Shown here: positions 1 through 32,000 of the stretch, piece by piece | How the letters are laid out: every line of letters starts with the position of its first letter | Position numbering within the stretch: position 1 is the stretch's first letter | DNA from: Paracoccus suum | Lineage (GTDB): Bacteria; Pseudomonadota; Alphaproteobacteria; Rhodobacterales; Rhodobacteraceae | Reading direction: 5' to 3' | Assembly (NCBI RefSeq): GCF_003324675.1 | Contig: NZ_CP030918.1 | Coordinates: forward strand, 420,001-452,000 | Length of the DNA: 32,000 bases | Position numbers and translations under genes: made by a program | Notes under the pieces: model-generated | Databases searched by the model: none | Seen by the model: only the letters and a program-made list of their open reading frames with translations | What the model was told of the DNA's origin: nothing

Positions 1-1229
1 TAGTCATCGGTGCCGGGGTGGTCGGCCTGTCGGCCGCGTTGGCGCTGACGGCGCGCGGCCGGCAGGTCACGGTGCTGGATCGCGCGGGCCCCGCGGCCGG
101 CGCCTCGGCGGGGAATGCCGGCGCCTTTGCCTTTACCGATATCCTGCCCTTGGCCTCGCCCGGCATCTTTCGCAAGGCGCCGGCCTGGCTGCTCGATCCA
201 CTCGGCCCGCTCAGCGTGCCGCCGCGCTATGCGCTGCGCGTCGCGCCATGGATGATCCGCTTTGCCCGCGCGTGCGCCCCCAGCCGGGTCGCCGCCTCGA
301 CCACCGCGCAGACCGCACTGATGGACCTGTCCCGGGCCGAGTTGGAGGGGTTTCTGGCCGCCACCGGCACCAGCGCCATGCTGCGCCGCGACGGCAACCT
401 GCAGGTCTATGAATCCAAGGCAGAGTTTCAGGCGAGCCTGCCGGGCTGGGATGCGCGCGCCGCGCATGGCATCGCGTTCCAGCACCTCGACCCCGCCGGC
501 ATGGCCGCGATCCAGCCCGGCCTGGCACCCCGGTTCCTGCGCGGAACCTTCACCCCCGGCTGGTTCTCCATAGCCGATCCACGGCTTTACACGCTCGCCC
601 TCGCTGACCGCCTCATCGCCATGGGCGGCAGGATCGAACAGGCAGAGGTCACCGCCCTCCGCCCTCTCGATAGCGGCGTCCGCGTGGCGACCTCCGCCGG
701 CATCCGCCGCGCTGCGAACGTCGTCCTCGCCGCCGGCGCCCATTCGCACCGCATCGCCCGCACCTTGGGCGAGCGCATCCCGCTTGAGACCGAGCGCGGC
801 TACAACACCACCCTGCCCCCCGGCGCCTTCGACCTGCGCACCCAGGTCACCTTTGGCGGTCACGGGTTTGTCGTCACGCGCCTGTCGACCGGCATCCGCG
901 TCGGCGGCGCGGTCGAGCTTGGTGGACTGACCGCCCCGCCGAACTTTCGCCGCGCGCGGGCGATGCTGGACAAGGCACGCGCGTTCCTGCCGGGCCTTGA
1001 TCCATCGGGCGGCACGGAATGGATGGGCTTTCGCCCCTCGCTGCCGGATAGCCTGCCCGCCATCGGCCCAGCGCGCGCTACATCGCGCGTGGTGTTCGCC
1101 TTCGGCCACGGGCATCTTGGCCTGACGCAATCGCCCGGCACGGCGCGGCTGGTCGCCGACCTGGTGACCGGACGGCCAGCCGCGCTGGATCTGTCCCCCT
1201 TCTCGCCCCAAAGATTTTCGAGGTTCTGA
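1..1229 (+). CDS. FAD-dependent oxidoreductase of the D-amino-acid dehydrogenase (DadA/DAO) family; probable D-hydroxyproline dehydrogenase. The 5' end lies off-window.
   Basis: The frame is open from base 3 (VIGAGVVGLSAALAL, a GxGxxG FAD fold already under way at the window edge). Stop is TGA at 1227-1229. The ORF-track entry 18..1229 is the in-window part. The stop overlaps the next ATG (TGATG). The function is inferred from its position next to a hydroxyproline epimerase. Confidence 0.8.
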   Translation, partial: VIGAGVVGLSAALALTARGRQVTVLDRAGPAAGASAGNAGAFAFTDILPLASPGIFRKAPAWLLDPLGPLSVPPRYALRVAPWMIRFARACAPSRVAASTTAQTALMDLSRAELEGFLAATGTSAMLRRDGNLQVYESKAEFQASLPGWDARAAHGIAFQHLDPAGMAAIQPGLAPRFLRGTFTPGWFSIADPRLYTLALADRLIAMGGRIEQAEVTALRPLDSGVRVATSAGIRRAANVVLAAGAHSHRIARTLGERIPLETERGYNTTLPPGAFDLRTQVTFGGHGFVVTRLSTGIRVGGAVELGGLTAPPNFRRARAMLDKARAFLPGLDPSGGTEWMGFRPSLPDSLPAIGPARATSRVVFAFGHGHLGLTQSPGTARLVADLVTGRPAALDLSPFSPQRFSRF

Positions 1230-2245
1230 TGGCCGTTCACATGTTTTCCTGCCTCGACGGGCACACCTGCGGCAACCCGGTCCGGCTGGTCTCGGGCGGC
1301 GGCCCACGCCTCAATGGTGCCACCATGCTGGAGCGCCGGGCCGACTTCCTCGCCAACCACGACTGGGTCCGCACCGGCCTGATGTTCGAGCCGCGGGGCC
1401 ATGACATGATGTCCGGCTCGATCCTTTATCCGCCGACGCGCGAGGATTGCGACGTGGGCGTGCTGTTCATCGAGACCTCGGGCTGCCTGCCGATGTGCGG
1501 CCACGGGTTGATCGGCACCATTACCATGGGCATCGAGAACGGCCTCATCACCCCGCGCGCACCGGGTCGCCTCGCGGTCGACGCCCCCGCCGGCCGGGTC
1601 GAGGTCGCCTACGTCGAGGAGGGTCGTTTCATCGAGGAAGTGCGGCTGACCAACGTCGCCAGCTATCTCCATGCCGAGGGTCTGACCGCCGAGGTCGAGG
1701 GCCTGGGCGAGATCGCGGTCGACGTCGCCTATGGCGGAAACTTCTACGCCATCGTCGAGCCGCAGGCCAATTTCCGCGACATGGCCGACCACAGCGCGGG
1801 CCAGTTGATCGAATGGGCCCGCCGCCTGAGGGCGGCGCTGAACGCGAAATACGAGTTCGTGCATCCCGACCATCCGGCAATCCGCGGCCTGTCGCATATC
1901 CAGTGGACCGGCGCACCGACGCAGGCCGGCGCCCATGCGCGGAACGCAGTGTTCTATGGCGACAAGGCCATCGACCGCTCGCCCTGCGGAACCGGCACCT
2001 CGGCCCGCATGGCGCAGCTCGCGGCCAAGGGGCGCCTCGCGGTCGGCGATGATTTCGTCCACGAATCGATCATCGGCAGCCTGTTCAAGGGCCGCGTCGA
2101 GGCTGCCGCGACGGTGGGTAGCGGCGAAAATGCCAGCCAGCCGGCGATCATCCCCTCGATCGCCGGATGGGCGCGCCAGACCGGGATCAACACGATCTTC
2201 ATCGACGACCGCGACCCGTTCGCGCATGGCTTTGTCGTGACGTGA
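1229..2245 (+). CDS. Proline racemase superfamily enzyme with a Cys/Cys catalytic pair; most likely 4-hydroxyproline 2-epimerase.
   Basis: 338 aa. Family motifs are present: [13 protein letters not shown] (first catalytic Cys) and [14 protein letters not shown] (second catalytic Cys). The ATG at 1229 overlaps the upstream stop by 1 nt. The stop at 2243-2245 overlaps the next start (GTGA). Confidence 0.85.
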
Positions 2246-3918
2246 CGGGCCTCGCGATCCTTCCCGGCACGGCCAGCGGCCCGGTGCTGGAACTGACCGA
2301 ACGCCTCAGCCTCTGGGGCGGGGTCGACCCGCTCAGCGGGCGGATCATCGATGCACATCACCCGCAGGCGGGGCAGGATCTCGCCGGGCGGGTGGTGCTG
2401 ATGCCGACCTCGCGCGGGTCGTGCAGCGGCAGCGGCGTGTTGCTGAACCTGGCGCTGTCCGGCACCGCGCCCGCCGCCCTGGTGTTTCGCGAGGCGGAGG
2501 ACATCCTGACTTTGGGCGCCCGGGTCGCCGACATCATGCTCGGACGCCCCCTGCCCGTCGCGCGTCTCGCTCCGAGTGCCTATGCATCGCTTGCGGCGGT
2601 GCCGGCGGCCGCGATCACGCCGGACGCCATCATCGCGCCCGGCTTGCACATCCCCCTGAGGCCCCAGACCGCCGAACTCGCGCTGAGCGACGACGACCGG
2701 GCGATGCGCGACGGGCGTGACGGACCGGCCGTGCAAATCGCCATGCGCCTGTTGATCGCATCGGCTGCGCAGCAGGGGGCGGCGGAGCTGACAGATGTCT
2801 CGCGCGTGCATATCGACGGCTGCATCTACGCCAGCCCCGCCAACCTGCGCTTTGCCGAGACAATGGCCGCAATGCGCGCGCGGGTGCGCGTGCCGACGAC
2901 GACCAACGCGATCTCGGTCGATCATGACGGATGGCCAGCGCAGGGCGTGCCCTCGTCCTTTGGTGAGCCGGCGCAGGCGCTGGCCGATGCTTACGTGGCC
3001 ATGGGCGCCAGCCCCAGCTTTACCTGCGCACCCTACCAGAACGACCCGCCAGCCTTTGGCGAAGTGATCGGCTGGGCGGAATCGAACGCGGTGATCTATG
3101 CCAACAGCGTGCTGGGCGCGCGGACGCTGAAGCATCCCGACTTTCTCGACCTGTGCATCGCCCTGACCGGCCGCGCGCCGCTGGCCGGCGTTTACCAGAC
3201 CGAGGCGCGGCGACCGGCCGTCATTCTGGACGTGACCCCGCCGCCGCAGGCAGATGATGCCTTCTGGCCGCTGCTTGGCCATCTCGCCGGCAGCCTAGCG
3301 CCCGACGCCATCCCCCTGATCCGCGGCTGCGCGGCGATGCCGGTCTCGCCCGACGACTTGCGCGCACTCTGCGCCGCCTTCGGCACCACCTCGGCCGCGC
3401 CGATGCTGCATCTGGAGGGGCACACGCCCGAAGCGACCCTGCCGCCTGTTCCCGGCGCGCGGACCATCGCCGTCGGCCTGCCGATAATGGCGGCCGATTT
3501 CGCGGCGCTGAACGACGCGCCGGACCGGGTCGATCTGGTGGCGATCGGCAGCCCTCATGCCTCGGCCGCGGAGTGCCGGGCGCTGCTGGCGGCGCTGGAG
3601 GCCGACCCGCGCCCGCTGGCGCCGCGCCTGTCGCTGATCGTGACGCTGGGGCGCGAGACGCTTGAACAACTCGGCGGCAGCGGCATTGCCGCGCGGCTGG
3701 CGGCGCGCGGCGTCCGGGTCGTGCCAGACCTCTGCTGGTGTTCGATCAGCGAGCCGGTGTTCCCGCCTTCGGCCCGCGTGGTGATGACCAATTCGGGCAA
3801 ATATGCCCATTACGGCCCCGGCCTGACCGGCCGCCGCTTCCGCTTTGGCGGCCTTGCCGCCTGCGTCGAGGCGGCGCTGGGCGGCGTCGCGCCCCCGCCC
3901 CCCGCCTGGCTTTCCTGA
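2242..3918 (+). CDS. Aconitase X (AcnX), single-polypeptide form with a swivel (DUF126-like) N-terminal domain and a catalytic (DUF521-like) C-terminal domain; probable cis-3-hydroxy-L-proline dehydratase.
   Basis: The N-terminal ~135 aa read [37 protein letters not shown]...[15 protein letters not shown], typical of the AcnX small subunit. The rest ([11 protein letters not shown]..., [43 protein letters not shown]) is typical of the large subunit. I place the start at in-frame GTG 2242, which overlaps the upstream TGA by 4 nt. The ORF-track start at 2167 would overlap the epimerase by 79 nt. Confidence 0.8.
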
Positions 3919-3925
3919 GGGTTTC

Positions 3926-4954
3926 ATGCGCAGCACCAAGATCGTCCACGTCATTTCCGCCCATGCCGAGGGCGAGGTCGGCGACGTCATCGTCGGAGGC
4001 GTCACCCCGCCCCCCGGCGCAACCCTGTGGGAGCAATCGCGCTGGATCGCCCGCGACGGCACCCTGCGCGCCTTTGTCCTGAACGAGCCGCGCGGCGGCG
4101 TCTTTCGCCACGTCAACCTGCTGGTTCCGCCCAAGGACCCGCGCGCCGACGCCGCCTTTATCATCATGGAGCCGGAGGACACGCCGCCCATGTCCGGCTC
4201 GAACAGCATTTGCGTCGCGACCGTCCTCCTGGACGCCGGTATCCTGCCGATGACCGAGCCGGCGACGCACCTGACCCTCGAGGCGCCGGGCGGGCTGGTC
4301 GAGGTGCGTGCCGAATGCAGCGGTGGCAAGGCGCAGCGCATCTTTGTGCAAAACCTACCCAGCTTTGCCGGCCGTCTCGATGCCGCGTTGGAGGTCGAAG
4401 GCCTCGGCAGCCTGACGGTCGACACCGCCTATGGCGGCGACAGTTTTGTCGTGGTCGATGCCGCGCGGATGGGCCTCGGCCTGACCGAGGATGAGGCGCA
4501 TGACATTGCTCGCCTCGGCGTGCGCATCAGCGACGCCGCGACCGAGCAACTCGGCTTTATCCATCCGGAAAACCCCGACTTGCGCCACATCTCGTTCTGC
4601 CTCTTTGCGGGTCCGTTGCAGCGGACCGAGGCCGGATTGCGCGCCCGCGCCGCGGTTGCGATCCGGCCCGGCAAGGTGGACCGCTCGCCCACCGGCACGG
4701 CGCTGTCCGCGCGCATGGCCCTGCTGCATGCGCGCGGACACATGGCGGTCGGCGACAGCCTCGAGGCGGTATCGGTGATCGGCTCGACCTTTCGCGGCCG
4801 GATCCTTGGCGAGACCGCGGTTGGCAGCTTGCCGGCGATCCGGCCCGAAATCTCGGGCCGCGGCTGGATCACCGGGATGCACCAGCACATGCTGGACCCG
4901 GATGATCCCTGGCCTGGGGGCTACCGCCTAAGCGATACCTGGGGCGCGCGGTAG
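3926..4954 (+). CDS. Proline racemase superfamily paralogue with Ser/Thr at the two catalytic positions; candidate trans-3-hydroxy-L-proline dehydratase or related non-epimerase.
   Basis: ATG 3926 ([21 protein letters not shown]...) is preceded by GAGGG, 7 nt after the AcnX stop. The family fold is colinear with the 1229..2245 paralogue, but PMSGSNS replaces PMCGHG and [14 protein letters not shown] replaces [14 protein letters not shown]. Confidence 0.8.
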
Positions 4955-4978
4955 CGCCCCGGTCCGGCCCGCCACCCT

Positions 4979-6613
4979 CTACGCCACGTTGGGCAGTGCG
5001 TCGGCGCGGTGATCCTCGATCACCATCTGCGCCAGCTTGGCGCCGATCATCATTGCCGGGGCATTGGTATTGCCGGAGACGATCTCGGGCATGATGGAGC
5101 AGTCAGCCACGCGCAGCCCGTGGACGCCGTTGACGCGCAGGCGCGGATCAACGACCGCGCCCTCGTCCGGGCCCATCCGACAGGTGCCGGTCGGGTGGTA
5201 GATGGTGGTCGAGTTCTGGCGCGCCCAGGCCAGCACCTCGTCATAGCCCTGCACGTCCTCGGTCGGGCGAAAGGCCTCGCTGATGGCCGAGGCGAGCGGC
5301 TCGGTCCGGGCGATCTGGCGCGCGATCTCGATCCCCGCGACCAACGTGTCGCGGTCGGTCTGGGTGGCCAGGTAGTTCGGCTGGATCAGCGGCGCCTCAG
5401 CCGGATCGGCGGATGCCAGCGTGATCGTGCCCCGGCTTTCGGGCCGCAATTGGCAAACAGACTGCGTAAAGGCCGAGAAGGGATGCACTCCCTCGCCCGG
5501 GCTGTCCGCCGACCACGGCTGGATGTGAAACTGGATGTCGGGCGTCGCCAGATCCGGCCGCGTCTTGAGAAAGCCGAACACGAGGCTGGCCGCCATGGTC
5601 ATGGGGCCGGTGCGGAACAAGGCGTATTCCAGCCCGATCCGGGCCTTGTTCACCAGGCTGCGCACCTCGTCATTCAGCGTCGCCTCGCGGCACTTGAACA
5701 CAAGCCGCGCCTGCAGGTGGTCCTGCAGGTTGCGCCCGACCTCGGGCGAATGGTGCTGGACAGTGATGCCATGGCCGGCAAGGGCGGCCGCGTCGCCCAC
5801 ACCCGACAGCATCAGGATCTGAGGCGAGCCAATCGCGCCGGCCGACAGGATCACTTCGCGCCGCGCGGTCAGGATCTGGGTGACGCCATCCGGGCGCCGG
5901 ATCTCGACCCCCGTGGCGCGGCCGTTAGTGATGACTACGCGCAGTACCTGCGCATTTGTGACTACCGACAGGTTGGCCCGGTCACGAACGGGCTTCAGGA
6001 ATGCCACCGCAGCTGAGCAGCGCCGGCCCCGGTTCACCGTCAGCTGGAAATGGCCGACACCTTCCTGCACGGGGCCGTTGTAATCGGGGTTGTAGCTATA
6101 ACCATTCGCCTCGGCCGCCGTGATCCAACGCTCGCAGATCTCGCGGCGCAGGGCTGGGTCGGAGACCTGCAATTCGCCCTGCTGGCCACGGCCCTCCGCG
6201 GTGTCGGGCCGCTGGAAGGTCTCCAGCCCCTCGAAGATCGGCCCGACTTCGGACCAGGACCAGCCGCGATTGCCCATCTGGGCCCAGTGGTCGTAATCCT
6301 CGCGCTGGCCACGGACATACAGCAGCCCGTTCAGCGAGGATGACCCACCCAGCACCTTGCCGCGCGGCCAGTGCAAGCTTCGCCCGCCAAGGCCCGCATC
6401 CGGCTGGGTCTCGTAGCACCAGTCGAAGGCAGGATTGTGCATGGTCCGGAAATAGCCGACCGGAACGTGAATCCAGGGGCTGCTGTCGCGGTTGCCCGCC
6501 TCCAGCAGGGTGACCCGCGCGCCCGGATCGGCGCTGAGGCGATTGGCGATGACGCAACCGGCCGAGCCTGCGCCGACGACGATATAATCGGAAATCTCGG
6601 GTGCCTGGGTCAT
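4979..6613 (-). CDS. GMC-family FAD oxidoreductase (choline dehydrogenase-like).
   Basis: 544 aa. The N-terminus reads DYIVVGAGSAGCVIANRLS...LLEAG. The C-terminus carries HPTGTCRMG and the ...NTNAPAMMIGAK GMC signature. Confidence 0.9.
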   Translation of the reverse strand: MTQAPEISDYIVVGAGSAGCVIANRLSADPGARVTLLEAGNRDSSPWIHVPVGYFRTMHNPAFDWCYETQPDAGLGGRSLHWPRGKVLGGSSSLNGLLYVRGQREDYDHWAQMGNRGWSWSEVGPIFEGLETFQRPDTAEGRGQQGELQVSDPALRREICERWITAAEANGYSYNPDYNGPVQEGVGHFQLTVNRGRRCSAAVAFLKPVRDRANLSVVTNAQVLRVVITNGRATGVEIRRPDGVTQILTARREVILSAGAIGSPQILMLSGVGDAAALAGHGITVQHHSPEVGRNLQDHLQARLVFKCREATLNDEVRSLVNKARIGLEYALFRTGPMTMAASLVFGFLKTRPDLATPDIQFHIQPWSADSPGEGVHPFSAFTQSVCQLRPESRGTITLASADPAEAPLIQPNYLATQTDRDTLVAGIEIARQIARTEPLASAISEAFRPTEDVQGYDEVLAWARQNSTTIYHPTGTCRMGPDEGAVVDPRLRVNGVHGLRVADCSIMPEIVSGNTNAPAMMIGAKLAQMVIEDHRADALPNVA

Positions 6614-6671
6614 GTCGCCGCCATTTCGTCCGAAGGATTGTTGGGCGCCCGCAGCAGCGGAGCGCCGGAGG

Positions 6672-8006
6672 TCAGGCCACGAACGCCGTGCGCTGACCGC
6701 GTCTTGCGATCAGGATCGCACAGATCATCGACACCACGCCGGCAAACACCACATAGGCGCATAGCCAGAACGGGTCGTTGTTGTTCTTGGCCAGCAGCCA
6801 GGTCGCGATCATCGGCGTGATCCCCGAGGCGAAGATGCCCGAGAACTGGTAGACGAACGACACGCCCGTGTAACGCACGCTGGGATCGAACAGGTCGGCG
6901 AACAACGCCGCCTCAGGGCCATAGCAGATCGGGTAGACGATCCCGAACGGCAGCACGATCCCCAGTACCACCAGCAACGGGTTGCCGGTCGAGAGCAGCG
7001 CAAACGCAGGGAATACGCTCAGGCACAGCAGGGCCGAGCCGACGGCGTAGGTCTGCGGCCGGCCAAAGCGGTCCGAAACGCGGCCAAAGAAGGGGATCAG
7101 GAAGATCATCACCACCGCGGCCGTGCACACGGTCCACAGCGCAAAGGTCCTCTCCATCCCGACATACTTGGTCAGGTAGACGATCGAGAACACGGCAAAG
7201 ACGTTGAAGAAGACGCCGTCGATATAGCGCGCGCCCATGCCCAGCGCGACGTTGCCCGGGTAGCGGCGCATCATGGTGGCAAACGGCAGGCCCTGATCGC
7301 GGCCGCGCGATTCCTCCTTGGCGGCCAGGAACTCGGGGCTTTCGTCGATGTTGCTGCGGATCCAGGTGCCCAATGCGACCAGCAGGATCGAGGCGATGAA
7401 CGCTGCGCGCCAGCCCCAGGCCATGAACGATGCCTCGGGCAGCATGGTCAGCAGCGCCATCACGCCGGAGGCCATGAACAACCCCAGCGACAGGCCGATC
7501 TGCGGGATCGAGGCGTAAAAGCCGCGCTTGCCTTCGGGCGCGTATTCATAGGCCATCAGCACCGCGCCACCCCATTCGCCACCGATGCCGATGCCCTGAA
7601 GCACGCGCATGAGCAGCAGCAGCAGGGGCGCGGCGATGCCAGTCTGCGAATAGGTCGGCAGCAGGCCGATCACCACGGTCGCCCCGCCCATCATCAGCAG
7701 GGTGATGACCAGCATCGTCTTGCGGCCCAGCCGGTCGCCGAAATGGCCAAAGATCAGACCGCCCAGCGGCCGCGCGACAAAGCCCACCGCGAAGGTGGCA
7801 TAGGCCAGCATGATCGAGATGGTCGGGTCGTGGACGGGGAAATACAGCTGGTTGAAGACGATCCCGGCAACCACGCCATAGAGGAAGAAATCGTACCATT
7901 CGATGGTCGAGCCAACGAGGCTGGCGAAGACCACCTTTCTGACGTCCTGCTCGCGCGTTCGCACGGCGGCCGCCGGCACGCGGCCCAGACCGGACATATC
8001 CGACAT
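6672..8006 (-). CDS. MFS transporter of the metabolite:H+ symporter (MHS; ProP/KgtP-like) family.
   Basis: 12-TM-like hydrophobic profile, with EWYDFFLYG and GHFGDRLGRK motifs. I place the start at ATG 8006 (MSDMSG...) because GGGAGGG lies 5 nt upstream. The ORF-track start at 8084 has no ribosome-binding site. The GMC gene follows 58 nt downstream on the same strand. Confidence 0.85.
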   Translation of the reverse strand: MSDMSGLGRVPAAAVRTREQDVRKVVFASLVGSTIEWYDFFLYGVVAGIVFNQLYFPVHDPTISIMLAYATFAVGFVARPLGGLIFGHFGDRLGRKTMLVITLLMMGGATVVIGLLPTYSQTGIAAPLLLLLMRVLQGIGIGGEWGGAVLMAYEYAPEGKRGFYASIPQIGLSLGLFMASGVMALLTMLPEASFMAWGWRAAFIASILLVALGTWIRSNIDESPEFLAAKEESRGRDQGLPFATMMRRYPGNVALGMGARYIDGVFFNVFAVFSIVYLTKYVGMERTFALWTVCTAAVVMIFLIPFFGRVSDRFGRPQTYAVGSALLCLSVFPAFALLSTGNPLLVVLGIVLPFGIVYPICYGPEAALFADLFDPSVRYTGVSFVYQFSGIFASGITPMIATWLLAKNNNDPFWLCAYVVFAGVVSMICAILIARRGQRTAFVA

Positions 8007-8084
8007 CTCATCCCTCCCACAGGTTTTGACCTTGTTGTCCCGACTCCCCATCGGGTCGGCAAACGGATGCGCCGATCGGGCCAT

Positions 8085-8111
8085 GTTTTACGCGACGTCA
8101 CATCGTGTCAA
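8085..8111 (-). promoter_or_regulatory. Candidate sigma70-type promoter for the MFS-GMC operon.
   Basis: The minus strand reads TTGACA (8111-8106), then 15 nt, then TAAAAC (8090-8085). This sits in the only AT-rich patch of the intergenic region. The spacer is short, so this is weak evidence. Confidence 0.3.
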
Positions 8112-8118
8112 CGGTTTT

Positions 8119-8135
8119 TGAGAATCTTGGTCTCA
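8119..8135. promoter_or_regulatory. Candidate IclR-type operator, an inverted repeat TGAGA-N7-TCTCA.
   Basis: TGAGAATCTTGGTCTCA lies between the divergent MFS and IclR genes in an AT-rich stretch. The arms are only 5 bp. Confidence 0.3.
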
Positions 8136-8153
8136 TTAATCGCCGCGCGAAAG

Positions 8154-8181
8154 TTGCCTTGGCGTAAGCTCCGGCTAAGGT
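8154..8181 (+). promoter_or_regulatory. Candidate promoter for the IclR regulator gene.
   Basis: TTGCCT (8154-8159), then 16 nt, then TAAGGT (8176-8181), about 30 nt upstream of ATG 8211. Confidence 0.25.
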
Positions 8182-8210
8182 AGCAGGGAGCCGCCCTGGA
8201 ATGAGAATTG

Positions 8211-8993
8211 ATGGAGCCGCAGATCGACACCCGCCCCACCGCGCCCGCGGCCACGAGCCAGACCAGCCTGCGAAACCTTCAGATCATCGAGGTCGTCGCG
8301 TCCGCCGCGCGCGCACTGACCGCGGCCGAGATCAACGCCTCGCTGGGCCTGCCAAAGCCGACCATCCACCGCCTCGTCGTCTCGCTGGAGACCGAAGGGT
8401 TTCTGGCCCGCGACCTTGAAGGAAGGGGGTTTCTGCCTGGCCCGCGGCTGCGCGAGATGATGCTGGGGGTCATGCGCTCGCGCCTGAGCCTGCTGCCGCG
8501 TCACGCGGTGCTGGTCGGACTGGCCGAGAAGGTCGGCGAGACCTGCAACCTCGCCATCCCGGACGGTGATGCGATGGTCTACATCGACCGGGTCGAGACG
8601 CAGTGGCCGCTGCGCATCGACCTCGGCATCGGCTCGCGCGTGCCGCTGCATGCCACCGCCTCGGGCAAGATGGCCCTGTCGCAGCTGAGCGACGCGGCGC
8701 TGGAAAGCTACCTCGCGCGGGTGCGGATGCGCAGCTACACCGCGCGCACCATCACCACCGCCGCCGCCCTGCGCGCCGAGATCGCCCGCGTCCGGCAAGC
8801 GGGATACGCGACCGACAGCGCGGAACTGGTCGAGGGCATGATCGCCGTCGCCGTCCCGATCCGCGACCGCAAGGGGCGCTTTTGCGCCACGCTGTCATTC
8901 CACGCGCCTTCGCAGCGATTAAGCCTGCAGGACGGGCTGCGTCACCTTGACGTCCTGCAGACCGCCGCGCTTGACCTGTCGGGGGTGGTCTGA
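8211..8993 (+). CDS. IclR-family transcriptional regulator.
   Basis: An N-terminal winged HTH (LRNLQIIEVVASAARALTAAEINASLGLPKPTIHRLVVSLE) is followed by an IclR effector domain (...HATASGKMALSQL..., ...DSAELVEGMIAVAVPI...). ATG 8211 is preferred over TTG 8208. Confidence 0.85.
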   Translation: MEPQIDTRPTAPAATSQTSLRNLQIIEVVASAARALTAAEINASLGLPKPTIHRLVVSLETEGFLARDLEGRGFLPGPRLREMMLGVMRSRLSLLPRHAVLVGLAEKVGETCNLAIPDGDAMVYIDRVETQWPLRIDLGIGSRVPLHATASGKMALSQLSDAALESYLARVRMRSYTARTITTAAALRAEIARVRQAGYATDSAELVEGMIAVAVPIRDRKGRFCATLSFHAPSQRLSLQDGLRHLDVLQTAALDLSGVV

Positions 8994-9240
8994 GGGCACG
9001 CGCCGGCTCGGCGAGGGCGCCCGGCAGCGAGTCCCTGTCAGCGATCTGGCGCCCGACAAACTGCATATCGGCGCTGGGCGCCGAAATCGTCGCGGCTAGC
9101 CTCAACCTGAGGTGGTACTGTCGAATGGCGCGGTACGTCGCGACGGTATTCGGTTTCACGGTTGTTGCGGCAGGCCGCTTCGTTGCATGTACGCCCCTAA
9201 CCCCCTATCCCGCCCCTTTGCCCTGCCGCCGAGGTTTGCC

Positions 9241-10641
9241 ATGTTCCATCGCCCCATCGCCGCCGGCCTGCTGGCGCTGAGCCTCGCGGGGCTCGCCCCC
9301 GGCGCCCCGGCCCTCGCCCAGGTCCCGGGGCAGATGCCGCCCAAGCAGGTCGGCGTGGTCGAGATGCAGCTGCAGCCGGTGCCGCGCATCGTCACCCTGC
9401 CCGGCCGTGCGGTTGCCGGGGCCGAGGCGGCGATCCGCCCGCGCGTCTCGGGAATGGTCACCGAGATCCTTTATGATCCGGCGGTCCCGCTGAAAGCCGG
9501 CGCGCCGATGTTCCGGCTGGACGCAACCACCTACCAGTCCGGCGTCGTGACGGCCGAGGCGAACGTGGAATCCGCACAGGCCGCCTCGACCGAGGCTGAC
9601 GCCGCCGCCGGCCGGGCCAAGCGCCTGCTCGGCTCGGGCTCGACCCGTGTGCAGGCGGACAGCGCCCAGGCCGCTGCCGACCAGGCCGCCGCCCAGTTGC
9701 GGTCGGCCAAGGCCGCGCTCGACGTCGCCAAGGCCGAGCTTGGCTGGACGACCATCACCAGCCCCATCGACGGCTTCGCAAGCGTGGCCGCAGTCTCGGT
9801 CGGCGATCTCGTCACCGCCAATCAGGGCGAGGCGATGGCCACGGTCACGCGCCTCGATCCGATCGAAGTCGATATCCTGGTGCCGTCAGTGCGGCTGCAG
9901 TCGGTGATCGACGACATCGAATCGGGCCGGCTGAAGATGAACAAGACCCTGAACGCCACCCTGACGCTGGAGAACGGGCAGACCTACAAGGCCAAGGGCG
10001 AACTTGTGGCCCCCGGTTTCAGCGTCTCGACCACGACCGGGTCGGTCGACAACCGCTTCCGGTTCGAGAACCCGGACCGCAGGCTTTTGCCCGGCATGTT
10101 CCTTCGCGGCACGATCGAGCTGGGGACAACCCAGGCTTTCCTCGTCTCGCAATCTGCCGCGACGCGCGACCGGATCGGCGAGCTTTCGGTCTGGGTGGTC
10201 GAGGATGGCAAGGTCGTCCAGCGCAAGCTGAAGGACGATGGCAGCTGGAACAACAACTGGATTATCACCGATGGCCTGAAGGCGGGCGATCTGGTGGTGG
10301 CGGACAACCTGACCGGCCTGACGGCCGGCACGGCGGTGCAAACCCTGCCAGTGACCTATGACGAGCAGGGCGTGGTGCGCGCGGCACAGGCGACCCCCGC
10401 TGGCGGCGCGCCGGCCGCAACCCCGACCGATGGCGCGGCTTCCCCGGCGGCGAAGGCCCCAGCAGCCGTCTCAACCGGCACCGATGCGGCAGCCAGTAGC
10501 GGAGAGACGAACTCGTCCGAGGCGGCCGCCCCAGCCAGCACCCACGCCACGGACAGCGCCGAGGCACCGGCGGCCCCCGAAACCGATCCCGCAGCTGATG
10601 CGAAGCCGAATGGCGACGCGGCGGCCAAACCGGCCGAGTAG
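9241..10641 (+). CDS. RND efflux periplasmic adaptor (membrane fusion protein, AcrA/HlyD_D23-like) with a long Ala/Pro/Thr-rich C-terminal tail.
   Basis: ATG 9241 gives a signal-peptide-like start (MFHRPIAAGLLALSLAGLAPGAPALAQ) with GAGG upstream. An alpha-hairpin/coiled-coil segment (AEANVESAQAA...AAAQLRSAKAALDVAKAELGWT) is followed by barrel domains. The last ~86 aa are low complexity. Confidence 0.85.
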   Translation: MFHRPIAAGLLALSLAGLAPGAPALAQVPGQMPPKQVGVVEMQLQPVPRIVTLPGRAVAGAEAAIRPRVSGMVTEILYDPAVPLKAGAPMFRLDATTYQSGVVTAEANVESAQAASTEADAAAGRAKRLLGSGSTRVQADSAQAAADQAAAQLRSAKAALDVAKAELGWTTITSPIDGFASVAAVSVGDLVTANQGEAMATVTRLDPIEVDILVPSVRLQSVIDDIESGRLKMNKTLNATLTLENGQTYKAKGELVAPGFSVSTTTGSVDNRFRFENPDRRLLPGMFLRGTIELGTTQAFLVSQSAATRDRIGELSVWVVEDGKVVQRKLKDDGSWNNNWIITDGLKAGDLVVADNLTGLTAGTAVQTLPVTYDEQGVVRAAQATPAGGAPAATPTDGAASPAAKAPAAVSTGTDAAASSGETNSSEAAAPASTHATDSAEAPAAPETDPAADAKPNGDAAAKPAE

Positions 10642-10645
10642 TCCC

Positions 10646-13600
10646 ATGGCCCGCTTTTTCATCCACCGGCCCGTCTTTGCCTGGGTCATCGCGCTGATCG
10701 TCATGCTGGCCGGCGGCCTCGGGCTGACGCAGTTGCCGATCGAGCAATATCCCCAGATCGCGCCAACCACGGTCAGCGTGCGCGCGACTTATACCGGCGC
10801 CTCGGCCGAAATCGTCGAATCCTCGGTGACGACCGTCCTTGAGGACGCGATGACCGGGATCGAGGGGCTGATCTACATGACCTCCTCCTCGACGCCCGGT
10901 TCGGCGTCGATCTCGCTGACCTTCGACGACACGGTCGATGCGGACATTGCGCAGGTGCAGGTGCAGAACAAGCTGCAACTGGTGACCTCGCAACTGCCCT
11001 CGGTCGTGCAGCAGAGCGGCGTCAGCGTCACCCGCTCGACCTCGTCGATCCTGCTGGTCGGGGCGCTGACATCGCTGGACGGGCGCTACAGCTCGGTCCA
11101 GTTGGGCGACATCACCGCGCAGATGATCGAGAACCCGGTCCAGCGCACGCCGGGCGTCGGCTCGATCAACACCTTCAGTTCGGGTTACGCGATGCGCGTC
11201 TGGCTGGACCCGCTGAAGATGGTCCAGTACCAGGTCACGCCTTCGGACGTGATGGCCGCGGTGTCCGAGCAGAACACCAACGTTACCGTCGGCAACCTCG
11301 GCAGCCAGCCCTCGGCCGAGGGACAGCGGATCACGATCCCCGTCTCGGCCCAGTCGCAACTGTCGACCGTGCCCGAGTTCGAGAACATCCTGCTGCGCGT
11401 GGCCGAGGACGGCTCGACCGTGTTCCTGGGCGATGTCGCCCGGATCGAGATCGGGCAGGAATCCTACGGCGTCGATTCGCGCTACAACGGCCATCCGGCA
11501 GCGGGTTTCGCCGTGAACCTCGCCACTGGCGCAAACGCGGTCGACACCGCCGCCGCCGTTCGCGCGACCATCGCCGGGATCGAAAGCTCGCTGCCCCAAG
11601 GGGTCAGTGTGGTCTATCCCTACGACACCGCGCCGTTCGTCGAGAAATCAATCAACCAAGTCTACAAGACGCTGGCCGAGGCCGTAGTGCTGGTGTTCCT
11701 CGTGATCCTCGTCTTCCTGCAAAGCTGGCGCGCGACGCTGATCCCGGTGATCGCAATCCCGGTGGTTTTGCTGGGAACATTCGGCGTGCTTGCCATGGCG
11801 GGCTTCACGATCAACACGCTGACCATGTTTGCGCTGGTGCTGGCCATCGGCCTGCTGGTCGACGATGCCATCGTTGTGGTCGAGAACGTCGAGCGCGTGA
11901 TGGAGGAAGAGGGGCTCGACCCCGTTGCCGCGACCGAGCGCAGCATGGACGAGATCACCTCGGCGCTGGTCGGCATCGTGCTGGTGCTGTCGGCAGTGTT
12001 CCTGCCGATGGCCTTCATGGGCGGCGCCACGGGGGTCATCTATCGCCAGTTCTCGATCACCATCATCACCGCGATGGTGCTGTCCCTCGGGGTGGCGCTG
12101 ATCTTGACGCCGGCGATGTGCGCCAGCCTGCTGAAAAAGCGCGCCCATGGTGGCGGCATCGCCCCGGCGCGCTGGTTCAACACCGGCCTCGACAAGGTGA
12201 CGGGCGGCTATGCCGGGGTCGTCACGCGGCTGGTGCGCCGGCCGTTCATGATGCTGCTGGTGCTGCTGGCCTTTGGCTACGGCGCCTTCACCCTGTTCCA
12301 GAAGATGCCCGGCTCGTTCATCCCGCAAGAGGACCAGGGCGTGTTGATGGCGATGGTCTCGACCCCCGACGGCTCGACCATCGCGCAGACGACCGCGCTG
12401 GTCGAGGACATCGAGAAATACCTGCTGGAGCAAGAAAAAGAGACCGTGGAATCGGTCTTCGCCGCCGTTGGCTTCGGCTTCACCGGGCCGGGGCAGGACA
12501 CCGCGATGGTGTTCGTCAAGCTGCGGGACTACGCGGAGCGCGAGGGGCAGGACGCCGCCGCGCTGGTCAATCGGGCCAACGCCCATTTCTTCATGACCAA
12601 CCGCGCCGGGCAGGTGTTCGTGCTGCAACCGCCGGCCATTCAGGGCATGGGCACCTCGTCGGGCTTTACCATGTATCTGCTCGACCAGAGCGGCCAGGGC
12701 CAGGAACAGATGGCCAAGGCCGCCGACACGCTGGTCGCGACGGCGCAAAAGGATGGCCGCGTGACCAACCTGCGCGGCAACGACGCCCCCTACCAGAGCG
12801 CGCTGCGGCTGGACATCGACCAGCAACGCGCAGCCGCTTATGGCCTTTCGGTATCCGAAGTGAACGCCATGCTGTCGGTCATCTTCTCGGGGCGCGAGGT
12901 CAACGACTTTGCCCTCGGGACCGAACTGCGGCCGGTGATCGTGCAGGGCGAGGCGGCTGCCCGCTCGCAACCCGAGGACATCGACCTCTGGCATGCCCGC
13001 AACAGCGGCGGCGAGATGGTCTCGTTCGGCGCCTTCGCCAGCCGCGAATGGGACGAGCAGGCGCAGGCGCTGGCCCGCTTCGGCGGCACCCGGGCGCTGG
13101 AGATCAGTGGCAGCGCCGCGGCGGGCCTGTCCTCGGGTGCCGCGATGAACGCGATGGAGGAACTGGTCAGCGCCATGCCGGGCGGCTACGCGACCGCCTG
13201 GACCGGGCTGTCCTATCAGGAGCGTCTGTCCGGCAACCAGGCACCCATGCTGTTCGCGCTGTCGGCGCTGATCGTGTTCCTTGCTCTGGCCGCCCTTTAC
13301 GAGAGCTGGACGGTGCCGCTGGCGGTCATGATGACCGTGCCAATCGGAATCGTCGGCGCGCTGGCAGCGGCGCTTTACTTCGGCCAGTCGAACGACGTCT
13401 ATTTCAAAGTCGGCCTGCTGACGACCATCGGCCTCGCCGCGCGAAACGCGATCCTGATCGTCGAGTTCGCGCAGGCATTGGTCAAGGAGGGACGCCCCTT
13501 GCTGGAGGCTGCGATTGAAGCCTCGCGCATGCGCCTGCGGCCGATCCTGATGACGACCTTTGCCTTCATGCTGGGGGTGATGCCGCTGGCGATCGCCTCC

Positions 13601-13774
13601 GGCGCGGGTGCCGGGGCGCAGCGGTCCATCGGCATCGGCGTTCTGGGTGGCATGGCCGCCTCCGCCGCCATCGGTATCTTCCTTGTGCCGGTGTTCTATG
13701 TTGCGGTGATGCAGGCGACCCGCATGGTCCGCCGCCGCGGTCGCAAGGACCCGGCCCCCGAGGTCCGCGCCTGA
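10646..13774 (+). CDS. RND efflux permease (AcrB/MexB-like, HAE1 type).
   Basis: ATG 10646 gives the canonical MARFFIHRPVFAWVIALIVMLAGG N-terminus, 4 nt after the adaptor stop. About 1042 aa with 12-TM/2-loop RND organisation (..VLAIGLLVDDAIVVVEN.., ..GLAARNAILIVEFA..). Confidence 0.95.
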   Translation: MARFFIHRPVFAWVIALIVMLAGGLGLTQLPIEQYPQIAPTTVSVRATYTGASAEIVESSVTTVLEDAMTGIEGLIYMTSSSTPGSASISLTFDDTVDADIAQVQVQNKLQLVTSQLPSVVQQSGVSVTRSTSSILLVGALTSLDGRYSSVQLGDITAQMIENPVQRTPGVGSINTFSSGYAMRVWLDPLKMVQYQVTPSDVMAAVSEQNTNVTVGNLGSQPSAEGQRITIPVSAQSQLSTVPEFENILLRVAEDGSTVFLGDVARIEIGQESYGVDSRYNGHPAAGFAVNLATGANAVDTAAAVRATIAGIESSLPQGVSVVYPYDTAPFVEKSINQVYKTLAEAVVLVFLVILVFLQSWRATLIPVIAIPVVLLGTFGVLAMAGFTINTLTMFALVLAIGLLVDDAIVVVENVERVMEEEGLDPVAATERSMDEITSALVGIVLVLSAVFLPMAFMGGATGVIYRQFSITIITAMVLSLGVALILTPAMCASLLKKRAHGGGIAPARWFNTGLDKVTGGYAGVVTRLVRRPFMMLLVLLAFGYGAFTLFQKMPGSFIPQEDQGVLMAMVSTPDGSTIAQTTALVEDIEKYLLEQEKETVESVFAAVGFGFTGPGQDTAMVFVKLRDYAEREGQDAAALVNRANAHFFMTNRAGQVFVLQPPAIQGMGTSSGFTMYLLDQSGQGQEQMAKAADTLVATAQKDGRVTNLRGNDAPYQSALRLDIDQQRAAAYGLSVSEVNAMLSVIFSGREVNDFALGTELRPVIVQGEAAARSQPEDIDLWHARNSGGEMVSFGAFASREWDEQAQALARFGGTRALEISGSAAAGLSSGAAMNAMEELVSAMPGGYATAWTGLSYQERLSGNQAPMLFALSALIVFLALAALYESWTVPLAVMMTVPIGIVGALAAALYFGQSNDVYFKVGLLTTIGLAARNAILIVEFAQALVKEGRPLLEAAIEASRMRLRPILMTTFAFMLGVMPLAIASGAGAGAQRSIGIGVLGGMAASAAIGIFLVPVFYVAVMQATRMVRRRGRKDPAPEVRA

Positions 13775-13792
13775 GGAAAGCATCCCACCCCG

Positions 13793-15058
13793 CTAGGTGC
13801 GGAACCGGACCGTCGCGCAAAAGCCGTCGCCCCGCCCCGGTGCGGGCGAGGCCAAGGTCAGGGCCGCGCCTTCCCGCAGGGCGTGGCCCTCGACAATGGC
13901 GAGGCCAAGGCCGCTGCCTGACGCGCGGCTGGCGCCGCGCTGGAAGCGCCGGGTCAGTTGATTGAGCAGAGTGGGATCGAGCACCTGCCCGCCGTTGCAG
14001 ACTGTTAGCGTGTCGCCTGCCAGCACCACGGTGATCGGATCGGTCCCGTGCAAGACCGCGTTCTCGATCAGGTTGCGGGCGATGACGGCAAAGGCGTCCA
14101 GATCGACGGCCAGCAGGTGTGGCTTCTCCGGCAGGGCCAGTTCGGTCGTCGGAAACTCGGCCGCCACCAGTTGCAGCGCCTGCCGCACATCCTGTGGGGC
14201 CGCCTTCGGCCCCGAAGCGGCCCCGCCTTCGGCCCGGGCCAGTTCCAGCAGCTTGCCAGCGAGCCGGCCGACCCGGCGCAACTGCGCCGCCAGAGTTGAG
14301 GCGCGCCGCGCCAGGCGCGGGTCGGTCGCCTCGGCCTCCAGCATCTCGGCCTGGGCGAGGGCGGCGGCGATGGGGGTGCGCAACTCATGCGCGGCGTTCG
14401 AGGAGAAGGCGCGCTCGGCTGCGAGCGCTTCGTCGAGCCGCCCCATGAGTCGGTCGACGGCGTCATGCATCGGCTGCAGTTCGACCGGCAGTGGTGCCGC
14501 CGACAGCGGTCGCAGATCTGCTGCCCCGCGGTCCGCGACCTCGCGCGACAAGGCGTTGACCGGGGCCAGTTGCCGCCGGACAAAGCGCCACAGCCCGAAA
14601 ATGGCCAGCGGCAGTAACAATGCGAAGGGCACGAGCGCGGACAGCAGCGTCTCGCGCACCGCCTCACGTCGCTCGGCCAGCGGGTCCGCGACCTGCAGCA
14701 GTCCGCCATCGGGCAGTCGCTGCGTCAGCACCCGCAGGCCATCCACGCGCGAAAAGCCGATGGGCGTTTCCGCGGGCAACTCGCCGACAGCGTAAACCGT
14801 CTGGCCATCGGTCGCGGTCAGTCGCGCCCGCAGCGCCCCAGCAGGGCGGCGATCCCCTAGTCCCGCTGCACCCGCACCCGCCCCGATCACCGCCAGACGC
14901 TCGGATGTACGCGTCAGAGCTGCGTCATAGATCTCGTCAATTTCCACCCCCAGAACAGCCCAGCCGATGGCCAGCGCGGCCAGCCAGACCGCCACCAGCC
15001 CGCAGCCGAAGCCGAGCGTCAGATCGCGCGTCAGGCTTCGCGGCGGCGTCCTCGTCAC
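13793..15058 (-). CDS. Sensor histidine kinase (QseC/BasS-like; two TM segments, HAMP, HisKA, HATPase).
   Basis: H-box SNAAHELRTPIAA, N-box NLIENAVLHG and G-box GSGLGLAIVEG are present. I place the start at GTG 15058, which overlaps the response-regulator stop (GTGA). The longer ORF-track start would overlap the regulator gene by 265 nt. Confidence 0.85.
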   Translation of the reverse strand: MTRTPPRSLTRDLTLGFGCGLVAVWLAALAIGWAVLGVEIDEIYDAALTRTSERLAVIGAGAGAAGLGDRRPAGALRARLTATDGQTVYAVGELPAETPIGFSRVDGLRVLTQRLPDGGLLQVADPLAERREAVRETLLSALVPFALLLPLAIFGLWRFVRRQLAPVNALSREVADRGAADLRPLSAAPLPVELQPMHDAVDRLMGRLDEALAAERAFSSNAAHELRTPIAAALAQAEMLEAEATDPRLARRASTLAAQLRRVGRLAGKLLELARAEGGAASGPKAAPQDVRQALQLVAAEFPTTELALPEKPHLLAVDLDAFAVIARNLIENAVLHGTDPITVVLAGDTLTVCNGGQVLDPTLLNQLTRRFQRGASRASGSGLGLAIVEGHALREGAALTLASPAPGRGDGFCATVRFRT

Positions 15059-15711
15059 GGCGCGATCCGGTAGCCGACGCCACGCTGCGTCTCGATCGCG
15101 CTGCGGCCAAGCTTGCGCCGCAGCCGGCTGATATAGACTTCGACCGTGTTGCTCTCGGCGCCCTCCTCGAAGGAATAGATGCGGTCCTCGATCTGCGCCC
15201 GGCTCACAAAGCGGCCGGCACGCGCGATGAGGGTTTCCAGCACGATCCATTCGCGGCGGCCGACCTCGACGGGGCCGTCCGGGCCGGTGACCCGACGCCG
15301 GGCCAGATCGACCTGACACGCGCCCAGGCTTATGATCGGGCTGGGGTTGCCACCATATCGGCGGGCGACGGCGCCGATCCGGGCGGACAGTTCGGCCAGA
15401 TCGAAGGGTTTGACCAGATAGTCGTCCGCCCCGGCGTCGAGCCCCGCGATCCGCTCGGAAATACGGTCGCGCGCGGTCATCACGATCACGGGCACCTGGT
15501 GCCCCGCCGCCCGCAGCCGGCGCAGGAAGGCCAGCCCGTCGCCATCCGGCAACATCAGATCGAGCAGCACCAGATCATAGCTCATGGCCGACATGCAGGC
15601 ATCCGCATCGTCCAGCGTGGTCATCCAGTCGGGGAGGTGACCGTCGGCGGCGATCCGGTCGCGCACCGCGGCGCCGATCCCCTCGTCATCCTCGATCAGC
15701 AAGATCCGCAC
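15055..15711 (-). CDS. OmpR/PhoB-family response regulator.
   Basis: The receiver reads VRILLIEDDEGIG...DLVLLDLMLPDGDG...PVIVMTA...KPF. The winged-helix C-terminus reads ...VEVYISRLRRKL...TQRGVGYRIAP. GTG 15711 is chosen as the start. The ORF-track start at 15756 is a TTG that adds 15 atypical residues. Confidence 0.85.
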   Translation of the reverse strand: MRILLIEDDEGIGAAVRDRIAADGHLPDWMTTLDDADACMSAMSYDLVLLDLMLPDGDGLAFLRRLRAAGHQVPVIVMTARDRISERIAGLDAGADDYLVKPFDLAELSARIGAVARRYGGNPSPIISLGACQVDLARRRVTGPDGPVEVGRREWIVLETLIARAGRFVSRAQIEDRIYSFEEGAESNTVEVYISRLRRKLGRSAIETQRGVGYRIAP

Positions 15712-15779
15712 CCGACGTCCCCACGCGACAGGATCGCACGGTGACGCGAAATGCAAGGCAAGACCAGCCTTTGGCAGAT

Positions 15780-15798
15780 GCGTTCAGCCAGCGTTCAG
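15780..15798. promoter_or_regulatory. Tandem direct repeat GCGTTCAG-N3-GCGTTCAG with an 11-bp period; candidate OmpR-family response-regulator box.
   Basis: Exact 8-mers sit at 15780-15787 and 15791-15798. They lie in the 109-bp region between the response-regulator start (15711, minus) and the phosphatase start (15821, plus). Confidence 0.45.
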
Positions 15799-15820
15799 GT
15801 TGAAGGCGCAAGATATCCGG

Positions 15821-16414
15821 ATGACTTCGCTGATGCCGTCGCGCCCGCCCTCACGCCTCGCCCTGCGCTTCTTGCTGCGGGCGGGGCTGTTTTTCATCGG
15901 CTTGCTGATCGCCGCCGCCGGCTGGGCGGGCTTCCTGCAATACCGCGGCAACTTCCATCCGGTTCGCGCCGGCGAGATGTATCGTTCGGCCCAGCCGAGC
16001 CCCGAGGCGCTGACCAACTGGGCTGGCGTCAACGGCATTCGCAGCGTGGTCAACCTGCGTGGCGCCTCGGACTCCGACTGGTATCGCGACGAGATTGCAA
16101 CCTCGAAGCGCCTTGGCCTCGCCCATGCCGATTTCCGCATGAGCGCCGGCGAGCATCTGACCCCGGCCCGGGCCAACGAATTGCTCGCGTTGCTGGATTC
16201 AATGCCCGGCCCGGTGCTGATCCACTGCAAGTCGGGGGCCGACCGTACCGGCCTCGCGTCCGCCTTGTGGCTAGCGCGTCACGGCGGCGGCGAAGAGGCA
16301 GCCGAGTCGCAGATATCTTTCCGTTTTGGCCATGTCTCGCTGCCGCTGACCGCCGCCTGGCCCATGGACCAGAGCTGGGAGGCCCTGGAGCCCGAGATGG
16401 GATTTGCCAGCTGA
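15821..16414 (+). CDS. Membrane-anchored Cys-based phosphatase (PTP/dual-specificity superfamily, CX5R).
   Basis: Active-site signature VLIHCKSGADRTGLAS (HCxxGxxRT). There is one N-terminal TM helix (LALRFLLRAGLFFIGLLIAAAGWAGFL). The start is uncertain: ATG 15821, ATG 15833 or TTG 15800. The stop TGA overlaps the next ATG (TGATG). Confidence 0.75.
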   Translation: MTSLMPSRPPSRLALRFLLRAGLFFIGLLIAAAGWAGFLQYRGNFHPVRAGEMYRSAQPSPEALTNWAGVNGIRSVVNLRGASDSDWYRDEIATSKRLGLAHADFRMSAGEHLTPARANELLALLDSMPGPVLIHCKSGADRTGLASALWLARHGGGEEAAESQISFRFGHVSLPLTAAWPMDQSWEALEPEMGFAS

Positions 16415-17040
16415 TGAGCGTCACCGCCGACTCAAACCACACCATCACCCCCGCCAACCAGCGCCTTCGGATCGCGGTGTTGCGCATCCTGTTCGTGCTC
16501 GCCGCCCTGCCGATCCTCCTGGGCGTTCCCGTCTGGCACGGCGCCGCGCTGTCGCTGGTGCACACCCTGGGCACCTTAACGATCATCGCCGCGGTGCTGG
16601 GCCGGTTCTGGGCGATTCTCTATATCGGCGGTCGCAAGAACGCGACAGTCATGCAGGACGGCCCCTATTCGCTCTGCCGCCACCCGCTCTATTCCTTCTC
16701 GATCATCGGGGTGGTCGGCTTTGGCCTCGCGCTCGGCAGCGTGGTGCTGGCGGTGGCGCTCGGCGCGCTCGCCGCTGCTGTCCTGTGGCTGACCGCCCGA
16801 CGGGAGGAGCGTTTCCTGCGCGCCGCCTTTGGCCCCGCTTACGACGCCTACGCCGCCCACGTGCCCCGCCTGATGCCGCGCCTGTCCAATTTTCACACCC
16901 CCCCGCGCATCACGGTCGATTTGTCCGTCCTGCGCCGCAACCTGGCCGATGCACTGGTGTTTCTGACCGCAATCCCGCTGGCCGCGGCGATCCAGGCGAT
17001 GCACGCAGCGGGTTACGGGGCCGCCTTCCGCCTCTGGTAA
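16414..17040 (+). CDS. ICMT/PEMT-family integral-membrane methyltransferase (isoprenylcysteine carboxyl methyltransferase-like).
   Basis: 208 aa and polytopic. The family core is present: GPYSLCRHPLYSFSIIG ... REERFLRAAFGPAYDAYAAHVPRLMP (the RHPxY...EE..L...FG..Y..Y motif). The ORF-track entry 15751..17040 is the same frame running open upstream. ATG 16414 is the coupled start. Confidence 0.8.
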   Translation: MSVTADSNHTITPANQRLRIAVLRILFVLAALPILLGVPVWHGAALSLVHTLGTLTIIAAVLGRFWAILYIGGRKNATVMQDGPYSLCRHPLYSFSIIGVVGFGLALGSVVLAVALGALAAAVLWLTARREERFLRAAFGPAYDAYAAHVPRLMPRLSNFHTPPRITVDLSVLRRNLADALVFLTAIPLAAAIQAMHAAGYGAAFRLW

Positions 17041-17078
17041 CCCTCCCGCTGCGGGTCGGCCCGCCATCCTGCACCGCG

Positions 17079-17876
17079 CTAGCCCAGACGGTGGACGCCC
17101 TCGGGCGCGACGCCGAATGCAGCGAGGGCCATCCACACCGCCATGGCGATCATCATCAGGTTCTCGACCAGCGAGATAAAGCCCAGCGGCACGTTGCTGC
17201 CCCCGCCGACGCAGGCGCATTTCAACTCGCGGTTCTCGACATAGACCGCCTTGAAGACCGACACCGCGCCGACCGTCCCGATGAAAAGTGCGATGGGCAC
17301 CGACAGCCAGGTCAGCGCGCCCGCGATCATCAGAACGCCTGCCAGCCCCTCGGCAAAGGGATAGATATAGCCGTAGGGCACCCAGCGCTCGGCCAGAAGG
17401 TCGTAGTTCAGGAACATCGTGGCGAACGTCTCGACGTTCTGCAGCTTGAGCAGCGCCAGCACGGCCATTGAGAAGCCGATGAACCATTCCGCGGCCATCA
17501 GCGTCAGCGGGTTTCCGGTGACAGCATAGCTTGCCGCCATCGCCATCAACGCCGTCGTCGCGAACAGCGCGATGACCGGGCGATAGCTGGTCGCCTTGGG
17601 ATCCGCGACACTCTTGCCGAGGAAGCGGCGCAGGTCGTCATGCCCGCCGATTCGTTTGCCGTCGATAAAGATCTGGGGCGTGGTCGCAACGCCGTGTTCG
17701 GCCTTGAAGGCCTGGGTCTGCTCGCGTGTCTCGAGGTGATGATCCTCGACCTGGTAGCCGGCGCGCTTGAGCAGATGCATGGATTTCAGCCCATAGGGGC
17801 AGGTGTGCCCGGGCATCACCATGCGGTACAGCGCCGCTTTCGTTCCGGGTGCTGGATGTTTGCTCAGGTCCGACAT
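17079..17876 (-). CDS. Fusion protein: an N-terminal glutaredoxin-like domain (monothiol CPYG) joined to a C-terminal MauE/DoxX-like 4-TM membrane domain.
   Basis: ATG 17876 (MSDLSKH...) is preceded by AAGGAA. The Grx fold reads ALYRMVMPGHTCPYGLKS...TTPQIFIDGKRIGGHDDLRRFL. Four hydrophobic helices follow, with ELKCACVGGGSNVPLG before the last one. Confidence 0.8.
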   Translation of the reverse strand: MSDLSKHPAPGTKAALYRMVMPGHTCPYGLKSMHLLKRAGYQVEDHHLETREQTQAFKAEHGVATTPQIFIDGKRIGGHDDLRRFLGKSVADPKATSYRPVIALFATTALMAMAASYAVTGNPLTLMAAEWFIGFSMAVLALLKLQNVETFATMFLNYDLLAERWVPYGYIYPFAEGLAGVLMIAGALTWLSVPIALFIGTVGAVSVFKAVYVENRELKCACVGGGSNVPLGFISLVENLMMIAMAVWMALAAFGVAPEGVHRLG

Positions 17877-17906
17877 CTCACGTTCCTTGTGGTGGGGCCG
17901 GGGCAG

Positions 17907-17938
17907 ATATAGGGTCTGTACCATGGTACAGAGTCAAG
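17907..17938 (-). promoter_or_regulatory. MerR-type promoter/operator for the Grx-MauE gene: -35, 20-bp spacer carrying an 18-bp perfect palindrome, -10.
   Basis: The minus strand reads CTTGAC (17938-17933), then T-CTGTACCATGGTACAG-ACC, then CTATAT (17912-17907). The palindrome TCTGTACCATGGTACAGA spans 17915-17932. The layout mirrors Tn21/Tn501 merO (TTGACTCCGTAC...GTACGGA) inside an overlong spacer. Confidence 0.65.
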
Positions 17939-18327
17939 AGTCGAACACGCTGACGATTGGCGGCCTTGCAGCAGGCGGGAAGGTCGGGGTCGAGACGGTC
18001 CGATTCTACCAGCGCAAGGGTCTGCTCGGCACGCCCCACCGCGTTGGCGGGATCCGTCGCTACGGCGGCGAGGATCTGCGCCGCCTGCGCTTTATCCGCC
18101 AGGCACAGGCGGCCGGGTTTACACTGGAGGAGATCAAGGAACTGCTGCTCCTCGACGCCGGCGAGGACCGCGCGCGGGCGCGCGAACTCGCCCACGCAAG
18201 GGTCGAGCATCTGAACGCCAAGATCGCCGATTTAGAGCGCGCAAGGGACGCCCTGCGGCGGCTCGCAAACGAATGCGAGCATGGCGTCAAGGGCCCCTGC
18301 CCGATCCTCGCGTCATTCGGGATTTAG
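17923..18327 (+). CDS. MerR-family metal/thiol-responsive regulator of the Hg-MerR clade by sequence, but with only two Cys.
   Basis: 134 aa. MVQSQESNTLTIGGLAAGGKVGVETVRFYQRKGLL...IRRYGGEDLRRLRFIRQAQAAGFTLEEIKELL...ANECEHGVKGPCPILASFGI is colinear with Tn21 MerR. ATG 17923 is in frame with the ORF-track entry 17803..18327 and gives a MerR-length N-terminus. Confidence 0.9.
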   Translation: MVQSQESNTLTIGGLAAGGKVGVETVRFYQRKGLLGTPHRVGGIRRYGGEDLRRLRFIRQAQAAGFTLEEIKELLLLDAGEDRARARELAHARVEHLNAKIADLERARDALRRLANECEHGVKGPCPILASFGI

Positions 18328-18453
18328 ATATCTCTTCGGTAAGGGGAGTTACGCCGATCCGCTGCCCACTCGGCTCGCGAGGTCAACGGCATCTGCGGCG
18401 GCGGTGCGCCGCACAAAGGCTCCAGCCTCGCATTGTGAAAATCCCGATGGCCC

Positions 18454-18488
18454 AAAAAAAGCCCGCCGCAACGGCCACGTTGCGGCGG
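18454..18488 (-). terminator. Rho-independent terminator of the aldehyde dehydrogenase gene.
   Basis: The minus strand reads CCGCCGCAAC-GTGGCC-GTTGCGGCGG, a perfect 10-bp stem (18463-18472 with 18479-18488), followed by GC and TTTTTTT (18460-18454). The stem starts 28 nt after the stop codon. Confidence 0.8.
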
Positions 18489-18516
18489 AACGATTTCGTG
18501 CTGACGCTCAGCACCA

Positions 18517-20031
18517 TCAGATGTCGAAAACGACGCCCTGGGCTAGCGGCAACTGGCGCGAGTAGTTGATCGTGTTGGTCGCCCGGCGCATGTAGGCCTT
18601 CCACGCGTCAGAGCCGCTTTCGCGCCCGCCGCCCGTTTCCTTTTCGCCGCCGAAGGCGCCGCCGATCTCGGCGCCCGAGGTGCCGATGTTGACGTTGGCA
18701 ATGCCGCAGTCCGACCCCGCGGCCGACAGGAACATCTCGCTCTCGCGCAGATCGGTCGTGAAGATCGACGAGGACAGGCCCGCGCCCACCGCGTTGTGCT
18801 GGGCAATCACCTCGTCAAAATCGCCGTAGCGCATGACGTAGAGGATCGGGGCAAAGGTTTCCTCGAGCACCGGACCGGTCTGCTCGGGCATCTCGATCAG
18901 GGCCGGCTTCACATAGAATGCCGCCTCGGGACCGGCTTCGGTGACACGCGTGCCGCCGTGGACCTTGCCGCCCGCAGCAGTCGCCGCCGCGATCGCGTCC
19001 TGCATCGCCTGGAACGCCTGGCCATCGACCAGCGGTCCGACAAGCGCCTGCGTCGTCAGCGGGTTGCCGACCGAGACAGAGCCGTAGGCCTTGATCAGCC
19101 CGGGCACCAACTGGTCATAGACGCTTTCATGGACGAACAGGCGGCGCATCGTGGTGCAGCGCTGTCCGGCCGTGCCCATCGCACCAAAGGCAATGGCGCG
19201 CAGCGCCATATCCAGATCGGCCGAGGGGCAGACGATGCCGGCGTTGTTCCCGCCGAGTTCGAGGATCGCGCGGCCAAAGCGGCCCGCGACCTTGGGTCCG
19301 ACCTGCCGGCCCATGCGGGTCGAACCCGTGGCCGACACCAGCGCGACGCGCGGATCGTCCACCATCGCCTCGCCCGTCTCGCGGCCGCCGATGATGACCT
19401 GGCTCAACCCGTCCGGCACATCGCCAAAGCGGGCCGCGGCCCGCTCGAGGATCGCCTGGCAGGCAAGTGCCGTCAGCGGCGTCTTTTCCGACGGCTTCCA
19501 GACGACCGGGTTGCCGCAGACCAGCGCGAGCGCGGCGTTCCACGACCAGACCGCGACGGGAAAGTTGAAGGCCGAGATTACCCCGACGACCCCCAGCGGA
19601 TGCCAGGTTTCCATCATCCGGTGCCCGGGACGCTCGGTAGCGATGGTCAGGCCGTACAACTGGCGCGACAGGCCGACGGCAAAATCGCAGATATCGATCA
19701 TCTCCTGCACCTCGCCGGCGCCTTCCGAGGGGCTCTTGCCAGCCTCGATCGACACCAGCCGGCCGAGGTCATCCTTGGCTGCGCGCAACTCTTCGCCCAG
19801 CAGGCGGACCAGTTCGCCCCGGCGCGGGGCGGGAACGAGGCGCCATTCACGGAAGGCGGCGGCGGCGCGATCGATCGCCTGGGTCACCTCGGCCGCCTTC
19901 TGCTCCGGCAGCGCGGCGATACGCTCGCCCGTAACGGGGGAAAAGCTCTCCAGAGTACCGTCCGTGTAACGCGCGGGCTGGACGCCAAGGCGGGTCAGGA
20001 TGTCCTGGGCGGTCGTGGCGATTTCGGTCAT
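18517..20031 (-). CDS. Aldehyde dehydrogenase of the ALDH7/antiquitin type (piperideine-6-carboxylate / 2-aminoadipate semialdehyde dehydrogenase-like).
   Basis: ATG 20031 (MTEIATTAQDIL...). ALDH7-like strings are present: EVQEMIDICDFAVGLSRQLYG and ERPGHRMMETWHPLGVVGVISAFNFP. The catalytic ELGGNN and GQRCT motifs are present. Confidence 0.9.
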   Translation of the reverse strand: MTEIATTAQDILTRLGVQPARYTDGTLESFSPVTGERIAALPEQKAAEVTQAIDRAAAAFREWRLVPAPRRGELVRLLGEELRAAKDDLGRLVSIEAGKSPSEGAGEVQEMIDICDFAVGLSRQLYGLTIATERPGHRMMETWHPLGVVGVISAFNFPVAVWSWNAALALVCGNPVVWKPSEKTPLTALACQAILERAAARFGDVPDGLSQVIIGGRETGEAMVDDPRVALVSATGSTRMGRQVGPKVAGRFGRAILELGGNNAGIVCPSADLDMALRAIAFGAMGTAGQRCTTMRRLFVHESVYDQLVPGLIKAYGSVSVGNPLTTQALVGPLVDGQAFQAMQDAIAAATAAGGKVHGGTRVTEAGPEAAFYVKPALIEMPEQTGPVLEETFAPILYVMRYGDFDEVIAQHNAVGAGLSSSIFTTDLRESEMFLSAAGSDCGIANVNIGTSGAEIGGAFGGEKETGGGRESGSDAWKAYMRRATNTINYSRQLPLAQGVVFDI

Positions 20032-20496
20032 GTCTTGGTCCTTGTCAGTCGAAGCGCGCGGCGCCGAGGCCCGGTGCATCTGAGGTTTGATGGTGGCGCC
20101 GGCCCATGCCGTGGTCCGCGCTGAAGCTGGCGCCAAACTCCCCGACCGGGCGTCGGACTACAAGACCGCGCGGCGCGACACCGCATCCGCATCGATGTGA
20201 AAAGGGGCAATTCTACCGTAATTCTCGGGCAACCCACCGCGCGGGTCCCCGGCAGGGTCCACTTCAGCCGGACAAACATCAGCCGGGCGGAACAGCGGCG
20301 GCTTCGAGCAAGTCGTTAAAGCAAGCGCCATCGCGCCAACGTCACCGCGTCGTGCGCTCGGAGCGCGGGAGACGATCTTCGTTTTCCGGTGGAAGTGAGC
20401 GCAGCTAACCTGCTTAGTGTTCAGATATGCCAACCCAGGAGGGTCTCGCGGCACGCCAGTGCTGTCCGCGAGTGCCAGGCGCAGGGACAAGAGACC

Positions 20497-20883
20497 ATGG
20501 CGCGCAGAGATTTCGACCCCGCGACGGTCAAGCCCGACGGGCGTGCCCCGTCCAAGGGCGTTCTGGTTAAAGCGGGGAACGAAGGCCCCTGGCGCGGAAG
20601 CCTCGAGGGTCTGGCGTTAGGGGGACCGATCACGGTTCTGGCTTACGGCACTGACGAGGTAGGCAAGGGGCCGCGTCTTCATGTCCACCCCTACGATGAA
20701 ACTTTCGTCGTAATCGCCGGTCACGCGCGTTTCCATGTTGGTGAGACGACCATCGACGCAGCCGCCGGCGAGGTGGTGTTCGGCCCCGCCGCCATCCCGC
20801 ATAGATTTGAAAATCTCGGGCCGGGCCGGCTGCAAACCATCGACATCCATCATTCGCCAACCTGGATTCAGACGGATCTCTGA
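20497..20883 (+). CDS. Small cupin-domain protein.
   Basis: 128 aa from ATG 20497. Cupin motif 1 is LHVHPYDETFVVIAGHARFHVGE and motif 2 is FGPAAIPHRFEN. The upstream part of the ORF-track entry (20389-) looks non-coding. Confidence 0.75.
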   Translation: MARRDFDPATVKPDGRAPSKGVLVKAGNEGPWRGSLEGLALGGPITVLAYGTDEVGKGPRLHVHPYDETFVVIAGHARFHVGETTIDAAAGEVVFGPAAIPHRFENLGPGRLQTIDIHHSPTWIQTDL

Positions 20884-20959
20884 CGCCGTCGAACGGGCGC
20901 GCGGACCCGCAGTTCAGCGCTGGCTCGCCTCAGACGGGCAATGGCGATCAGCGATGAAG

Positions 20960-21036
<77 letters not shown>

Positions 21037-21076
21037 CTGGCGCCGTTCCTACACGCAGCGCGGGGACCGGGCAAGG

Positions 21077-22288
21077 TCAGGCGAACAGCTCGCGGCAGAA
21101 GATCAGGCCGTCGATCAGGGCGTCAACCTCGGCCTCGGTGTTGTAGAGGGCAAAGCTGGCACGGGCGCTCGCGGTAACGCCGTAGAACTGCATCAGCGGC
21201 ATGGCGCAGTGGGTGCCGGCGCGGATGGCGATGCCGCGCTTGTCGAGGATGGTCGAGAGGTCATGCGCATGCGCCCCCTCCATCGTCATCGAGAAGATCG
21301 CCCCTTTGCCCGGTGCATCCCCCTGGACGGTCAGCCAGTTCAATTCCCGCAGGCGCGCGCGGGCGTGGTCGCGCAGCGCACGCTCATGCGCGGCGATGTT
21401 CTCCATCCCGAGGCCCATCATGTAGTCGAGCGCGACGCCCAGGCCGATCTGGTTGACGATGCCAGGCGTGCCGGCCTCGAACCGCAGCGGCGGGTCGGCA
21501 TAGGTCACGGCCTCGCGCGTGACCTCCCGGATCATGTCACCGCCGCCCATGAAGGGGCGCATCTCGTCCTGGCGGGCGCGGTCGATCCAGATCGCACCCG
21601 AGCCGGACGGGCCATACAGCTTGTGCCCGGTGATGGCGTAGAAGGCGCAGCCAAGCGCCGGCACATCCAGCGGCAGGTGGACGGCAGCCTGGCTGCCATC
21701 GACCAGAACCGGAACGTCAGTGCCGCGCGCGATGGCGCCGACATCGACGACGGTGCCCGTCACGTTCGACATGTGGGTGACGGCGATCAGCTTGGTGCGG
21801 GGGGTGATCGCAGCCAGCATCTTTTCCGGCGGCAAGCTGCCGTCGGGTTCTGGCTCGACCCATTTCAGCACGACGCCCTGACGCTCGCGCAGGAAAGCCC
21901 AGGGGACGATATTGGCGTGGTGCTCCAGCACCGACAGCAGGATCTCGTCCCCGGCCTTCAGGCGCGGGGCGGCCCAGGAATAGCTGACCAGATTGATGGC
22001 CTCGGTCGCGCCGGAGGTGAAGATCACCTCGGCCGGATGGCGCGCCTTGAGGAAGCGGGCGATGGTGCCGCGCACCGCCTCGTAACGCTCGGTCGCAAGG
22101 GTCGACAGCGTGTGCAGCCCGCGGTGGACGTTGGCGTATTCGCCTTCGTATGTGCGCGAGATGGCGTCGATCACGACGCGCGGCTTTTGCGCGCTGGCGC
22201 CGTTGTCGAGGTAGACCAGCGGCCGGCCGTTGACCTGCCGCGACAGGATCGGGAAATCGGCGCGGATGGCGGGCAGATCAAGCGTCAT
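21077..22288 (-). CDS. sufS: Cysteine desulfurase SufS (group II).
   Basis: 403 aa. The PLP-Lys motif is [13 protein letters not shown] and the active-site motif is RAGTHCAMP. The ATG overlaps the upstream stop (ATGA). Confidence 0.9.
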
Positions 22289-22878
22289 GGCAGCGCCTCC
22301 GGGGCGGGCAGCAGGCCAAGCATGGCCAGAACGACGCTGAGGACGGCGCCGGTCAACATCAGCGTCGAGACCATGCCAAGGGCGACGAGGAAGGGATTGG
22401 AAAATCCGTGCAGCGCGGTCGTCACTCGCACCGCCAGAACGACATAGAGCGCCAGCGTCGCCAGCGACAGCATGGTAGAGGCAGAGGGCAGGACCACCAT
22501 GAGCGCCAGTTGCACGGCCTGCGCGGCGATGATGATCAGGTCGATCCAGGTCAGCGCCAGCAACGCGTCAGGAAAATTGCCATGGCCGCCAAACATCTGG
22601 CCGACGCGCGCCATCAGCGCGGCGGCAGCCGTCAGGGCAAAGAACTGCAGCACCGTCAGTACAATGGGCGAGGCGACCAGCAGCGCGCTGGCGCCCCCGG
22701 CCTGAGAAGGAAACATCAGGTTTGCAAGGCCGGCCAGAATCGAAGACAGGACCGTCGCGAGGGCCAGGGCTGCCCAGCGGTCCGCCATCGGCAGTTGCAG
22801 CCCGCGCATCATGGCGATGGCGCGGTCCGGCCTTTGCAGGGTCAGCATGGCCATGCGCGTGAAGGCCGACGGGTTCAT
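22285..22878 (-). CDS. Polytopic membrane protein, Yip1-domain-like, function unknown.
   Basis: ATG 22878 (MNPSAFTRMAMLTLQRPDRAI...) is preceded by AGGAAA. 197 aa with about 5 hydrophobic helices. It overlaps both neighbours by 4 nt (ATGA at each end). The family call is from general appearance only. Confidence 0.7.
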   Translation of the reverse strand: MNPSAFTRMAMLTLQRPDRAIAMMRGLQLPMADRWAALALATVLSSILAGLANLMFPSQAGGASALLVASPIVLTVLQFFALTAAAALMARVGQMFGGHGNFPDALLALTWIDLIIIAAQAVQLALMVVLPSASTMLSLATLALYVVLAVRVTTALHGFSNPFLVALGMVSTLMLTGAVLSVVLAMLGLLPAPEALP

Positions 22879-23387
22879 TTTCCTGGCCTTTCGATCAACG
22901 CCCGCACACCCGAGAGCCAGATGAACAGGAACCCGGTCCCGGCCAGCAGCCGCGTCGCGGTCAGCGCCGGGCCGGGACCGACCAGCCCCTCGGTGAGACC
23001 AGCCAGCAACATCGCCGGGGCAACGGCCAGCAGTGCCCAGAAGAGCGCGAGCCGCGAATCGGCTGGGTGGAGCACCCATCCGCCAAGGCGTAGCAGCCAA
23101 CTGAGCGCCTGCGCCGCGCCGTAGGCAGCCAGCGGCATCAGGAACATGACGGCAAGCCCTGCCCCGGCCAGGCGCGGTCCCAACGGAATCCCCGGGTCCA
23201 GCGCCGCTGCCCGCGCGTGGCCGGGCGCCTGCGCGATCAGGAAGACCAGCAGCGCCGCCAGCAGGAGCGCCAGCAGGGCGCCCTCGGGCATGCCGCGCAA
23301 TCCGCGCACGACCCGCCCCGGTGCGAACCAGCTTTCCAGCACGCGCGGCGCCAGGCCGCGGGCGGCGCGGGGCGGCGCCGGTCTCAC
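22875..23387 (-). CDS. Polytopic membrane protein, possible paralogue of the downstream Yip1-like protein, function unknown.
   Basis: 170 aa from GTG 23387, which overlaps the sufD stop (GTGA). It has an Arg-rich N-terminus followed by 4-5 hydrophobic helices (LLALLLAALLVFLIA, AGLAVMFLMPLAAYGAA, LALFWALLAVAPAMLLAGL, LLAGTGFLFIWL). The coupling at both ends argues that it is real. Confidence 0.6.
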   Translation of the reverse strand: MRPAPPRAARGLAPRVLESWFAPGRVVRGLRGMPEGALLALLLAALLVFLIAQAPGHARAAALDPGIPLGPRLAGAGLAVMFLMPLAAYGAAQALSWLLRLGGWVLHPADSRLALFWALLAVAPAMLLAGLTEGLVGPGPALTATRLLAGTGFLFIWLSGVRALIERPGK

Positions 23388-24646
23388 CCGCCGTTGCCAA
23401 TCTGGCCGGCGTCGGCGGTCAACGCCTCCTCGACGCGGGCAGAAATGCGGCTGCGCAGGCCGTCATCCTCGATCTCGGCCAGCGCGTCGGCGAGGAAGGA
23501 GAGCACCAACAGCACTTCGGCCTGAGCCTTGGGCACGCCGCGCGAGCGCAGGTAGAACAACGCCGTCTCGTCGATCGCGCCGGTGGTGCTGCCGTGGCTG
23601 CACTTCACGTCGTCGGCGTAGATTTCCAGTTCGGGCTTGGCGAGGAACTGGCACAGTTCATCCAGCAGCAGCGACTGGCTGATCTGGTAGCCGTCGGTTT
23701 TCTGCGCGCCCGGCCGGACCAGGATCTTGCCCTGAAAGATGCCGGTCGCGCTGCCCCGTAGTACCTTTTTGAACACTTGGCGGCTTTCACCGCGCAGGCC
23801 GCCGTGAATGATGAATACCGTGTCATCGTTGATGAAATCGCGGCCATCGCCCAGCGCGGCGCCGGCCAGATGGACCACCGCGTCATCGCCGACGACATCG
23901 ATCACTGCCTCGCGACGAAGATGCCGGCCATCCAGCGCCAGCGCAAAGGACTTGAGCACCGATTCGTTGCCGAGACGCGCGAACAGATGCGAGAGCGCCA
24001 GTTCGTCGCCGCGGCGCTTGGCGGCGATCAGGTGCAGCTTGGCACCGTCGGCGAGATCGGCCTCGATCACCGAGTTCTGTCGCGAGCCGGCCGAGCCGGT
24101 CTCGATCAGTGTCAGCTCGGCCCCCGGTTCGAGGTGGATGACATGGTGCCAGACCGCATCGCCGGCCGCCTCGGTGCGCCGATGCAGGATGTGAAGCGGC
24201 CGCGTGGGGCGGCCGGTGACGCGGATCGCGAGGCCATCCGCGGCCCTTGCGGTATTCATCGCCGCCAGGGGACGCGGCACCGGGATATGCGCCGCCGCCT
24301 CGCGCGCGCCGTAGGCGCGGCGCGCCCAGTCCGGCGCTGCCGCCAAGGGCGCAATCTCGACCCCGTCCAGCGGCAGCGGATCGGAGGCTGCGGCGTCAAA
24401 ACGGCCATCCACGAAAACCAGCGTCAGGCGGTCCAGATCGGAGAACAGCGTGCCGTCGCCCTGCGGCAGGGCGACGGAAGGCGCATCGCCCTGCGAGAAA
24501 TCGGCTGGGCCGGCAAAGCGCCAGTATTCGTCCCGGCGGCCGGGCAGGCCCAATTGCGCCAGGCGATCCTCGGCCGCTTGCCGGGCGACGCCTAGGGGCG
24601 AATCGCTCGCCGGGGTTCGGGTCAGGACAGGTGACAGGTCCGCCAT
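23384..24646 (-). CDS. sufD: Fe-S cluster assembly protein SufD.
   Basis: 420 aa with a beta-helix-type SufD C-terminus (...QKTDGYQISQSLLL...AKPELEIYADDVKCSHGSTTGAIDE..LFYLRSRG). The ATG overlaps the sufC stop by 1 nt. Confidence 0.9.
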   Translation of the reverse strand: MADLSPVLTRTPASDSPLGVARQAAEDRLAQLGLPGRRDEYWRFAGPADFSQGDAPSVALPQGDGTLFSDLDRLTLVFVDGRFDAAASDPLPLDGVEIAPLAAAPDWARRAYGAREAAAHIPVPRPLAAMNTARAADGLAIRVTGRPTRPLHILHRRTEAAGDAVWHHVIHLEPGAELTLIETGSAGSRQNSVIEADLADGAKLHLIAAKRRGDELALSHLFARLGNESVLKSFALALDGRHLRREAVIDVVGDDAVVHLAGAALGDGRDFINDDTVFIIHGGLRGESRQVFKKVLRGSATGIFQGKILVRPGAQKTDGYQISQSLLLDELCQFLAKPELEIYADDVKCSHGSTTGAIDETALFYLRSRGVPKAQAEVLLVLSFLADALAEIEDDGLRSRISARVEEALTADAGQIGNGG

Positions 24647-25401
24647 CAGCGGGCCTCCGACAGGATCGCACCGTAACCGTCGCGCTCGACCTCCAGCGCC
24701 AGCTCGGGGCCGCCGCTGCGCACGATCCGGCCATCAGCCATGATGTGCACCACGTCCGGGCGGATATGGTCCAGCAGCCGCTGGTAGTGCGTGATGACCA
24801 GGAAGGCGCGATCCGGTGCGCGCAGGGCGTTCACCCCCTCGGAGACGAGGCGCATGGCATCAACGTCGAGGCCGCTGTCGGTCTCGTCAAGGATGCACAT
24901 CCGCGGCTCCAGCATGGCCATCTGCAGGATTTCGTTGCGCTTTTTCTCGCCGCCCGAGAAACCGACGTTGACCGGACGCTTCAGCATCTCGGCGTCGATC
25001 TTCAGCGCATTGGCTTTCTCGCGCACCAGCTTGAGGAAGTCGCCGGCCGAAAGCTCGGCCTCGCCGCGCGCCTTGCGCTGGGCGTTCATCGCGGTGCGCA
25101 GGAAGGTCATATTGCCCACGCCCGGGATCTCGACCGGGTACTGGAACGCCAGGAACAGGCCCGCGGCGGCACGGTCCTCGGGCTCCATCTCCAGCAGGTC
25201 GACGCCGTCCAGCGTGGCTGTACCCTCGGTCACCTCATAGCCGTCGCGACCTGACAGCACATAGCTGAGGGTCGACTTGCCCGAGCCGTTCGGCCCCATG
25301 ATGGCATGGACCTCGCCGGCCGGAACGCTCAGCGTGACGCCCTTGAGGATTTGCTTGTCCTCGTCCTCGAGCTTGACGTGAAGGTCGTTGATTTCCAGCA
25401 T
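24646..25401 (-). CDS. sufC: Fe-S cluster assembly ATPase SufC.
   Basis: ATG 25401 (MLEINDLHVKL...) is preceded by AGGTAGGA. Walker A is GPNGSGKST, the signature is FSGGEKKRNEILQ, and Walker B is CILDETDSGLD. Confidence 0.95.
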   Translation of the reverse strand: MLEINDLHVKLEDEDKQILKGVTLSVPAGEVHAIMGPNGSGKSTLSYVLSGRDGYEVTEGTATLDGVDLLEMEPEDRAAAGLFLAFQYPVEIPGVGNMTFLRTAMNAQRKARGEAELSAGDFLKLVREKANALKIDAEMLKRPVNVGFSGGEKKRNEILQMAMLEPRMCILDETDSGLDVDAMRLVSEGVNALRAPDRAFLVITHYQRLLDHIRPDVVHIMADGRIVRSGGPELALEVERDGYGAILSEAR

Positions 25402-25441
25402 GGTCCTACCTGTCCGCAAGGCCCGCCGCGGTCGGCCGGGC

Positions 25442-25467
25442 TTAGAATAACTGATCCGTCAAAGTTC
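25442..25467 (-). promoter_or_regulatory. Candidate ECF/sigmaE-like internal promoter ahead of sufC.
   Basis: The minus strand reads GAACTT (25467-25462), then 15 nt, then TCTAA (25446-25442). It sits in the single AT-rich island of the 275-nt sufB-sufC spacer, about 40 nt upstream of the sufC ATG. This is pattern resemblance only. Confidence 0.2.
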
Positions 25468-25676
25468 GTGTCGTCCGCAGGCCATCGCCTATCCCGATTT
25501 CCCCCGCGCGGCCAGACCGTCCGCCATCCGGCGCGGGGCGCCAAAGGCGCATGTGCCTTGGGGCGATATGGGACTGGGCGCGTTAGACATGCTCAAGACA
25601 TTCCCATGGCGGGCTGGGCCATTGGCCGGAACGATGGTTTGATGGCGACCGCCCCAGGCACGGGGCGGCGGCTTTG

Positions 25677-27200
25677 TCAGCCGACGCTGCCCTCGAGGCT
25701 GATGGCGACCAGCGCCTGCGCCTCCATGGCGAATTCCATCGGCAGGGCCTGAAGCACCTCGCGGCAAAAGCCGTTCACGACCAGGGCGACGGCTTCCTCC
25801 TCGTCCATGCCGCGCTGACGGCAGTAGAACAGTTGCTCGTCATCGACCTTGCTCGTGGTCGCCTCGTGCTCGACGCGCGAGGACATGTTCTTGACCTCGA
25901 TATAGGGCACCGTGTGGGCGCCGCATCGATCGCCGATCAGCAGGCTGTCGCACTGCGTGTAGTTGCGGCTATTGGTCGCCTTGGGGTGCATCGTCACCAG
26001 CCCGCGATAGGTATTCTGGGCGCGGCCGGCGCTGATCCCCTTGGATACGATGCGCGAGCGGGTGTTGCGGCCAAGATGGAGCATCTTGGTTCCGGTGTCG
26101 GCCTGCTGGCGGTTGTTGGTGATCGCGATCGAATAGAATTCGCCCTGCGCGCCATCACCGCGCAGGATGCAGGACGGGTATTTCCAGGTAATCGCGCTGC
26201 CGGTCTCGACCTGGGTCCACATCACCTTGGCGTTCGCCTCGCGGCAATCAGCGCGCTTGGTGACGAAGTTGTAGATTCCGCCGTTGCCTTCCTCGTCGCC
26301 CGGAAACCAGTTCTGGACAGTCGAGTATTTCACCTCGGCATCCTCGAGGATCACCAGTTCGACCACCGCGGCGTGCAGCTGCGCGGTGTCGCGCTTGGGC
26401 GCGGTGCAGCCCTCGAGGTAGCTGACATAGCTGCCTTTGTCGGCGATGATCAGCGTCCGCTCGAATTGGCCAGTATTCTCGGCATTGATGCGGAAATAGG
26501 TCGACAGCTCCATCGGGCAGCGGGTGTTCGGCGGGATGTAGACAAAGCTGCCGTCCGAAAACACTGCGCTGTTCAGCGTCGCGAAATAGTTGTCCGACTG
26601 GGGCACGACGCTGCCGAGGTACTTCTTGACCAGCTCGGGATAGTCGCGGATCGCCTCGCTGATCGGGCAGAAGATCACGCCGGCTCGGGCCAGTTCTTCT
26701 TTGAAGGTGGTGCCCACGCTGACGCTGTCGAAGACGGCATCGACGGCGACCCGGCGGCCCTCGGCGGGGGCCGCGTCCTCGCCCTCGACTCCAGCGAGGA
26801 TCGCCTGTTCCTTCAGCGGGATACCCAGTTTGGCATAGGTCGCCAGCAGCTTGGGATCGACGTCATCCAGCGATTGCGGGCGCACCACCATGCTTTTGGG
26901 GCGCGCGTAATAATACTGGTCCTGGAAATCGATGTCGGGGTAATCGACCATCGCCCAGCGCGGCTCTTCCATCTGCTGCCAGCGGCGGAAGGCGGTCAGA
27001 CGCCATTCGGTCATCCATTCCGGCTCTTCGTTGCGCTGCGAGATCAGTCGGACGATATCCTCGGAAATGCCCTTTGGGGCATACTCCATCTCGATTTCGG
27101 TATCCCAGCCGTATTTGTAGGCGCCCATGCCCTGCACGGTTGCAACCGTCGCGGCGTCGACACCCTCGCGGACGTCAAGATCAAGTGCGGCCTCGGCCAT
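25677..27200 (-). CDS. sufB: Fe-S cluster assembly scaffold SufB.
   Basis: ATG 27200 is preceded by AGGAGG and a 6-nt spacer. The ORF-track start at 27206 is a TTG. The protein reads as typical SufB throughout (...[17 protein letters not shown]..., ...[11 protein letters not shown]..., ...[19 protein letters not shown]). Confidence 0.95.
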
Positions 27201-27202
27201 GG

Positions 27203-28273
27203 TCAACCTCCTGCCCGGCCTGCGCCGGATCCGCGCCTGCGTGCCTGCCAGCGATCACGGGCAGCGCACCAGGCGTCGGCGAAACGTTCAACTTCGTCCC
27301 GGCTGGTGTCCGGTCCGATCGATACGCGAATGGCACACGAGGCATCGTCTTCACTGACGCCCATGGCCCGCAGGACCCCGCTTGGCCGGACCTTCCCGGA
27401 CGAGCATGCCGAGCCTGCCGAAACGGCGAACCCGGCCAGATCCATCTGCATGACCTGCGTCTCGCCCAGCCAGCCGGGCGTCAGGATGCACAGCGTGCCC
27501 GGCAAACGCCGCGTCTCGCGTCCCGGCAATCTAGTCATTCCGGCGGAGGCTTCCACCCTGCTTTGCAGGTAATCGCGCAACTCCGACAGTTTTTCTGGGA
27601 TACCTCGGCTCAGATCGGCCTGCGCGGCGGTTGCCGCGGCGGCAAACCCCAGGGCGCCGACCAGATTTTCGGTCCCCGCGCGGCGTCCGCTCTCCTGCCC
27701 GCCGCCCCTGATTCGCGCCTGCAGGTCCAGCCCCTTGCGCAGGACCAGCGCGCCAATGCCCTTGGGGCCGCCCAGCTTGTGGGCCGAGACGATGCCGGCA
27801 TCTATGCCGGACCAGTCAAACGCAAAGGGCAGCTTGCCGAAGAGCTGCGTCAGATCGCTGAGGGCGAGGCCCGGTGGCAGGTCCTGCAGCACCCCGGTCT
27901 CGCTGTTCGCGGCCTGCAGGGTCGCGCGCGCCGGGTCGGGCACCGTCACCCGGCCGTCGTCCGCCACCCCCAGATCGGCCCGCGTCCAGGCGAGGATGGC
28001 GTCATGCTCGACCGCGGCTGAGGACAGATCGCGCCCCGCAAGGGCCAGCGCCGCTGCTTCGGTCGCGCCCGAGGTGAAGACGACATCGGCCGCCTCTGCG
28101 CCCAGCGCGGTCGCCACCGCCTCGCGGGCGCGTTCCAGCGCCATCTTGGCGGCCCGCCCCTCGGCGTGAACTGACGACGGGTTACCGACCAGTGCAAAGC
28201 CCTCGGCCATTGCCGCCCGCGCCTCGGGGCGCAGGGGCGCGGTCGCGTTCCAGTCCAGATAGACTCGACTCAT
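27203..28273 (-). CDS. Cysteine desulfurase, group I (IscS/NifS-like).
   Basis: ATG 28273 ([14 protein letters not shown]...) overlaps the coaBC stop (ATGA). The PLP-Lys motif is [14 protein letters not shown] and the mobile-loop Cys motif is SAGSACSSG. The upstream part of the ORF-track entry (to 28372) lies inside coaBC. Confidence 0.9.
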
Positions 28274-29541
28274 CGCGGGGCGGGCGGCACAAGAGGCGCC
28301 GGCGCCGCCAGCGCCTCGGCAACCCGCGTGGCAAGGCGGCGGGCGACCTCGGCCTTGGGCAAGCGCGGCCATTCCTCGGCGCCCGCCGGTGTGATCAGGG
28401 TGACGGCATTCTCGGTCCCGCCCATGATCCCGGTGCCCGGGCTGACGTCATTGGCCACGATCCAGTCGCAGCCCTTGCGTGCACGCTTGGCCGTGGCATG
28501 GGCGATCACGTCGTGAGTCTCGGCTGCAAAACCGACCACCAGCGCCGGCCGGCACGGCCCGGGCTGGCTGACGGTCGCCAGAATATCGGTGTTCTCGGCC
28601 ATCTGCAGGCTCGGCGGGCGGCCGCTGCCGTCCTTCTTGATCTTGCGGTCCGAGCCGTTTTCAACACGCCAATCTGCCACAGCGGCCGCCATGACCGCCA
28701 CGTCGACGGGCAACGCGGCTTCCACGGCCCGCGCCATCTCGGCCGCGGTCTCGACCTTGACCACCTCAACCCCGGGGGGCGGCGGCACCTCGGCAGGTCC
28801 CGTGACGAACACCACTTCCGCCCCCAGATCGCGCAACGCGGCGGCAATCGCCGTGCCTTGCGCGCCTGAACTGCGGTTGGCGATGTAGCGCACCGGATCG
28901 ATCGGCTCGTGCGTCGGCCCCGAGGTAACCAGAACCCGCCGCCCCGCCAGCGGCGCCGGGGCGGCAAGCGGCGGATTTGCCAGATCGGTCAGTTGCAATG
29001 CACCGCCCAGCGCCCGCCGGATCGCGGCAAGGATCGCCGGCGGCTCTGCCATGCGGCCGGGGCCGAACTCGCCGCAGGCCATCGGCCCCTCGTCCGGGCC
29101 GACGAAGCTGACGCCATCGGCGCCCAACTGCGCCCGGTTGCGACGGGTCGCGGCGTGATCCCACATCCGCACGTTCATCGCCGGCGCCATCAGCACCGGC
29201 TTGTCCGTTGCCAGCAACAGGGTCGAGGCCAGATCATCCGCGAGGCCCGCCGCCAGCTTGGCCATCAGATTGGCCGTGGCCGGGGCGACGACCACCAGAT
29301 CGGCCGCGCGCGACAGCTGGATATGGCCCATCTCGGCCTCGCGCGTCAGGTCGAACAGCTCCTGATTCACCGCCTGCCCCGCCAACGCCGCGACGCTGAG
29401 CGGGGTCACGAACTCCGCACCCGCCTCGGTCAGCACTGGCGCGATCTCGACCCCTTCGCGGCGCAAAAGCCGGATCAGTTCCAGGGTCTTGTATGCCGCA
29501 ATGCCGCCGCCGATGACCAGAAGAACCCGTTTGCCGTGCAT
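28270..29541 (-). CDS. coaBC: Bifunctional phosphopantothenoylcysteine decarboxylase / phosphopantothenate-cysteine ligase CoaBC (Dfp).
   Basis: 423 aa. The flavoprotein N-terminus reads KRVLLVIGGGIAAYKTLELIRLL...PAMNVRMW. The CoaB half reads ...VRYIANRSSGAQG...AAAVADW.... GAGGG lies upstream of ATG 29541. Confidence 0.95.
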   Translation of the reverse strand: MHGKRVLLVIGGGIAAYKTLELIRLLRREGVEIAPVLTEAGAEFVTPLSVAALAGQAVNQELFDLTREAEMGHIQLSRAADLVVVAPATANLMAKLAAGLADDLASTLLLATDKPVLMAPAMNVRMWDHAATRRNRAQLGADGVSFVGPDEGPMACGEFGPGRMAEPPAILAAIRRALGGALQLTDLANPPLAAPAPLAGRRVLVTSGPTHEPIDPVRYIANRSSGAQGTAIAAALRDLGAEVVFVTGPAEVPPPPGVEVVKVETAAEMARAVEAALPVDVAVMAAAVADWRVENGSDRKIKKDGSGRPPSLQMAENTDILATVSQPGPCRPALVVGFAAETHDVIAHATAKRARKGCDWIVANDVSPGTGIMGGTENAVTLITPAGAEEWPRLPKAEVARRLATRVAEALAAPAPLVPPAPR

Positions 29542-29550
29542 CGCGCCCTC

Positions 29551-29650
29551 GCAGAACCGACCTGTCCCGGCACCTAGCTAAGCCGCTCTCGCCGTCGCGG
29601 CAAGGAACGGCCAGCCAGTCCGCGCGGCCGACTTAGGTGCGCGGTTCTGC
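29551..29650 (-). repeat. Imperfect 100-nt inverted repeat (long-range stem) in the yifB-coaBC spacer.
   Basis: GCAGAACCG (29551-29559) pairs with CGGTTCTGC (29642-29650), 9 bp. GCACCTA (29570-29576) pairs with TAGGTGC (29634-29640), 7 bp. On the minus-strand RNA the 3' arm ends 1 nt before the coaBC Shine-Dalgarno (GAGGG). Confidence 0.4.
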
Positions 29651-29681
29651 AGGCGATCCACGGCGCAGGGCGGCGCGGGGC

Positions 29682-31196
29682 CTAGCCGCCAGCGACGAAA
29701 GGCAGCCGGTAACTGATCGCCTCGGCCAAGTGGTTCACCTCGATCACCTCGGCTCCGTCCAGATCGGCAATCGTGCGCGCCGTGCGCAGCACGCGGTGAT
29801 AGCCACGCGCGGTCAGGCCCAGGCGGTCGGCCGCCCGCCGGATCAGCGCCTGCCCGGCCTCGTCGAGGGGCGCGATTCGCTCCAGCAGCGCGCCCGTCGC
29901 CGCGGCATTCACCCGCACCCCATCCTCCTCCGCAAAGCGCGCCAACTGGATTTCCCGCGCCGCGGCAACGCGCGCCGCGACCGCAGCCGAGCCCTCGCCG
30001 CGCGGCGGTTGCGACAGATCATCCAGCGACACCGCCGGCACCTCGATGCGCAGGTCAAAGCGGTCGAGCAGTGGTCCCGAAATCCGTGACATGTAATCGG
30101 CGCCGCAAATCGGCGCCTTGGAACAGGCCCGCGCCGGGTCAGCCAGATAGCCGCAACGACAGGGATTCGCCGCGGCGATCAGCAGGAACTGGCACGGATA
30201 GCGGATATGCGCGCTGGCCCGGGCAACCACGACCTCGCCAGTCTCGATCGGCTGGCGCAGCGTTTCCAGCACCGGGCGGGAATACTCCGGCAGTTCGTCG
30301 AGGAACAGCACGCCGTTATGCGCGAGGCTGACCTCGCCCGGTTTCGCAGCGCGCCCGCCCCCGGTCATCGCCGCCATCGAGGCGGTCTGCGAGGGCGTAC
30401 GGTAAGGCGCGACCCGCGAGATCCCCCCCTCCTCCAGCGTGCCGGCCAGCGAATGGATCATCGAGGTTTCCAGCGCCTCGGCCGGGGTCAGCGCCGGCAT
30501 CAGCCCCGGCAGGCAGGCGGCAATCATCGATTTACCCGCGCCAGGCGGTCCAACCATCAGCAGATGGTGCCGCCCGGCGGCCGCAATCTCCAGCGCGCGC
30601 TTGGCAATCTCCTGACCGCGCACCTCCGACAGATCGCGGCTCGCAACGGGCCGCGTCACCTCTCCGGGCCGCGCCGGGGCAAGCGGCGCTCGGCCGGTCA
30701 GATGATCGACGGCCTCACGCAGGTGGCCGGCGGCAAAGACCGGGACCGCGCTGACCCAGGCCGCCTCGGGTCCGCAGGCGCGCGGGCAAATCAGCGCCCG
30801 CTCCTCCTCGCCCGCCGCCATCGCGGCAGGCAGAGCGCCGGCGACCGGCACGAGCCGGCCATCGAGCGCCAGTTCGCCCAGCGAGACGACACCCTCGATC
30901 TCCTCGCCGGGAATGATCTCGAGCGCGGCCAGGACCGCCAACGCAATGGGCAGGTCGAAATGCGAGCCTTCCTTGGGCATGTCCGCCGGCGACAGGTTTA
31001 CCGTGATGCGCTTGGAAGGCATCGCGATCGACAGGGCCGCGAATGCAGCCCGCACCCGCTCCTTGGCTTCACTGACCGCCTTGTCCGGCAGCCCGACCAG
31101 GGTGAAGGCCGGCAGGCCGGCCGCCACCGAGCATTGCACCTCGACCAGCCGGGCCTCGACCCCTTGAAAAGCGACAGTATAGGCGATCGCGACCAT
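29682..31196 (-). CDS. yifB: YifB/ComM-family Mg-chelatase-like AAA+ ATPase.
   Basis: 504 aa. The N-terminal Lon-protease-like domain reads AFTLVGLPDKAVSEAKERV. Walker A is GPPGAGKSM. The C-terminus reads ...LSARGYHRVLRTARTIADLDG. AGGAGG lies upstream of ATG 31196. Confidence 0.9.
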   Translation of the reverse strand: MVAIAYTVAFQGVEARLVEVQCSVAAGLPAFTLVGLPDKAVSEAKERVRAAFAALSIAMPSKRITVNLSPADMPKEGSHFDLPIALAVLAALEIIPGEEIEGVVSLGELALDGRLVPVAGALPAAMAAGEEERALICPRACGPEAAWVSAVPVFAAGHLREAVDHLTGRAPLAPARPGEVTRPVASRDLSEVRGQEIAKRALEIAAAGRHHLLMVGPPGAGKSMIAACLPGLMPALTPAEALETSMIHSLAGTLEEGGISRVAPYRTPSQTASMAAMTGGGRAAKPGEVSLAHNGVLFLDELPEYSRPVLETLRQPIETGEVVVARASAHIRYPCQFLLIAAANPCRCGYLADPARACSKAPICGADYMSRISGPLLDRFDLRIEVPAVSLDDLSQPPRGEGSAAVAARVAAAREIQLARFAEEDGVRVNAAATGALLERIAPLDEAGQALIRRAADRLGLTARGYHRVLRTARTIADLDGAEVIEVNHLAEAISYRLPFVAGG

Positions 31197-31290
31197 TCAC
31201 CCTCCTGCCCCGCGCTGAGCTTACCCGTCAGGTCGCATAACGGGTTTAAGATAGGGTTAACGCCTCAAGGAAAGCCGAACCGCGAACGCC

Positions 31291-32000
31291 TTAACGGCGG
31301 ACCGTCACCCCTTCGGCGAGGCGCCGCTCAACGGCATCCCAAATAGCGGCGGCGGCGTTGGTGCCGTCGAACCGCTCGAGTTCCTGGATGCCGGTGGGCG
31401 AGGTCACGTTGATCTCGGTCAGCCAGCCGTCGATCACGTCGATGCCGGTGAACAGCAGGCCCTTGTCCCGCAGGGCCGGCCCGATCCGAGCGCAGATCTC
31501 GCGCTCGCGCTCGGTCAGGGCGGCCGGCTCGGGGCGGCCGCCGACATGCATGTTCGAGCGCGCCTCGCCCGCCGCGGGAACGCGGTTGATGGCCCCGACT
31601 GGCTCGCCGTCAACCAGAATGATGCGTTTGTCGCCCAGCGTCACCGCGGGCAGGTACTTCTGGGCGATCACCGGCTCGCGGTTGATGGCAGTGAACGTCT
31701 CCATCAGCGACGCGAGGTTGGGATCCTCGGGCCGCAGGTGGAACACGCCGGCACCACCGTTGCCGTAGAGCGGCTTGACCACGATATCGCCGTGACGCGC
31801 GCGAAATGCGCGAATCGCCGCCAGATCACGGGTGATGATGGTCGGCGGGGTCAGGTCGAGGAAGTCCAGGACCATCAGTTTTTCCGGACAGTTCCGGACC
31901 CAGAACGGGTCGTTGAGGACCAGTGTCCCCGGCGCCAACCGCTCGAGCAGATGGGTCGAGGTGATATAGCCCATGTCGAACGGCGGGTCCTGGCGCAGCC
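31291..32000 (-). CDS. gshB: Glutathione synthetase GshB; the N-terminal part lies off-window.
   Basis: The frame stays open to the window edge (...[18 protein letters not shown]...). The ATP-grasp core reads [16 protein letters not shown], ...IAQKYLP...[20 protein letters not shown]..., ...INVTSPTG. Stop is TAA at 31291-31293. Confidence 0.9.

What the first reader, a model, noticed from the sequence alone, without database searches (positions are those of the whole stretch)
15821..17040. Translationally coupled pair of a membrane-anchored CX5R phosphatase and an ICMT-family methyltransferase: candidate envelope-lipid remodelling module
Two genes overlap by 1 nt (TGATG at 16412-16416). The first encodes a single-pass membrane protein with a canonical Cys phosphatase P-loop (HCKSGADRTG). 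The second encodes a polytopic ICMT/PEMT-type methyltransferase (RHPLY...EERFL..FGP.Y..Y). Both families include enzymes that act on lipid head groups rather than proteins. CX5R phosphatases such as PTEN and PTPMT1 dephosphorylate phospholipids. The ICMT-like LmtA of Leptospira methylates the 1-phosphate of lipid A. The pair is divergently transcribed from a QseC/BasS-like two-component system and lies next to an RND pump. That is the kind of context in which lipid A and envelope modification genes are found. Substrate and function are unknown. A phosphatase/methyltransferase duo acting on one membrane substrate is an inference only.
Basis: partly seen in the sequence, partly recalled or inferred. 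Interest (0 to 1): 0.6.

Follow-up and report, generated by a model that had tools for sequence, protein, structure and literature searches.

The report
Membrane phosphatase and CzcN-type methyltransferase operon
A Paracoccus operon couples a membrane-anchored phosphatase that faces the periplasm to a membrane methyltransferase of the unexplained CzcN metal-resistance family, and related genomes suggest, without proving, that the pair helps neutralise charged cell-envelope lipids under metal or cationic stress.

Summary
Two intact genes (15821-16414 and 16414-17040, + strand) share a TGATG stop/start overlap. The first encodes a single-pass, signal-anchored Cys phosphatase (HCKSGADRTG). The second encodes an ICMT/PEMT-fold methyltransferase. 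They lie divergent from a PmrA/QseB-like response regulator and QseC/PmrB-like kinase, beside an AcrB-type RND pump. The window is Paracoccus suum.

They are P. aeruginosa TpbA (a periplasmic phosphatase) and CzcN/NccN of Cupriavidus metal-efflux clusters (function unknown). PTEN/PTPMT1 and LmtA are not close; LmtA membership fails.
- **The pairing recurs.** It appears in three separate methyltransferase clades with three gene orders. One is a Brevundimonas eight-gene operon: RR-HK-OEP-MFP-RND-phosphatase-PAP2-methyltransferase.
- **Each gene is usually alone.** Adjacency is only about 10% of sampled loci.
- **Phosphatase neighbours point to the envelope.** Elsewhere its homologues sit beside two-component systems, EptA, an ArnT-like glycosylation cluster, PAP2 and DedA-like genes.
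- **Topology has independent support.** A Cronobacter glycosyltransferase-TM-phosphatase fusion places the phosphatase domain in the periplasm.
- **A candidate regulator box exists.** A conserved TTCAG-N6-TTCAG repeat lies in the divergent promoter region.

My best reading is a two-component-controlled module that lowers envelope (probably LPS/lipid A) charge. The substrate is unproven.

The parts
15821..16414 (+). Gene A: signal-anchored Cys-based PTP/DSP-fold phosphatase (197 aa; alternative starts TTG 15800 and ATG 15833)
   Evidence: ORF and translation. Pfam Y_phosphatase3, PTP-NADK, Tc-R-P and PTP-SAK above cut-off. AlphaFold model pLDDT 96.8 with a PTP fold; top PDB fold hits are Cdc14 and TpbA. 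Best sequence hit in PDB is TpbA at E 1e-8.
15869..15943 (+). N-terminal transmembrane signal-anchor (residues about 17-41), preceded by an Arg-rich cytoplasmic tail
   Evidence: Hydropathy scan. The N-tail has net positive charge in 49 of 52 homologues, and the catalytic domain starts about 5 residues after the TM. The model shows one helix 12-41 followed by the first beta-strand at 46. A Cronobacter GT32-TM-PTP fusion supports N-in/C-out.
16223..16252 (+). P-loop HCKSGADRTG (catalytic Cys136, Arg142; Asp141 inside the loop)
   Evidence: Read directly from the sequence. H135, C136, G139, D141, R142 and G144 are invariant in 55 homologues.
16412..16416 (+). TGATG stop/start overlap between gene A and gene B
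   Evidence: Sequence. Spacing is similarly tight in orthologous pairs. In the reversed-order pair of L097 the spacer is 8 nt.
16414..17040 (+). Gene B: polytopic ICMT/PEMT-fold, CzcN/NccN-family SAM-dependent methyltransferase (208 aa)
   Evidence: Pfam PEMT and ICMT above cut-off. Ma-ICMT 4a2n matches at E 1.5e-11. Fold hits are AtTam46, Ma-ICMT and ICMT. 38.5% identity over residues 17-200 to czcN of pMOL30.
16678..16692 (+). RHPLY motif (cofactor-binding region of the ICMT fold)
   Evidence: R89, H90, P91, L92 and Y93 are invariant in 49 homologues. The motif aligns to RHPMY of Ma-ICMT.
16804..16818 (+). EERFL motif, start of the C-terminal EE..L...FG..Y..Y cofactor-binding helix
   Evidence: E131, E132 and L135 are invariant. 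The region aligns to KEEELLIEEFG of Ma-ICMT.
15780..15798 (+). Direct repeat GCGTTCAG-N3-GCGTTCAG (TTCAG-N6-TTCAG, 11-bp period): candidate OmpR/PmrA-family response-regulator box in the divergent promoter region
   Evidence: It occurs only once in the 32-kb window, against 0.02 expected. The repeat finder reports it. The same repeat is conserved at the same place in seven orthologous loci. Its architecture matches the BqsR box TTAAG(N)6TTAAG.
15055..15756 (-). OmpR-family response regulator, PmrA/QseB-like (likely start near 15711)
   Evidence: Pfam Response_reg plus Trans_reg_C. NCBIfam best hits are PmrA 208 bits and QseB 174 bits. Orthologues at 61-71% identity sit divergent from the phosphatase in seven loci.
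13793..15060 (-). Sensor histidine kinase, QseC/PmrB-like, with two TMs and a periplasmic loop of about 95 aa that begins VEIDEIYD
   Evidence: Pfam HisKA plus HATPase_c. NCBIfam QseC 123 bits and PmrB 103 bits. Sensor region read.
9112..13774 (+). MFP (9112-10641) and AcrB/AcrD-type RND permease (about 10646-13774), convergent with the kinase; membership of the module is uncertain
   Evidence: NCBIfam RND_mfp, and RND_permease_1 at 1359 bits. For membership: RND genes are fused into one operon with phosphatase and methyltransferase homologues in Brevundimonas, and czcN lies beside czcCBA. Against: no RND in the closest Paracoccaceae loci and no regulator box upstream of the pump.

Best explanation
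The two genes form one operon that remodels an anionic envelope lipid or glycolipid from both faces of the inner membrane. It is probably controlled by the divergently encoded PmrA/QseB/BqsR-like two-component system.

Shown:
- Gene A is an intact CX5R phosphatase of the PTP fold, tethered by one N-terminal transmembrane helix.
- Gene B is an intact ICMT-fold methyltransferase of the CzcN/NccN family.
- The genes overlap by one base.
- The pairing recurs in distant lineages.
- A conserved direct repeat lies in the shared promoter region.

Inferred:
1. The kinase senses a periplasmic cation or envelope stress, and the regulator binds the TTCAG-N6-TTCAG box.
2. The methyltransferase uses cytoplasmic SAM to methyl-esterify an acidic group (phosphate or carboxylate) of a lipid-linked substrate at the inner leaflet, as LmtA does on the lipid A 1-phosphate.
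3. After the substrate is flipped, the phosphatase domain, held directly on the periplasmic membrane surface, removes a phosphate.
4. The most likely substrate is lipid A or LPS core, as with LpxE/LpxF/PmrG and as proposed for Caulobacter CtpA.
5. The net effect is fewer negative charges and metal-binding phosphates on the cell surface. That would raise tolerance to metal cations and cationic antimicrobials.
For: Intact catalytic motifs and folds.

Periplasmic orientation:
- Arg-rich N-tail in 49 of 52 homologues, and a single Cys in the six homologues checked.
- The closest solved relative is the periplasmic TpbA.
- The Cronobacter fusion has a cytoplasmic-type GT32 domain, one TM, then the PTP domain.

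Recurrent pairing:
- 8 of 78 phosphatase loci have the methyltransferase immediately downstream.
- 6 of 63 methyltransferase loci have the phosphatase adjacent, two of them in reversed order.
- Brevundimonas carries RR-HK-OEP-MFP-RND-PTP-PAP2-ICMT with abutting genes.
- Partnered methyltransferases fall in three separate clades.

Two-component link:
- An OmpR-type regulator lies within 6 kb in 27 of 78 phosphatase loci, and directly divergent in seven.
- Two-component domains top the neighbour census.
- The conserved box is documented, and resembles the BqsR box of a cationic-stress regulon.

Envelope or lipid A neighbours of homologues:
- EptA in 6 loci, passing the NCBIfam 'phosphoethanolamine--lipid A transferase' model.
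- LAB_N-GT39-GT2-epimerase upstream on the same strand as the phosphatase (VIT, PepSY and cytochrome b561 genes between) on a P. marcusii plasmid.
- PAP2 in 4 loci.
- DedA/VTT-like proteins.
- Spermine_synth.

Precedents: a PTP homologue needed for lipid A dephosphorylation in Caulobacter. LmtA-type phosphate methylation by an ICMT-fold enzyme is established knowledge; the NCBIfam model name appears.
Against: - There is no biochemical or genetic evidence for any substrate.
- Most homologues of each gene are not adjacent to the other: about 90% of sampled loci, including Ruegeria pomeroyi.
- The methyltransferase is no closer to LmtA (37.5 bits) than to generic ICMT (47.9 bits).
- CzcN itself responds little to metals and has no known function.
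- The fold search cannot separate lipid from protein phosphatases: Cdc14 and TpbA rank above PTPMT1.
- The regulator box lies only about 20-35 nt upstream of the phosphatase start. It may therefore serve mainly the regulator's own promoter.
- Many neighbours point to metal homeostasis rather than lipid A specifically.
- CtpA homology could not be tested. CtpA also seems to have a cytoplasmic C-terminus, because it was depleted through an ssrA tag.
Confidence: 0.4

Rival explanations
1. Metal-sequestration accessory, PbrB-like. The periplasmic-face phosphatase (together with PAP2 in Brevundimonas) hydrolyses a lipid pyrophosphate such as undecaprenyl pyrophosphate. The released phosphate precipitates exported metal ions. 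The CzcN-type protein would be an accessory of metal efflux with a separate, unknown role.
For: - The Brevundimonas operon joins a CopR/CzcR-like two-component system, an OEP-MFP-RND pump, the PTP, PAP2 and the methyltransferase, with CDF and MntP genes next door.
- The best NCBIfam hits of that PAP2 are undecaprenyl-diphosphatases.
- czcN sits in czcNICBADRSE.
- Other neighbours include VIT, PepSY, cytochrome b561, OFeT, BacA and CDF genes.
- PbrA efflux plus the PbrB C55-PP phosphatase is a documented lead-resistance mechanism.
- The phosphatase's relatives include pyrophosphate-specific PFA-DSP/Siw14 enzymes.
Against: - The window's regulator is PmrA/QseB-like and its RND pump is AcrB-type multidrug, not metal-type.
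- The EptA and ArnT-like contexts point to LPS modification.
- This model gives the translationally coupled methyltransferase no role.
- The PAP2 scores are far below the equivalog cut-offs.
Confidence: 0.2
2. TpbA-like periplasmic protein phosphatase. Gene A dephosphorylates a phospho-Tyr/Ser/Thr site on a periplasmic or membrane protein, for example a signalling protein. It would then tune signalling rather than lipid chemistry, and the methyltransferase would act on something else.
For: - TpbA is the best sequence match in PDB (E 1e-8) and the best bacterial fold match.
- TpbA is described as a periplasmic dual-specificity phosphatase.
- The strongest and most frequent neighbour class is two-component systems.
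Against: - Identity to TpbA is only about 22%.
- The family has a conserved C-terminal extension (residues about 155-197, with invariant S166, G170 and H171) that lies beyond the TpbA alignment.
- The enzyme is membrane-anchored with almost no linker, unlike soluble TpbA.
- The phosphoryl groups of the kinase and regulator are cytoplasmic and so out of reach.
- The fusion to a glycosyltransferase and the EptA, ArnT and PAP2 neighbours fit a glycolipid substrate better.
Confidence: 0.12
3. The two genes share an operon but have independent functions. The methyltransferase may be a housekeeping Rhodobacterales membrane enzyme, or a small-molecule methylase like MddA, that was captured next to a stress-induced phosphatase. 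They would share no substrate or pathway.
For: - The methyltransferase family is widespread in roseobacters as a stand-alone gene in conserved synteny with DUF1611 and MR_MLE genes.
- About 90% of the loci of either family lack the partner.
- ICMT-fold enzymes have very diverse substrates: the NCBIfam names include LmtA and MddA.
Against: - Adjacency arose in three separate clades and three gene orders, always tightly spaced and on the same strand. That is hard to explain without selection for co-expression.
- MddA similarity is negligible: 14 bits against a cut-off of 270.
Confidence: 0.13

Closest known systems
TpbA (PA3885) of Pseudomonas aeruginosa, periplasmic dual-specificity phosphatase (PDB 4r0s, 2m3v)
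   Same: Best sequence match among solved structures (profile E 1e-8) and best bacterial fold match. Both have the LYRSA.P motif, an HCK.G..RTG P-loop and an exported catalytic domain.
   Different: Only about 22% identity. TpbA is a soluble periplasmic protein with a cleaved signal peptide, whereas this family keeps a membrane anchor with almost no linker. This family also has a conserved C-terminal extension of about 40 residues. TpbA is reported to act on a protein; the substrate here is unknown.
CzcN / NccN of Cupriavidus metallidurans czc and ncc heavy-metal RND clusters
   Same: Full-length homology (38.5% identity over residues 17-200). The family-specific positions R19, G63-R64, W66, K75, GPYS, R89, P91-L92-Y93, E131 and D179 are shared. 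Both sit beside a two-component system with a regulator site directly upstream, and beside an RND pump.
   Different: czcN is not paired with a PTP phosphatase on pMOL30. The RND pump there is metal-type CzcCBA, while the window's is AcrB-type. The function of CzcN is unknown, so the comparison gives context but no mechanism.
LmtA of Leptospira (ICMT-fold lipid A 1-phosphate O-methyltransferase)
   Same: Same ICMT/PEMT fold and cofactor motifs. It is a precedent for an enzyme of this fold methylating a lipid phosphate.
   Different: The score is 37.5 bits against the NCBIfam cut-off of 325, lower than for the generic isoprenylcysteine methyltransferase model. The protein is therefore not a member, and there is no evidence that the substrate is the same.
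LpxE/LpxF (PAP2 lipid A phosphatases), PmrG/Ais, and the PmrAB-controlled EptA/Arn modifications
   Same: The proposed logic is the same: a two-component system induces removal or masking of LPS phosphates at the periplasmic face. Homologues of the phosphatase are encoded beside EptA, ArnT-like GT39/GT2, PAP2 and a His_Phos_1 protein.
   Different: The fold and chemistry are unrelated: a Cys-based PTP against PAP2 or histidine phosphatases. Lipid A activity has not been demonstrated.
CtpA of Caulobacter crescentus (essential tyrosine-phosphatase homologue needed for lipid A dephosphorylation)
   Same: An alphaproteobacterial PTP-type enzyme implicated in removing the lipid A 1- or 4'-phosphate, and proposed to replace LpxF.
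   Different: The sequence was not obtainable, so homology is untested. No Caulobacter protein appears among the top 120 hits to the Brevundimonas family member. CtpA was depleted through a C-terminal ssrA tag, which implies a cytoplasmic C-terminus, whereas this family is predicted to be periplasmic.
PbrA/PbrB lead-resistance pair (efflux pump plus PAP2 C55-PP phosphatase)
   Same: An efflux system encoded together with a periplasmic-face membrane phosphatase in a metal-resistance context. This resembles the Brevundimonas RND-PTP-PAP2 operon.
   Different: PbrB is a PAP2 enzyme and PbrA a P-type ATPase. No methyltransferase is involved. The window's two-component system and pump are not metal-type.

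Membership tests
Cys-based PTP/DSP superfamily | HCX5R(S/T) P-loop with catalytic Cys and Arg | tested here: met
   HCKSGADRTG at nt 16223-16252. C136 and R142 are invariant in 55 homologues.
Cys-based PTP/DSP superfamily | PTP alpha/beta fold | tested here: met
   The AlphaFold model has pLDDT 96.8. There are 153 PDB matches at E <= 0.001, all of the listed top 50 PTP/DSP-fold proteins, with TMt up to about 0.75.
Cys-based PTP/DSP superfamily | General-acid Asp on a loop upstream of the P-loop | tested here: inconclusive
   D104 is not invariant; it is Y or S in some homologues. The invariant acidic residue is D141 inside the P-loop. Whether D141 serves as the acid cannot be decided from sequence.
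TpbA-like periplasmic DSP | Significant sequence similarity over the catalytic domain | tested here: met
   Profile against PDB: 4r0s_A at E 1.1e-8 and 38 bits, covering profile positions 20-153.
TpbA-like periplasmic DSP | Catalytic domain exported to the periplasm | tested here: inconclusive
   This is predicted only. The evidence is a positive N-tail in 49 of 52 homologues and one TM, plus the GT32-TM-PTP fusion. There is no experimental topology and no dedicated signal-peptide predictor was available.
PTEN / PTPMT1 lipid phosphatases | Specific sequence relationship to the family | tested here: not met
   PTPMT1 3rgo matches at E 0.006 and 19 bits over the P-loop region only, and PTEN is not among the 60 matches listed. 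PTPMT1 is rank 15 in the fold search.
ICMT/PEMT superfamily | Pfam PF04191/PF04140 above the gathering score | tested here: met
   PEMT 44.0 bits (cut-off 25) and ICMT 29.2 bits (cut-off 24).
ICMT/PEMT superfamily | Cofactor-binding motifs RHPxY and EE..L...FG..Y..Y, in a polytopic membrane fold | tested here: met
   The motifs are invariant in 49 homologues and align to Ma-ICMT. The model has pLDDT 88.4, and the top non-spurious fold hits are 8xku_G, 4a2n and 5vg9. Hydropathy gives 4-5 TM segments.
LmtA (lipid A Kdo2 1-phosphate O-methyltransferase, TIGR04571) | Score at or above the curated cut-off of the NCBIfam model | tested here: not met
   37.5 bits against a cut-off of 325.
Protein-S-isoprenylcysteine O-methyltransferase (NF040696) | Score at or above the curated cut-off | tested here: not met
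   47.9 bits against a cut-off of 160.
MddA methanethiol S-methyltransferase (NF045656) | Score at or above the curated cut-off | tested here: not met
   14.1 bits against a cut-off of 270.
CzcN/NccN family | Full-length homology to czcN of pMOL30, including the N-terminal and C-terminal extensions outside the ICMT core | tested here: met
   tblastn gives 38.5% identity over residues 17-200 at E 2e-14 against 7.3 Gb. The alignment shares R19, the GR.W block, K75 and D179. No curated HMM for CzcN was available to test.
CzcN/NccN family | Genomic association with an RND efflux system and a two-component system | tested here: met
   In the window: MFP-RND, HK-RR, then the operon. Brevundimonas has all of them in a single operon. 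The link in the window is by proximity only: there is no shared box, and it is not conserved in close relatives.
PmrAB/BqsRS-type envelope-modification regulon | Regulator and kinase orthologous to PmrA/PmrB (or BqsR/BqsS) | tested here: inconclusive
   PmrA is the best regulator hit but below the cut-off (208 against 330). QseC and PmrB are the best kinase hits, also below cut-off.
PmrAB/BqsRS-type envelope-modification regulon | Tandem hexamer/pentamer box with 11-bp period in the target promoter | tested here: met
   GCGTTCAG occurs twice at 15780-15798, unique in the window, and is conserved in seven orthologous intergenic regions. Compare TTAAG(N)6TTAAG. Binding is untested.
PmrAB/BqsRS-type envelope-modification regulon | Product modifies lipid A or LPS | not testable with these tools
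   This needs lipid A mass spectrometry or enzyme assays. Only neighbour evidence is available.
CtpA (Caulobacter) | Sequence homology to CtpA | not testable with these tools
   The CtpA sequence and the 2011 paper are not held.

The most novel reading that the evidence does not exclude
The membrane-anchored, periplasm-facing PTP-fold enzymes are a previously unrecognised class of lipid A/LPS phosphatases, unrelated to PAP2 LpxE/LpxF. The CzcN/NccN-type ICMT-fold proteins are O-methyltransferases that cap a remaining acidic group of the same glycolipid at the cytoplasmic face. Together they would form a new two-component-controlled pathway of surface-charge neutralisation. This would also give the first biochemical function to CzcN, which has been unexplained since the czc determinant was described.
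Probability: 0.2. Interest if true: 0.8.

Novelty: new variant of a known kind. Interest (0 to 1): 0.55.

Why it matters
- **A testable role for CzcN/NccN.** These proteins sit in textbook heavy-metal resistance determinants, yet their function is still listed as unknown. A recurrent operon partner and a defined regulatory context turn that gap into a testable hypothesis.
- **A possible new phosphatase class.** If the phosphatase acts on lipid A or another envelope lipid, it would add a Cys-based PTP-fold class to the PAP2 and histidine-phosphatase enzymes known to trim LPS phosphates. It would also give context to the unexplained Caulobacter CtpA result.
- **Possible practical relevance.** Relatives occur on plasmids of Cronobacter, Piscirickettsia, Paracoccus yeei and rhizobia, next to EptA-type (mcr-like) genes. 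A role in tolerance to polymyxin or metal cations would therefore matter in practice.

Tried and rejected
- **PTEN/PTPMT1 kinship.** Only marginal P-loop matches, so I rejected it as the closest family.
- **LmtA, generic isoprenylcysteine methyltransferase and MddA membership.** All score far below the curated cut-offs.
- **Looking up the window's own methyltransferase in the contig index.** It is not on record.
- **One universally conserved neighbour of either gene.** There is none. Clustering of flanking ORFs shows variable contexts.
- **Conservation of the RND, Grx-MauE and MerR neighbours in the closest Paracoccaceae loci.** They are not conserved.
- **A second regulator box in the window, in particular upstream of the RND operon.** None found.
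- **Sigma-70 promoter and terminator scan of 15600-17300.** No promoter-like site. The two overlapping terminator-like hits lie inside gene A and are no more than chance.
- **Homology to Caulobacter CtpA.** The sequence could not be obtained: the 2011 paper and the supplements are not held. No Caulobacter protein is among the top hits to the Brevundimonas member.
- **Fold search as a guide to substrate.** It returns generic DSP/PTP folds and cannot separate lipid from protein substrates.
- **L044 (phosphatase and methyltransferase 4.5 kb apart).** The genes between them are unrelated (an MFS transporter and class I methyltransferase-like ORFs), so I did not count it as a pair.
Full report
**1. 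What is in the sequence**

The window is from Paracoccus suum: both proteins have 100% matches annotated in that species on a 3.25-Mb contig.

Gene A runs from the ATG at 15821 to 16414 on the + strand. A TTG at 15800 and an ATG at 15833 are alternative starts, and the NCBI model of 193 aa fits 15833. Gene B runs from 16414 to 17040. The stop TGA (16412-16414) and the start ATG (16414-16416) share one base. G+C content is uniform across the region.

Gene A carries HCKSGADRTG and matches four Pfam PTP/DSP families above their cut-offs. Gene B matches PEMT and ICMT above their cut-offs. Catalytic and cofactor-binding residues are invariant in 55 and 49 homologues respectively.

Upstream, on the other strand, lie an OmpR-family response regulator and a histidine kinase. 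Their best NCBIfam hits are PmrA/QseB and QseC/PmrB, all below the equivalog cut-offs. Convergent with the kinase is an MFP plus an AcrB/AcrD-type RND permease that passes the RND_permease_1 model.

**2. Anatomy and topology**

The phosphatase has an Arg-rich N-terminal tail, one hydrophobic helix, and then the invariant LQ..GNFH..V...YRSAQP that opens the catalytic domain.

- The N-tail is net positive in 49 of 52 homologues.
- In the six homologues checked, the mature domain contains a single cysteine, the catalytic one.
- The AlphaFold model (pLDDT 96.8) shows one long helix (residues 12-41) running almost directly into the first strand of a PTP fold.
- The best solved relative by sequence is TpbA of P. 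aeruginosa, a periplasmic phosphatase (E 1e-8; literature). TpbA is also the best bacterial fold hit.

An independent argument comes from a Cronobacter plasmid. There, a homologous PTP domain is fused behind a DXD-type glycosyltransferase domain and a single transmembrane helix. A nucleotide-sugar glycosyltransferase must be cytoplasmic, so the PTP domain must be outside.

I therefore take the phosphatase to be a signal-anchored enzyme held on the periplasmic face of the inner membrane. This is an inference, not a measurement.

The methyltransferase has four to five membrane segments and the cytoplasm-facing RHPLY and EE..L...FG..Y..Y cofactor region of Ma-ICMT. If the two enzymes share a substrate, they must act in sequence on a molecule that crosses the membrane.

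**3. Co-occurrence**

- A scan of one genome per species with the phosphatase profile returned 78 loci, the best of 526. The methyltransferase lies immediately downstream on the same strand in eight of them, all Paracoccaceae. In Brevundimonas it is separated from the phosphatase by one PAP2 gene.
- A metagenome scan with the methyltransferase profile found the phosphatase adjacent in 6 of 63 loci with enough flank. Two of these have the reverse order, with an 8-nt spacer.
- The Ruegeria pomeroyi orthologue stands alone.
- On a tree of the methyltransferases, the partnered ones fall in three separate clades with three architectures: A-B, B-A and A-PAP2-B.

So each gene is usually found without the other next to it. 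The linkage has nonetheless arisen or been kept repeatedly in different forms, which argues for a functional connection.

**4. The wider module**

In Brevundimonas aurantiaca and relatives, eight genes abut or overlap on one strand: response regulator, kinase, outer-membrane factor, MFP, RND permease, PTP phosphatase, PAP2 phosphatase and ICMT-family methyltransferase. That methyltransferase is a full-length homologue of the window protein (39% identity, E 7e-35).

The component classes are those of the window, but the partners are analogous rather than orthologous. The Brevundimonas regulator is CopR/CzcR-like. Its RND permease is only 24% identical to the window's and is not AcrB-type.

A tblastn against annotated plasmids shows that the window methyltransferase belongs with CzcN of C. 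metallidurans pMOL30 (38.5% identity over 88% of its length) and with NccN. czcN sits in czcN-czcI-czcCBA-czcD-czcRS-czcE, with the CzcR site directly upstream. Its function is still described as unknown.

**5. Neighbours of the phosphatase family**

Two-component genes are the most frequent neighbours.

- An OmpR-type regulator lies within 6 kb in 27 of 78 loci.
- An orthologous regulator/kinase pair sits directly divergent in seven loci, two of which lack the methyltransferase.

Other recurrent neighbours are envelope-modification genes:

| Neighbour | Where |
|---|---|
| EptA-type phosphoethanolamine transferases passing the NCBIfam 'phosphoethanolamine--lipid A transferase' model; some loci read PTP-EptA-PTP-receiver plus a second EptA | six Rhizobiaceae loci |
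| PAP2 phosphatases | four loci |
| LAB_N-GT39(ArnT-like)-GT2-epimerase-VIT-PepSY-cytochrome b561-PTP on one strand | a P. marcusii plasmid |
| DedA/VTT-like proteins | Agrobacterium loci, Phyllobacterium plasmid |
| A spermidine-synthase-like gene | Rhodovulum |

Metal-homeostasis genes are also common: VIT, CDF, MntP, OFeT and rubrerythrin.

**6. Regulation**

The intergenic region between the regulator and gene A holds GCGTTCAG twice with 11-bp spacing (15780-15798).

- The pattern TTCAG-N6-KTCAG occurs once in the 32-kb window against 0.02 expected.
- It is conserved at the same place in seven orthologous loci.
- Its architecture matches the BqsR box TTAAG(N)6TTAAG, which overlaps the polymerase site of genes for cationic-stress tolerance.

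The box lies about 20-35 nt upstream of the gene A start and about 50-90 nt upstream of the regulator's start. It may therefore serve autoregulation, the operon, or both. No second box is present, in particular none upstream of the RND operon.

**7. Interpretation**

The best-supported reading is a two-component-controlled operon that lowers the negative charge of an envelope lipid. A cytoplasmic-face methyl esterification would come first, then a periplasmic-face dephosphorylation.

Lipid A or LPS is the most likely target, for three reasons:
- the EptA, ArnT-like and PAP2 neighbours;
- the LpxE/LpxF/PmrG logic (established knowledge);
- the Caulobacter precedent, where the tyrosine-phosphatase homologue CtpA is needed to remove lipid A phosphates.

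I give this reading 0.4.

The main rival is the PbrA/PbrB logic: efflux plus periplasmic phosphate release from a lipid pyrophosphate. It fits the Brevundimonas and czc contexts, and I give it 0.2. A TpbA-like protein phosphatase gets 0.12. Co-transcription without a shared pathway gets 0.13.

CtpA homology could not be tested. CtpA was depleted through a C-terminal ssrA tag, which suggests a topology different from the one predicted here. I use it only as a functional precedent.

**8. Novelty and score**

Both genes are ordinary-looking members of large superfamilies and are annotated generically. What is new is the combination:
- a PTP-fold, membrane-anchored, periplasm-facing phosphatase family;
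- repeated linkage to CzcN-type methyltransferases, to two-component systems and to lipid A modification genes.

No paper in the searchable library describes this. It is best filed as a new variant of a known kind, namely inducible remodelling of envelope charge. The evidence is contextual only, so interest is moderate at 0.55.

Noticed in passing
window 17079-17924 (-) and 17926-18327 (+): A 281-aa protein fuses a glutaredoxin domain to a MauE-type membrane domain. It is divergent from a MerR-family regulator whose best hits are MerR, ZntR and CueR, all below cut-off. This may be a metal or thiol-stress unit directly downstream of the operon. It is not conserved next to the pair in relatives, apart from a distant copy in L006.
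   Followed up: partly
window 10358-10645 (+): The RND permease ORF extends about 96 codons upstream of the conserved MARFFIHRP start, as a Pro/Arg-rich in-frame stretch. This is probably a high-G+C ORF artefact and not coding sequence.
   Followed up: no
L161 537-10008 (Brevundimonas aurantiaca; also L162, L163, L077): An eight-gene same-strand operon, RR-HK-OEP-MFP-RND-PTP-PAP2-ICMT, with abutting or overlapping genes. CDF and MntP genes lie downstream on the other strand.
   Followed up: yes
L169 6023-7474 (Cronobacter dublinensis pCDU1): A natural fusion of a GT32 DXD glycosyltransferase domain, one TM helix and the PTP domain (483 aa). It lies next to a His_Phos_1 protein and an acyltransferase-family gene.
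   Followed up: partly
L167 1694-7477 (Paracoccus marcusii plasmid pCP157_03): An arn/rgt-like cluster (LAB_N, GT39/PMT, GT2, NAD-dependent epimerase) is followed by VIT, PepSY_2, cytochrome b561 and then the phosphatase, all on one strand. A similar PepSY, cytochrome b, two-component and VIT1 set lies beside the phosphatase in B. variabilis (L164).
   Followed up: partly
L061 3274-8874 (Rhizobiales isolate; also L052, L053, L019, L062, L050): Two paralogous phosphatases flank an EptA-type transferase and are followed by a receiver-only response regulator. A second EptA-family gene is convergent.
   Followed up: partly
L166 (Phyllobacterium sp. 628 plasmid p_2): An RR-HK-phosphatase operon and, 4.6 kb away on the other strand, an RR-HK-DUF3313-ICMT operon. 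A DedA gene lies nearby. Each enzyme has its own two-component system here.
   Followed up: no
L079/L080 (Ruegeria pomeroyi) and many metagenome loci: In roseobacters the methyltransferase orthologue stands alone in conserved synteny with DUF1611 and MR_MLE (dipeptide epimerase-like) genes and a divergent HpcH/HpaI gene. A 'CzcN domain-containing protein' (SPO2852), probably this orthologue, is listed for R. pomeroyi DSS-3.
   Followed up: no
window 20960-21036 (-): A tRNA-Arg(CCG) gene lies about 4 kb downstream of the operon. No sign of an integration site was looked for.
   Followed up: no
gene A residues about 155-197 (window 16283-16411): A family-specific C-terminal extension with invariant S166, G170, H171 and nearly invariant Q164, P175, D183, E187, E190. 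It lies beyond the region that aligns to TpbA. It could be a substrate-recognition element.
   Followed up: no

Follow-up and report, generated by a model that had tools for sequence, protein, structure and literature searches.

What does a MerR-like regulator control when no metal-resistance gene lies beside it? In the window, by which we mean the whole 32-kb stretch of Paracoccus suum DNA analysed here, such a regulator diverges from one gene whose product joins a glutaredoxin to a membrane domain. An earlier note on this DNA had proposed that this gene is the regulator's only apparent target and that no merT/P/A, P-type ATPase, CDF or multicopper oxidase gene accompanies the pair. Both points hold for the window: the operator matches once, and none of these genes flanks the pair. 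The gene itself is as follows.

17079..17876, minus strand: glutaredoxin-MauE fusion gene (265 aa, assigned to the SmGrx3 family), stop codon included; open reading frame, Pfam Glutaredoxin and MauE above threshold, 100% identity to a P. suum protein

The list of open reading frames extends this frame to 17924, which gives 281 aa from a more upstream ATG. We rejected this version, because the upstream ATG sits within the operator and upstream of the -10 element and therefore cannot be the start codon. The ATG at 17876 has AAGGA 8 nt upstream and agrees with the starts of homologues, and the resulting protein is 100% identical to the annotated NCBI Paracoccus suum protein. A homologue search found at least 8000 homologues, and both Pfam domains were present in 120 of 120 among the matches listed. 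The identity and the two-domain homologues rule out an assembly artefact of two genes, and the fusion is a conserved architecture. Profile searches place both domains over their Pfam thresholds: Glutaredoxin (PF00462) scores 32.3 bits with a cut-off of 22.9, and MauE (PF07291) scores 48.7 bits with a cut-off of 27, residues 126-251 matching model positions 5-127 of 128. The membrane part had been called MauE/DoxX-type; the MauE half of this description stands, but DoxX (PF07681) gave no match at E<=0.01 in the Pfam scan of the fusion protein. The AlphaFold2 model has a mean pLDDT of 88.6.

The N-terminal domain contributes two features.

17622..17840, minus strand: glutaredoxin domain, residues 13-85, with T66-P67 (cis-Pro motif) and G77-G78 kept; AlphaFold2 secondary structure, Foldseek matches to 3msz, 3grx and 3qmx
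17790-17801, minus strand: C26-P-Y-G active site; sequence

Residues ~13-90 resemble the solved glutaredoxins 3msz, 3grx and 3qmx in Foldseek, with a TM-score of up to 0.73 (normalised to the target). The motifs reported earlier, namely CPYG, TTPQIFI, GGHDDL and K-C-A-C-V-G-G-G, are all present as described, and the glutathione-site elements among them are T65-T-P-Q-I-F-I and G77-G-H-D-D-L. All 21 diverse family sequences compared have C26, G29, T66, P67 and G77, and at least 90% of them have G78 too. The domain had also been called a monothiol glutaredoxin, which is right as far as the single cysteine goes. Its site, C26-P-Y-G29, is neither CxxC nor CxxS/CGFS, and the glycine in fourth position is among the invariant residues. 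CPYG is a single-cysteine form of the class I site CPYC after loss of the second cysteine, and not a CGFS glutaredoxin. With a proline in CPYG, such a glutaredoxin is unlikely to bind an Fe-S cluster.

The membrane module was described as having four transmembrane helices. The AlphaFold2 model and hydropathy predict five, a linker helix at residues 99-120 and a four-helix MauE core at 126-253.

17517..17582, minus strand: extra linker transmembrane helix, residues 99-120, not covered by the Pfam MauE model; AlphaFold2 helix, Pfam MauE match beginning at 126, hydropathy
17118..17501, minus strand: four-helix MauE core, residues 126-253, with K144, E176 and E238-N-x-x-M242-x-x-M245; PF07291, conservation table
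17211..17219, minus strand: CXC motif C220-A-C222 on a putatively cytoplasmic loop that joins core helices 3 and 4; conservation, positive-inside counts

The motif K219-C-A-C-V-G-G-G lies between the helices at 189-213 and 231-253 of the AlphaFold2 model. C220 is kept in 19 of 19 diverse members and C222 in 17 of them. K144 (95%) is found on core helix 1 and E176 (84%) on core helix 2, which makes them candidate counterparts of the conserved MauE lysine and glutamate. Among members 33-81% identical, the kept residues are C26, G29, T66, P67, C220, G224, K144, E176 and E238. A recent preprint (2026, not peer-reviewed) on distant four-helix members, with B8FLW7 and H1XRV2 as tested proteins, describes MauE as a DsbB-like, probably quinone-coupled disulfide-forming enzyme, in which the CXC between TM3 and TM4 is needed for DsbB replacement in E. 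coli and the conserved Lys (TM1) and Glu (TM2) lie near docked ubiquinone; fusions to thioredoxin-superfamily domains make up 8.2% of MauE entries (bioRxiv 10.64898/2026.03.05.709764). By this comparison K-C-A-C-V-G-G contains the catalytic CXC common to disulfide-forming MauE enzymes and is not a special metal motif.

Canonical MauE, which works with MauD or DsbA, shares with the window protein a four-helix core, the position of the CXC and a thioredoxin-fold partner on the CXC side, and probably also the Lys on core helix 1 and the Glu on core helix 2. It differs in several respects. The window protein adds an N-terminal helix and a fused, putatively cytoplasmic glutaredoxin; its CXC is predicted to be cytoplasmic where that of canonical MauE is periplasmic; it has one cysteine and glutathione-binding motifs where the canonical partner has CXXC; and it carries CAC-V-G-G in place of the usual CGC-F-G. 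The fusion also stands apart from any mau gene cluster: mau genes with mauD are absent both from the window and from the conserved neighbourhood. Foldseek of the AlphaFold2 model against the PDB returned glutaredoxin and GST matches only and none for the membrane domain, and tblastn of the membrane domain against plasmids (E<=5) found members of the fusion family only, without canonical MauE.

The orientation of the module decides which compartment its chemistry would serve. In the AlphaFold2 model the glutaredoxin and the CXC loop are separated by four helices, which puts them on the same side of the membrane; it is the extra linker helix that places the glutaredoxin on the CXC-loop side. The two long loops contain on average 2.2 and 2.7 Lys and Arg residues, compared to 0.0 and 0.1 in the opposite loops, and the CXC loop itself carries K209, R216 and K219. 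The N-domain has 15 Lys or Arg residues and is without a signal peptide. Furthermore, in 7 of the best 120 of at least 8000 homologues, a DUF305 domain follows TM5 directly in the same protein. CopM/DUF305 is periplasmic (PMC4335983), and the DUF305 proteins encoded next to family members have either a signal peptide or three transmembrane helices with a Lys-rich inner loop. Taken together, the extra helix, the placing of charges, the features of the N-domain and the fusions to DUF305 predict a cytoplasmic position for both the CXC loop and the glutaredoxin, inverted with respect to canonical MauE.

This evidence bears directly on a DsbA/DsbB-like interpretation, according to which the module would keep the canonical orientation, the glutaredoxin would be exported, and the protein would make or repair copper-damaged periplasmic disulfides like the Dsb and Scs proteins of copper islands. 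The canonical MauE CXC is indeed periplasmic and replaces DsbB, VKOR-thioredoxin fusions likewise rely on an extra helix (bioRxiv 10.64898/2026.03.05.709764), and genes for DsbA-like proteins, DsbB and CcdA are frequent neighbours. However, it would require the export of a net-positive N-domain of 98 residues that has no signal peptide, and a gross breach of the positive-inside rule. The fused DUF305 would become cytoplasmic while its free counterparts are predicted to be periplasmic, as known for CopM/DUF305 (PMC4335983). With one cysteine and an invariant G29, a CPxG site cannot hold a disulfide in the manner of DsbA, and the conserved glutathione-binding motifs count against this interpretation as well. 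We consider this interpretation improbable.

The VKOR-thioredoxin fusions and the DsbB-DsbA pair are nevertheless helpful for comparison. They too combine a four-helix membrane thiol:quinone oxidoreductase with a tethered or paired thioredoxin-fold protein, and there too an extra helix carries the partner to the active-site side. The sequence families are unrelated, though, their partners are periplasmic and dithiol, and these systems are housekeeping and not metal-regulated.

The closest studied relative is SmGrx3 (SMa0280) on pSymA of S. meliloti. It has the same combination of CPYG glutaredoxin and MauE without structural difference, is 78-80% identical to the window protein over residues 13-256, and its gene has the same divergent MerR gene. 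At this level of identity the window protein is best described as an orthologue of SmGrx3, and the fusion belongs by sequence to the SmGrx3 family. SmGrx3 has low deglutathionylation activity, and its mutant had no growth or symbiosis phenotype in the conditions tested; the review that describes it calls its biological function still to be elucidated, in agreement with the earlier note, which knew of no characterised function for such a fusion, and covers neither a regulator nor topology nor a link to metals (PMC6315971).

The regulator and its promoter give an indication of the signal to which the fusion gene may respond.

17923..18327, plus strand: divergent MerR-paralogue regulator, 134 aa; Pfam MerR domains
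18274-18276 (C118) and 18298-18300 (C126), plus strand: metal-loop cysteines of the regulator; conserved in 66 orthologues
17906..17937, minus strand: MerR-type promoter-operator with -35 TTGACT (17937-17932), dyad CTGTAC-CATG-GTACAG (17931-17916), -10 TATATC (17911-17906) and a 20-bp spacer; sequence

The arrangement reads TTGACT-CTGTAC-CATG-GTACAG-ACCC-TATATC, and the promoter-operator TTGACTCTGTACCATGGTACAG has one match in the 32-kb window compared to 0 expected by chance. No second operator was found in the window or in any fetched locus. A standard sigma-70 promoter with a spacer of 16-18 bp was not found near the gene, which is expected because the spacer is 20 bp. Among 80 related genome loci, 75 have the mer-type operator-promoter (TTGACT, 20 bp, TATATC) ~61 bp upstream of the fusion start, and 66 have the MerR paralogue divergently upstream. 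The regulator and operator also accompany a family member only 38% identical. The pairing of the fusion with a divergent two-cysteine MerR is therefore recurrent and not peculiar to this genome.

The system resembles MerR-merO-merTPA of Tn21 and Tn501 in its divergent regulator, its over-long spacer, the regulator start codon abutting the operator and the -35 TTGACT. The half-sites of the family consensus are identical to those of the Tn21 mer operator, CCGTAC/GTACGG, and the window copy is off by one base in each. The regulator is ~40% identical to MerR of these transposons. The differences are a spacer of 19 bp in the Tn21 mer promoter against 20 bp in the window, and a target that consists of merTPA there and of one glutaredoxin-MauE gene here. 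Against TIGR02051 (Hg(II)-MerR) the regulator scores 105.9 bits, under the cut-off of 150.85, and against TIGR02044 (CueR) 80.2 bits, under the cut-off of 147.4; the NmlR and SoxR models score far lower. The match to PDB 5crl reaches 92.9 bits. The closest known type of regulator is hence Hg(II)-MerR and not CueR. Of the three Hg-ligand cysteines (Cys82, Cys117 and Cys126 in Tn501 numbering) the regulator keeps two, as C118 and C126; in the alignment to 5crl, Arg takes the place of Cys82. C118 and C126 form a two-cysteine metal loop, C118-EHGVKGP-C126-P, with the C-X7-C-P spacing of CueR in place of the C-X8-C of Hg-MerR. The protein is nevertheless not a CueR: besides its score under the cut-off, it has Arg at the position of CueR Ser77, as read through the alignment with MerR Cys82 (a direct CueR alignment has an insertion there). 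It defines a MerR subgroup that combines mercury-type DNA recognition with a two-cysteine, CueR-like metal loop, which is useful for studying the evolution of metal selectivity and possibly for biosensors.

Given these likenesses, one might ask whether the locus is a minimal mer-like module, in which the regulator answers Hg(II) and the fusion imports or sequesters it. The best regulator matches are to Hg-MerR (TIGR02051 and PDB 5crl), the family-consensus half-sites equal those of Tn21 merO, and three cysteines on the predicted cytoplasmic side could bind Hg(II). Yet a conserved Arg stands in the place of the third Hg ligand, Cys82, and the regulator scores below the MerR cut-off. A MerA-type motif was absent from all 80 loci, as was a conserved merT/merP cluster. 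Hg import harms a cell that lacks MerA, and the genes nearby relate to copper and not to mercury. A mercury-specific system is in our opinion very improbable.

The copper context emerges from the family as a whole. No copA, cueO or DUF305 gene was found in the window, nor any copper gene near the pair. In 27 of 80 close loci, copper-type genes lie within 6 kb (MCO, CopB, DUF305, DUF411, cupredoxin, CusF or TolC-type outer-membrane efflux), DUF305 itself being nearby in 15. Apart from the regulator, no gene is common to more than 11 of these 80 loci. Members down to ~35% identity lie within islands of copper resistance, follow cueR or CsoR-type boxes, or adjoin periplasmic CopM-like DUF305 or are fused to it. 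The more distant ones show the following gene orders.

copA-cueR-DUF305-fusion
copABCD-DUF411-DUF305-fusion
copAB with the fusion
fusion-csoR operon with a CsoR-type box
copCD-MCO-dsbA-csoR / DUF305-fusion
MCO-fusion-YHS
CDF-fusion-DUF305 beside a P-type ATPase and MerR
HMA-cupredoxin-fusion

In other lineages, then, the fusion stands where members of CueR- or CsoR-controlled copper regulons stand, in a copA-cueR row or behind CsoR-type boxes, and a protein like CopM (DUF305) of Synechocystis adjoins or is fused to it. Methionine-rich helices are found both in the fusion protein and in its DUF305 partners. Literature searches gave nothing tying the glutaredoxin-MauE family to copper or to a MerR regulator. 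Judged from gene context, copper is most likely the inducing metal.

Metal control fits these observations and is favoured, and of the two kinds of control first suggested, electrophile control is the less likely. It would mean that the two-cysteine regulator senses thiol-reactive compounds or disulfide stress, and that the fusion detoxifies or buffers quinones and electrophiles with glutathione. The MauE/DoxX clan is tied to quinones and thiol homeostasis (bioRxiv 10.64898/2026.03.05.709764). Mtb DoxX and B. subtilis MhqP are further examples of this tie. GST and nitroreductase genes lie upstream in one distant locus. An aldehyde dehydrogenase gene adjoins merR in the window, but it is not conserved in other loci. 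Moreover, the regulator's dimerisation helix carries at its end a C-X7-C-P loop, by which metal-binding sensors of the MerR, CueR and CadR types are recognised; its scores with the NmlR and SoxR models are far lower, and other lineages show CueR or CsoR-type control and cop operons. An electrophile or quinone stress module is therefore a poor candidate in our view.

We favour a glutathione-linked thiol:quinone redox device on the inner side of the membrane, induced by a soft metal, probably Cu(I); to this reading we assign a probability of about 0.5. The general proposal of a glutathione-dependent membrane thiol/redox or soft-metal device stands in this form. The MerR paralogue would bind the mer-type dyad between the over-spaced (20-bp) -35 and -10 elements. 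A thiophilic metal ion held between C118 and C126 (C118-X7-C126) would distort the DNA and probably activate the divergent fusion gene, as in other MerR-type sensors; from the family-wide gene context, the likeliest signal is Cu(I) or a similar ion, for example Ag(I) or Au(I). In the window, the regulator would have one target, an inner-membrane protein of the SmGrx3 family with five transmembrane helices. Its N-terminal glutaredoxin, presumably cytoplasmic, keeps the glutathione-binding elements and one active-site cysteine (C26), and the extra transmembrane helix would join it to the inverted MauE module so that the cytoplasmic CXC loop comes to lie next to it. C220-x-C222 with Lys144 and Glu176 resemble the DsbB-like, probably quinone-coupled MauE enzymes, and if this coupling extends to the SmGrx3-type subfamily, the CXC pair may exchange electrons with a membrane quinone. 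The single-cysteine glutaredoxin could couple this pair to glutathione via mixed disulfides (Grx-S-SG). Driven by the quinone, GSSG or S-glutathionylated thiols would form on the inner side of the membrane when copper or another soft metal stresses the cell, with a periplasmic CopM-like DUF305 copper-binding protein as a possible partner in many genomes.

Several observations speak against this redox device. It is hard to see what a cell under copper stress would gain from a cytoplasmic thiol oxidase, any physiological advantage is conjectural, and methionine-rich helices suit metal conduction equally well. The CAC-V-G-G motif also departs from the usual CGC-F-G. With regard to copper, the regulator is nearest to Hg(II)-MerR, the window lacks copper genes near the pair, and the S. 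meliloti mutant was without a phenotype in the conditions tested (PMC6315971).

Metal conduction is the core of a second explanation, a thiolate relay or transporter without quinone redox chemistry. Here C26 (with glutathione) and C220/C222 would form a cytoplasm-facing Cu(I) site, and the metal would pass through the Glu- and Met-lined bundle to or from a periplasmic CopM-like DUF305, analogous to MerP, MerT and the MerA N-terminal domain in mercury uptake. The family-wide copper context and the fusion of DUF305 to the predicted periplasmic C-terminus are consistent with such a relay, as are E176, E238, M242 and M245, conserved on transmembrane helices, and an M-x3-M ladder in neighbouring DUF305 proteins with three transmembrane helices. 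One locus encodes the fusion together with a signal-peptide HMA protein and a small membrane protein with a CC motif. Close homologues have a periplasmic tail with His, but the periplasmic side is without conserved Cys or His in distant members. The CXC, Lys and Glu also belong to the general catalytic equipment of MauE enzymes without any metal link (bioRxiv 10.64898/2026.03.05.709764), energy coupling is not evident, and DUF305 lies near the fusion in no more than 15 of 80 close loci. We regard the relay as possible but unlikely.

A combination of both chemistries can be imagined, in which the protein ejects a soft metal by redox work: 2 GSH + quinone + Cu(I) inside -> GSSG + quinol + Cu(I) outside. 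The reduced, cytoplasm-facing thiols of C26, C220 and C222 would take up Cu(I) from the glutathione pool. Oxidation of the CXC pair by quinone would then close the disulfide and destroy the binding site, and the freed metal would move along a path lined by Glu and Met toward its periplasmic acceptor, a CopM-like DUF305 protein. Finally, the single-cysteine glutaredoxin and glutathione would re-reduce the CXC pair and reset the cycle. We rate this ejector as doubtful. Even in a weaker form, the same idea would make the protein the first DsbB-type enzyme known from nature to face the cytoplasm, where it would link the oxidation of glutathione or the S-glutathionylation of proteins to the respiratory quinone pool.

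Should the predicted orientation of our favoured redox device hold, the protein would be a relative of DsbB-type enzymes that naturally faces the cytoplasm and ties the respiratory quinone pool to intracellular glutathione chemistry. To our knowledge, such a tie through a DsbB-type relative has no earlier description. A copper or soft-metal link, if true, would also explain the null result with SmGrx3, the sole studied member of a large family without an assigned function. This family spans alpha-, beta- and gammaproteobacteria as well as cyanobacteria. The fusion gene is also found in 331 plasmid records, about half of them on conjugative plasmids.

The possibility entertained in the earlier note, that the glutaredoxin-MauE fusion is an artefact of two joined genes, can be set aside. 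The fusion is real and common, since a 100% identical protein is annotated as 'glutaredoxin [Paracoccus suum]' at NCBI and both domains are present in all 120 homologues listed, the best of at least 8000 matches (79-86% identity, the Paracoccus suum entry aside). It is an ordinary member of a named family without characterised function, and the object itself is not new. Identity to the pSymA gene of Sinorhizobium meliloti (SmGrx3) is 78-80%, and a divergent MerR gene is likewise present there. Low deglutathionylation activity and a mutant without phenotype are on record for SmGrx3, the function of which is 'still to be elucidated' (PMC6315971). We found no link of the family to copper, a MerR regulator or topology in the searchable literature.

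Genes of the window around the fusion, where an aldehyde dehydrogenase gene also lies
9112-13774, RND efflux pump (membrane-fusion protein and AcrB-type transporter)
13793-15756, two-component system adjoining the RND pump
15800-16414, PTP-like phosphatase gene, converging on the 3' end of the fusion gene
16414-17040, ICMT/PEMT-like membrane methyltransferase gene, converging on the same 3' end
17079-17876, minus strand, fusion gene, open reading frame of 265 aa
17923-18327, divergent from the fusion, regulator gene, 134 aa, MerR Pfam domains
21077-22288, SufS-type gene (Pfam)
23384-24646, SufBD-type gene (Pfam); the gene row runs on with two ORFs to 27206

The start at ATG 17876 has an AAGGA Shine-Dalgarno sequence 8 nt upstream and agrees with the starts of the homologues; the alternative in the ORF list, ATG 17924, sits mid-operator, upstream of the -10 element. 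The translated ORF contains every motif that had been read from the DNA, namely the C26-P-Y-G active site, TTPQIFI (residues 65-71), GGHDDL (77-82) and K-C-A-C-V-G-G-G (219-226). Pfam matches Glutaredoxin at residues 24-76 (32.3 bits, cut-off 22.9) and MauE at 126-251 (48.7 bits, cut-off 27). Of the proposed MauE/DoxX-type domain the MauE half therefore stands, and the Pfam scan gave no DoxX match. The NCBIfam scan gave sub-threshold glutaredoxin matches only. An AlphaFold2 model from a 21-sequence alignment (mean pLDDT 88.6, pTM 0.72) has a glutaredoxin fold at residues 13-85, a 13-residue linker, helices at 99-120, 126-146, 166-185, 189-213 and 231-253, two short amphipathic helices at 148-164 and a loop at 214-230 that bears the CXC pair, C220-x-C222. 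Since the MauE match begins at residue 126, helices 126-253 form a four-helix core, as the earlier note had it, and helix 99-120 is an addition outside the match that it had not counted. Foldseek matched the glutaredoxin part alone and found no solved relative of the membrane part.

A March 2026 preprint reports that four-helix MauE proteins can substitute for the DsbB of E. coli. Catalysis takes place at a CXC of the helix 3-4 loop, where mutation of either Cys abolishes activity, a conserved Lys (helix 1) and Glu (helix 2) flank the docked ubiquinone, and thioredoxin-superfamily fusions make up 8.2% of MauE entries (bioRxiv 10.64898/2026.03.05.709764). K144, E176 and C220-x-C222 of the fusion are placed like these residues, as judged by helix and not by residue alignment. 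By this analogy, K-C-A-C-V-G-G-G is the redox site that MauE proteins generally have, and the membrane domain most likely performs quinone-coupled thiol-disulfide chemistry. Among 19 good sequences (33-81% identity), C26, G29, T66, P67, G77, P173, G203, C220, G224 and L231 are invariant. Conservation is strong for K144, L145, F151, Y158, D159, Y168 and E238 (18 each), C222 (17), and E176 and N239 (16), and it is moderate for M242 (15) and M245 (14). The two most divergent members sampled (P0186 and P0251, at loci L098 and L099; 35-37%) keep C220 and have lost C222 (C-A-A-F-G, C-S-S-V-G); one of these genes adjoins a CzcCBA-like pump and a DsbA-like gene.

The regulator resembles mercury sensors in its sequence, with Hg(II)-MerR as best NCBIfam match (105.9 bits, under the cut-off of 150.85; ZntR and CueR models about 80 bits) and Tn501 MerR as closest solved structure (5crl, 92.9 bits). 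In the alignment to 5crl an Arg stands where MerR has its mercury ligand Cys82, and C118 and C126 are the only cysteines conserved in 66 orthologues, with a CueR-like C-X7-C-P spacing. On the minus strand, the intergenic sequence is TTGACT-CTGTACCATGGTACAG-ACCC-TATATC, in which a good -35 and a -10 are 20 bp apart and enclose a perfect 16-bp dyad. This pattern has one match in the window versus 0 expected by chance, and a scan found no standard promoter with a 16-18 bp spacer. The Tn21/Tn501 mer operator-promoter, of which 2205 plasmid records hold an exact copy and which lies between merR and merT in R100, has half-sites (CCGTAC, GTACGG) identical to the consensus of the fusion-family operator. 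The window half-sites CTGTAC/GTACAG are one base off in each half, and the spacer is 20 bp as against 19 bp in mer. Positions 17916-17937 hold the operator dyad and the -35 TTGACT of the divergent promoter. The regulator ATG (17923) falls in the middle of this dyad, and one dyad half together with the -35, read in reverse complement, gives codons 1-5 (M-V-Q-S-Q); MV(Q/R)SQ is kept among orthologues. The overlap implies that the merR mRNA would be leaderless or nearly so, and that the N-terminus may be under DNA-level constraint.

The pairing of fusion and divergent MerR, which the earlier note had proposed to look for in other genomes, is widespread. Among 80 genome loci with homologues 72-84% identical, a MerR paralogue (54-79% identical) lies directly upstream and divergent in 66, and the operator-promoter is present in 75, where measured beginning some 61 bp before the start of the fusion. 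Even a 38%-identical member has the same divergent MerR, with an MVRSQ N-terminus, and the same operator. The regulator aside, each neighbouring gene recurs in at most 11 of the 80. Eight loci, for the most part paralogues from Allosphingosinicella (L005, L010, L015, L044, L046, L047, L062, L077), have no MerR gene within 6 kb and carry the full operator-promoter 60-62 bp upstream of the fusion start, which suggests that a regulator whose gene lies elsewhere may act on them in trans. Two fusion copies of one MAG (L011, L067) do have the regulator. This tight pairing with a MerR subgroup that combines mercury-type DNA recognition with two cysteines only appears to be new in the searchable literature.

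The window has no copper genes near the pair. Elsewhere, copper-resistance-type genes or DUF305 (names checked by Pfam) lie within 6 kb in 27 of the 80 close loci.

Genes within 6 kb of the fusion, number of the 80 close loci
DUF305, 15
multicopper oxidase (MCO), 13
CopB, 8
DUF411, 7
cupredoxin, 6
TolC-type outer-membrane efflux, 6
CusF, 5

As a rough estimate, a multicopper oxidase gene is expected in less than 1% of random 12-kb stretches. A C-terminal DUF305 is fused in 7 of the top 120 homologues, and the association is stronger among more distant members, with metal genes or copper-type regulators in about 11 of 14 divergent contexts.

Contexts of more distant members (source, identity, genes)
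Roseobacter plasmids, 63-65%, copA-cueR-DUF305-fusion, in large copper islands
Halomonas, 59%, copAB-x-fusion
metagenomic contig (L097), 59%, DUF411-cytochrome c-copC-copD-MCO-dsbA, then a divergent CsoR-family gene and DUF305-fusion
Pseudoalteromonas, 55%, copABCD-NTF2-DUF411-DUF305-fusion
Leptolyngbya plasmid, 48%, MerR-fusion-HlyD-RND
cyanobacterial-type contig, 45%, CDF-fusion-DUF305, with cupredoxin, P-type ATPase and MerR alongside
metagenomic contig, 44%, MCO-fusion-x-YHS-YHS
metagenomic contig, 41%, HMA-x-cupredoxin-fusion
metagenomic contig (L093), 38%, fusion-csoR operon behind ATACCCATACGGGGTAT

The Roseobacter cueR scores above the CueR cut-off. CsoR-type palindromes lie between the divergent genes of L097 (ATACCCTATATGGGTAT, about 5440-5460) and ahead of the L093 operon (about 1150-1170), whose repressor has a Cys/His/Cys Cu(I) pattern and the copper sensor RicR as best NCBIfam match, below cut-off. 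With the MerR paralogue, CueR, CsoR-type repressors and cop operons all found with the fusion, four independent regulator kinds are attached to it, and copper is, judging from gene context, their shared denominator. DUF305 is the domain of CopM, a periplasmic protein that binds Cu(I) with a KD of about 3 x 10^-16 and confers copper resistance (PMC4335983). The copper context across the whole family also appears to be new in the searchable literature.

Three genes lie upstream of the 41%-identical fusion (L090 5764-6980). The first encodes an HMA protein that has a signal peptide and an MxCxxC motif, and the third a cupredoxin-like protein. The product of the middle one, a membrane protein of 124 aa whose first helix contains a CC pair and which also has a C-P...C loop, resembles MerT/MerF and has no Pfam or NCBIfam match. 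Cyanobacterial MerR regulators near the fusion (L084 5509-5922; L087 12094-12483) have a different cysteine pattern, in which one Cys opens the dimerisation helix (D-L-P-C-G-D) and another is C-terminal (I-C-P-N-L); their best NCBIfam match is CadR/PbrR, below cut-off, and the L084 gene is served by an over-spaced promoter of its own, TTGACT...TATATT.

With four helices between the glutaredoxin and the CXC loop, both must lie on the same membrane side whichever the orientation, which is the logic of VKOR-thioredoxin fusions. Several observations together predict that this side is the cytoplasm. By the positive-inside rule, the charges point this way, as mean K+R is 1.6 in the linker and 2.2 and 2.7 in the two long loops, versus 0.0 and 0.1 in the opposite loops. 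The N-terminal domain lacks a signal peptide and, with 15 Lys/Arg to 10 Asp/Glu, is a poor candidate for N-tail export. It has kept its glutathione elements, and glutathione serves as a cofactor chiefly in the cytoplasm. In the DUF305 fusions, DUF305 follows the last helix directly, without an extra helix. Free-standing DUF305 neighbours either bear a signal peptide or have three helices and an inner loop rich in K, and on either count their DUF305 domain is predicted to be periplasmic, as CopM is by experiment (PMC4335983). The MauE core would then be inverted relative to canonical enzymes, a prediction to which we give a probability of roughly 0.8. The predicted cytoplasmic exposure of a DsbB-type catalytic module that is joined to a single-Cys glutaredoxin likewise appears to be without precedent in the searchable literature.

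The sequences themselves show the architecture, the conserved residues, the promoter-operator and the associations with regulator and copper genes. MerR-type activation at over-spaced promoters, disulfide formation by MauE through its CXC, the monothiol glutaredoxin mechanism through Grx-S-SG and the binding of Cu(I) by CopM are established for relatives. We propose that soft-metal stress, most likely Cu(I), would make the regulator switch on the fusion gene. The CXC pair would alternate between dithiol and disulfide with a quinone as electron acceptor, and C26 and glutathione would exchange with it; as the second Cys is invariably replaced by Gly, the glutaredoxin would be forced into mixed-disulfide chemistry with glutathione. 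Given potentials of about -240 mV for glutathione and +100 mV for ubiquinone, electrons are expected to flow from the former to the latter. At the inner face of the membrane this would yield GSSG or S-glutathionylated thiols, which could cap thiols against a thiophilic metal; this cellular benefit is the weakest link of the proposal. In the main rival reading, the three thiols might bind Cu(I) and pass it through the helix bundle to or from DUF305. The Met-rich helices of the fusion and the M-x3-M ladder of its three-helix DUF305 partners speak for such a relay, which we nevertheless regard as unlikely; a hybrid, in which redox chemistry drives metal release, seems less likely still. Quinone-coupled thiol chemistry is the reading that we prefer. 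The observation of the earlier note is confirmed and its interpretation, a glutathione-dependent thiol/redox or soft-metal device in the membrane, proves essentially right. A long-standing 'no phenotype' protein now yields a set of direct experiments.

The three-helix DUF305 proteins come from genes immediately ahead of the fusion in loci of roseobacters, gammaproteobacteria and metagenomes (L083 7103-7975; L085 5446-5955; L097 5469-5984). Their second helix carries the methionine ladder (in L083 M-x3-M repeated five times, residues 40-56), followed by a K-rich loop and the predicted periplasmic DUF305 domain, and looks like a helix that could bind or conduct Cu(I).

In the window, the phosphatase and methyltransferase genes (15800-17040) overlap by TGATG, which suggests that they may be translationally coupled. 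The pair is not conserved beside the fusion elsewhere; in S. meliloti an unrelated SAM methyltransferase lies downstream of the fusion. A strong terminator-like hairpin (18462-18489, minus strand) of 12 pairs, 9 of them G-C, with a T-run after it, separates the merR 3' end from the aldehyde dehydrogenase gene and lies immediately downstream of the latter.

Follow-up and report, generated by a model that had tools for sequence, protein, structure and literature searches.

Results

A two-gene cassette on the Paracoccus suum chromosome is probably controlled by two back-to-back, overlapping promoters that work on a single operator. The cassette, which would be self-contained, comprises the gene for a MerR-family regulator and a divergent gene for a glutaredoxin–MauE (Grx–MauE) membrane protein. 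It lies in the window, the whole 32,000-nucleotide stretch of DNA that was analyzed, and both encoded proteins match P. suum entries at NCBI with 100% identity. The regulator ATG and the start of the divergent 265-aa gene (17876) are 46 bp apart, and the features in and around this gap are listed in Table 1. The layout, in which the center of the operator dyad would be at once the +1 and the ATG of the regulator, appears to be undescribed.

Table 1. Coordinates of the cassette features in the P. suum window (Grx, glutaredoxin; TSS, transcription start site)
Feature	Position	Strand	Remarks
MerR-family regulator gene, 134 aa	17923..18327	+	ATG 17923-17925 at dyad center; same protein annotated by NCBI
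Predicted regulator TSS, leaderless, +1 = A of ATG	17923	+	By homology with SMa_TSS0430
Predicted regulator −35 CTTGTG	17886..17891	+	Overlaps the Grx Shine-Dalgarno of the other strand
Predicted regulator −10	17909..17915	+	ATAGGG 17909-14 or TAGGGT 17910-15; S. meliloti ATAAGT at same offset
−35 CTTGAC of Grx–MauE promoter	17933..17938	-	TTGACT = 17932-17937 in Tn21 convention
Operator, perfect 18-bp palindrome TCTGTACCATGGTACAGA	17915..17932		TCTGTAC-CATG-GTACAGA (7-4-7)
−10 CTATAT of Grx–MauE promoter	17907..17912	-	TATATC 17906-17911 in E. coli register
Glutaredoxin (CPYG) + MauE membrane-domain fusion, 265 aa	17079..17876	-	Shine-Dalgarno AAGGAA 17883-17888; orthologue SmGrx3 (SMa0280)

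An over-long promoter spacer filled by a merO-type operator

Read on the minus strand from 17938 to 17907, the gap contains CTTGAC-T-CTGTACCATGGTACAG-A-CC-CTATAT. The two hexamers match the Sinorhizobium meliloti sigma-70 consensus CTTGAC-N17-CTATAT (PMC2873474) at 12 of 12 positions, and the spacer, N20, is 3 bp longer than in that consensus. In the Tn21 convention, which counts from TTGACT, the 20 bp between CTTGAC and CTATAT become 19 bp. MerR-activated promoters are defined by over-long spacers of 19-20 bp (PMC9909328, PMC11049809). The −10 register is ambiguous, with a spacing of 19 or 20 bp. A neutral scan for normally spaced sigma-70 promoters (16-18-bp spacers) found none in 17700-18100, a result that fits the reading of an over-long spacer and is uninformative by itself.

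The palindrome, which two independent routines recovered, begins at the last base of TTGACT and stops 2 bp short of the −10. Its length alone is not decisive, because 0.56 perfect palindromes of at least 18 bp are expected per dinucleotide-shuffled window and a second one, GC-rich, occurs at 19428-19445. Its half-sites, TCTGTAC/GTACAGA, differ from those of merO, TCCGTAC-N4-GTACGGA, by symmetric C-to-T / G-to-A changes. The pattern TCYGTAC-N4-GTACRGA was observed once in the window against 0.04 expected, with two mismatches allowed, and this merO-type pattern sits in the only MerR-divergent gap of the window. The Tn21 record itself reads CAT-ATCG-CTTGAC-TCCGTAC-ATGA-GTACGGA-AG-TAAGGT. A preliminary description of this DNA had taken CTTGAC/CTATAT for the alphaproteobacterial consensus at an over-long 20-bp spacing, had reported a perfect 18-bp palindrome in the spacer and had let the dyad begin, as in merO, at the last base of TTGACT; the published S. 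meliloti consensus with its N17, the two palindrome routines and the real Tn21 record, respectively, bear out these points. Judged on sequence, the promoter is of textbook MerR/merO architecture.

Two other features of the gap were considered and set aside. The minus-strand ATG at 17924-17922 was rejected as the Grx start (281-aa ORF) because it falls inside the gene's own promoter, between −35 and −10, and because the conserved start, MSD, is served by a Shine-Dalgarno of the form AAGGA(G/A). A possible TTCAC...GTGAA hairpin about the Shine-Dalgarno of Grx was dropped, since RNAalifold returned no such consensus structure (-0.47 kcal/mol).

Conservation of the operator and of its register

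An alignment-based scan for the target gene, with one genome per species, was positive in at least 593 species, and 80 loci were kept. We compared promoter regions in a set of 67 loci, made up of 61 with a divergent regulator and a dyad, 4 with an operator and no adjacent regulator, the window, and S. meliloti pSymA. The order of elements is fixed in 67/67: [C/G]TTGA[C/T], a 7-4-7 dyad that starts at the last base of TTGACT, 2 nt, and the −10. The comparison of orthologous loci that the preliminary description had suggested thus finds the palindrome and the 20-bp spacing conserved in these 67 loci. The −35 is CTTGAC in 49 of them and CTTGAT or GTTGAC in 16, the half-sites are TCCGTAC in 56 and GTACGGA in 46, and the dyad arms are complementary at 7/7 positions in 41 loci and at 6/7 in 21. 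The −10 is CTATAT in 28/67, and an ATA core stands at a fixed offset in 62/67.

Both the −35 and the half-sites of the family consensus (TCCGTAC-N4-GTACGGA) are the same as in Tn21 merO. This match to the Tn21 record identifies the −35, half-sites, spacing and register of the family as those of a genuine merO.

The dyad-central ATG starts the regulator in a subset of the family

We assessed the start codon from the distance between the dyad center and a robustly aligned helix-turn-helix codon, listing every in-frame ATG, GTG and TTG. In the window, no other in-frame ATG, GTG or TTG lies between the dyad center and the helix-turn-helix. No canonical start other than the central ATG exists in 18 genome-derived loci (the window, S. 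meliloti pSymA and 16 found by the scan), and CATG is in frame in 18/18. At 29 genome-derived loci the center is out of frame (74, 76, 77 or 79 nt) or non-ATG (TATG, CACA, CGTA and others), and 29/29 have an ATG just beyond the −35, 17-28 nt past the center; both start options are available in another 16. A metagenome scan in which the dyad center was left free supplied 93 further regulator-bearing loci, of which 8 are central-only (in-frame CATG in 8/8), 24 have both options and 61 have the alternative only, the last with 12 different centers and spacings of 71-92 nt.

No locus lacks a start altogether (0/156, genome and metagenome together), and the lack of an alternative start goes together with an intact central ATG (Fisher p = 5.8e-12 over the combined loci). 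This p value ignores kinship and overstates the strength of the association because the loci are not phylogenetically independent. The central-ATG-only loci have related 5' regions and the cassette is plasmid-borne, being carried by 297 plasmid records, so that locus counts are not independent observations. Insertions in the N-terminal stretch keep the frame: the distance grows from 78 to 111 nt (+33) in the central-only loci L010, L015, L016 and L134, and is 108 nt (+30), also in frame, in L006, where in-frame GTGs are present as well.

The absence of alternative starts beside an intact in-frame ATG and the frame-keeping insertions together mark the central ATG as the true start in this defined subset of the family, and the comparison marks the same position as a free-to-vary spacer elsewhere. 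The preliminary description had named the central ATG as the regulator start, which holds for the window and 25 other loci, where it is the sole canonical in-frame start. It had also centered the operator on the regulator ATG; this stands for the window and fails as a rule for the family, where an exclusively central start is the minority layout (26/156 loci). Nearly all of the 120 listed regulator homologues are 134 aa long. Since CATG is palindromic, an ATG at the dyad center comes free, and this probably explains how the start could relocate to the center. A start codon that shifts in evolution while the operator stays in place appears to be undescribed.

An upstream in-frame TTG at 17887, which would open a 146-aa ORF, was rejected as the start because it is the TTG of the −35 motif CTTGTG, because an in-frame stop lies 6-11 codons 5' of the central ATG with no start between in 11/17 central-only loci examined (for example TGA in L001 and L068), and because the S. 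meliloti TSS lies downstream.

Regulator codons 1-5, ATG GTA CAG AGT CAA, are the operator half-site and the −35 read from the other strand. The operator and −35 DNA thereby dictate a regulator N-terminus M-V-(Q/R)-S-Q, in which the C-to-T operator variant of the window turns the Arg into Gln. Conservation among the first nine residues goes no further than these dictated positions. This pattern would also be expected if the central ATG were an accident of the CATG spacer and translation began downstream, possibly at a non-canonical codon, on an mRNA with a leader like that of most relatives. In 90/156 loci the regulator clearly starts outside the −35, with a free center (12 tetranucleotides), and the Tn21 merR ATG is 20 nt beyond the dyad center. 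We nevertheless consider an accidental ATG highly improbable. The window and 25 other loci have no ATG, GTG or TTG past the center and keep the in-frame ATG in all cases, insertions in that stretch preserve the frame, and the first base of the S. meliloti primary transcript, described below, is the A of the same ATG; a transcript that begins at this ATG and contains no other start codon offers nothing else to initiate on.

A leaderless regulator transcript, mapped in S. meliloti and predicted in P. suum

The central ATG as the regulator start leads to a prediction for the orthologous cassette on pSymA of S. meliloti 1021, which reads CTTGAC-TCTGTAC-CATG-CTACGGA-AC-TTATAG. Its regulator, SMa0281, has 134 aa, the N-terminus MVQSQDLQELTIG and no alternative start. 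We calculated the position of a leaderless TSS, pSymA 158400 (+), before inspecting TSS data. The map of Schlueter et al. 2013, built from terminator-exonuclease-enriched primary 5' ends of 16 pooled conditions, places SMa_TSS0430 at pSymA 158400 (class lmTSS, UTR 0, first bases ATG). This precalculated coordinate is the first base of the SMa0281 start codon, the ATG at the dyad center. An earlier and independent S. meliloti transcript, SmelAR015, has the same first base, and an RpoD promoter, CTTGTG-N17-ATAAGT, has been assigned to SMa_TSS0430 (Schlueter et al. 2013). This leaderless TSS was already contained in a supplementary table; we found no paper on SMa0281 and none that connects this TSS with the operator.

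In the window, CTTGTG-N17-ATAGGG-N8-ATG has the same geometry as in S. meliloti (hexamer, 17-bp spacing, 8 nt to the ATG), and on the strength of this common geometry we predict a +1 at 17923 in P. suum. The regulator mRNA of P. suum is, on this analysis, probably leaderless, and the expectation of a leaderless or short-leadered mRNA in the preliminary description agrees with the TSS of the orthologue, on the A of the dyad-central ATG. The predicted regulator −10 has its TATA core in common with the −10 of the divergent promoter. A CTTGnn at the fixed offset of the regulator −35 is present in 17/18 central-only loci, versus 5/16 loci with both starts, 2/29 with the alternative only and 1/4 without a regulator; the exact motif CACAAG is absent in 4/4 loci without an adjacent regulator.

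The AGGG 8 nt upstream of the ATG, which the preliminary description had noted, was rejected as a Shine-Dalgarno for the regulator. It lies 5' of the TSS mapped for the orthologue SMa0281; should transcription in P. suum start at the corresponding base, the AGGG would be outside the mRNA and could not serve as a ribosome-binding site.

Transcription regulators are over-represented among genes with leaderless mRNAs (PMC7563307). A TSS paper on C. metallidurans lists leaderless regulators, and merR is not among them. The regulator start in the window is ATG, not GTG or TTG.

A regulator with MerR-like DNA recognition and a CueR-length loop

The regulator contains the Pfam domains MerR_1, MerR-DNA-bind and MerR, and aligns full-length to 5crl, 4ua1 and 1q05, with Tn501 MerR (5crl, E 2e-25) as its closest structural relative. 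Its recognition helix, VETVRFYQRKGLL, shows one conservative difference from that of Tn501, VETIRFYQRKGLL. The best equivalog is TIGR02051 (MerR), with 105.9 bits where the cut-off is 150.85; SMa0281 of S. meliloti reaches 122.3 bits. The P. suum protein scores 80.2 bits against CueR TIGR02044 (cut-off 147.4) and stays below the cut-off of every other metal-sensor equivalog.

The equivalents of Cys117 and Cys126 (Tn21 numbering) are kept in 63/63 regulators. The position of MerR Cys82 / CueR Ser77 is Arg in 55/63, His in 8/63 and Cys in 0/63, and the metal loop is C-x7-C in 61/63. In the window, the loop C-EHGVKGP-C aligns ungapped to CueR C112-x7-C120 (LAN-C...CPI). A seven-residue loop encloses the bithiolate center of CueR, whereas the tri-thiolate Hg(II) site of MerR has an eight-residue loop and a third Cys (PMC4551924). 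With two Cys in a loop of CueR length and no third Cys, the site is not the tri-thiolate Hg(II) site of a true MerR. Defining features of the mercury MerR equivalog and of CueR were tested and are lacking, and the regulator is therefore neither; by its residues, it is MerR-like in DNA recognition and not a mercury MerR. The 'MerR-like gene' of the preliminary description is in this respect apt for DNA recognition, and does not extend to a mercury MerR on account of equivalog score, sensor residues and gene context.

The target protein has the invariant residues C26, C220 and C222, within CPYG and a membrane CAC motif. A mutant of its S. meliloti orthologue, SmGrx3, has no reported phenotype, and the function has been described as still to be elucidated (PMC6315971). 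Searches of the literature for MauE with MerR or glutaredoxin, for MauE with CueR and for SMa0281/SMa0280 returned the SmGrx3 review only. At four loci (L004, L018, L075 and L079), the target gene lies behind TTGACCTTCC-N7-GGAAGG, which is the box upstream of E. coli copA, and the regulators of L075 and L079 exceed the CueR cut-off. From these boxes and scores, the Grx–MauE target is under CueR control in other species (L075, L079).

The protein could be a genuine mercury-responsive MerR, with Grx–MauE as a new mercury transporter or handler in a minimal mer operon. The top family and structure matches are MerR, the operator is merO, many homologues are named 'mercuric resistance operon regulatory protein' by JGI, and the target has an invariant Cys in its membrane CAC motif and in CPYG. 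Hg(II), moreover, can be held linearly by two thiolates (PMC4551924). We regard a mercury sensor as unlikely, however, given the sub-threshold equivalog score, the replacement of Cys82 by Arg or His in 63/63 regulators and a loop one residue shorter than that of MerR. Gene context also argues against it: no merT, merP or merC was found within 3 kb in 80/80 loci, Pfam-annotated neighborhoods contain unrelated housekeeping or signaling genes and no mercury-related ones, CueR controls the same target elsewhere, and the SmGrx3 mutant of S. meliloti has no reported phenotype.

The effector of the regulator is most likely a thiophilic ion bound by two thiolates, namely Cu(I)/Ag(I)/Au(I) or bis-thiolate Hg(II). 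The basis of this assignment is loop length and the exchange of regulons seen elsewhere in the species compared. The combination of a merO-reading head with a CueR-like loop in a regulator of Grx–MauE appears to be undescribed.

Proposed mechanism

In the mechanism that we propose, the spacer of the target promoter would exceed by 3 bp the length suited to sigma-70 RNA polymerase, and a regulator dimer would occupy the merO-type dyad inside it. Without effector, the dimer would hold the Grx–MauE promoter off, as Tn21/Tn501 MerR does; with effector bound, it would kink and under-wind the spacer, realign −35 and −10 and activate the target. In the opposite direction, the regulator promoter CTTGTG-N17-ATAGGG would fire with its +1 at the exact dyad center, on the first base of the ATG, yielding a leaderless mRNA translated without a Shine-Dalgarno. 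The operator would cover roughly -9 to +9 of the regulator TSS, and either the bound regulator or polymerase at the target promoter would occlude the regulator promoter, given this overlap and the placement of the two −10s on the same TATA base pairs. Such occlusion would amount to negative autoregulation. The statement of the preliminary description that the regulator covers its own initiation codon would hold as promoter occlusion at the DNA level, and not as translational control. What the analysis shows directly is the DNA sequence with its conservation, the logic of the start codons and the leaderless 5' end of the orthologue. Regulator binding, activation by distortion and autorepression are extrapolated from the Tn21/Tn501 paradigm and from reviews, and the type of effector is likewise inferred.

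The S. meliloti TSS map also bears on whether the regulator activates at all, since it might serve as a repressor or roadblock only, in the manner of CvkR, with the target transcribed from other promoters and the long spacer unused for distortion. The abundant TSS of SMa0280 (5300 reads) arises from an RpoE2 promoter, the −35 of which, GGAAC, overlaps the right half-site; it is the only TSS mapped for the target gene, and none comes from the S. meliloti CTTGAC-N20-TTATAG. CvkR is itself a MerR-family pure repressor with a leaderless mRNA. We consider repression alone quite unlikely, however, because near-consensus hexamers stand at an invariant, over-long spacing in 67 loci, 4 of them without an adjacent regulator, which is hard to explain unless the promoter needs realignment. 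The window has neither the GGAAC/RpoE2 motif (GTACAGACC) nor a normally spaced sigma-70 promoter, the S. meliloti RNA pool included no metal-stress condition, and the operator position and recognition helix are those of MerR, an activator.

Discussion

Activation of MerR-type promoters by DNA distortion is textbook knowledge, and mechanistically the cassette would be an extension of known principles. If our reading is right, the operator, the −35, the regulator TSS and the first five codons occupy the same 23 bp, and the N-terminus of the protein is written by its binding site. One 18-bp dyad would then have four roles: activator site, repressor site over the +1, template for a leaderless start and coding sequence for the N-terminus. 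In the leadered versions, the half-site GGAG would be used as a Shine-Dalgarno, and shifts of the start would tune autoregulation together with the mode of translation.

A wider reading is tentative: the cassette may belong to an uncharacterized, widespread and plasmid-mobile branch of metal/thiol-stress sensing, in which the start has moved repeatedly between a leaderless central position and leadered positions outside the −35. The cassette would allow the interconversion of leaderless and leadered forms of one regulator to be studied in evolution. It is also a compact system, with the TSS mapped in S. meliloti, for asking how divergent overlapping promoters use one regulator.

The routine label 'mercuric resistance operon regulatory protein' is unsupported by the sensor residues and the gene context. 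The promoter logic and the CueR control seen elsewhere point to inducers for Grx–MauE proteins of the SmGrx3 type, which are widespread.

Comparison with known systems

E. coli CueR/PcopA resembles the cassette in its two-Cys C-x7-C loop and in an over-long spacer with an internal dyad. It differs in the operator, CCTTCC-N7-GGAAGG rather than merO, and in Ser77, a position occupied by Arg or His in the family. The E. coli record that we examined has glsA as the upstream neighbor of copA, and cueR is not divergent from copA there.

CvkR (Alr3614), the repressor of the Anabaena type V-K CAST, is likewise a MerR-family protein with a leaderless mRNA, a short divergent gap and an autoregulatory promoter overlap. 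Its inverted repeats, in contrast, surround the Pcas12k −35 and overlap the PcvkR −35, not the TSS or ATG, and it is a pure repressor without a metal loop, the target of which is leaderless too.

S. meliloti SMa0281/SMa0280 is an orthologous cassette, alike in its 134-aa regulator that starts from a dyad-central ATG, in the N-terminal MVQSQ and in CTTGTG-N17. It differs by an additional RpoE2 promoter, which uses the right half-site as its −35 and is missing from the window.

The mer systems of Tn21 and Tn501 have the same divergent arrangement of regulator and target with partially overlapping divergent promoters, and the recognition helix is near-identical to that of Tn501 MerR. Tn21 also has the −35 CTTGAC, family-consensus half-sites from the last base of TTGACT, and a −10 that starts 19 bp from TTGACT. 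P. suum departs from Tn21 in its −10 (CTATAT versus TAAGGT), in the symmetric C-to-T change of its half-sites, in the lack of Cys82, in a 7- versus 8-residue loop, and in its target, Grx–MauE versus merTPA. The merR ATG of Tn21 lies 20 nt beyond the dyad center, outside the −35 and after the half-site GGAG, whereas in P. suum the ATG is the dyad center and the regulator mRNA is predicted to be leaderless.

Exchange of regulator and operator upstream of Grx-MauE

The gene for Grx-MauE, the glutaredoxin–MauE fusion, is retained while its regulator and operator are exchanged between merO-type and CueR-type loci. A CueR-type box, TTGACCTTCC-N7-GGAAGG, replaces merO ahead of the gene in four loci of our genome scan, and in L075 and L079 the regulators adjoining Grx-MauE satisfy the cut-off of the CueR equivalog. 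Four other loci retain a complete merO-like promoter with its operator ahead of Grx-MauE and have no regulator gene beside it; their dyad centres vary (CATG, CGCG, CAAG and CATA), and none of the four has the exact CACAAG motif, the -35 of the regulator promoter. The window holds another perfect 18-bp palindrome, AGCGGGCCGCGGCCCGCT, which is GC-rich, does not exceed chance expectation and lies inside a long ORF that, by its translation, looks like an aldehyde dehydrogenase gene.

The target gene is found on 297 plasmid records (156 conjugative) from Pseudosulfitobacter, Sinorhizobium, Phaeobacter, Sphingomonas and other hosts, and its chromosomal copies occupy unrelated neighbourhoods. The regulator/Grx-MauE cassette appears to spread horizontally, so that the locus counts are of limited independence. 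Some Grx-MauE homologues (P0007, P0051, P0063, P0092 and others) carry a C-terminal DUF305 domain (PF03713), with the same 134-aa regulator still 47 bp upstream.

Coordinates of features in the window and in homologous loci (window positions unless a locus is named)
Feature	Position	Strand	Locus or counterpart
CueR-type box	about 60-120 bp upstream of Grx-MauE start		L004, L018, L075, L079
merO-like promoter and operator	about 2935-2966		L002, L019, L021, L052
RpoE2-assigned target-gene promoter	L091 2414-2449		S. meliloti pSymA 158361-158396; window counterpart 17913-17921
Second palindrome	19428-19445		
Long ORF around second palindrome	18517-20136	-	
Predicted Grx-MauE mRNA 5' end, and start	17874-17901	-	orthologues (alignment A2)
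Upstream in-frame ATG	17922-17924	-	
DUF305-bearing homologue	6001-7062		L088

An RpoE2-assigned promoter and an unlikely additional start codon at the dyad

Position 158361 of S. meliloti pSymA is the abundant mapped target-gene transcription start (5300 reads) whose promoter is assigned to RpoE2 (general stress). The RpoE2 -35, GGAAC, consists of the right operator half-site and the two following bases (GTACGGAAC), and owing to this overlap a single dyad would serve three promoters in S. meliloti. GGAAC-N15-CG(A/G)TT is common to the Rhizobiaceae loci; the GGAAC motif is absent from the P. suum counterpart (GTACAGACC).

CGAC, at the predicted 5' terminus of the Grx-MauE transcript, can base-pair with GTCG directly past the start codon, and both sides are changed together to CAAC/GTTG in five Rhizobiaceae sequences, probably as one event. 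An initially suspected hairpin at the Grx-MauE Shine-Dalgarno was unsupported. The palindromic CATG also supplies a minus-strand ATG in frame with Grx-MauE, which yields a 281-aa ORF and, in some database homologues, N-terminally extended calls of 279-281 aa. Its use is unlikely, because its own promoter has the -35 on one side of it and the -10 on the other.

The operator half-site as a possible Shine-Dalgarno sequence

Across the family, where the regulator starts just beyond the -35, the half-site reads GTACGGAG on the regulator strand. The GGAG within it lies 7-9 nt upstream of the regulator ATG, and the half-site may therefore double as the regulator's Shine-Dalgarno sequence in these loci. 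In the window, the variant GTACAGAG destroys this GGAG. The loci with the half-site GGAG resemble Tn21, in which the regulator likewise starts just outside the -35.

Follow-up and report, generated by a model that had tools for sequence, protein, structure and literature searches.

The window analysed here is a stretch of 32,000 nucleotides from Paracoccus suum. It encodes, at positions 17923–18327 of the plus strand, a MerR-family regulator that we lean towards regarding as a two-thiolate sensor of the Cu(I)/Ag(I) class, one that uses a mer-type operator to activate the divergent gene grx-mauE; the effector in this reading is taken from genomic context. The regulator is not an odd single protein but belongs to a family that is large, conserved and tied to a fixed partner gene. 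The family is found in Alphaproteobacteria, in some Gammaproteobacteria and on many plasmids, with more than 120 distinct clusters (at 90% identity) that are at least 74% identical to the P. suum protein. The sensor loop, a characteristic arginine, the operator and the partner gene are strongly conserved over at least 80 species and 89 plasmids. The partner, which encodes a glutaredoxin-MauE (Grx-MauE) fusion, is divergent from the regulator gene in 72 of the 80 genomes and is its sole conserved neighbour.

The open reading frame proposed in the first-pass annotation, which had been made from the letters alone, is real and encodes an intact MerR-family protein. It was supported by the ORF list and by profile and database matches; its 134 codons are followed by the stop codon included in the above coordinates, and the product is 100% identical to the NCBI entry 'MerR family transcriptional regulator [Paracoccus suum]'. 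Automatic naming at JGI yields mercuric resistance regulator. Both the MerR helix-turn-helix and the coiled-coil dimerisation helix are present. The former lies in the MerR_1 winged-helix DNA-binding domain (PF13411, residues 11–75, positions 17953–18147 on the plus strand; E 3.7e-16, 59 bits), which contains VGVETVRFYQRKGLL and IRRYG, and the latter is covered by MerR-DNA-bind (PF09278, residues 52–114, 62 bits). The top PDB match is MerR of Tn501 (5crl, E 2e-25, residues 8–132). The alignment has no gaps until the metal loop, where there is a net one-residue difference, and the recognition segment is nearly identical (VET[VI]RFYQRKGLL). The colinearity with Tn501 MerR noticed earlier is thus apparent. 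Among the strings then listed as shared with MerR, VETVRFYQRKGLL and IRRYG are present, but NLTIG is not, because the window reads N-T-L-T-I-G and only LTIG is shared. The distance from L(D/E)EI to the first loop cysteine does equal that of MerR, L68 to C118 versus L67 to C117 (50 positions, or 51 inclusively).

Despite this likeness, the regulator falls below the cut-offs of all the curated sets with which the annotation had suggested comparing it. The best NCBIfam model is MerR, yet neither MerR equivalog is reached (TIGR02051, 105.9 bits versus a cut-off of 150.85; NF010315, 99.9 versus 261). The same holds for the CueR models (TIGR02044, 80.2 versus 147.4; NF007590, 52.2 versus 244) and for ZntR (81.5 versus 168 bits), CadR-PbrR (59.5 versus 151), SoxR (53.4 versus 116.9) and NmlR/AdhR (40.4 versus 175). 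The protein has two cysteines in all and contains neither the SoxR [2Fe-2S] motif CX2CXCX5C nor the cysteine at positions 77–79 typical of ZntR, CadR and PbrR.

The most distinctive features of the regulator are in its sensor half. HMMER pairs LLLLDAGEDR of the regulator with LLRLEDGTHC of MerR, which places Arg83 (Asp82-Arg83 codons, positions 18166–18171, plus strand) opposite MerR Cys82. The alignment with CueR puts the same residue on Ser77. Arginine had been assigned to the Cys82 position from the outset, with a misaligned cysteine named as the outcome that would count against it; the column holds arginine and no cysteine. The only two cysteines, C118 and C126, lie in the sensor loop and short C-terminal helix (C118-EHGVKGP-C126-PILASF, positions 18274–18318, plus strand). 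Their Cx7C spacing, followed by P-I-L, differs from the Cx8C of MerR and is shared by almost all of the 120 clusters closest to the regulator. Both cysteines are invariant across 80–81 family members, as are P127, I128 and F132 in the family alignment (80/80). D82 is conserved in 77 of 80 sequences, and R83 in 74, the remaining six having histidine. No conserved histidine or aspartate that could serve as an extra metal ligand was found in the loop among 80 family members. The description of the sensor half as CueR-like, with two cysteines, Cx7C-P-I and no cysteine at position 77/82, is therefore accurate. In CueR and GolS, serine versus cysteine at position 77 sets selectivity for +1 versus +2 ions (PMC7911910, PMC9733647), in agreement with the rule that the annotation had stated, and Cys82 is listed as part of the Hg(II) site of MerR (PMC7911910).

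The DNA-binding half and its site are of the mer type, again as first described. A putative operator, the perfect 18-bp palindrome TCTGTAC-CATG-GTACAGA at positions 17915–17932, forms a 7-4-7 dyad, and the ATG of the regulator (17923–17925) is at its centre. The dyad scan gave this single match in the window versus 0.04 expected, and there is no other dyad there. The family consensus, TCCGTAC-CATG-GTACGGA, is identical to the published signal of proteobacterial MerR, TCCGTAC-N4-GTACGGA (PMC1526738). No CueR-type operator is present in the promoter, the sole dyad fitting the MerR 7-4-7 signal. On the minus strand, a -35 hexamer of the grx-mauE promoter, TTGACT, is predicted at 17932–17937 from the sequence and from comparison with TTGACT/TTGATT in family loci, and a -10 element, (C)TATAT(C), is predicted at 17906–17912, 19–20 nt past the -35. 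The arrangement TTGACT-CCGTAC-N4-GTACGG-(N4-5)-TATA is conserved in family loci. An over-long spacer is typical of MerR-activated promoters. A standard sigma-70 scan, limited to spacers of 16–18 nt, returned no promoter at this site; such an outcome would be expected for a MerR-type long spacer, though it is no proof of one.

The divergent gene, grx-mauE (positions 17079–17876, minus strand), encodes a protein of 265 residues in which a glutaredoxin domain (PF00462) with a CPYG site is fused to a MauE membrane domain (PF07291). As its start we used the ATG that follows AAGGAA. It is an orthologue of SMa0280 (SmGrx3) of Sinorhizobium meliloti, with the same architecture, and SMa0280 is likewise divergent from a MerR-like gene on pSymA. 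Three cysteines are conserved and predicted to face the cytoplasm: Cys26 of the monothiol active site C-P-Y-G (17799–17801, minus strand; 69/69) and the pair Cys220-Ala-Cys222 of the K-C-A-C-V-G-G motif in the MauE domain (17211–17219, minus strand; 67/69). All are invariant in alignment A1. The AlphaFold2 model has a mean pLDDT of 64 and values below 50 around the CxC motif, so it is unusable for testing a putative thiol cluster of Cys26 and CxC. Several homologues carry a C-terminal DUF305 domain. SmGrx3 has been studied solely as a glutaredoxin, with weak deglutathionylation activity, heat shock listed as the inducing condition and no reported phenotype of the grx3 mutant; its regulator and a link to metals are not discussed (PMC6315971). 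In our literature search, neither the regulator nor a connection of Grx-MauE with metals was the subject of any paper, and the supplementary tables of PMC5045206 list no glutaredoxin target.

Comparison with the two best-known systems underlines the mosaic of features. The regulator resembles Tn501/Tn21 MerR (5crl, TIGR02051) in length, fold class and recognition segment. Both use the dyad TCCGTAC-N4-GTACGGA after TTGACT, with a spacer of 19–20 bp, and in both the regulator gene is divergent and overlaps the operator. They differ in Arg for Cys82, Cx7C for Cx8C and the lack of Cys115 in the regulator, and in the target, which is grx-mauE here and merTPA for MerR, with no mer genes in the 80 loci. 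With CueR, GolS and HmrR (1q05, TIGR02044), the regulator shares two ligand cysteines, Cx7C followed by P-I-[IL] and the absence of Cys77; some family members and relatives also adjoin copper-type P1B ATPases. By contrast, the regulator has Arg for Ser77, lacks the C-terminal CCHH tail, combines a DNA-binding domain and operator of the mer rather than CueR type, and has Grx-MauE, not copA/cueO, as its main target.

Placement of the family in a tree depends on the columns considered. In a neighbour-joining tree built from all columns, Arg-type sequences are apart from Cys-type ones. When the diagnostic columns are removed, the Arg/Cys split has a bootstrap of 4–7%, whereas the Cx7C clade has 79%. 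Mean identities in the comparison of Arg-type and Cys-type sequences are nearly equal (44.9% versus 43.7%). We therefore dropped the designation of the group as a sister clade of Hg-MerR. Tn501 MerR is the closest characterised homologue of the regulator, but assignment to the Hg-MerR clade, made in the first-pass annotation, is too strong: the regulator belongs to a well-supported clade of its own, whose deep placement relative to Cys82-type MerR lacks bootstrap support. Arg/His-type relatives outside the Cx7C clade (such as P0144, P0153 and P0155) also have Arg or His after Asp in the Cys82 column and two loop cysteines followed by P-I. They differ in having Cx8C or Cx9C loops and a YHS/HMBD or HMA copper-type ATPase as the target. 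Their identity to the Cx7C clade is only 39–62%, with a mean of 45%, and joint ancestry of the two apart from Cys82-type MerR has no bootstrap support. A tblastn search of plasmids with the Arg-type relative P0157 recovered canonical Hg-MerR only.

The annotation had stated that the effector cannot be read from homology, and we agree; a lead comes instead from comparative genomic context, which favours Cu(I)/Ag(I) over Hg. No match to annotated merT, merP, merC or merA was found by tblastn in the 80 family loci, in 11 other loci or in the 32-kb window. Copper-associated markers, counted as DUF305, DUF411, CopC/CopD, P1B ATPase or a Met-rich OMP-like gene, occur within 4 kb in 24 of the 80 loci, and 56 have none. 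A P1B ATPase is present in two of the 80, one being clearly above the copper-type cut-off, and one locus is next to genes for a CDF transporter and a CadR/ZntR-like regulator. In the window itself, no copper gene adjoins the module; its neighbourhood includes suf genes and gshB. The regulators of eight loci without Grx-MauE are 64–74% identical and retain the loop and Arg, and the first gene there is a different one. In seven of these, it encodes a Cys-rich metallothionein-like peptide of about 34 residues, followed downstream by a copper-type P1B ATPase in one locus (TIGR01511, 598 bits), by a Met/His-rich OMP-like protein in four and by no clearly identified gene in two. Neither the peptides nor the Met-rich OMP-like proteins have Pfam or NCBIfam matches, and the peptide has no match in the PDB. 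In the eighth locus (L029), the first gene encodes an ATPase with two HMA domains and CopA as the best NCBIfam match; this gene runs off the end of the locus, and its score of 373.8 narrowly misses the TIGR01511 cut-off of 397. Among the Arg/His-type relatives outside the Cx7C clade, seven of the nine sampled have a P1B ATPase or HMA gene next to them. Four of these ATPases are full-length, and each scores as copper-type (TIGR01511, 553–603 bits, versus TIGR01512, 385–397 bits), and a mer-type operator is present in three of the five loci for which the upstream region was examined. Alteromonas merR-copA-cupredoxin-ICMT clusters are reported to be copper-induced (PMC8478169). One of their regulators was considered as an experimental anchor and rejected, because it is of a different MerR type (cd04787-like, with another Cys pattern).

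By analogy with MerR and CueR, a dimer of the regulator would bind the dyad at 17915–17932, inside the over-long spacer of 19–20 bp. The grx-mauE promoter would be off when no effector is bound, and upon effector binding the dimer would under-twist the DNA and switch transcription on. Autoregulation is very probable, given that the start codon of the regulator is at the dyad centre. The effector site would consist of the two thiolates of Cys118 and Cys126, with Arg83 of the partner subunit in the place of the third MerR ligand, Cys82. With only two thiolates and Arg83 instead of Cys82, a monovalent thiophilic ion is the most likely effector, probably Cu(I) and possibly Ag(I) or Au(I), in linear two-coordination. 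Arg83 might keep a third ligand out and compensate for the net negative charge of the two thiolates. This role is a guess, because no characterised MerR-family sensor with Arg at position 77/82 was found in the literature search. Speculatively, Grx-MauE may be a copper-stress membrane protein that uses its thiols to handle or export Cu(I), or else serves as a reductant relay.

Other effectors would read the same module differently. If Cys118 and Cys126 were modified or cross-linked by oxidants, electrophiles or glutathionylation, the regulator would be a thiol-redox sensor and grx-mauE its means of thiol repair. The glutaredoxin and 'redox-associated' MauE domains of the target fit this explanation, as do the activity and heat-shock induction of SmGrx3 (PMC6315971), the lack of a third metal ligand and the suf and gshB genes nearby. 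We nevertheless regard it as a minor possibility: the invariant G-P-C-P-I-[LI] is what marks the metal-binding loop of MerR and CueR, genes for metallothionein-like peptides, Met-rich OMP-like proteins and copper-type ATPases are driven by regulators of the same family, the family is accompanied by DUF305 fusions and copper markers, and the known redox-responsive MerR proteins score far lower (SoxR 53 and NmlR 40 bits). Hg(II) can also form linear two-coordinate bis-thiolates, so its chemistry allows a non-canonical sensor in which the two loop cysteines bind linear Hg(II) and the module is a mercury-tolerance accessory with a mer operator. This is unlikely, even though Tn501 MerR is the nearest characterised homologue, MerR is the best NCBIfam model, the JGI name refers to mercury and the operator consensus is identical to the mer signal. 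The score is below the MerR equivalog cut-off (105.9 versus 150.85), the Cys82 ligand (PMC7911910) is replaced family-wide, merT/P/C/A are absent from the 80 loci and the window, and the transporters that accompany the family are of the copper and not the mer type.

A sensor of divalent thiophilic metals (Cd, Zn or Pb), using two cysteines and non-Cys ligands to control sequestration and thiol protection, is very unlikely, as it would have to do without the cysteine at 77/79/82 used by divalent sensors and without any conserved loop His/Asp for extra ligands, beside ATPases that score as copper-type and not Cd/Zn-type. In its favour are the metallothionein-like peptide as the target in seven loci, the one locus with a CadR/ZntR-like regulator and CDF transporter, and a ZntR score about equal to that of CueR (81.5 versus 80.2 bits). 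Hardly credible is a decayed, non-functional merR copy that remained from a lost mer operon. The protein does lack one of the three MerR cysteines and no mer genes are nearby, but the ORF is intact, and this reading is already contradicted by the conservation of the loop, Arg, operator and partner and by the number of distinct clusters.

The preferred reading, a Cu(I)/Ag(I)-class sensor, would have several consequences. More tentatively, and with considerable doubt, the family may represent a second Cu(I)/Ag(I)-sensing lineage beside CueR, with an Hg-MerR-like DNA-binding domain, a mer operator and Arg for Cys82. One branch would control a previously unrecognised copper-defence membrane protein, glutaredoxin-MauE(-DUF305), which would rely on glutathione and a site of three cytoplasmic thiols either for passing on or exporting Cu(I) or for carrying reductant across the membrane. 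To the rule of Ser at position 77 for +1 and Cys for +2 ions, this large natural family would add Arg as a third state. Automatic annotation of family members as 'mercuric resistance operon regulator' is probably wrong, and copper or silver stress is the first concrete lead for the function of SmGrx3. The combination of a mer promoter with a non-Hg effector would provide a new sensor part for biosensors. Finally, since the operator is the same as merO, cross-talk between the regulator and true MerR would be possible in cells that have both, and the mercury and copper regulons of plasmids may thus be connected at the level of their operators.

The regulator gene (17923–18327, plus strand) is an intact 134-codon ORF, and its product is 100% identical to the NCBI protein 'MerR family transcriptional regulator [Paracoccus suum]'. 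Pfam recognizes the MerR_1 helix-turn-helix at residues 11–75 and the MerR-DNA-bind/dimerisation segment at residues 52–114. The top solved-structure match is Tn501 MerR (5crl; E 2e-25), colinear over residues 8–132, followed by 4ua1 (132 aa, entered as 'Regulatory protein') and by CueR, CadR and ZntR. In the 5crl alignment, LLLLDAGEDR lies on LLRLEDGTHC, placing Arg83 in the MerR Cys82 column; in the CueR alignment, the same residue falls on Ser77. There are exactly two cysteines, C118 and C126, within C-EHGVKGP-C-PILASF. This Cx7C spacing is that of CueR, whereas the Cx8C loop of MerR is one residue longer. These alignments bear out the first-pass annotation, which had described two cysteines, a Cx7C loop and Arg at the selectivity position; its sole slip concerns the N-terminal string shared with MerR, which is LTIG rather than NLTIG.

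None of the curated models names this regulator family. The best-scoring one is the MerR equivalog TIGR02051, with 105.9 bits, well below the cut-off of 150.85, and the protein is equally below the cut-offs for ZntR, CueR, CadR-PbrR, SoxR and NmlR; hence, it carries only a generic family name at NCBI. The automatic JGI name, 'mercuric resistance operon regulator', is without support from any defining feature outside the DNA-binding half. In a neighbor-joining tree built from all columns, Arg-type proteins split from Cys-type ones. Without the diagnostic columns, the Cx7C clade, to which this regulator belongs, is supported at 79%, and the deeper split at 4–7%. Since that support is weak and the clade has about the same distance to the Arg-type and Cys-type groups, we make no claim of a position within the Hg-MerR clade or as its sister group.

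The family is large and well conserved. Scanning one genome per species yielded at least 346 relatives, and the best 80 loci were fetched. Nearly all of the 120 closest clusters (≥74% identity) have two cysteines in a C-x2-G-x2-G-P-C-P loop. In the alignment of 81 regulators, C118, C126, P127, I128 and F132 are invariant, Asp82 is found in 77/80 and Arg83 in 74/80, with His in the remaining six. This conservation rules out a decayed merR. The hosts are chiefly Alphaproteobacteria (Sphingomonadales, Rhizobiales, Rhodobacterales, Caulobacterales and Acetobacterales), with some Gammaproteobacteria (e.g., Lysobacteraceae and Idiomarina). Plasmids carry the gene too, in 89 records, including 49 Sinorhizobium megaplasmids. 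The locus of a MAG labelled Bordetella sp. (L064) is almost identical to Brevundimonas loci L063 and L071–L078, including the copC/copD/DUF305 genes, suggesting that the locus was transferred recently or was misassigned when that MAG was binned.

On the minus strand, the region between the regulator and the divergent gene reads TTGACT-CTGTACCATGGTACAGACC-CTATATC. It contains a perfect 18-bp palindrome, TCTGTAC-CATG-GTACAGA (17915–17932), the sole such site in the window (0.04 expected by chance). The consensus over 80 loci, TTGACT-CCGTAC-CATG-GTACGG-AAC(C)-TATA, equals the MerR signal published for proteobacteria (TCCGTAC-N4-GTACGGA, 19-bp spacer; PMC1526738), and the window operator is a variant in which both arms are altered symmetrically. 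An ordinary promoter scan found nothing here, because the −35/−10 spacing is 19–20 nt and spacers of 16–18 nt were scanned. Such an over-long spacer characterizes promoters that MerR-type regulators activate by distorting the DNA (summarized in PMC5045206). We infer that the regulator binds 17915–17932 and activates the divergent promoter. The regulator ATG (17923) falls in the CC-ATG-G center of its own operator (window 17915–17937; near position 4001 in the 80 family loci), so that codons 1–5 (M-V-Q/R-S-Q) coincide with one operator arm and the −35 box of the divergent promoter. At 28 of 81 loci, the window among them, no other canonical start is in frame; at 15 more this ATG is in frame together with a downstream alternative, and at the others a downstream ATG is used. 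Because the start codon lies inside the operator, the mRNA would be leaderless or near-leaderless, with built-in autoregulation.

The divergent gene (17079–17876, minus strand; ATG preceded by AAGGAA) encodes a 265-aa fusion of a glutaredoxin and a MauE membrane domain, as identified by domain search. Grx-MauE is divergent from the regulator in 72/80 loci and is the sole conserved neighbor. It is the orthologue of Sinorhizobium meliloti SMa0280 (SmGrx3) on pSymA, where an equivalent divergent pair is found. SmGrx3 was described as an atypical glutaredoxin combining a CPYG site with a MauE domain, with low deglutathionylation activity and a mutant without phenotype, whose function 'still remains to be elucidated'; heat-shock induction is listed for SMa0280 (PMC6315971). 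Three cysteines are conserved in Grx-MauE, C26 (C-P-[YW]-G) and C220 and C222 within the invariant K-C-A-C-V-G-G-x-S-N-V-P-L-G motif. Hydropathy and AF2 secondary structure suggest five membrane helices; given a cytoplasmic glutaredoxin domain, the CxC loop would also face the cytoplasm and the C-terminus the exterior. Several homologues carry a C-terminal DUF305 domain, which fits the predicted outside-facing end and ties SmGrx3-type proteins to a copper-associated domain. DUF305 occurs in copper-binding periplasmic proteins, e.g., cyanobacterial CopM. The three-domain fusions measure 353–376 aa (proteins P0276, P0320, P0332, P0361, P0375, P0386 and P0388).

Tblastn with annotated merT, merP, merC and merA gave zero matches in the 80 family loci, 11 other fetched loci and the 32-kb window. 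At least one copper-associated marker (DUF305, DUF411, CopC, CopD, P1B ATPase or Met-rich OMP-like gene) lies within 4 kb in 24/80 family loci, and none in 56/80. The eight loci lacking Grx-MauE encode regulators 64–74% identical to that of the window, with the Arg and the loop kept. In seven of them, the family promoter precedes an unannotated Cys-rich peptide of ~34 aa (~31–35 aa; L004 ~2940–3040, minus strand; also L008, L009, L014, L017, L035 and L079), e.g., MADQTTVRADQNCKCGCATEFGCRCNPCTCKNCNC, and then a hairpin. The peptide, of the pattern ..NCKCGCAxxxGCRCNPCTCKNCxC-stop, has 7–10 cysteines in CxC motifs (9–10 in most copies), without a match in Pfam, NCBIfam or PDB, and looks like a small bacterial metallothionein. 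Downstream of it, L004 has a P1B ATPase passing the copper-type model TIGR01511 (598 bits), and L009, L014, L017 and L079 have a ~450-aa protein of no known family with a Met/His-rich N-terminus; no clear gene was identified downstream in L008 and L035. In the eighth locus, L029, the promoter directly precedes a 2xHMA ATPase with CopA as best match; cut at the locus end, it scores 373.8, just below the TIGR01511 cut-off of 397. The Met/His-rich protein (~430–490 aa; minus strand in L017, 2449–3852, and L079, 2453–3754; also L014, L009 and L059), whose gene sits behind the metallothionein-like peptide, has a signal-like N-terminus, MPGMxMP repeats and a conserved region (..GALGxYxMxRExSGTAWQPD..). 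It has no match in Pfam or NCBIfam and could represent a novel outer-membrane protein related to copper or silver.

In many 50%-identity representatives, Arg, His or Lys takes the place of Cys82, and the loop, usually Cx8C, has two cysteines. Neighbors were looked up for nine of these distant relatives. A P1B ATPase or HMA gene adjoins seven. Of the other two, one has a divergent ICMT/PEMT gene in a setting of DUF411, CsoR-like and CusF genes, and one a divergent DUF4396 gene. All four complete ATPases score as copper-type (TIGR01511, 553–603 bits, versus TIGR01512, 385–397). Upstream regions were examined at five of these loci, and three of them have the TTGACT-CCGTAC-N4-GTACGG operator. At L094 (4486–5196, minus strand) and L093 (698–1198, minus strand), where the regulators are of Arg/His type with Cx8-9C loops, a DsbD_2-family gene lies directly downstream of the regulator, with an HMA ATPase upstream, representing a further thiol-membrane protein paired with this regulator type.

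In the window, no copper gene lies beside the module. Its neighbors include an RND efflux pair (membrane-fusion protein and AcrB-family pump), behind which an OmpR-type response regulator and a histidine kinase are encoded on the other strand (9112–15756), and an aldehyde dehydrogenase, a cupin and tRNA-Arg. A small DSP/PTP-like phosphatase (15800–16414, plus strand; HCKSGADRTG motif, apparent N-terminal membrane or signal segment) is placed between the two-component system and an ICMT/PEMT-family membrane methyltransferase (~16400–17040, plus strand), which is convergent with grx-mauE. This copy has no homologue in the other family loci; an ICMT gene is also beside the Arg-type relative at L083, and ICMT genes were reported in Alteromonas copA clusters (PMC8478169). 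The suf cluster (sufS, Yip1-like, sufD, sufC, sufB) with coaBC and gshB further on (21077–27206 and 31291–31974, minus strand) lies ~3 kb away, a proximity not conserved at other loci. Copper toxicity is tied to both Fe-S clusters and glutathione. Two paralogous proline-racemase-family genes (1229–2245 and 3845–4954, plus strand) lie a short distance apart. They have genes for a GMC oxidoreductase, an MFS transporter and an IclR regulator nearby and probably belong to a hydroxyproline or proline-derivative catabolic cluster.

The first-pass annotation held that homology alone does not reveal the effector, and we agree; genomic context helps. The Ser/Cys-77 rule it gave matches the literature, in which Ser77-to-Cys replacement in CueR and GolS gains the response to +2 ions (PMC7911910; PMC9733647). 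Taken together, that rule, the lack of mer genes, the copper markers, the eight loci without Grx-MauE, the DUF305 fusions and the distant relatives make a Cu(I)/Ag(I)-class sensor with linear two-thiolate coordination the best-supported reading of these sequences. Arg83, preceded by Asp82, would stand in for the third ligand, and it could offset the net negative charge that a Cu(I) bis-thiolate carries. A thiol-stress sensor is plausible too, given the glutaredoxin domain of the target and the listed heat-shock induction of SMa0280. So is a two-coordinate Hg(II) sensor, given that Tn501 MerR is the closest homologue and the operator is of mer type. A sensor of the Cd/Zn type has lower probability.

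Metalloregulators of the MerR family that act at long-spacer promoters are well known. A full-text literature search found no paper on this regulator. What is new is that a mer-type DNA-binding domain and operator are paired with a CueR-type two-Cys loop, that Arg occupies the selectivity position and that the predicted regulon comprises Grx-MauE/SmGrx3, as well as a metallothionein-like peptide and a copper ATPase in some species. Arg represents a third natural state at position 77 and challenges the simple Ser/Cys-77 rule. A widespread mercuric mis-annotation is probably corrected, and the question of SmGrx3 function becomes directly testable.

Follow-up and report, generated by a model that had tools for sequence, protein, structure and literature searches.

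The SUF machinery of Fe-S cluster assembly is usually described as fully cytosolic. In Paracoccus suum, two tandem genes for polytopic membrane proteins, here called ORF1 and ORF2, lie between sufD and sufS, which raises the question of what a pair of membrane proteins does within a suf operon. The pair is wedged between these two genes order-wide, which implies that SUF biology has a further layer in the Rhodobacterales, the order to which both major marine roseobacters and model phototrophs belong. The value of the locus is that it flags an easily testable, unstudied question; it is not a discovery in itself.

The gene pair and its suf operon

In the window (the whole 32-kb stretch of P. suum DNA that was analysed), the genes of the operon are encoded on the minus strand. 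The first Fe-S gene is an iscS/nifS-like cysteine desulfurase gene (27203–28273), followed by sufB (25677–27206), sufC, which encodes the ABC-type ATPase (24646–25419), sufD (23384–24646), ORF1 (22875–23387; GTG start, 170 aa, locus tag DRW48_02110), ORF2 (22285–22878; ATG start, 197 aa), and sufS, which encodes a type II cysteine desulfurase and closes the operon (21077–22288). A tRNA-Arg gene (20960–21036) comes after sufS. A preliminary description of this DNA had reported the two tandem membrane genes, and they are indeed present at this position.

The genes for SufB (TIGR01980/NF008773; 885 bits for NF008773), SufC (TIGR01978, 357.9 bits), and SufS (TIGR01979, 505.5 bits, cut-off 475) exceeded the curated NCBIfam cut-offs. 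The best match of sufD was TIGR01981 with 193.7 bits, under the 222-bit cut-off, and it matched Pfam SUFBD_core with E = 1e-59. The iscS/nifS-like gene matched Pfam Aminotran_5, and the NifS/IscS models scored under their cut-offs. The SUF core genes sufB, sufC, sufD, and sufS were all present and adjacent, with sufD under its NCBIfam cut-off, and SUF is the sole Fe-S assembly route encoded in operons of this type. The absence of a carrier gene, noted previously, was borne out by Pfam scans of the plausible ORFs across the 32 kb, which found no SufE, SufU/IscU, or SufA/IscA, and no SufT or Rrf2 match either. Unlike in Rhodobacter sphaeroides, there was no iscR upstream of the operon in the window and no ORF between sufB and sufC; P. 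denitrificans also has no iscR upstream (PMC6956336).

The junctions around the pair are tight. The TGA stop of sufD overlaps the GTG start of ORF1 (GTGA, 23384–23387), ORF1 and ORF2 share an ATGA (22875–22878), and the TGA stop of ORF2 overlaps the ATG start of sufS (ATGA, 22285–22288). These overlaps had been taken to mean that the pair is hard-wired into the operon by obligatory co-translation, which is too strong because start/stop overlaps are common along the whole operon, occurring also at coaBC/iscS (ATGA), iscS/sufB (TTGA), and sufC/sufD (TGATG). Among the loci listed from other genera, the ORF1/ORF2 junction was an overlap of 4 nt in 66 of 93, the ORF2/sufS overlap was 4 nt in 40 of 86 and 8 nt in 18 of 86, and the sufD/ORF1 junction was variable.

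Several observations indicated that both ORFs are genuine genes. Their GC3 values (0.84 for ORF1 and 0.83 for ORF2) were the same as those of the suf genes (0.82–0.89), and each product was 100% identical to an annotated P. suum protein, that of ORF2 being annotated as a YIP1 family protein. A sequence search recovered 438 homologues of ORF1. For ORF2, word-index searches recovered 4 proteins when queried with the sequence alone and 26 when queried with a profile, and an exhaustive search of representatives found far more (761 clusters at E ≤ 1e-3). A promoter/terminator scan found no terminator-like site on the coding strand within the Yip1 region.

Conservation, family, and earlier reports of the pair

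Genome contigs were sampled by a back-translated scan for the exact motif GxxFGGxGxFxDA, which yields a sample of loci and not a census. Among the 120 motif matches listed, 20 were outside the family, falling in actinobacterial DnaJ Gly/Phe regions or antisense frames. The order sufD-ORF1-ORF2-sufS was found in at least 100 ORF2-family loci; among the 100 genuine matches listed, 77 were complete, 23 ended early but were consistent with this order, and none violated it. The hosts of the matches listed were named Rhodobacterales genera (Paracoccus, Tabrizicola, Thioclava, Rhodobacter, Phaeovulum, Albidovulum, and Pararhodobacter) or loosely named metagenome-assembled genomes, and none of these matches placed the ORF2 family outside the sufD-sufS position. 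Relatives at 27–30% identity, including one in Amylibacter, likewise lay between sufD and sufS, some with a third paralogue; the number of paralogues changes from two to three, and the location is constant. The phylogenetic distribution, proposed earlier as a check, thus showed the pair kept in related suf operons (100 of 100 family matches listed). The suggested link to SUF was borne out at the level of synteny in these loci and by co-transcription in R. sphaeroides (PMC4618611).

The sequences of the pair are much less conserved than their position. Median identity to the P. suum protein was 39% for ORF2 and 57% for ORF1, compared with 87% for SufB, 85% for SufC, and 80% for SufS; judged from these identities, ORF1 and ORF2 evolve much faster than the core Suf proteins. 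In Caulobacter, sufD is directly followed by sufS with no such genes between them (PMC11475020). In the isc-suf operon, the pair is probably an insertion of paralogous inner-membrane proteins that is specific to Rhodobacterales.

The suspected Yip1 domain of the second gene was confirmed: ORF2 passed the gathering score of Pfam Yip1 PF04893 (33.1 bits against 28.6), with residues 13–181 aligned to positions 3–171 of the 173-position profile, and PF04893 was precomputed on all listed ORF2 homologues. The P. suum ORF1 is itself too diverged to match, with no Pfam or NCBIfam match above threshold and none to Pfam Yip1 even at E ≤ 10, and NCBIfam holds a model for neither protein. BLASTP of ORF1 against ORF2 showed no similarity, and hhalign with a narrow, Paracoccus-only ORF1 profile gave a probability of 1.6%. 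When the ORF1 alignment was instead built from the diverse family loci, hhalign matched it to ORF2 with a probability of 90% (E = 1.5e-6) over 144 collinear columns. Five of eight ORF1 orthologues from other genera also passed the Yip1 threshold (28.7–44.1 bits, covering about positions 1–150 of the 173), and at distant loci the ORF1 counterparts carried the precomputed annotation "Yip1 (weak)". These results uphold the earlier suggestion that ORF1 is a diverged paralogue of ORF2. By profile comparison, ORF1 appears to be a diverged and truncated Yip1-like protein that has lost the fifth helix. Both proteins are genuine, conserved, and polytopic; ORF2 belongs to the Yip1 family, and ORF1 probably does.

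The pair had been called uncharacterised, and in the sense of unnoticed this does not hold. RSP_0433 and RSP_0432 of R. sphaeroides are, like the P. suum genes, a tandem pair flanked by sufD and sufS, and they carry a Yip1 annotation. They were listed in the isc-suf operon by Remes et al. 2015 (PMC4618611) and Nie et al. 2019 (PMC6956336), and RT-PCR across RSP_0432-0431 showed co-transcription with suf (PMC4618611). [quoted passage not shown] ORF1 and ORF2 are almost certainly the orthologues of RSP_0433 and RSP_0432, respectively, because the loci of the related Rhodobacter sp. SY28-1, R. calidifons, and Phaeovulum veldkampii match both the ORF1 and the ORF2 profiles and the gene lengths correspond (480 and 579 bp in R. 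sphaeroides vs 513 and 594 bp in P. suum). The R. sphaeroides genes were also scored in a 2017 Tn-seq study during aerobic growth in LB (PMC5513736, Table S1). There were 0 unique insertions in RSP_0432 (family-wise error rate 2.7e-8) and RSP_0433 (2.2e-6), and sufB, sufC, sufD, and sufS were likewise insertion-free. Polar effects on the essential sufS, which that study did not address, may account for the result in the pair.

Predicted topology and possible roles

Hydropathy and AlphaFold2 models predicted four transmembrane helices for ORF1 (pLDDT 95) and five for ORF2 (pLDDT 88.8). The ORF2 model has two short N-terminal helices and then five long ones, which agrees with the Yip1 feature of five helices after a cytosolic N-terminal segment; ORF1, with four, does not show it. 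Conservation of ORF2 peaked in two loops, GxxFGGxGxFxD and LHGF, that are predicted to be cytoplasmic, and was lowest in the predicted periplasmic loops, with loop placement based only on hydropathy and the positive-inside rule. This loop conservation is partly circular, as the loci were selected by a loop motif, and an independent ORF2 alignment showed the same pattern. Conserved polar residues were found in or near the helices (Q78, W111, Q120, and Q123 in ORF2; Q53, R59, and R112 in ORF1). No Cys was conserved in the family, most members having none at all, and no acidic, His, Met, or Cys ligand was conserved inside the helices. A profile search of the PDB gave 0 matches at E ≤ 1, and Foldseek against the PDB found no structural analogue (best E-values 0.23 and 0.93; query-normalised TM-score ≤ 0.38). 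The roles suggested at first for a membrane component, namely iron or sulfur import, cluster delivery to membrane proteins, and redox sensing, found no direct support in these results: no Cys is conserved, and the searches turned up neither a transporter family nor a structural analogue.

We propose that ORF1 and ORF2 would form a heteromeric membrane complex, as eukaryotic Yip1 and Yif1 do, and that this complex would serve SUF as an accessory subunit for docking or assembly. It would hold or modulate the otherwise soluble SufBC2D-SufS machinery on the cytoplasmic side of the inner membrane, and the two conserved, predicted cytoplasmic loops of ORF2 would make the contact. Since no cysteine is conserved, the two proteins themselves would carry neither clusters nor persulfide, and a role as a cluster or persulfide carrier was rejected. 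Our confidence in the docking mechanism is low, and the explanation as a whole, a Yip1 pair insertion combined with membrane docking, is a possible one that we offer provisionally. A stronger version, in which the SUF system of Rhodobacterales is membrane-tethered and the Yip1-like heteromer (joined by the third paralogue in some roseobacters) is an essential integral-membrane subunit binding SufBC2D and/or SufS, seems rather doubtful. If true, this would make it the first bacterial Fe-S assembly system to be membrane-bound and would give a prokaryotic Yip1 protein its first defined biochemical role outside efflux pumps.

Nine transmembrane helices together, with conserved polar residues in or near them in both proteins, would also suit a small transporter or channel through which some substrate needed or released in Fe-S assembly is supplied or removed (Fe2+, alanine, or a sulfur compound such as cysteine), and strict suf linkage in the loci listed fits this as well. 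RSP_0433/0432 were in fact formerly annotated as a "putative sulfate transporter" (quoted in PMC4618611). However, the same group replaced this label by "Yip1 family" in 2019 (PMC6956336), and the sulfate transporter label is unsupported here, with Pfam and NCBIfam giving only Yip1 and Foldseek no match of significance. Similarity to any transporter family was absent from the Pfam, NCBIfam, PDB sequence, and Foldseek searches, no acidic, His, Met, or Cys ligand is conserved in the helices, and conservation is strongest in the loops. No Yip1 protein was described as a transporter in the literature consulted on Yip1 proteins such as YknW. A transport role is thus unlikely.

Membrane location and suf linkage could also reflect an adaptor that directs or hands Fe-S clusters to membrane-bound respiratory or photosynthetic complexes. 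[quoted passage not shown] We consider this adaptor very improbable, given that the pair lacks conserved Cys and other cluster ligands, is as well conserved in non-phototrophs (for example Paracoccus), and appeared essential in aerobic LB growth. It is also improbable, if slightly less so, that the two are passengers, membrane proteins unrelated to Fe-S assembly that were fixed by history, with the Tn-seq essentiality being a polar effect on sufS. Their fast divergence relative to the core Suf proteins, the lack of Fe-S-type residues, the uncontrolled polarity in the Tn-seq study (PMC5513736), and overlapping junctions that are generic in the operon would all be expected of passengers. Against this, the pair keeps its position in 100 of 100 loci listed, down to 27% identity, while small flanking ORFs elsewhere in the operon vary; within the sample, the ORF2 family occurs in no other context, and a third paralogue, where present, leaves the location unchanged. 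The docking complex remains our preferred reading.

Comparison with known systems

The canonical soluble SUF operons of E. coli and Caulobacter share the order sufB, sufC, sufD, sufS with P. suum. The E. coli operon is sufABCDSE, and the Caulobacter operon is iscR-iscS-sufBCDS plus SufT-like and sufA genes. In these operons, sufS directly follows sufD and carrier or accessory genes are present, whereas P. suum has two membrane genes inserted between them and no carrier gene in the operon or the window.

In the eukaryotic ER-Golgi system, the Yip1/Yif1 (YIPF) proteins are paralogues that function as heteromers (PMC6682643), and they share with ORF2 the Pfam domain, the five-helix topology, and the cytosolic N-terminal segment. 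The likeness of ORF2 to them stands only at the level of the Pfam threshold (33 bits). Their role lies in vesicle traffic, a process without a counterpart in P. suum, and ORF1 has only four helices.

A bacterial parallel is YknW of B. subtilis, a Yip1-family protein that modulates the assembly of the ABC-type YknXYZ complex (PMC4887032). Like the P. suum pair, YknW is a small membrane protein whose gene shares an operon with that of an ABC-type ATPase, and it has a Yip1 domain, as ORF2 does; the analogy extends no further than this common Pfam family and the presence of sufC in the operon. In toxin efflux, YknW is a partner of YknZ, a true membrane permease, and of a membrane fusion protein, whereas SufBC2D, unlike YknXYZ, has no membrane domain. 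If a role of the pair in SUF proved true, it would provide a second functional context for prokaryotic Yip1 proteins after YknW.

Operon layout and gene junctions

Two membrane-protein genes lie between sufD and sufS in Paracoccus suum, ORF1 (22875–23387, minus strand, GTG start, 170 aa) and ORF2 (22285–22878, minus strand, ATG start, 197 aa), and their translations were 100% identical to annotated P. suum proteins. On the same strand, the first Fe-S gene encodes an iscS/nifS-like desulfurase (27203–28273), followed by sufB (25677–27206), sufC for the ABC-type ATPase (24646–25419) and sufD (23384–24646), and sufS (21077–22288) closes the operon. The upstream neighbour is coaBC (28270–29541, minus strand), and a tRNA-Arg(CCG) gene (20960–21036, minus strand) starts ~40 bp 3' of the sufS stop. 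GC3 values of ORF1 (0.84) and ORF2 (0.83) were equal to those of the suf genes (0.82–0.89). According to Nie et al. (PMC6956336), Rhodobacteraceae strongly conserve this gene order, and Paracoccus shows similar synteny but has its iscR at another site. Our data agree with the latter point: a Pfam scan of the plausible ORFs identified no iscR/Rrf2 gene upstream of the iscS-like gene or elsewhere in the window.

The overlaps GTGA (sufD/ORF1), ATGA (ORF1/ORF2) and ATGA (ORF2/sufS) were found exactly where the preliminary description had placed them. Its reading of the pair as hard-wired by obligatory co-translation was too strong: tight coupling was common, with a −4 overlap at ORF1/ORF2 in 66 of 93 loci from public genomes and at ORF2/sufS in 40 of 86 (−8 in 18 of 86), but it was not obligatory, as junctions varied across genomes. 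The sufD/ORF1 junction also varied, and start-codon choice is least reliable here. Stop/start overlaps were general along the operon, including coaBC/iscS (ATGA, 28270–28273), iscS/sufB (TTGA) and sufC/sufD (TGATG), and thus are no distinguishing mark of the Yip1 pair; tight junctions are no evidence of a physical complex. Judging from the sequence, coaBC and the Fe-S genes may be co-translated through the 28270–28273 overlap, joining pantothenate-cofactor with Fe-S functions.

The ORF2 frame is open upstream across the whole of ORF1, giving a 371-aa ORF with a TTG start (22285–23400, minus strand), which is likely a high-GC artefact able to mislead gene callers. The 257-bp sufB–sufC gap of P. 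suum (25420–25676) contains no convincing ORF; this gap holds ORFs of 60 aa and 116–172 aa in other Rhodobacterales, and RSP_0439 has been reported there in R. sphaeroides. Elsewhere in the window, a fused glutaredoxin and MauE-like membrane protein (17079–17924, minus strand, 281 aa) is divergent from a MerR-family regulator (17803–18327, plus strand), a possible membrane thiol-redox module. An aconitase-X gene is flanked by two proline-racemase-family genes at 1229–4954, a layout that we take to resemble a hydroxyproline catabolism cluster.

A Yip1-domain protein and its diverged paralogue

ORF2 matched nearly the full Pfam Yip1 profile (PF04893) with 33.1 bits, above the gathering score of 28.6. 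Hydropathy indicated five hydrophobic segments, and the confident AlphaFold2 model (pLDDT 88.8, pTM 0.82) contained two short N-terminal helices followed by five long ones. The family around ORF2 is large and evolves fast; its members are ~195 aa long and fell into 761 clusters (50% identity) at E ≤ 1e-3 and 277 at E ≤ 1e-10. Near-invariant positions in an alignment made without motif selection were P17, P71, Q78, G93, G97, G98, G100, W111, Q123, P131, L148, H157, G158 and F159. With topology predicted from the positive-inside rule, the two cytoplasmic loops carry the GxxFGGxGxF and HGF motifs, and variability is highest in the predicted periplasmic loops.

ORF1 had no match in Pfam and NCBIfam searches, BLASTP detected no similarity to ORF2, and a Paracoccus-only ORF1 profile detected none either (probability 1.6%). 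A more diverse ORF1 alignment, built from 76 genomes, aligned collinearly with ORF2 (ORF1 14–164 on ORF2 8–156, probability 90%, E = 1.5e-6). Of eight ORF1 orthologues taken from other genera, five passed the Yip1 gathering score over about positions 1–150 of the 173 in the profile. Four transmembrane helices were indicated by hydropathy and AlphaFold2 (pLDDT 95). Together, these results indicate that ORF1 is a diverged Yip1 paralogue, as the preliminary description had guessed, and that it lacks the fifth helix. Its conservation peaks in the third helix (RLALFWALLAxxPxMLLxG), which suggests a role in helix packing.

Conservation of the arrangement

We scanned one genome per species with the back-translated motif GxxFGGxGxFxDA, which yielded at least 120 loci and, being limited to exact-motif carriers, is a sample and not a census. 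Twenty loci were discarded as DnaJ Gly/Phe regions or antisense frames; the motif also fits the Gly/Phe-rich linker of actinobacterial DnaJ (loci L006, L008, L012, L026, L028, L054, L077 and L099), a likeness due to chance. Among the matches listed, the order sufD–ORF1–ORF2–sufS was found in 100 of 100 remaining loci, of which 77 were complete and 23 were truncated at the locus end but consistent, with 0 exceptions. These came from Paracoccus, Tabrizicola, Thioclava, Rhodobacter, Phaeovulum, Albidovulum, Pararhodobacter, Defluviimonas and Rhodobaculum, and otherwise from other Rhodobacterales or loosely named MAGs.

Relatives at only 27–30% identity, one from Amylibacter, also lay between sufD and sufS. 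The Amylibacter locus and a related MAG pair carried three Yip1 genes there (157–165, 219 and 200–205 aa; L121 4787–6603, L123 4765–6618), and a third MAG locus had two genes; the number of paralogues varies, but their position is constant. In Caulobacter, sufS comes directly after sufD and is itself followed by a SufT-like gene and then sufA (PMC11475020), so the insertion looks Rhodobacterales-specific. Median identities to P. suum were 87% for SufB, 85% for SufC, 80% for SufS, 62% for SufD, 57% for ORF1 and 39% for ORF2, showing that ORF1 and ORF2 diverge faster than core Suf proteins. [quoted passage not shown]

Possible roles of the pair

RSP_0432–0431 are co-transcribed in R. sphaeroides according to RT-PCR (Remes et al., PMC4618611). 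Burger et al. (2017) found 0 Tn5 insertions in RSP_0432 (579 bp, FWER 2.7e-8) and RSP_0433 (480 bp, FWER 2.2e-6), counted both as essential alongside sufB, sufC, sufD and sufS, and listed neither as having an essential orthologue among the bacteria used for comparison (PMC5513736, Tables S1/S2). Arrangement, conservation and apparent essentiality are already published, so novelty is low; the literature searched assigned no function to the pair. Polarity, which is not discussed in the Tn-seq paper (PMC5513736), could explain the zero insertions, as the pair is upstream of essential sufS. That the two genes are unrelated passengers with polar Tn-seq effects is improbable in our estimate.

ORF1 and ORF2 lack cysteine, as do most family members, which makes a role as cluster or persulfide carrier unlikely on sequence grounds. 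In Pfam, NCBIfam, PDB sequence and Foldseek searches, neither protein matched any transporter family, and neither resembled a solved structure in sequence or fold. With no transporter-family similarity from Pfam, NCBIfam or Foldseek, we consider a small transporter unlikely, if somewhat less so than passengers, and an adaptor for membrane Fe-S clients the least probable of these alternatives.

We tentatively favour, at less than even odds, a docking or assembly factor: ORF1 and ORF2 would form a heteromeric membrane complex that contacts SufBC2D/SufS via its cytoplasmic loops. Among bacterial Yip1 proteins in the literature searched, only YknW of B. subtilis had a role ascribed to it: it modulates the assembly of an ABC-type complex (PMC4887032). 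SufC here is likewise an ABC-type ATPase.
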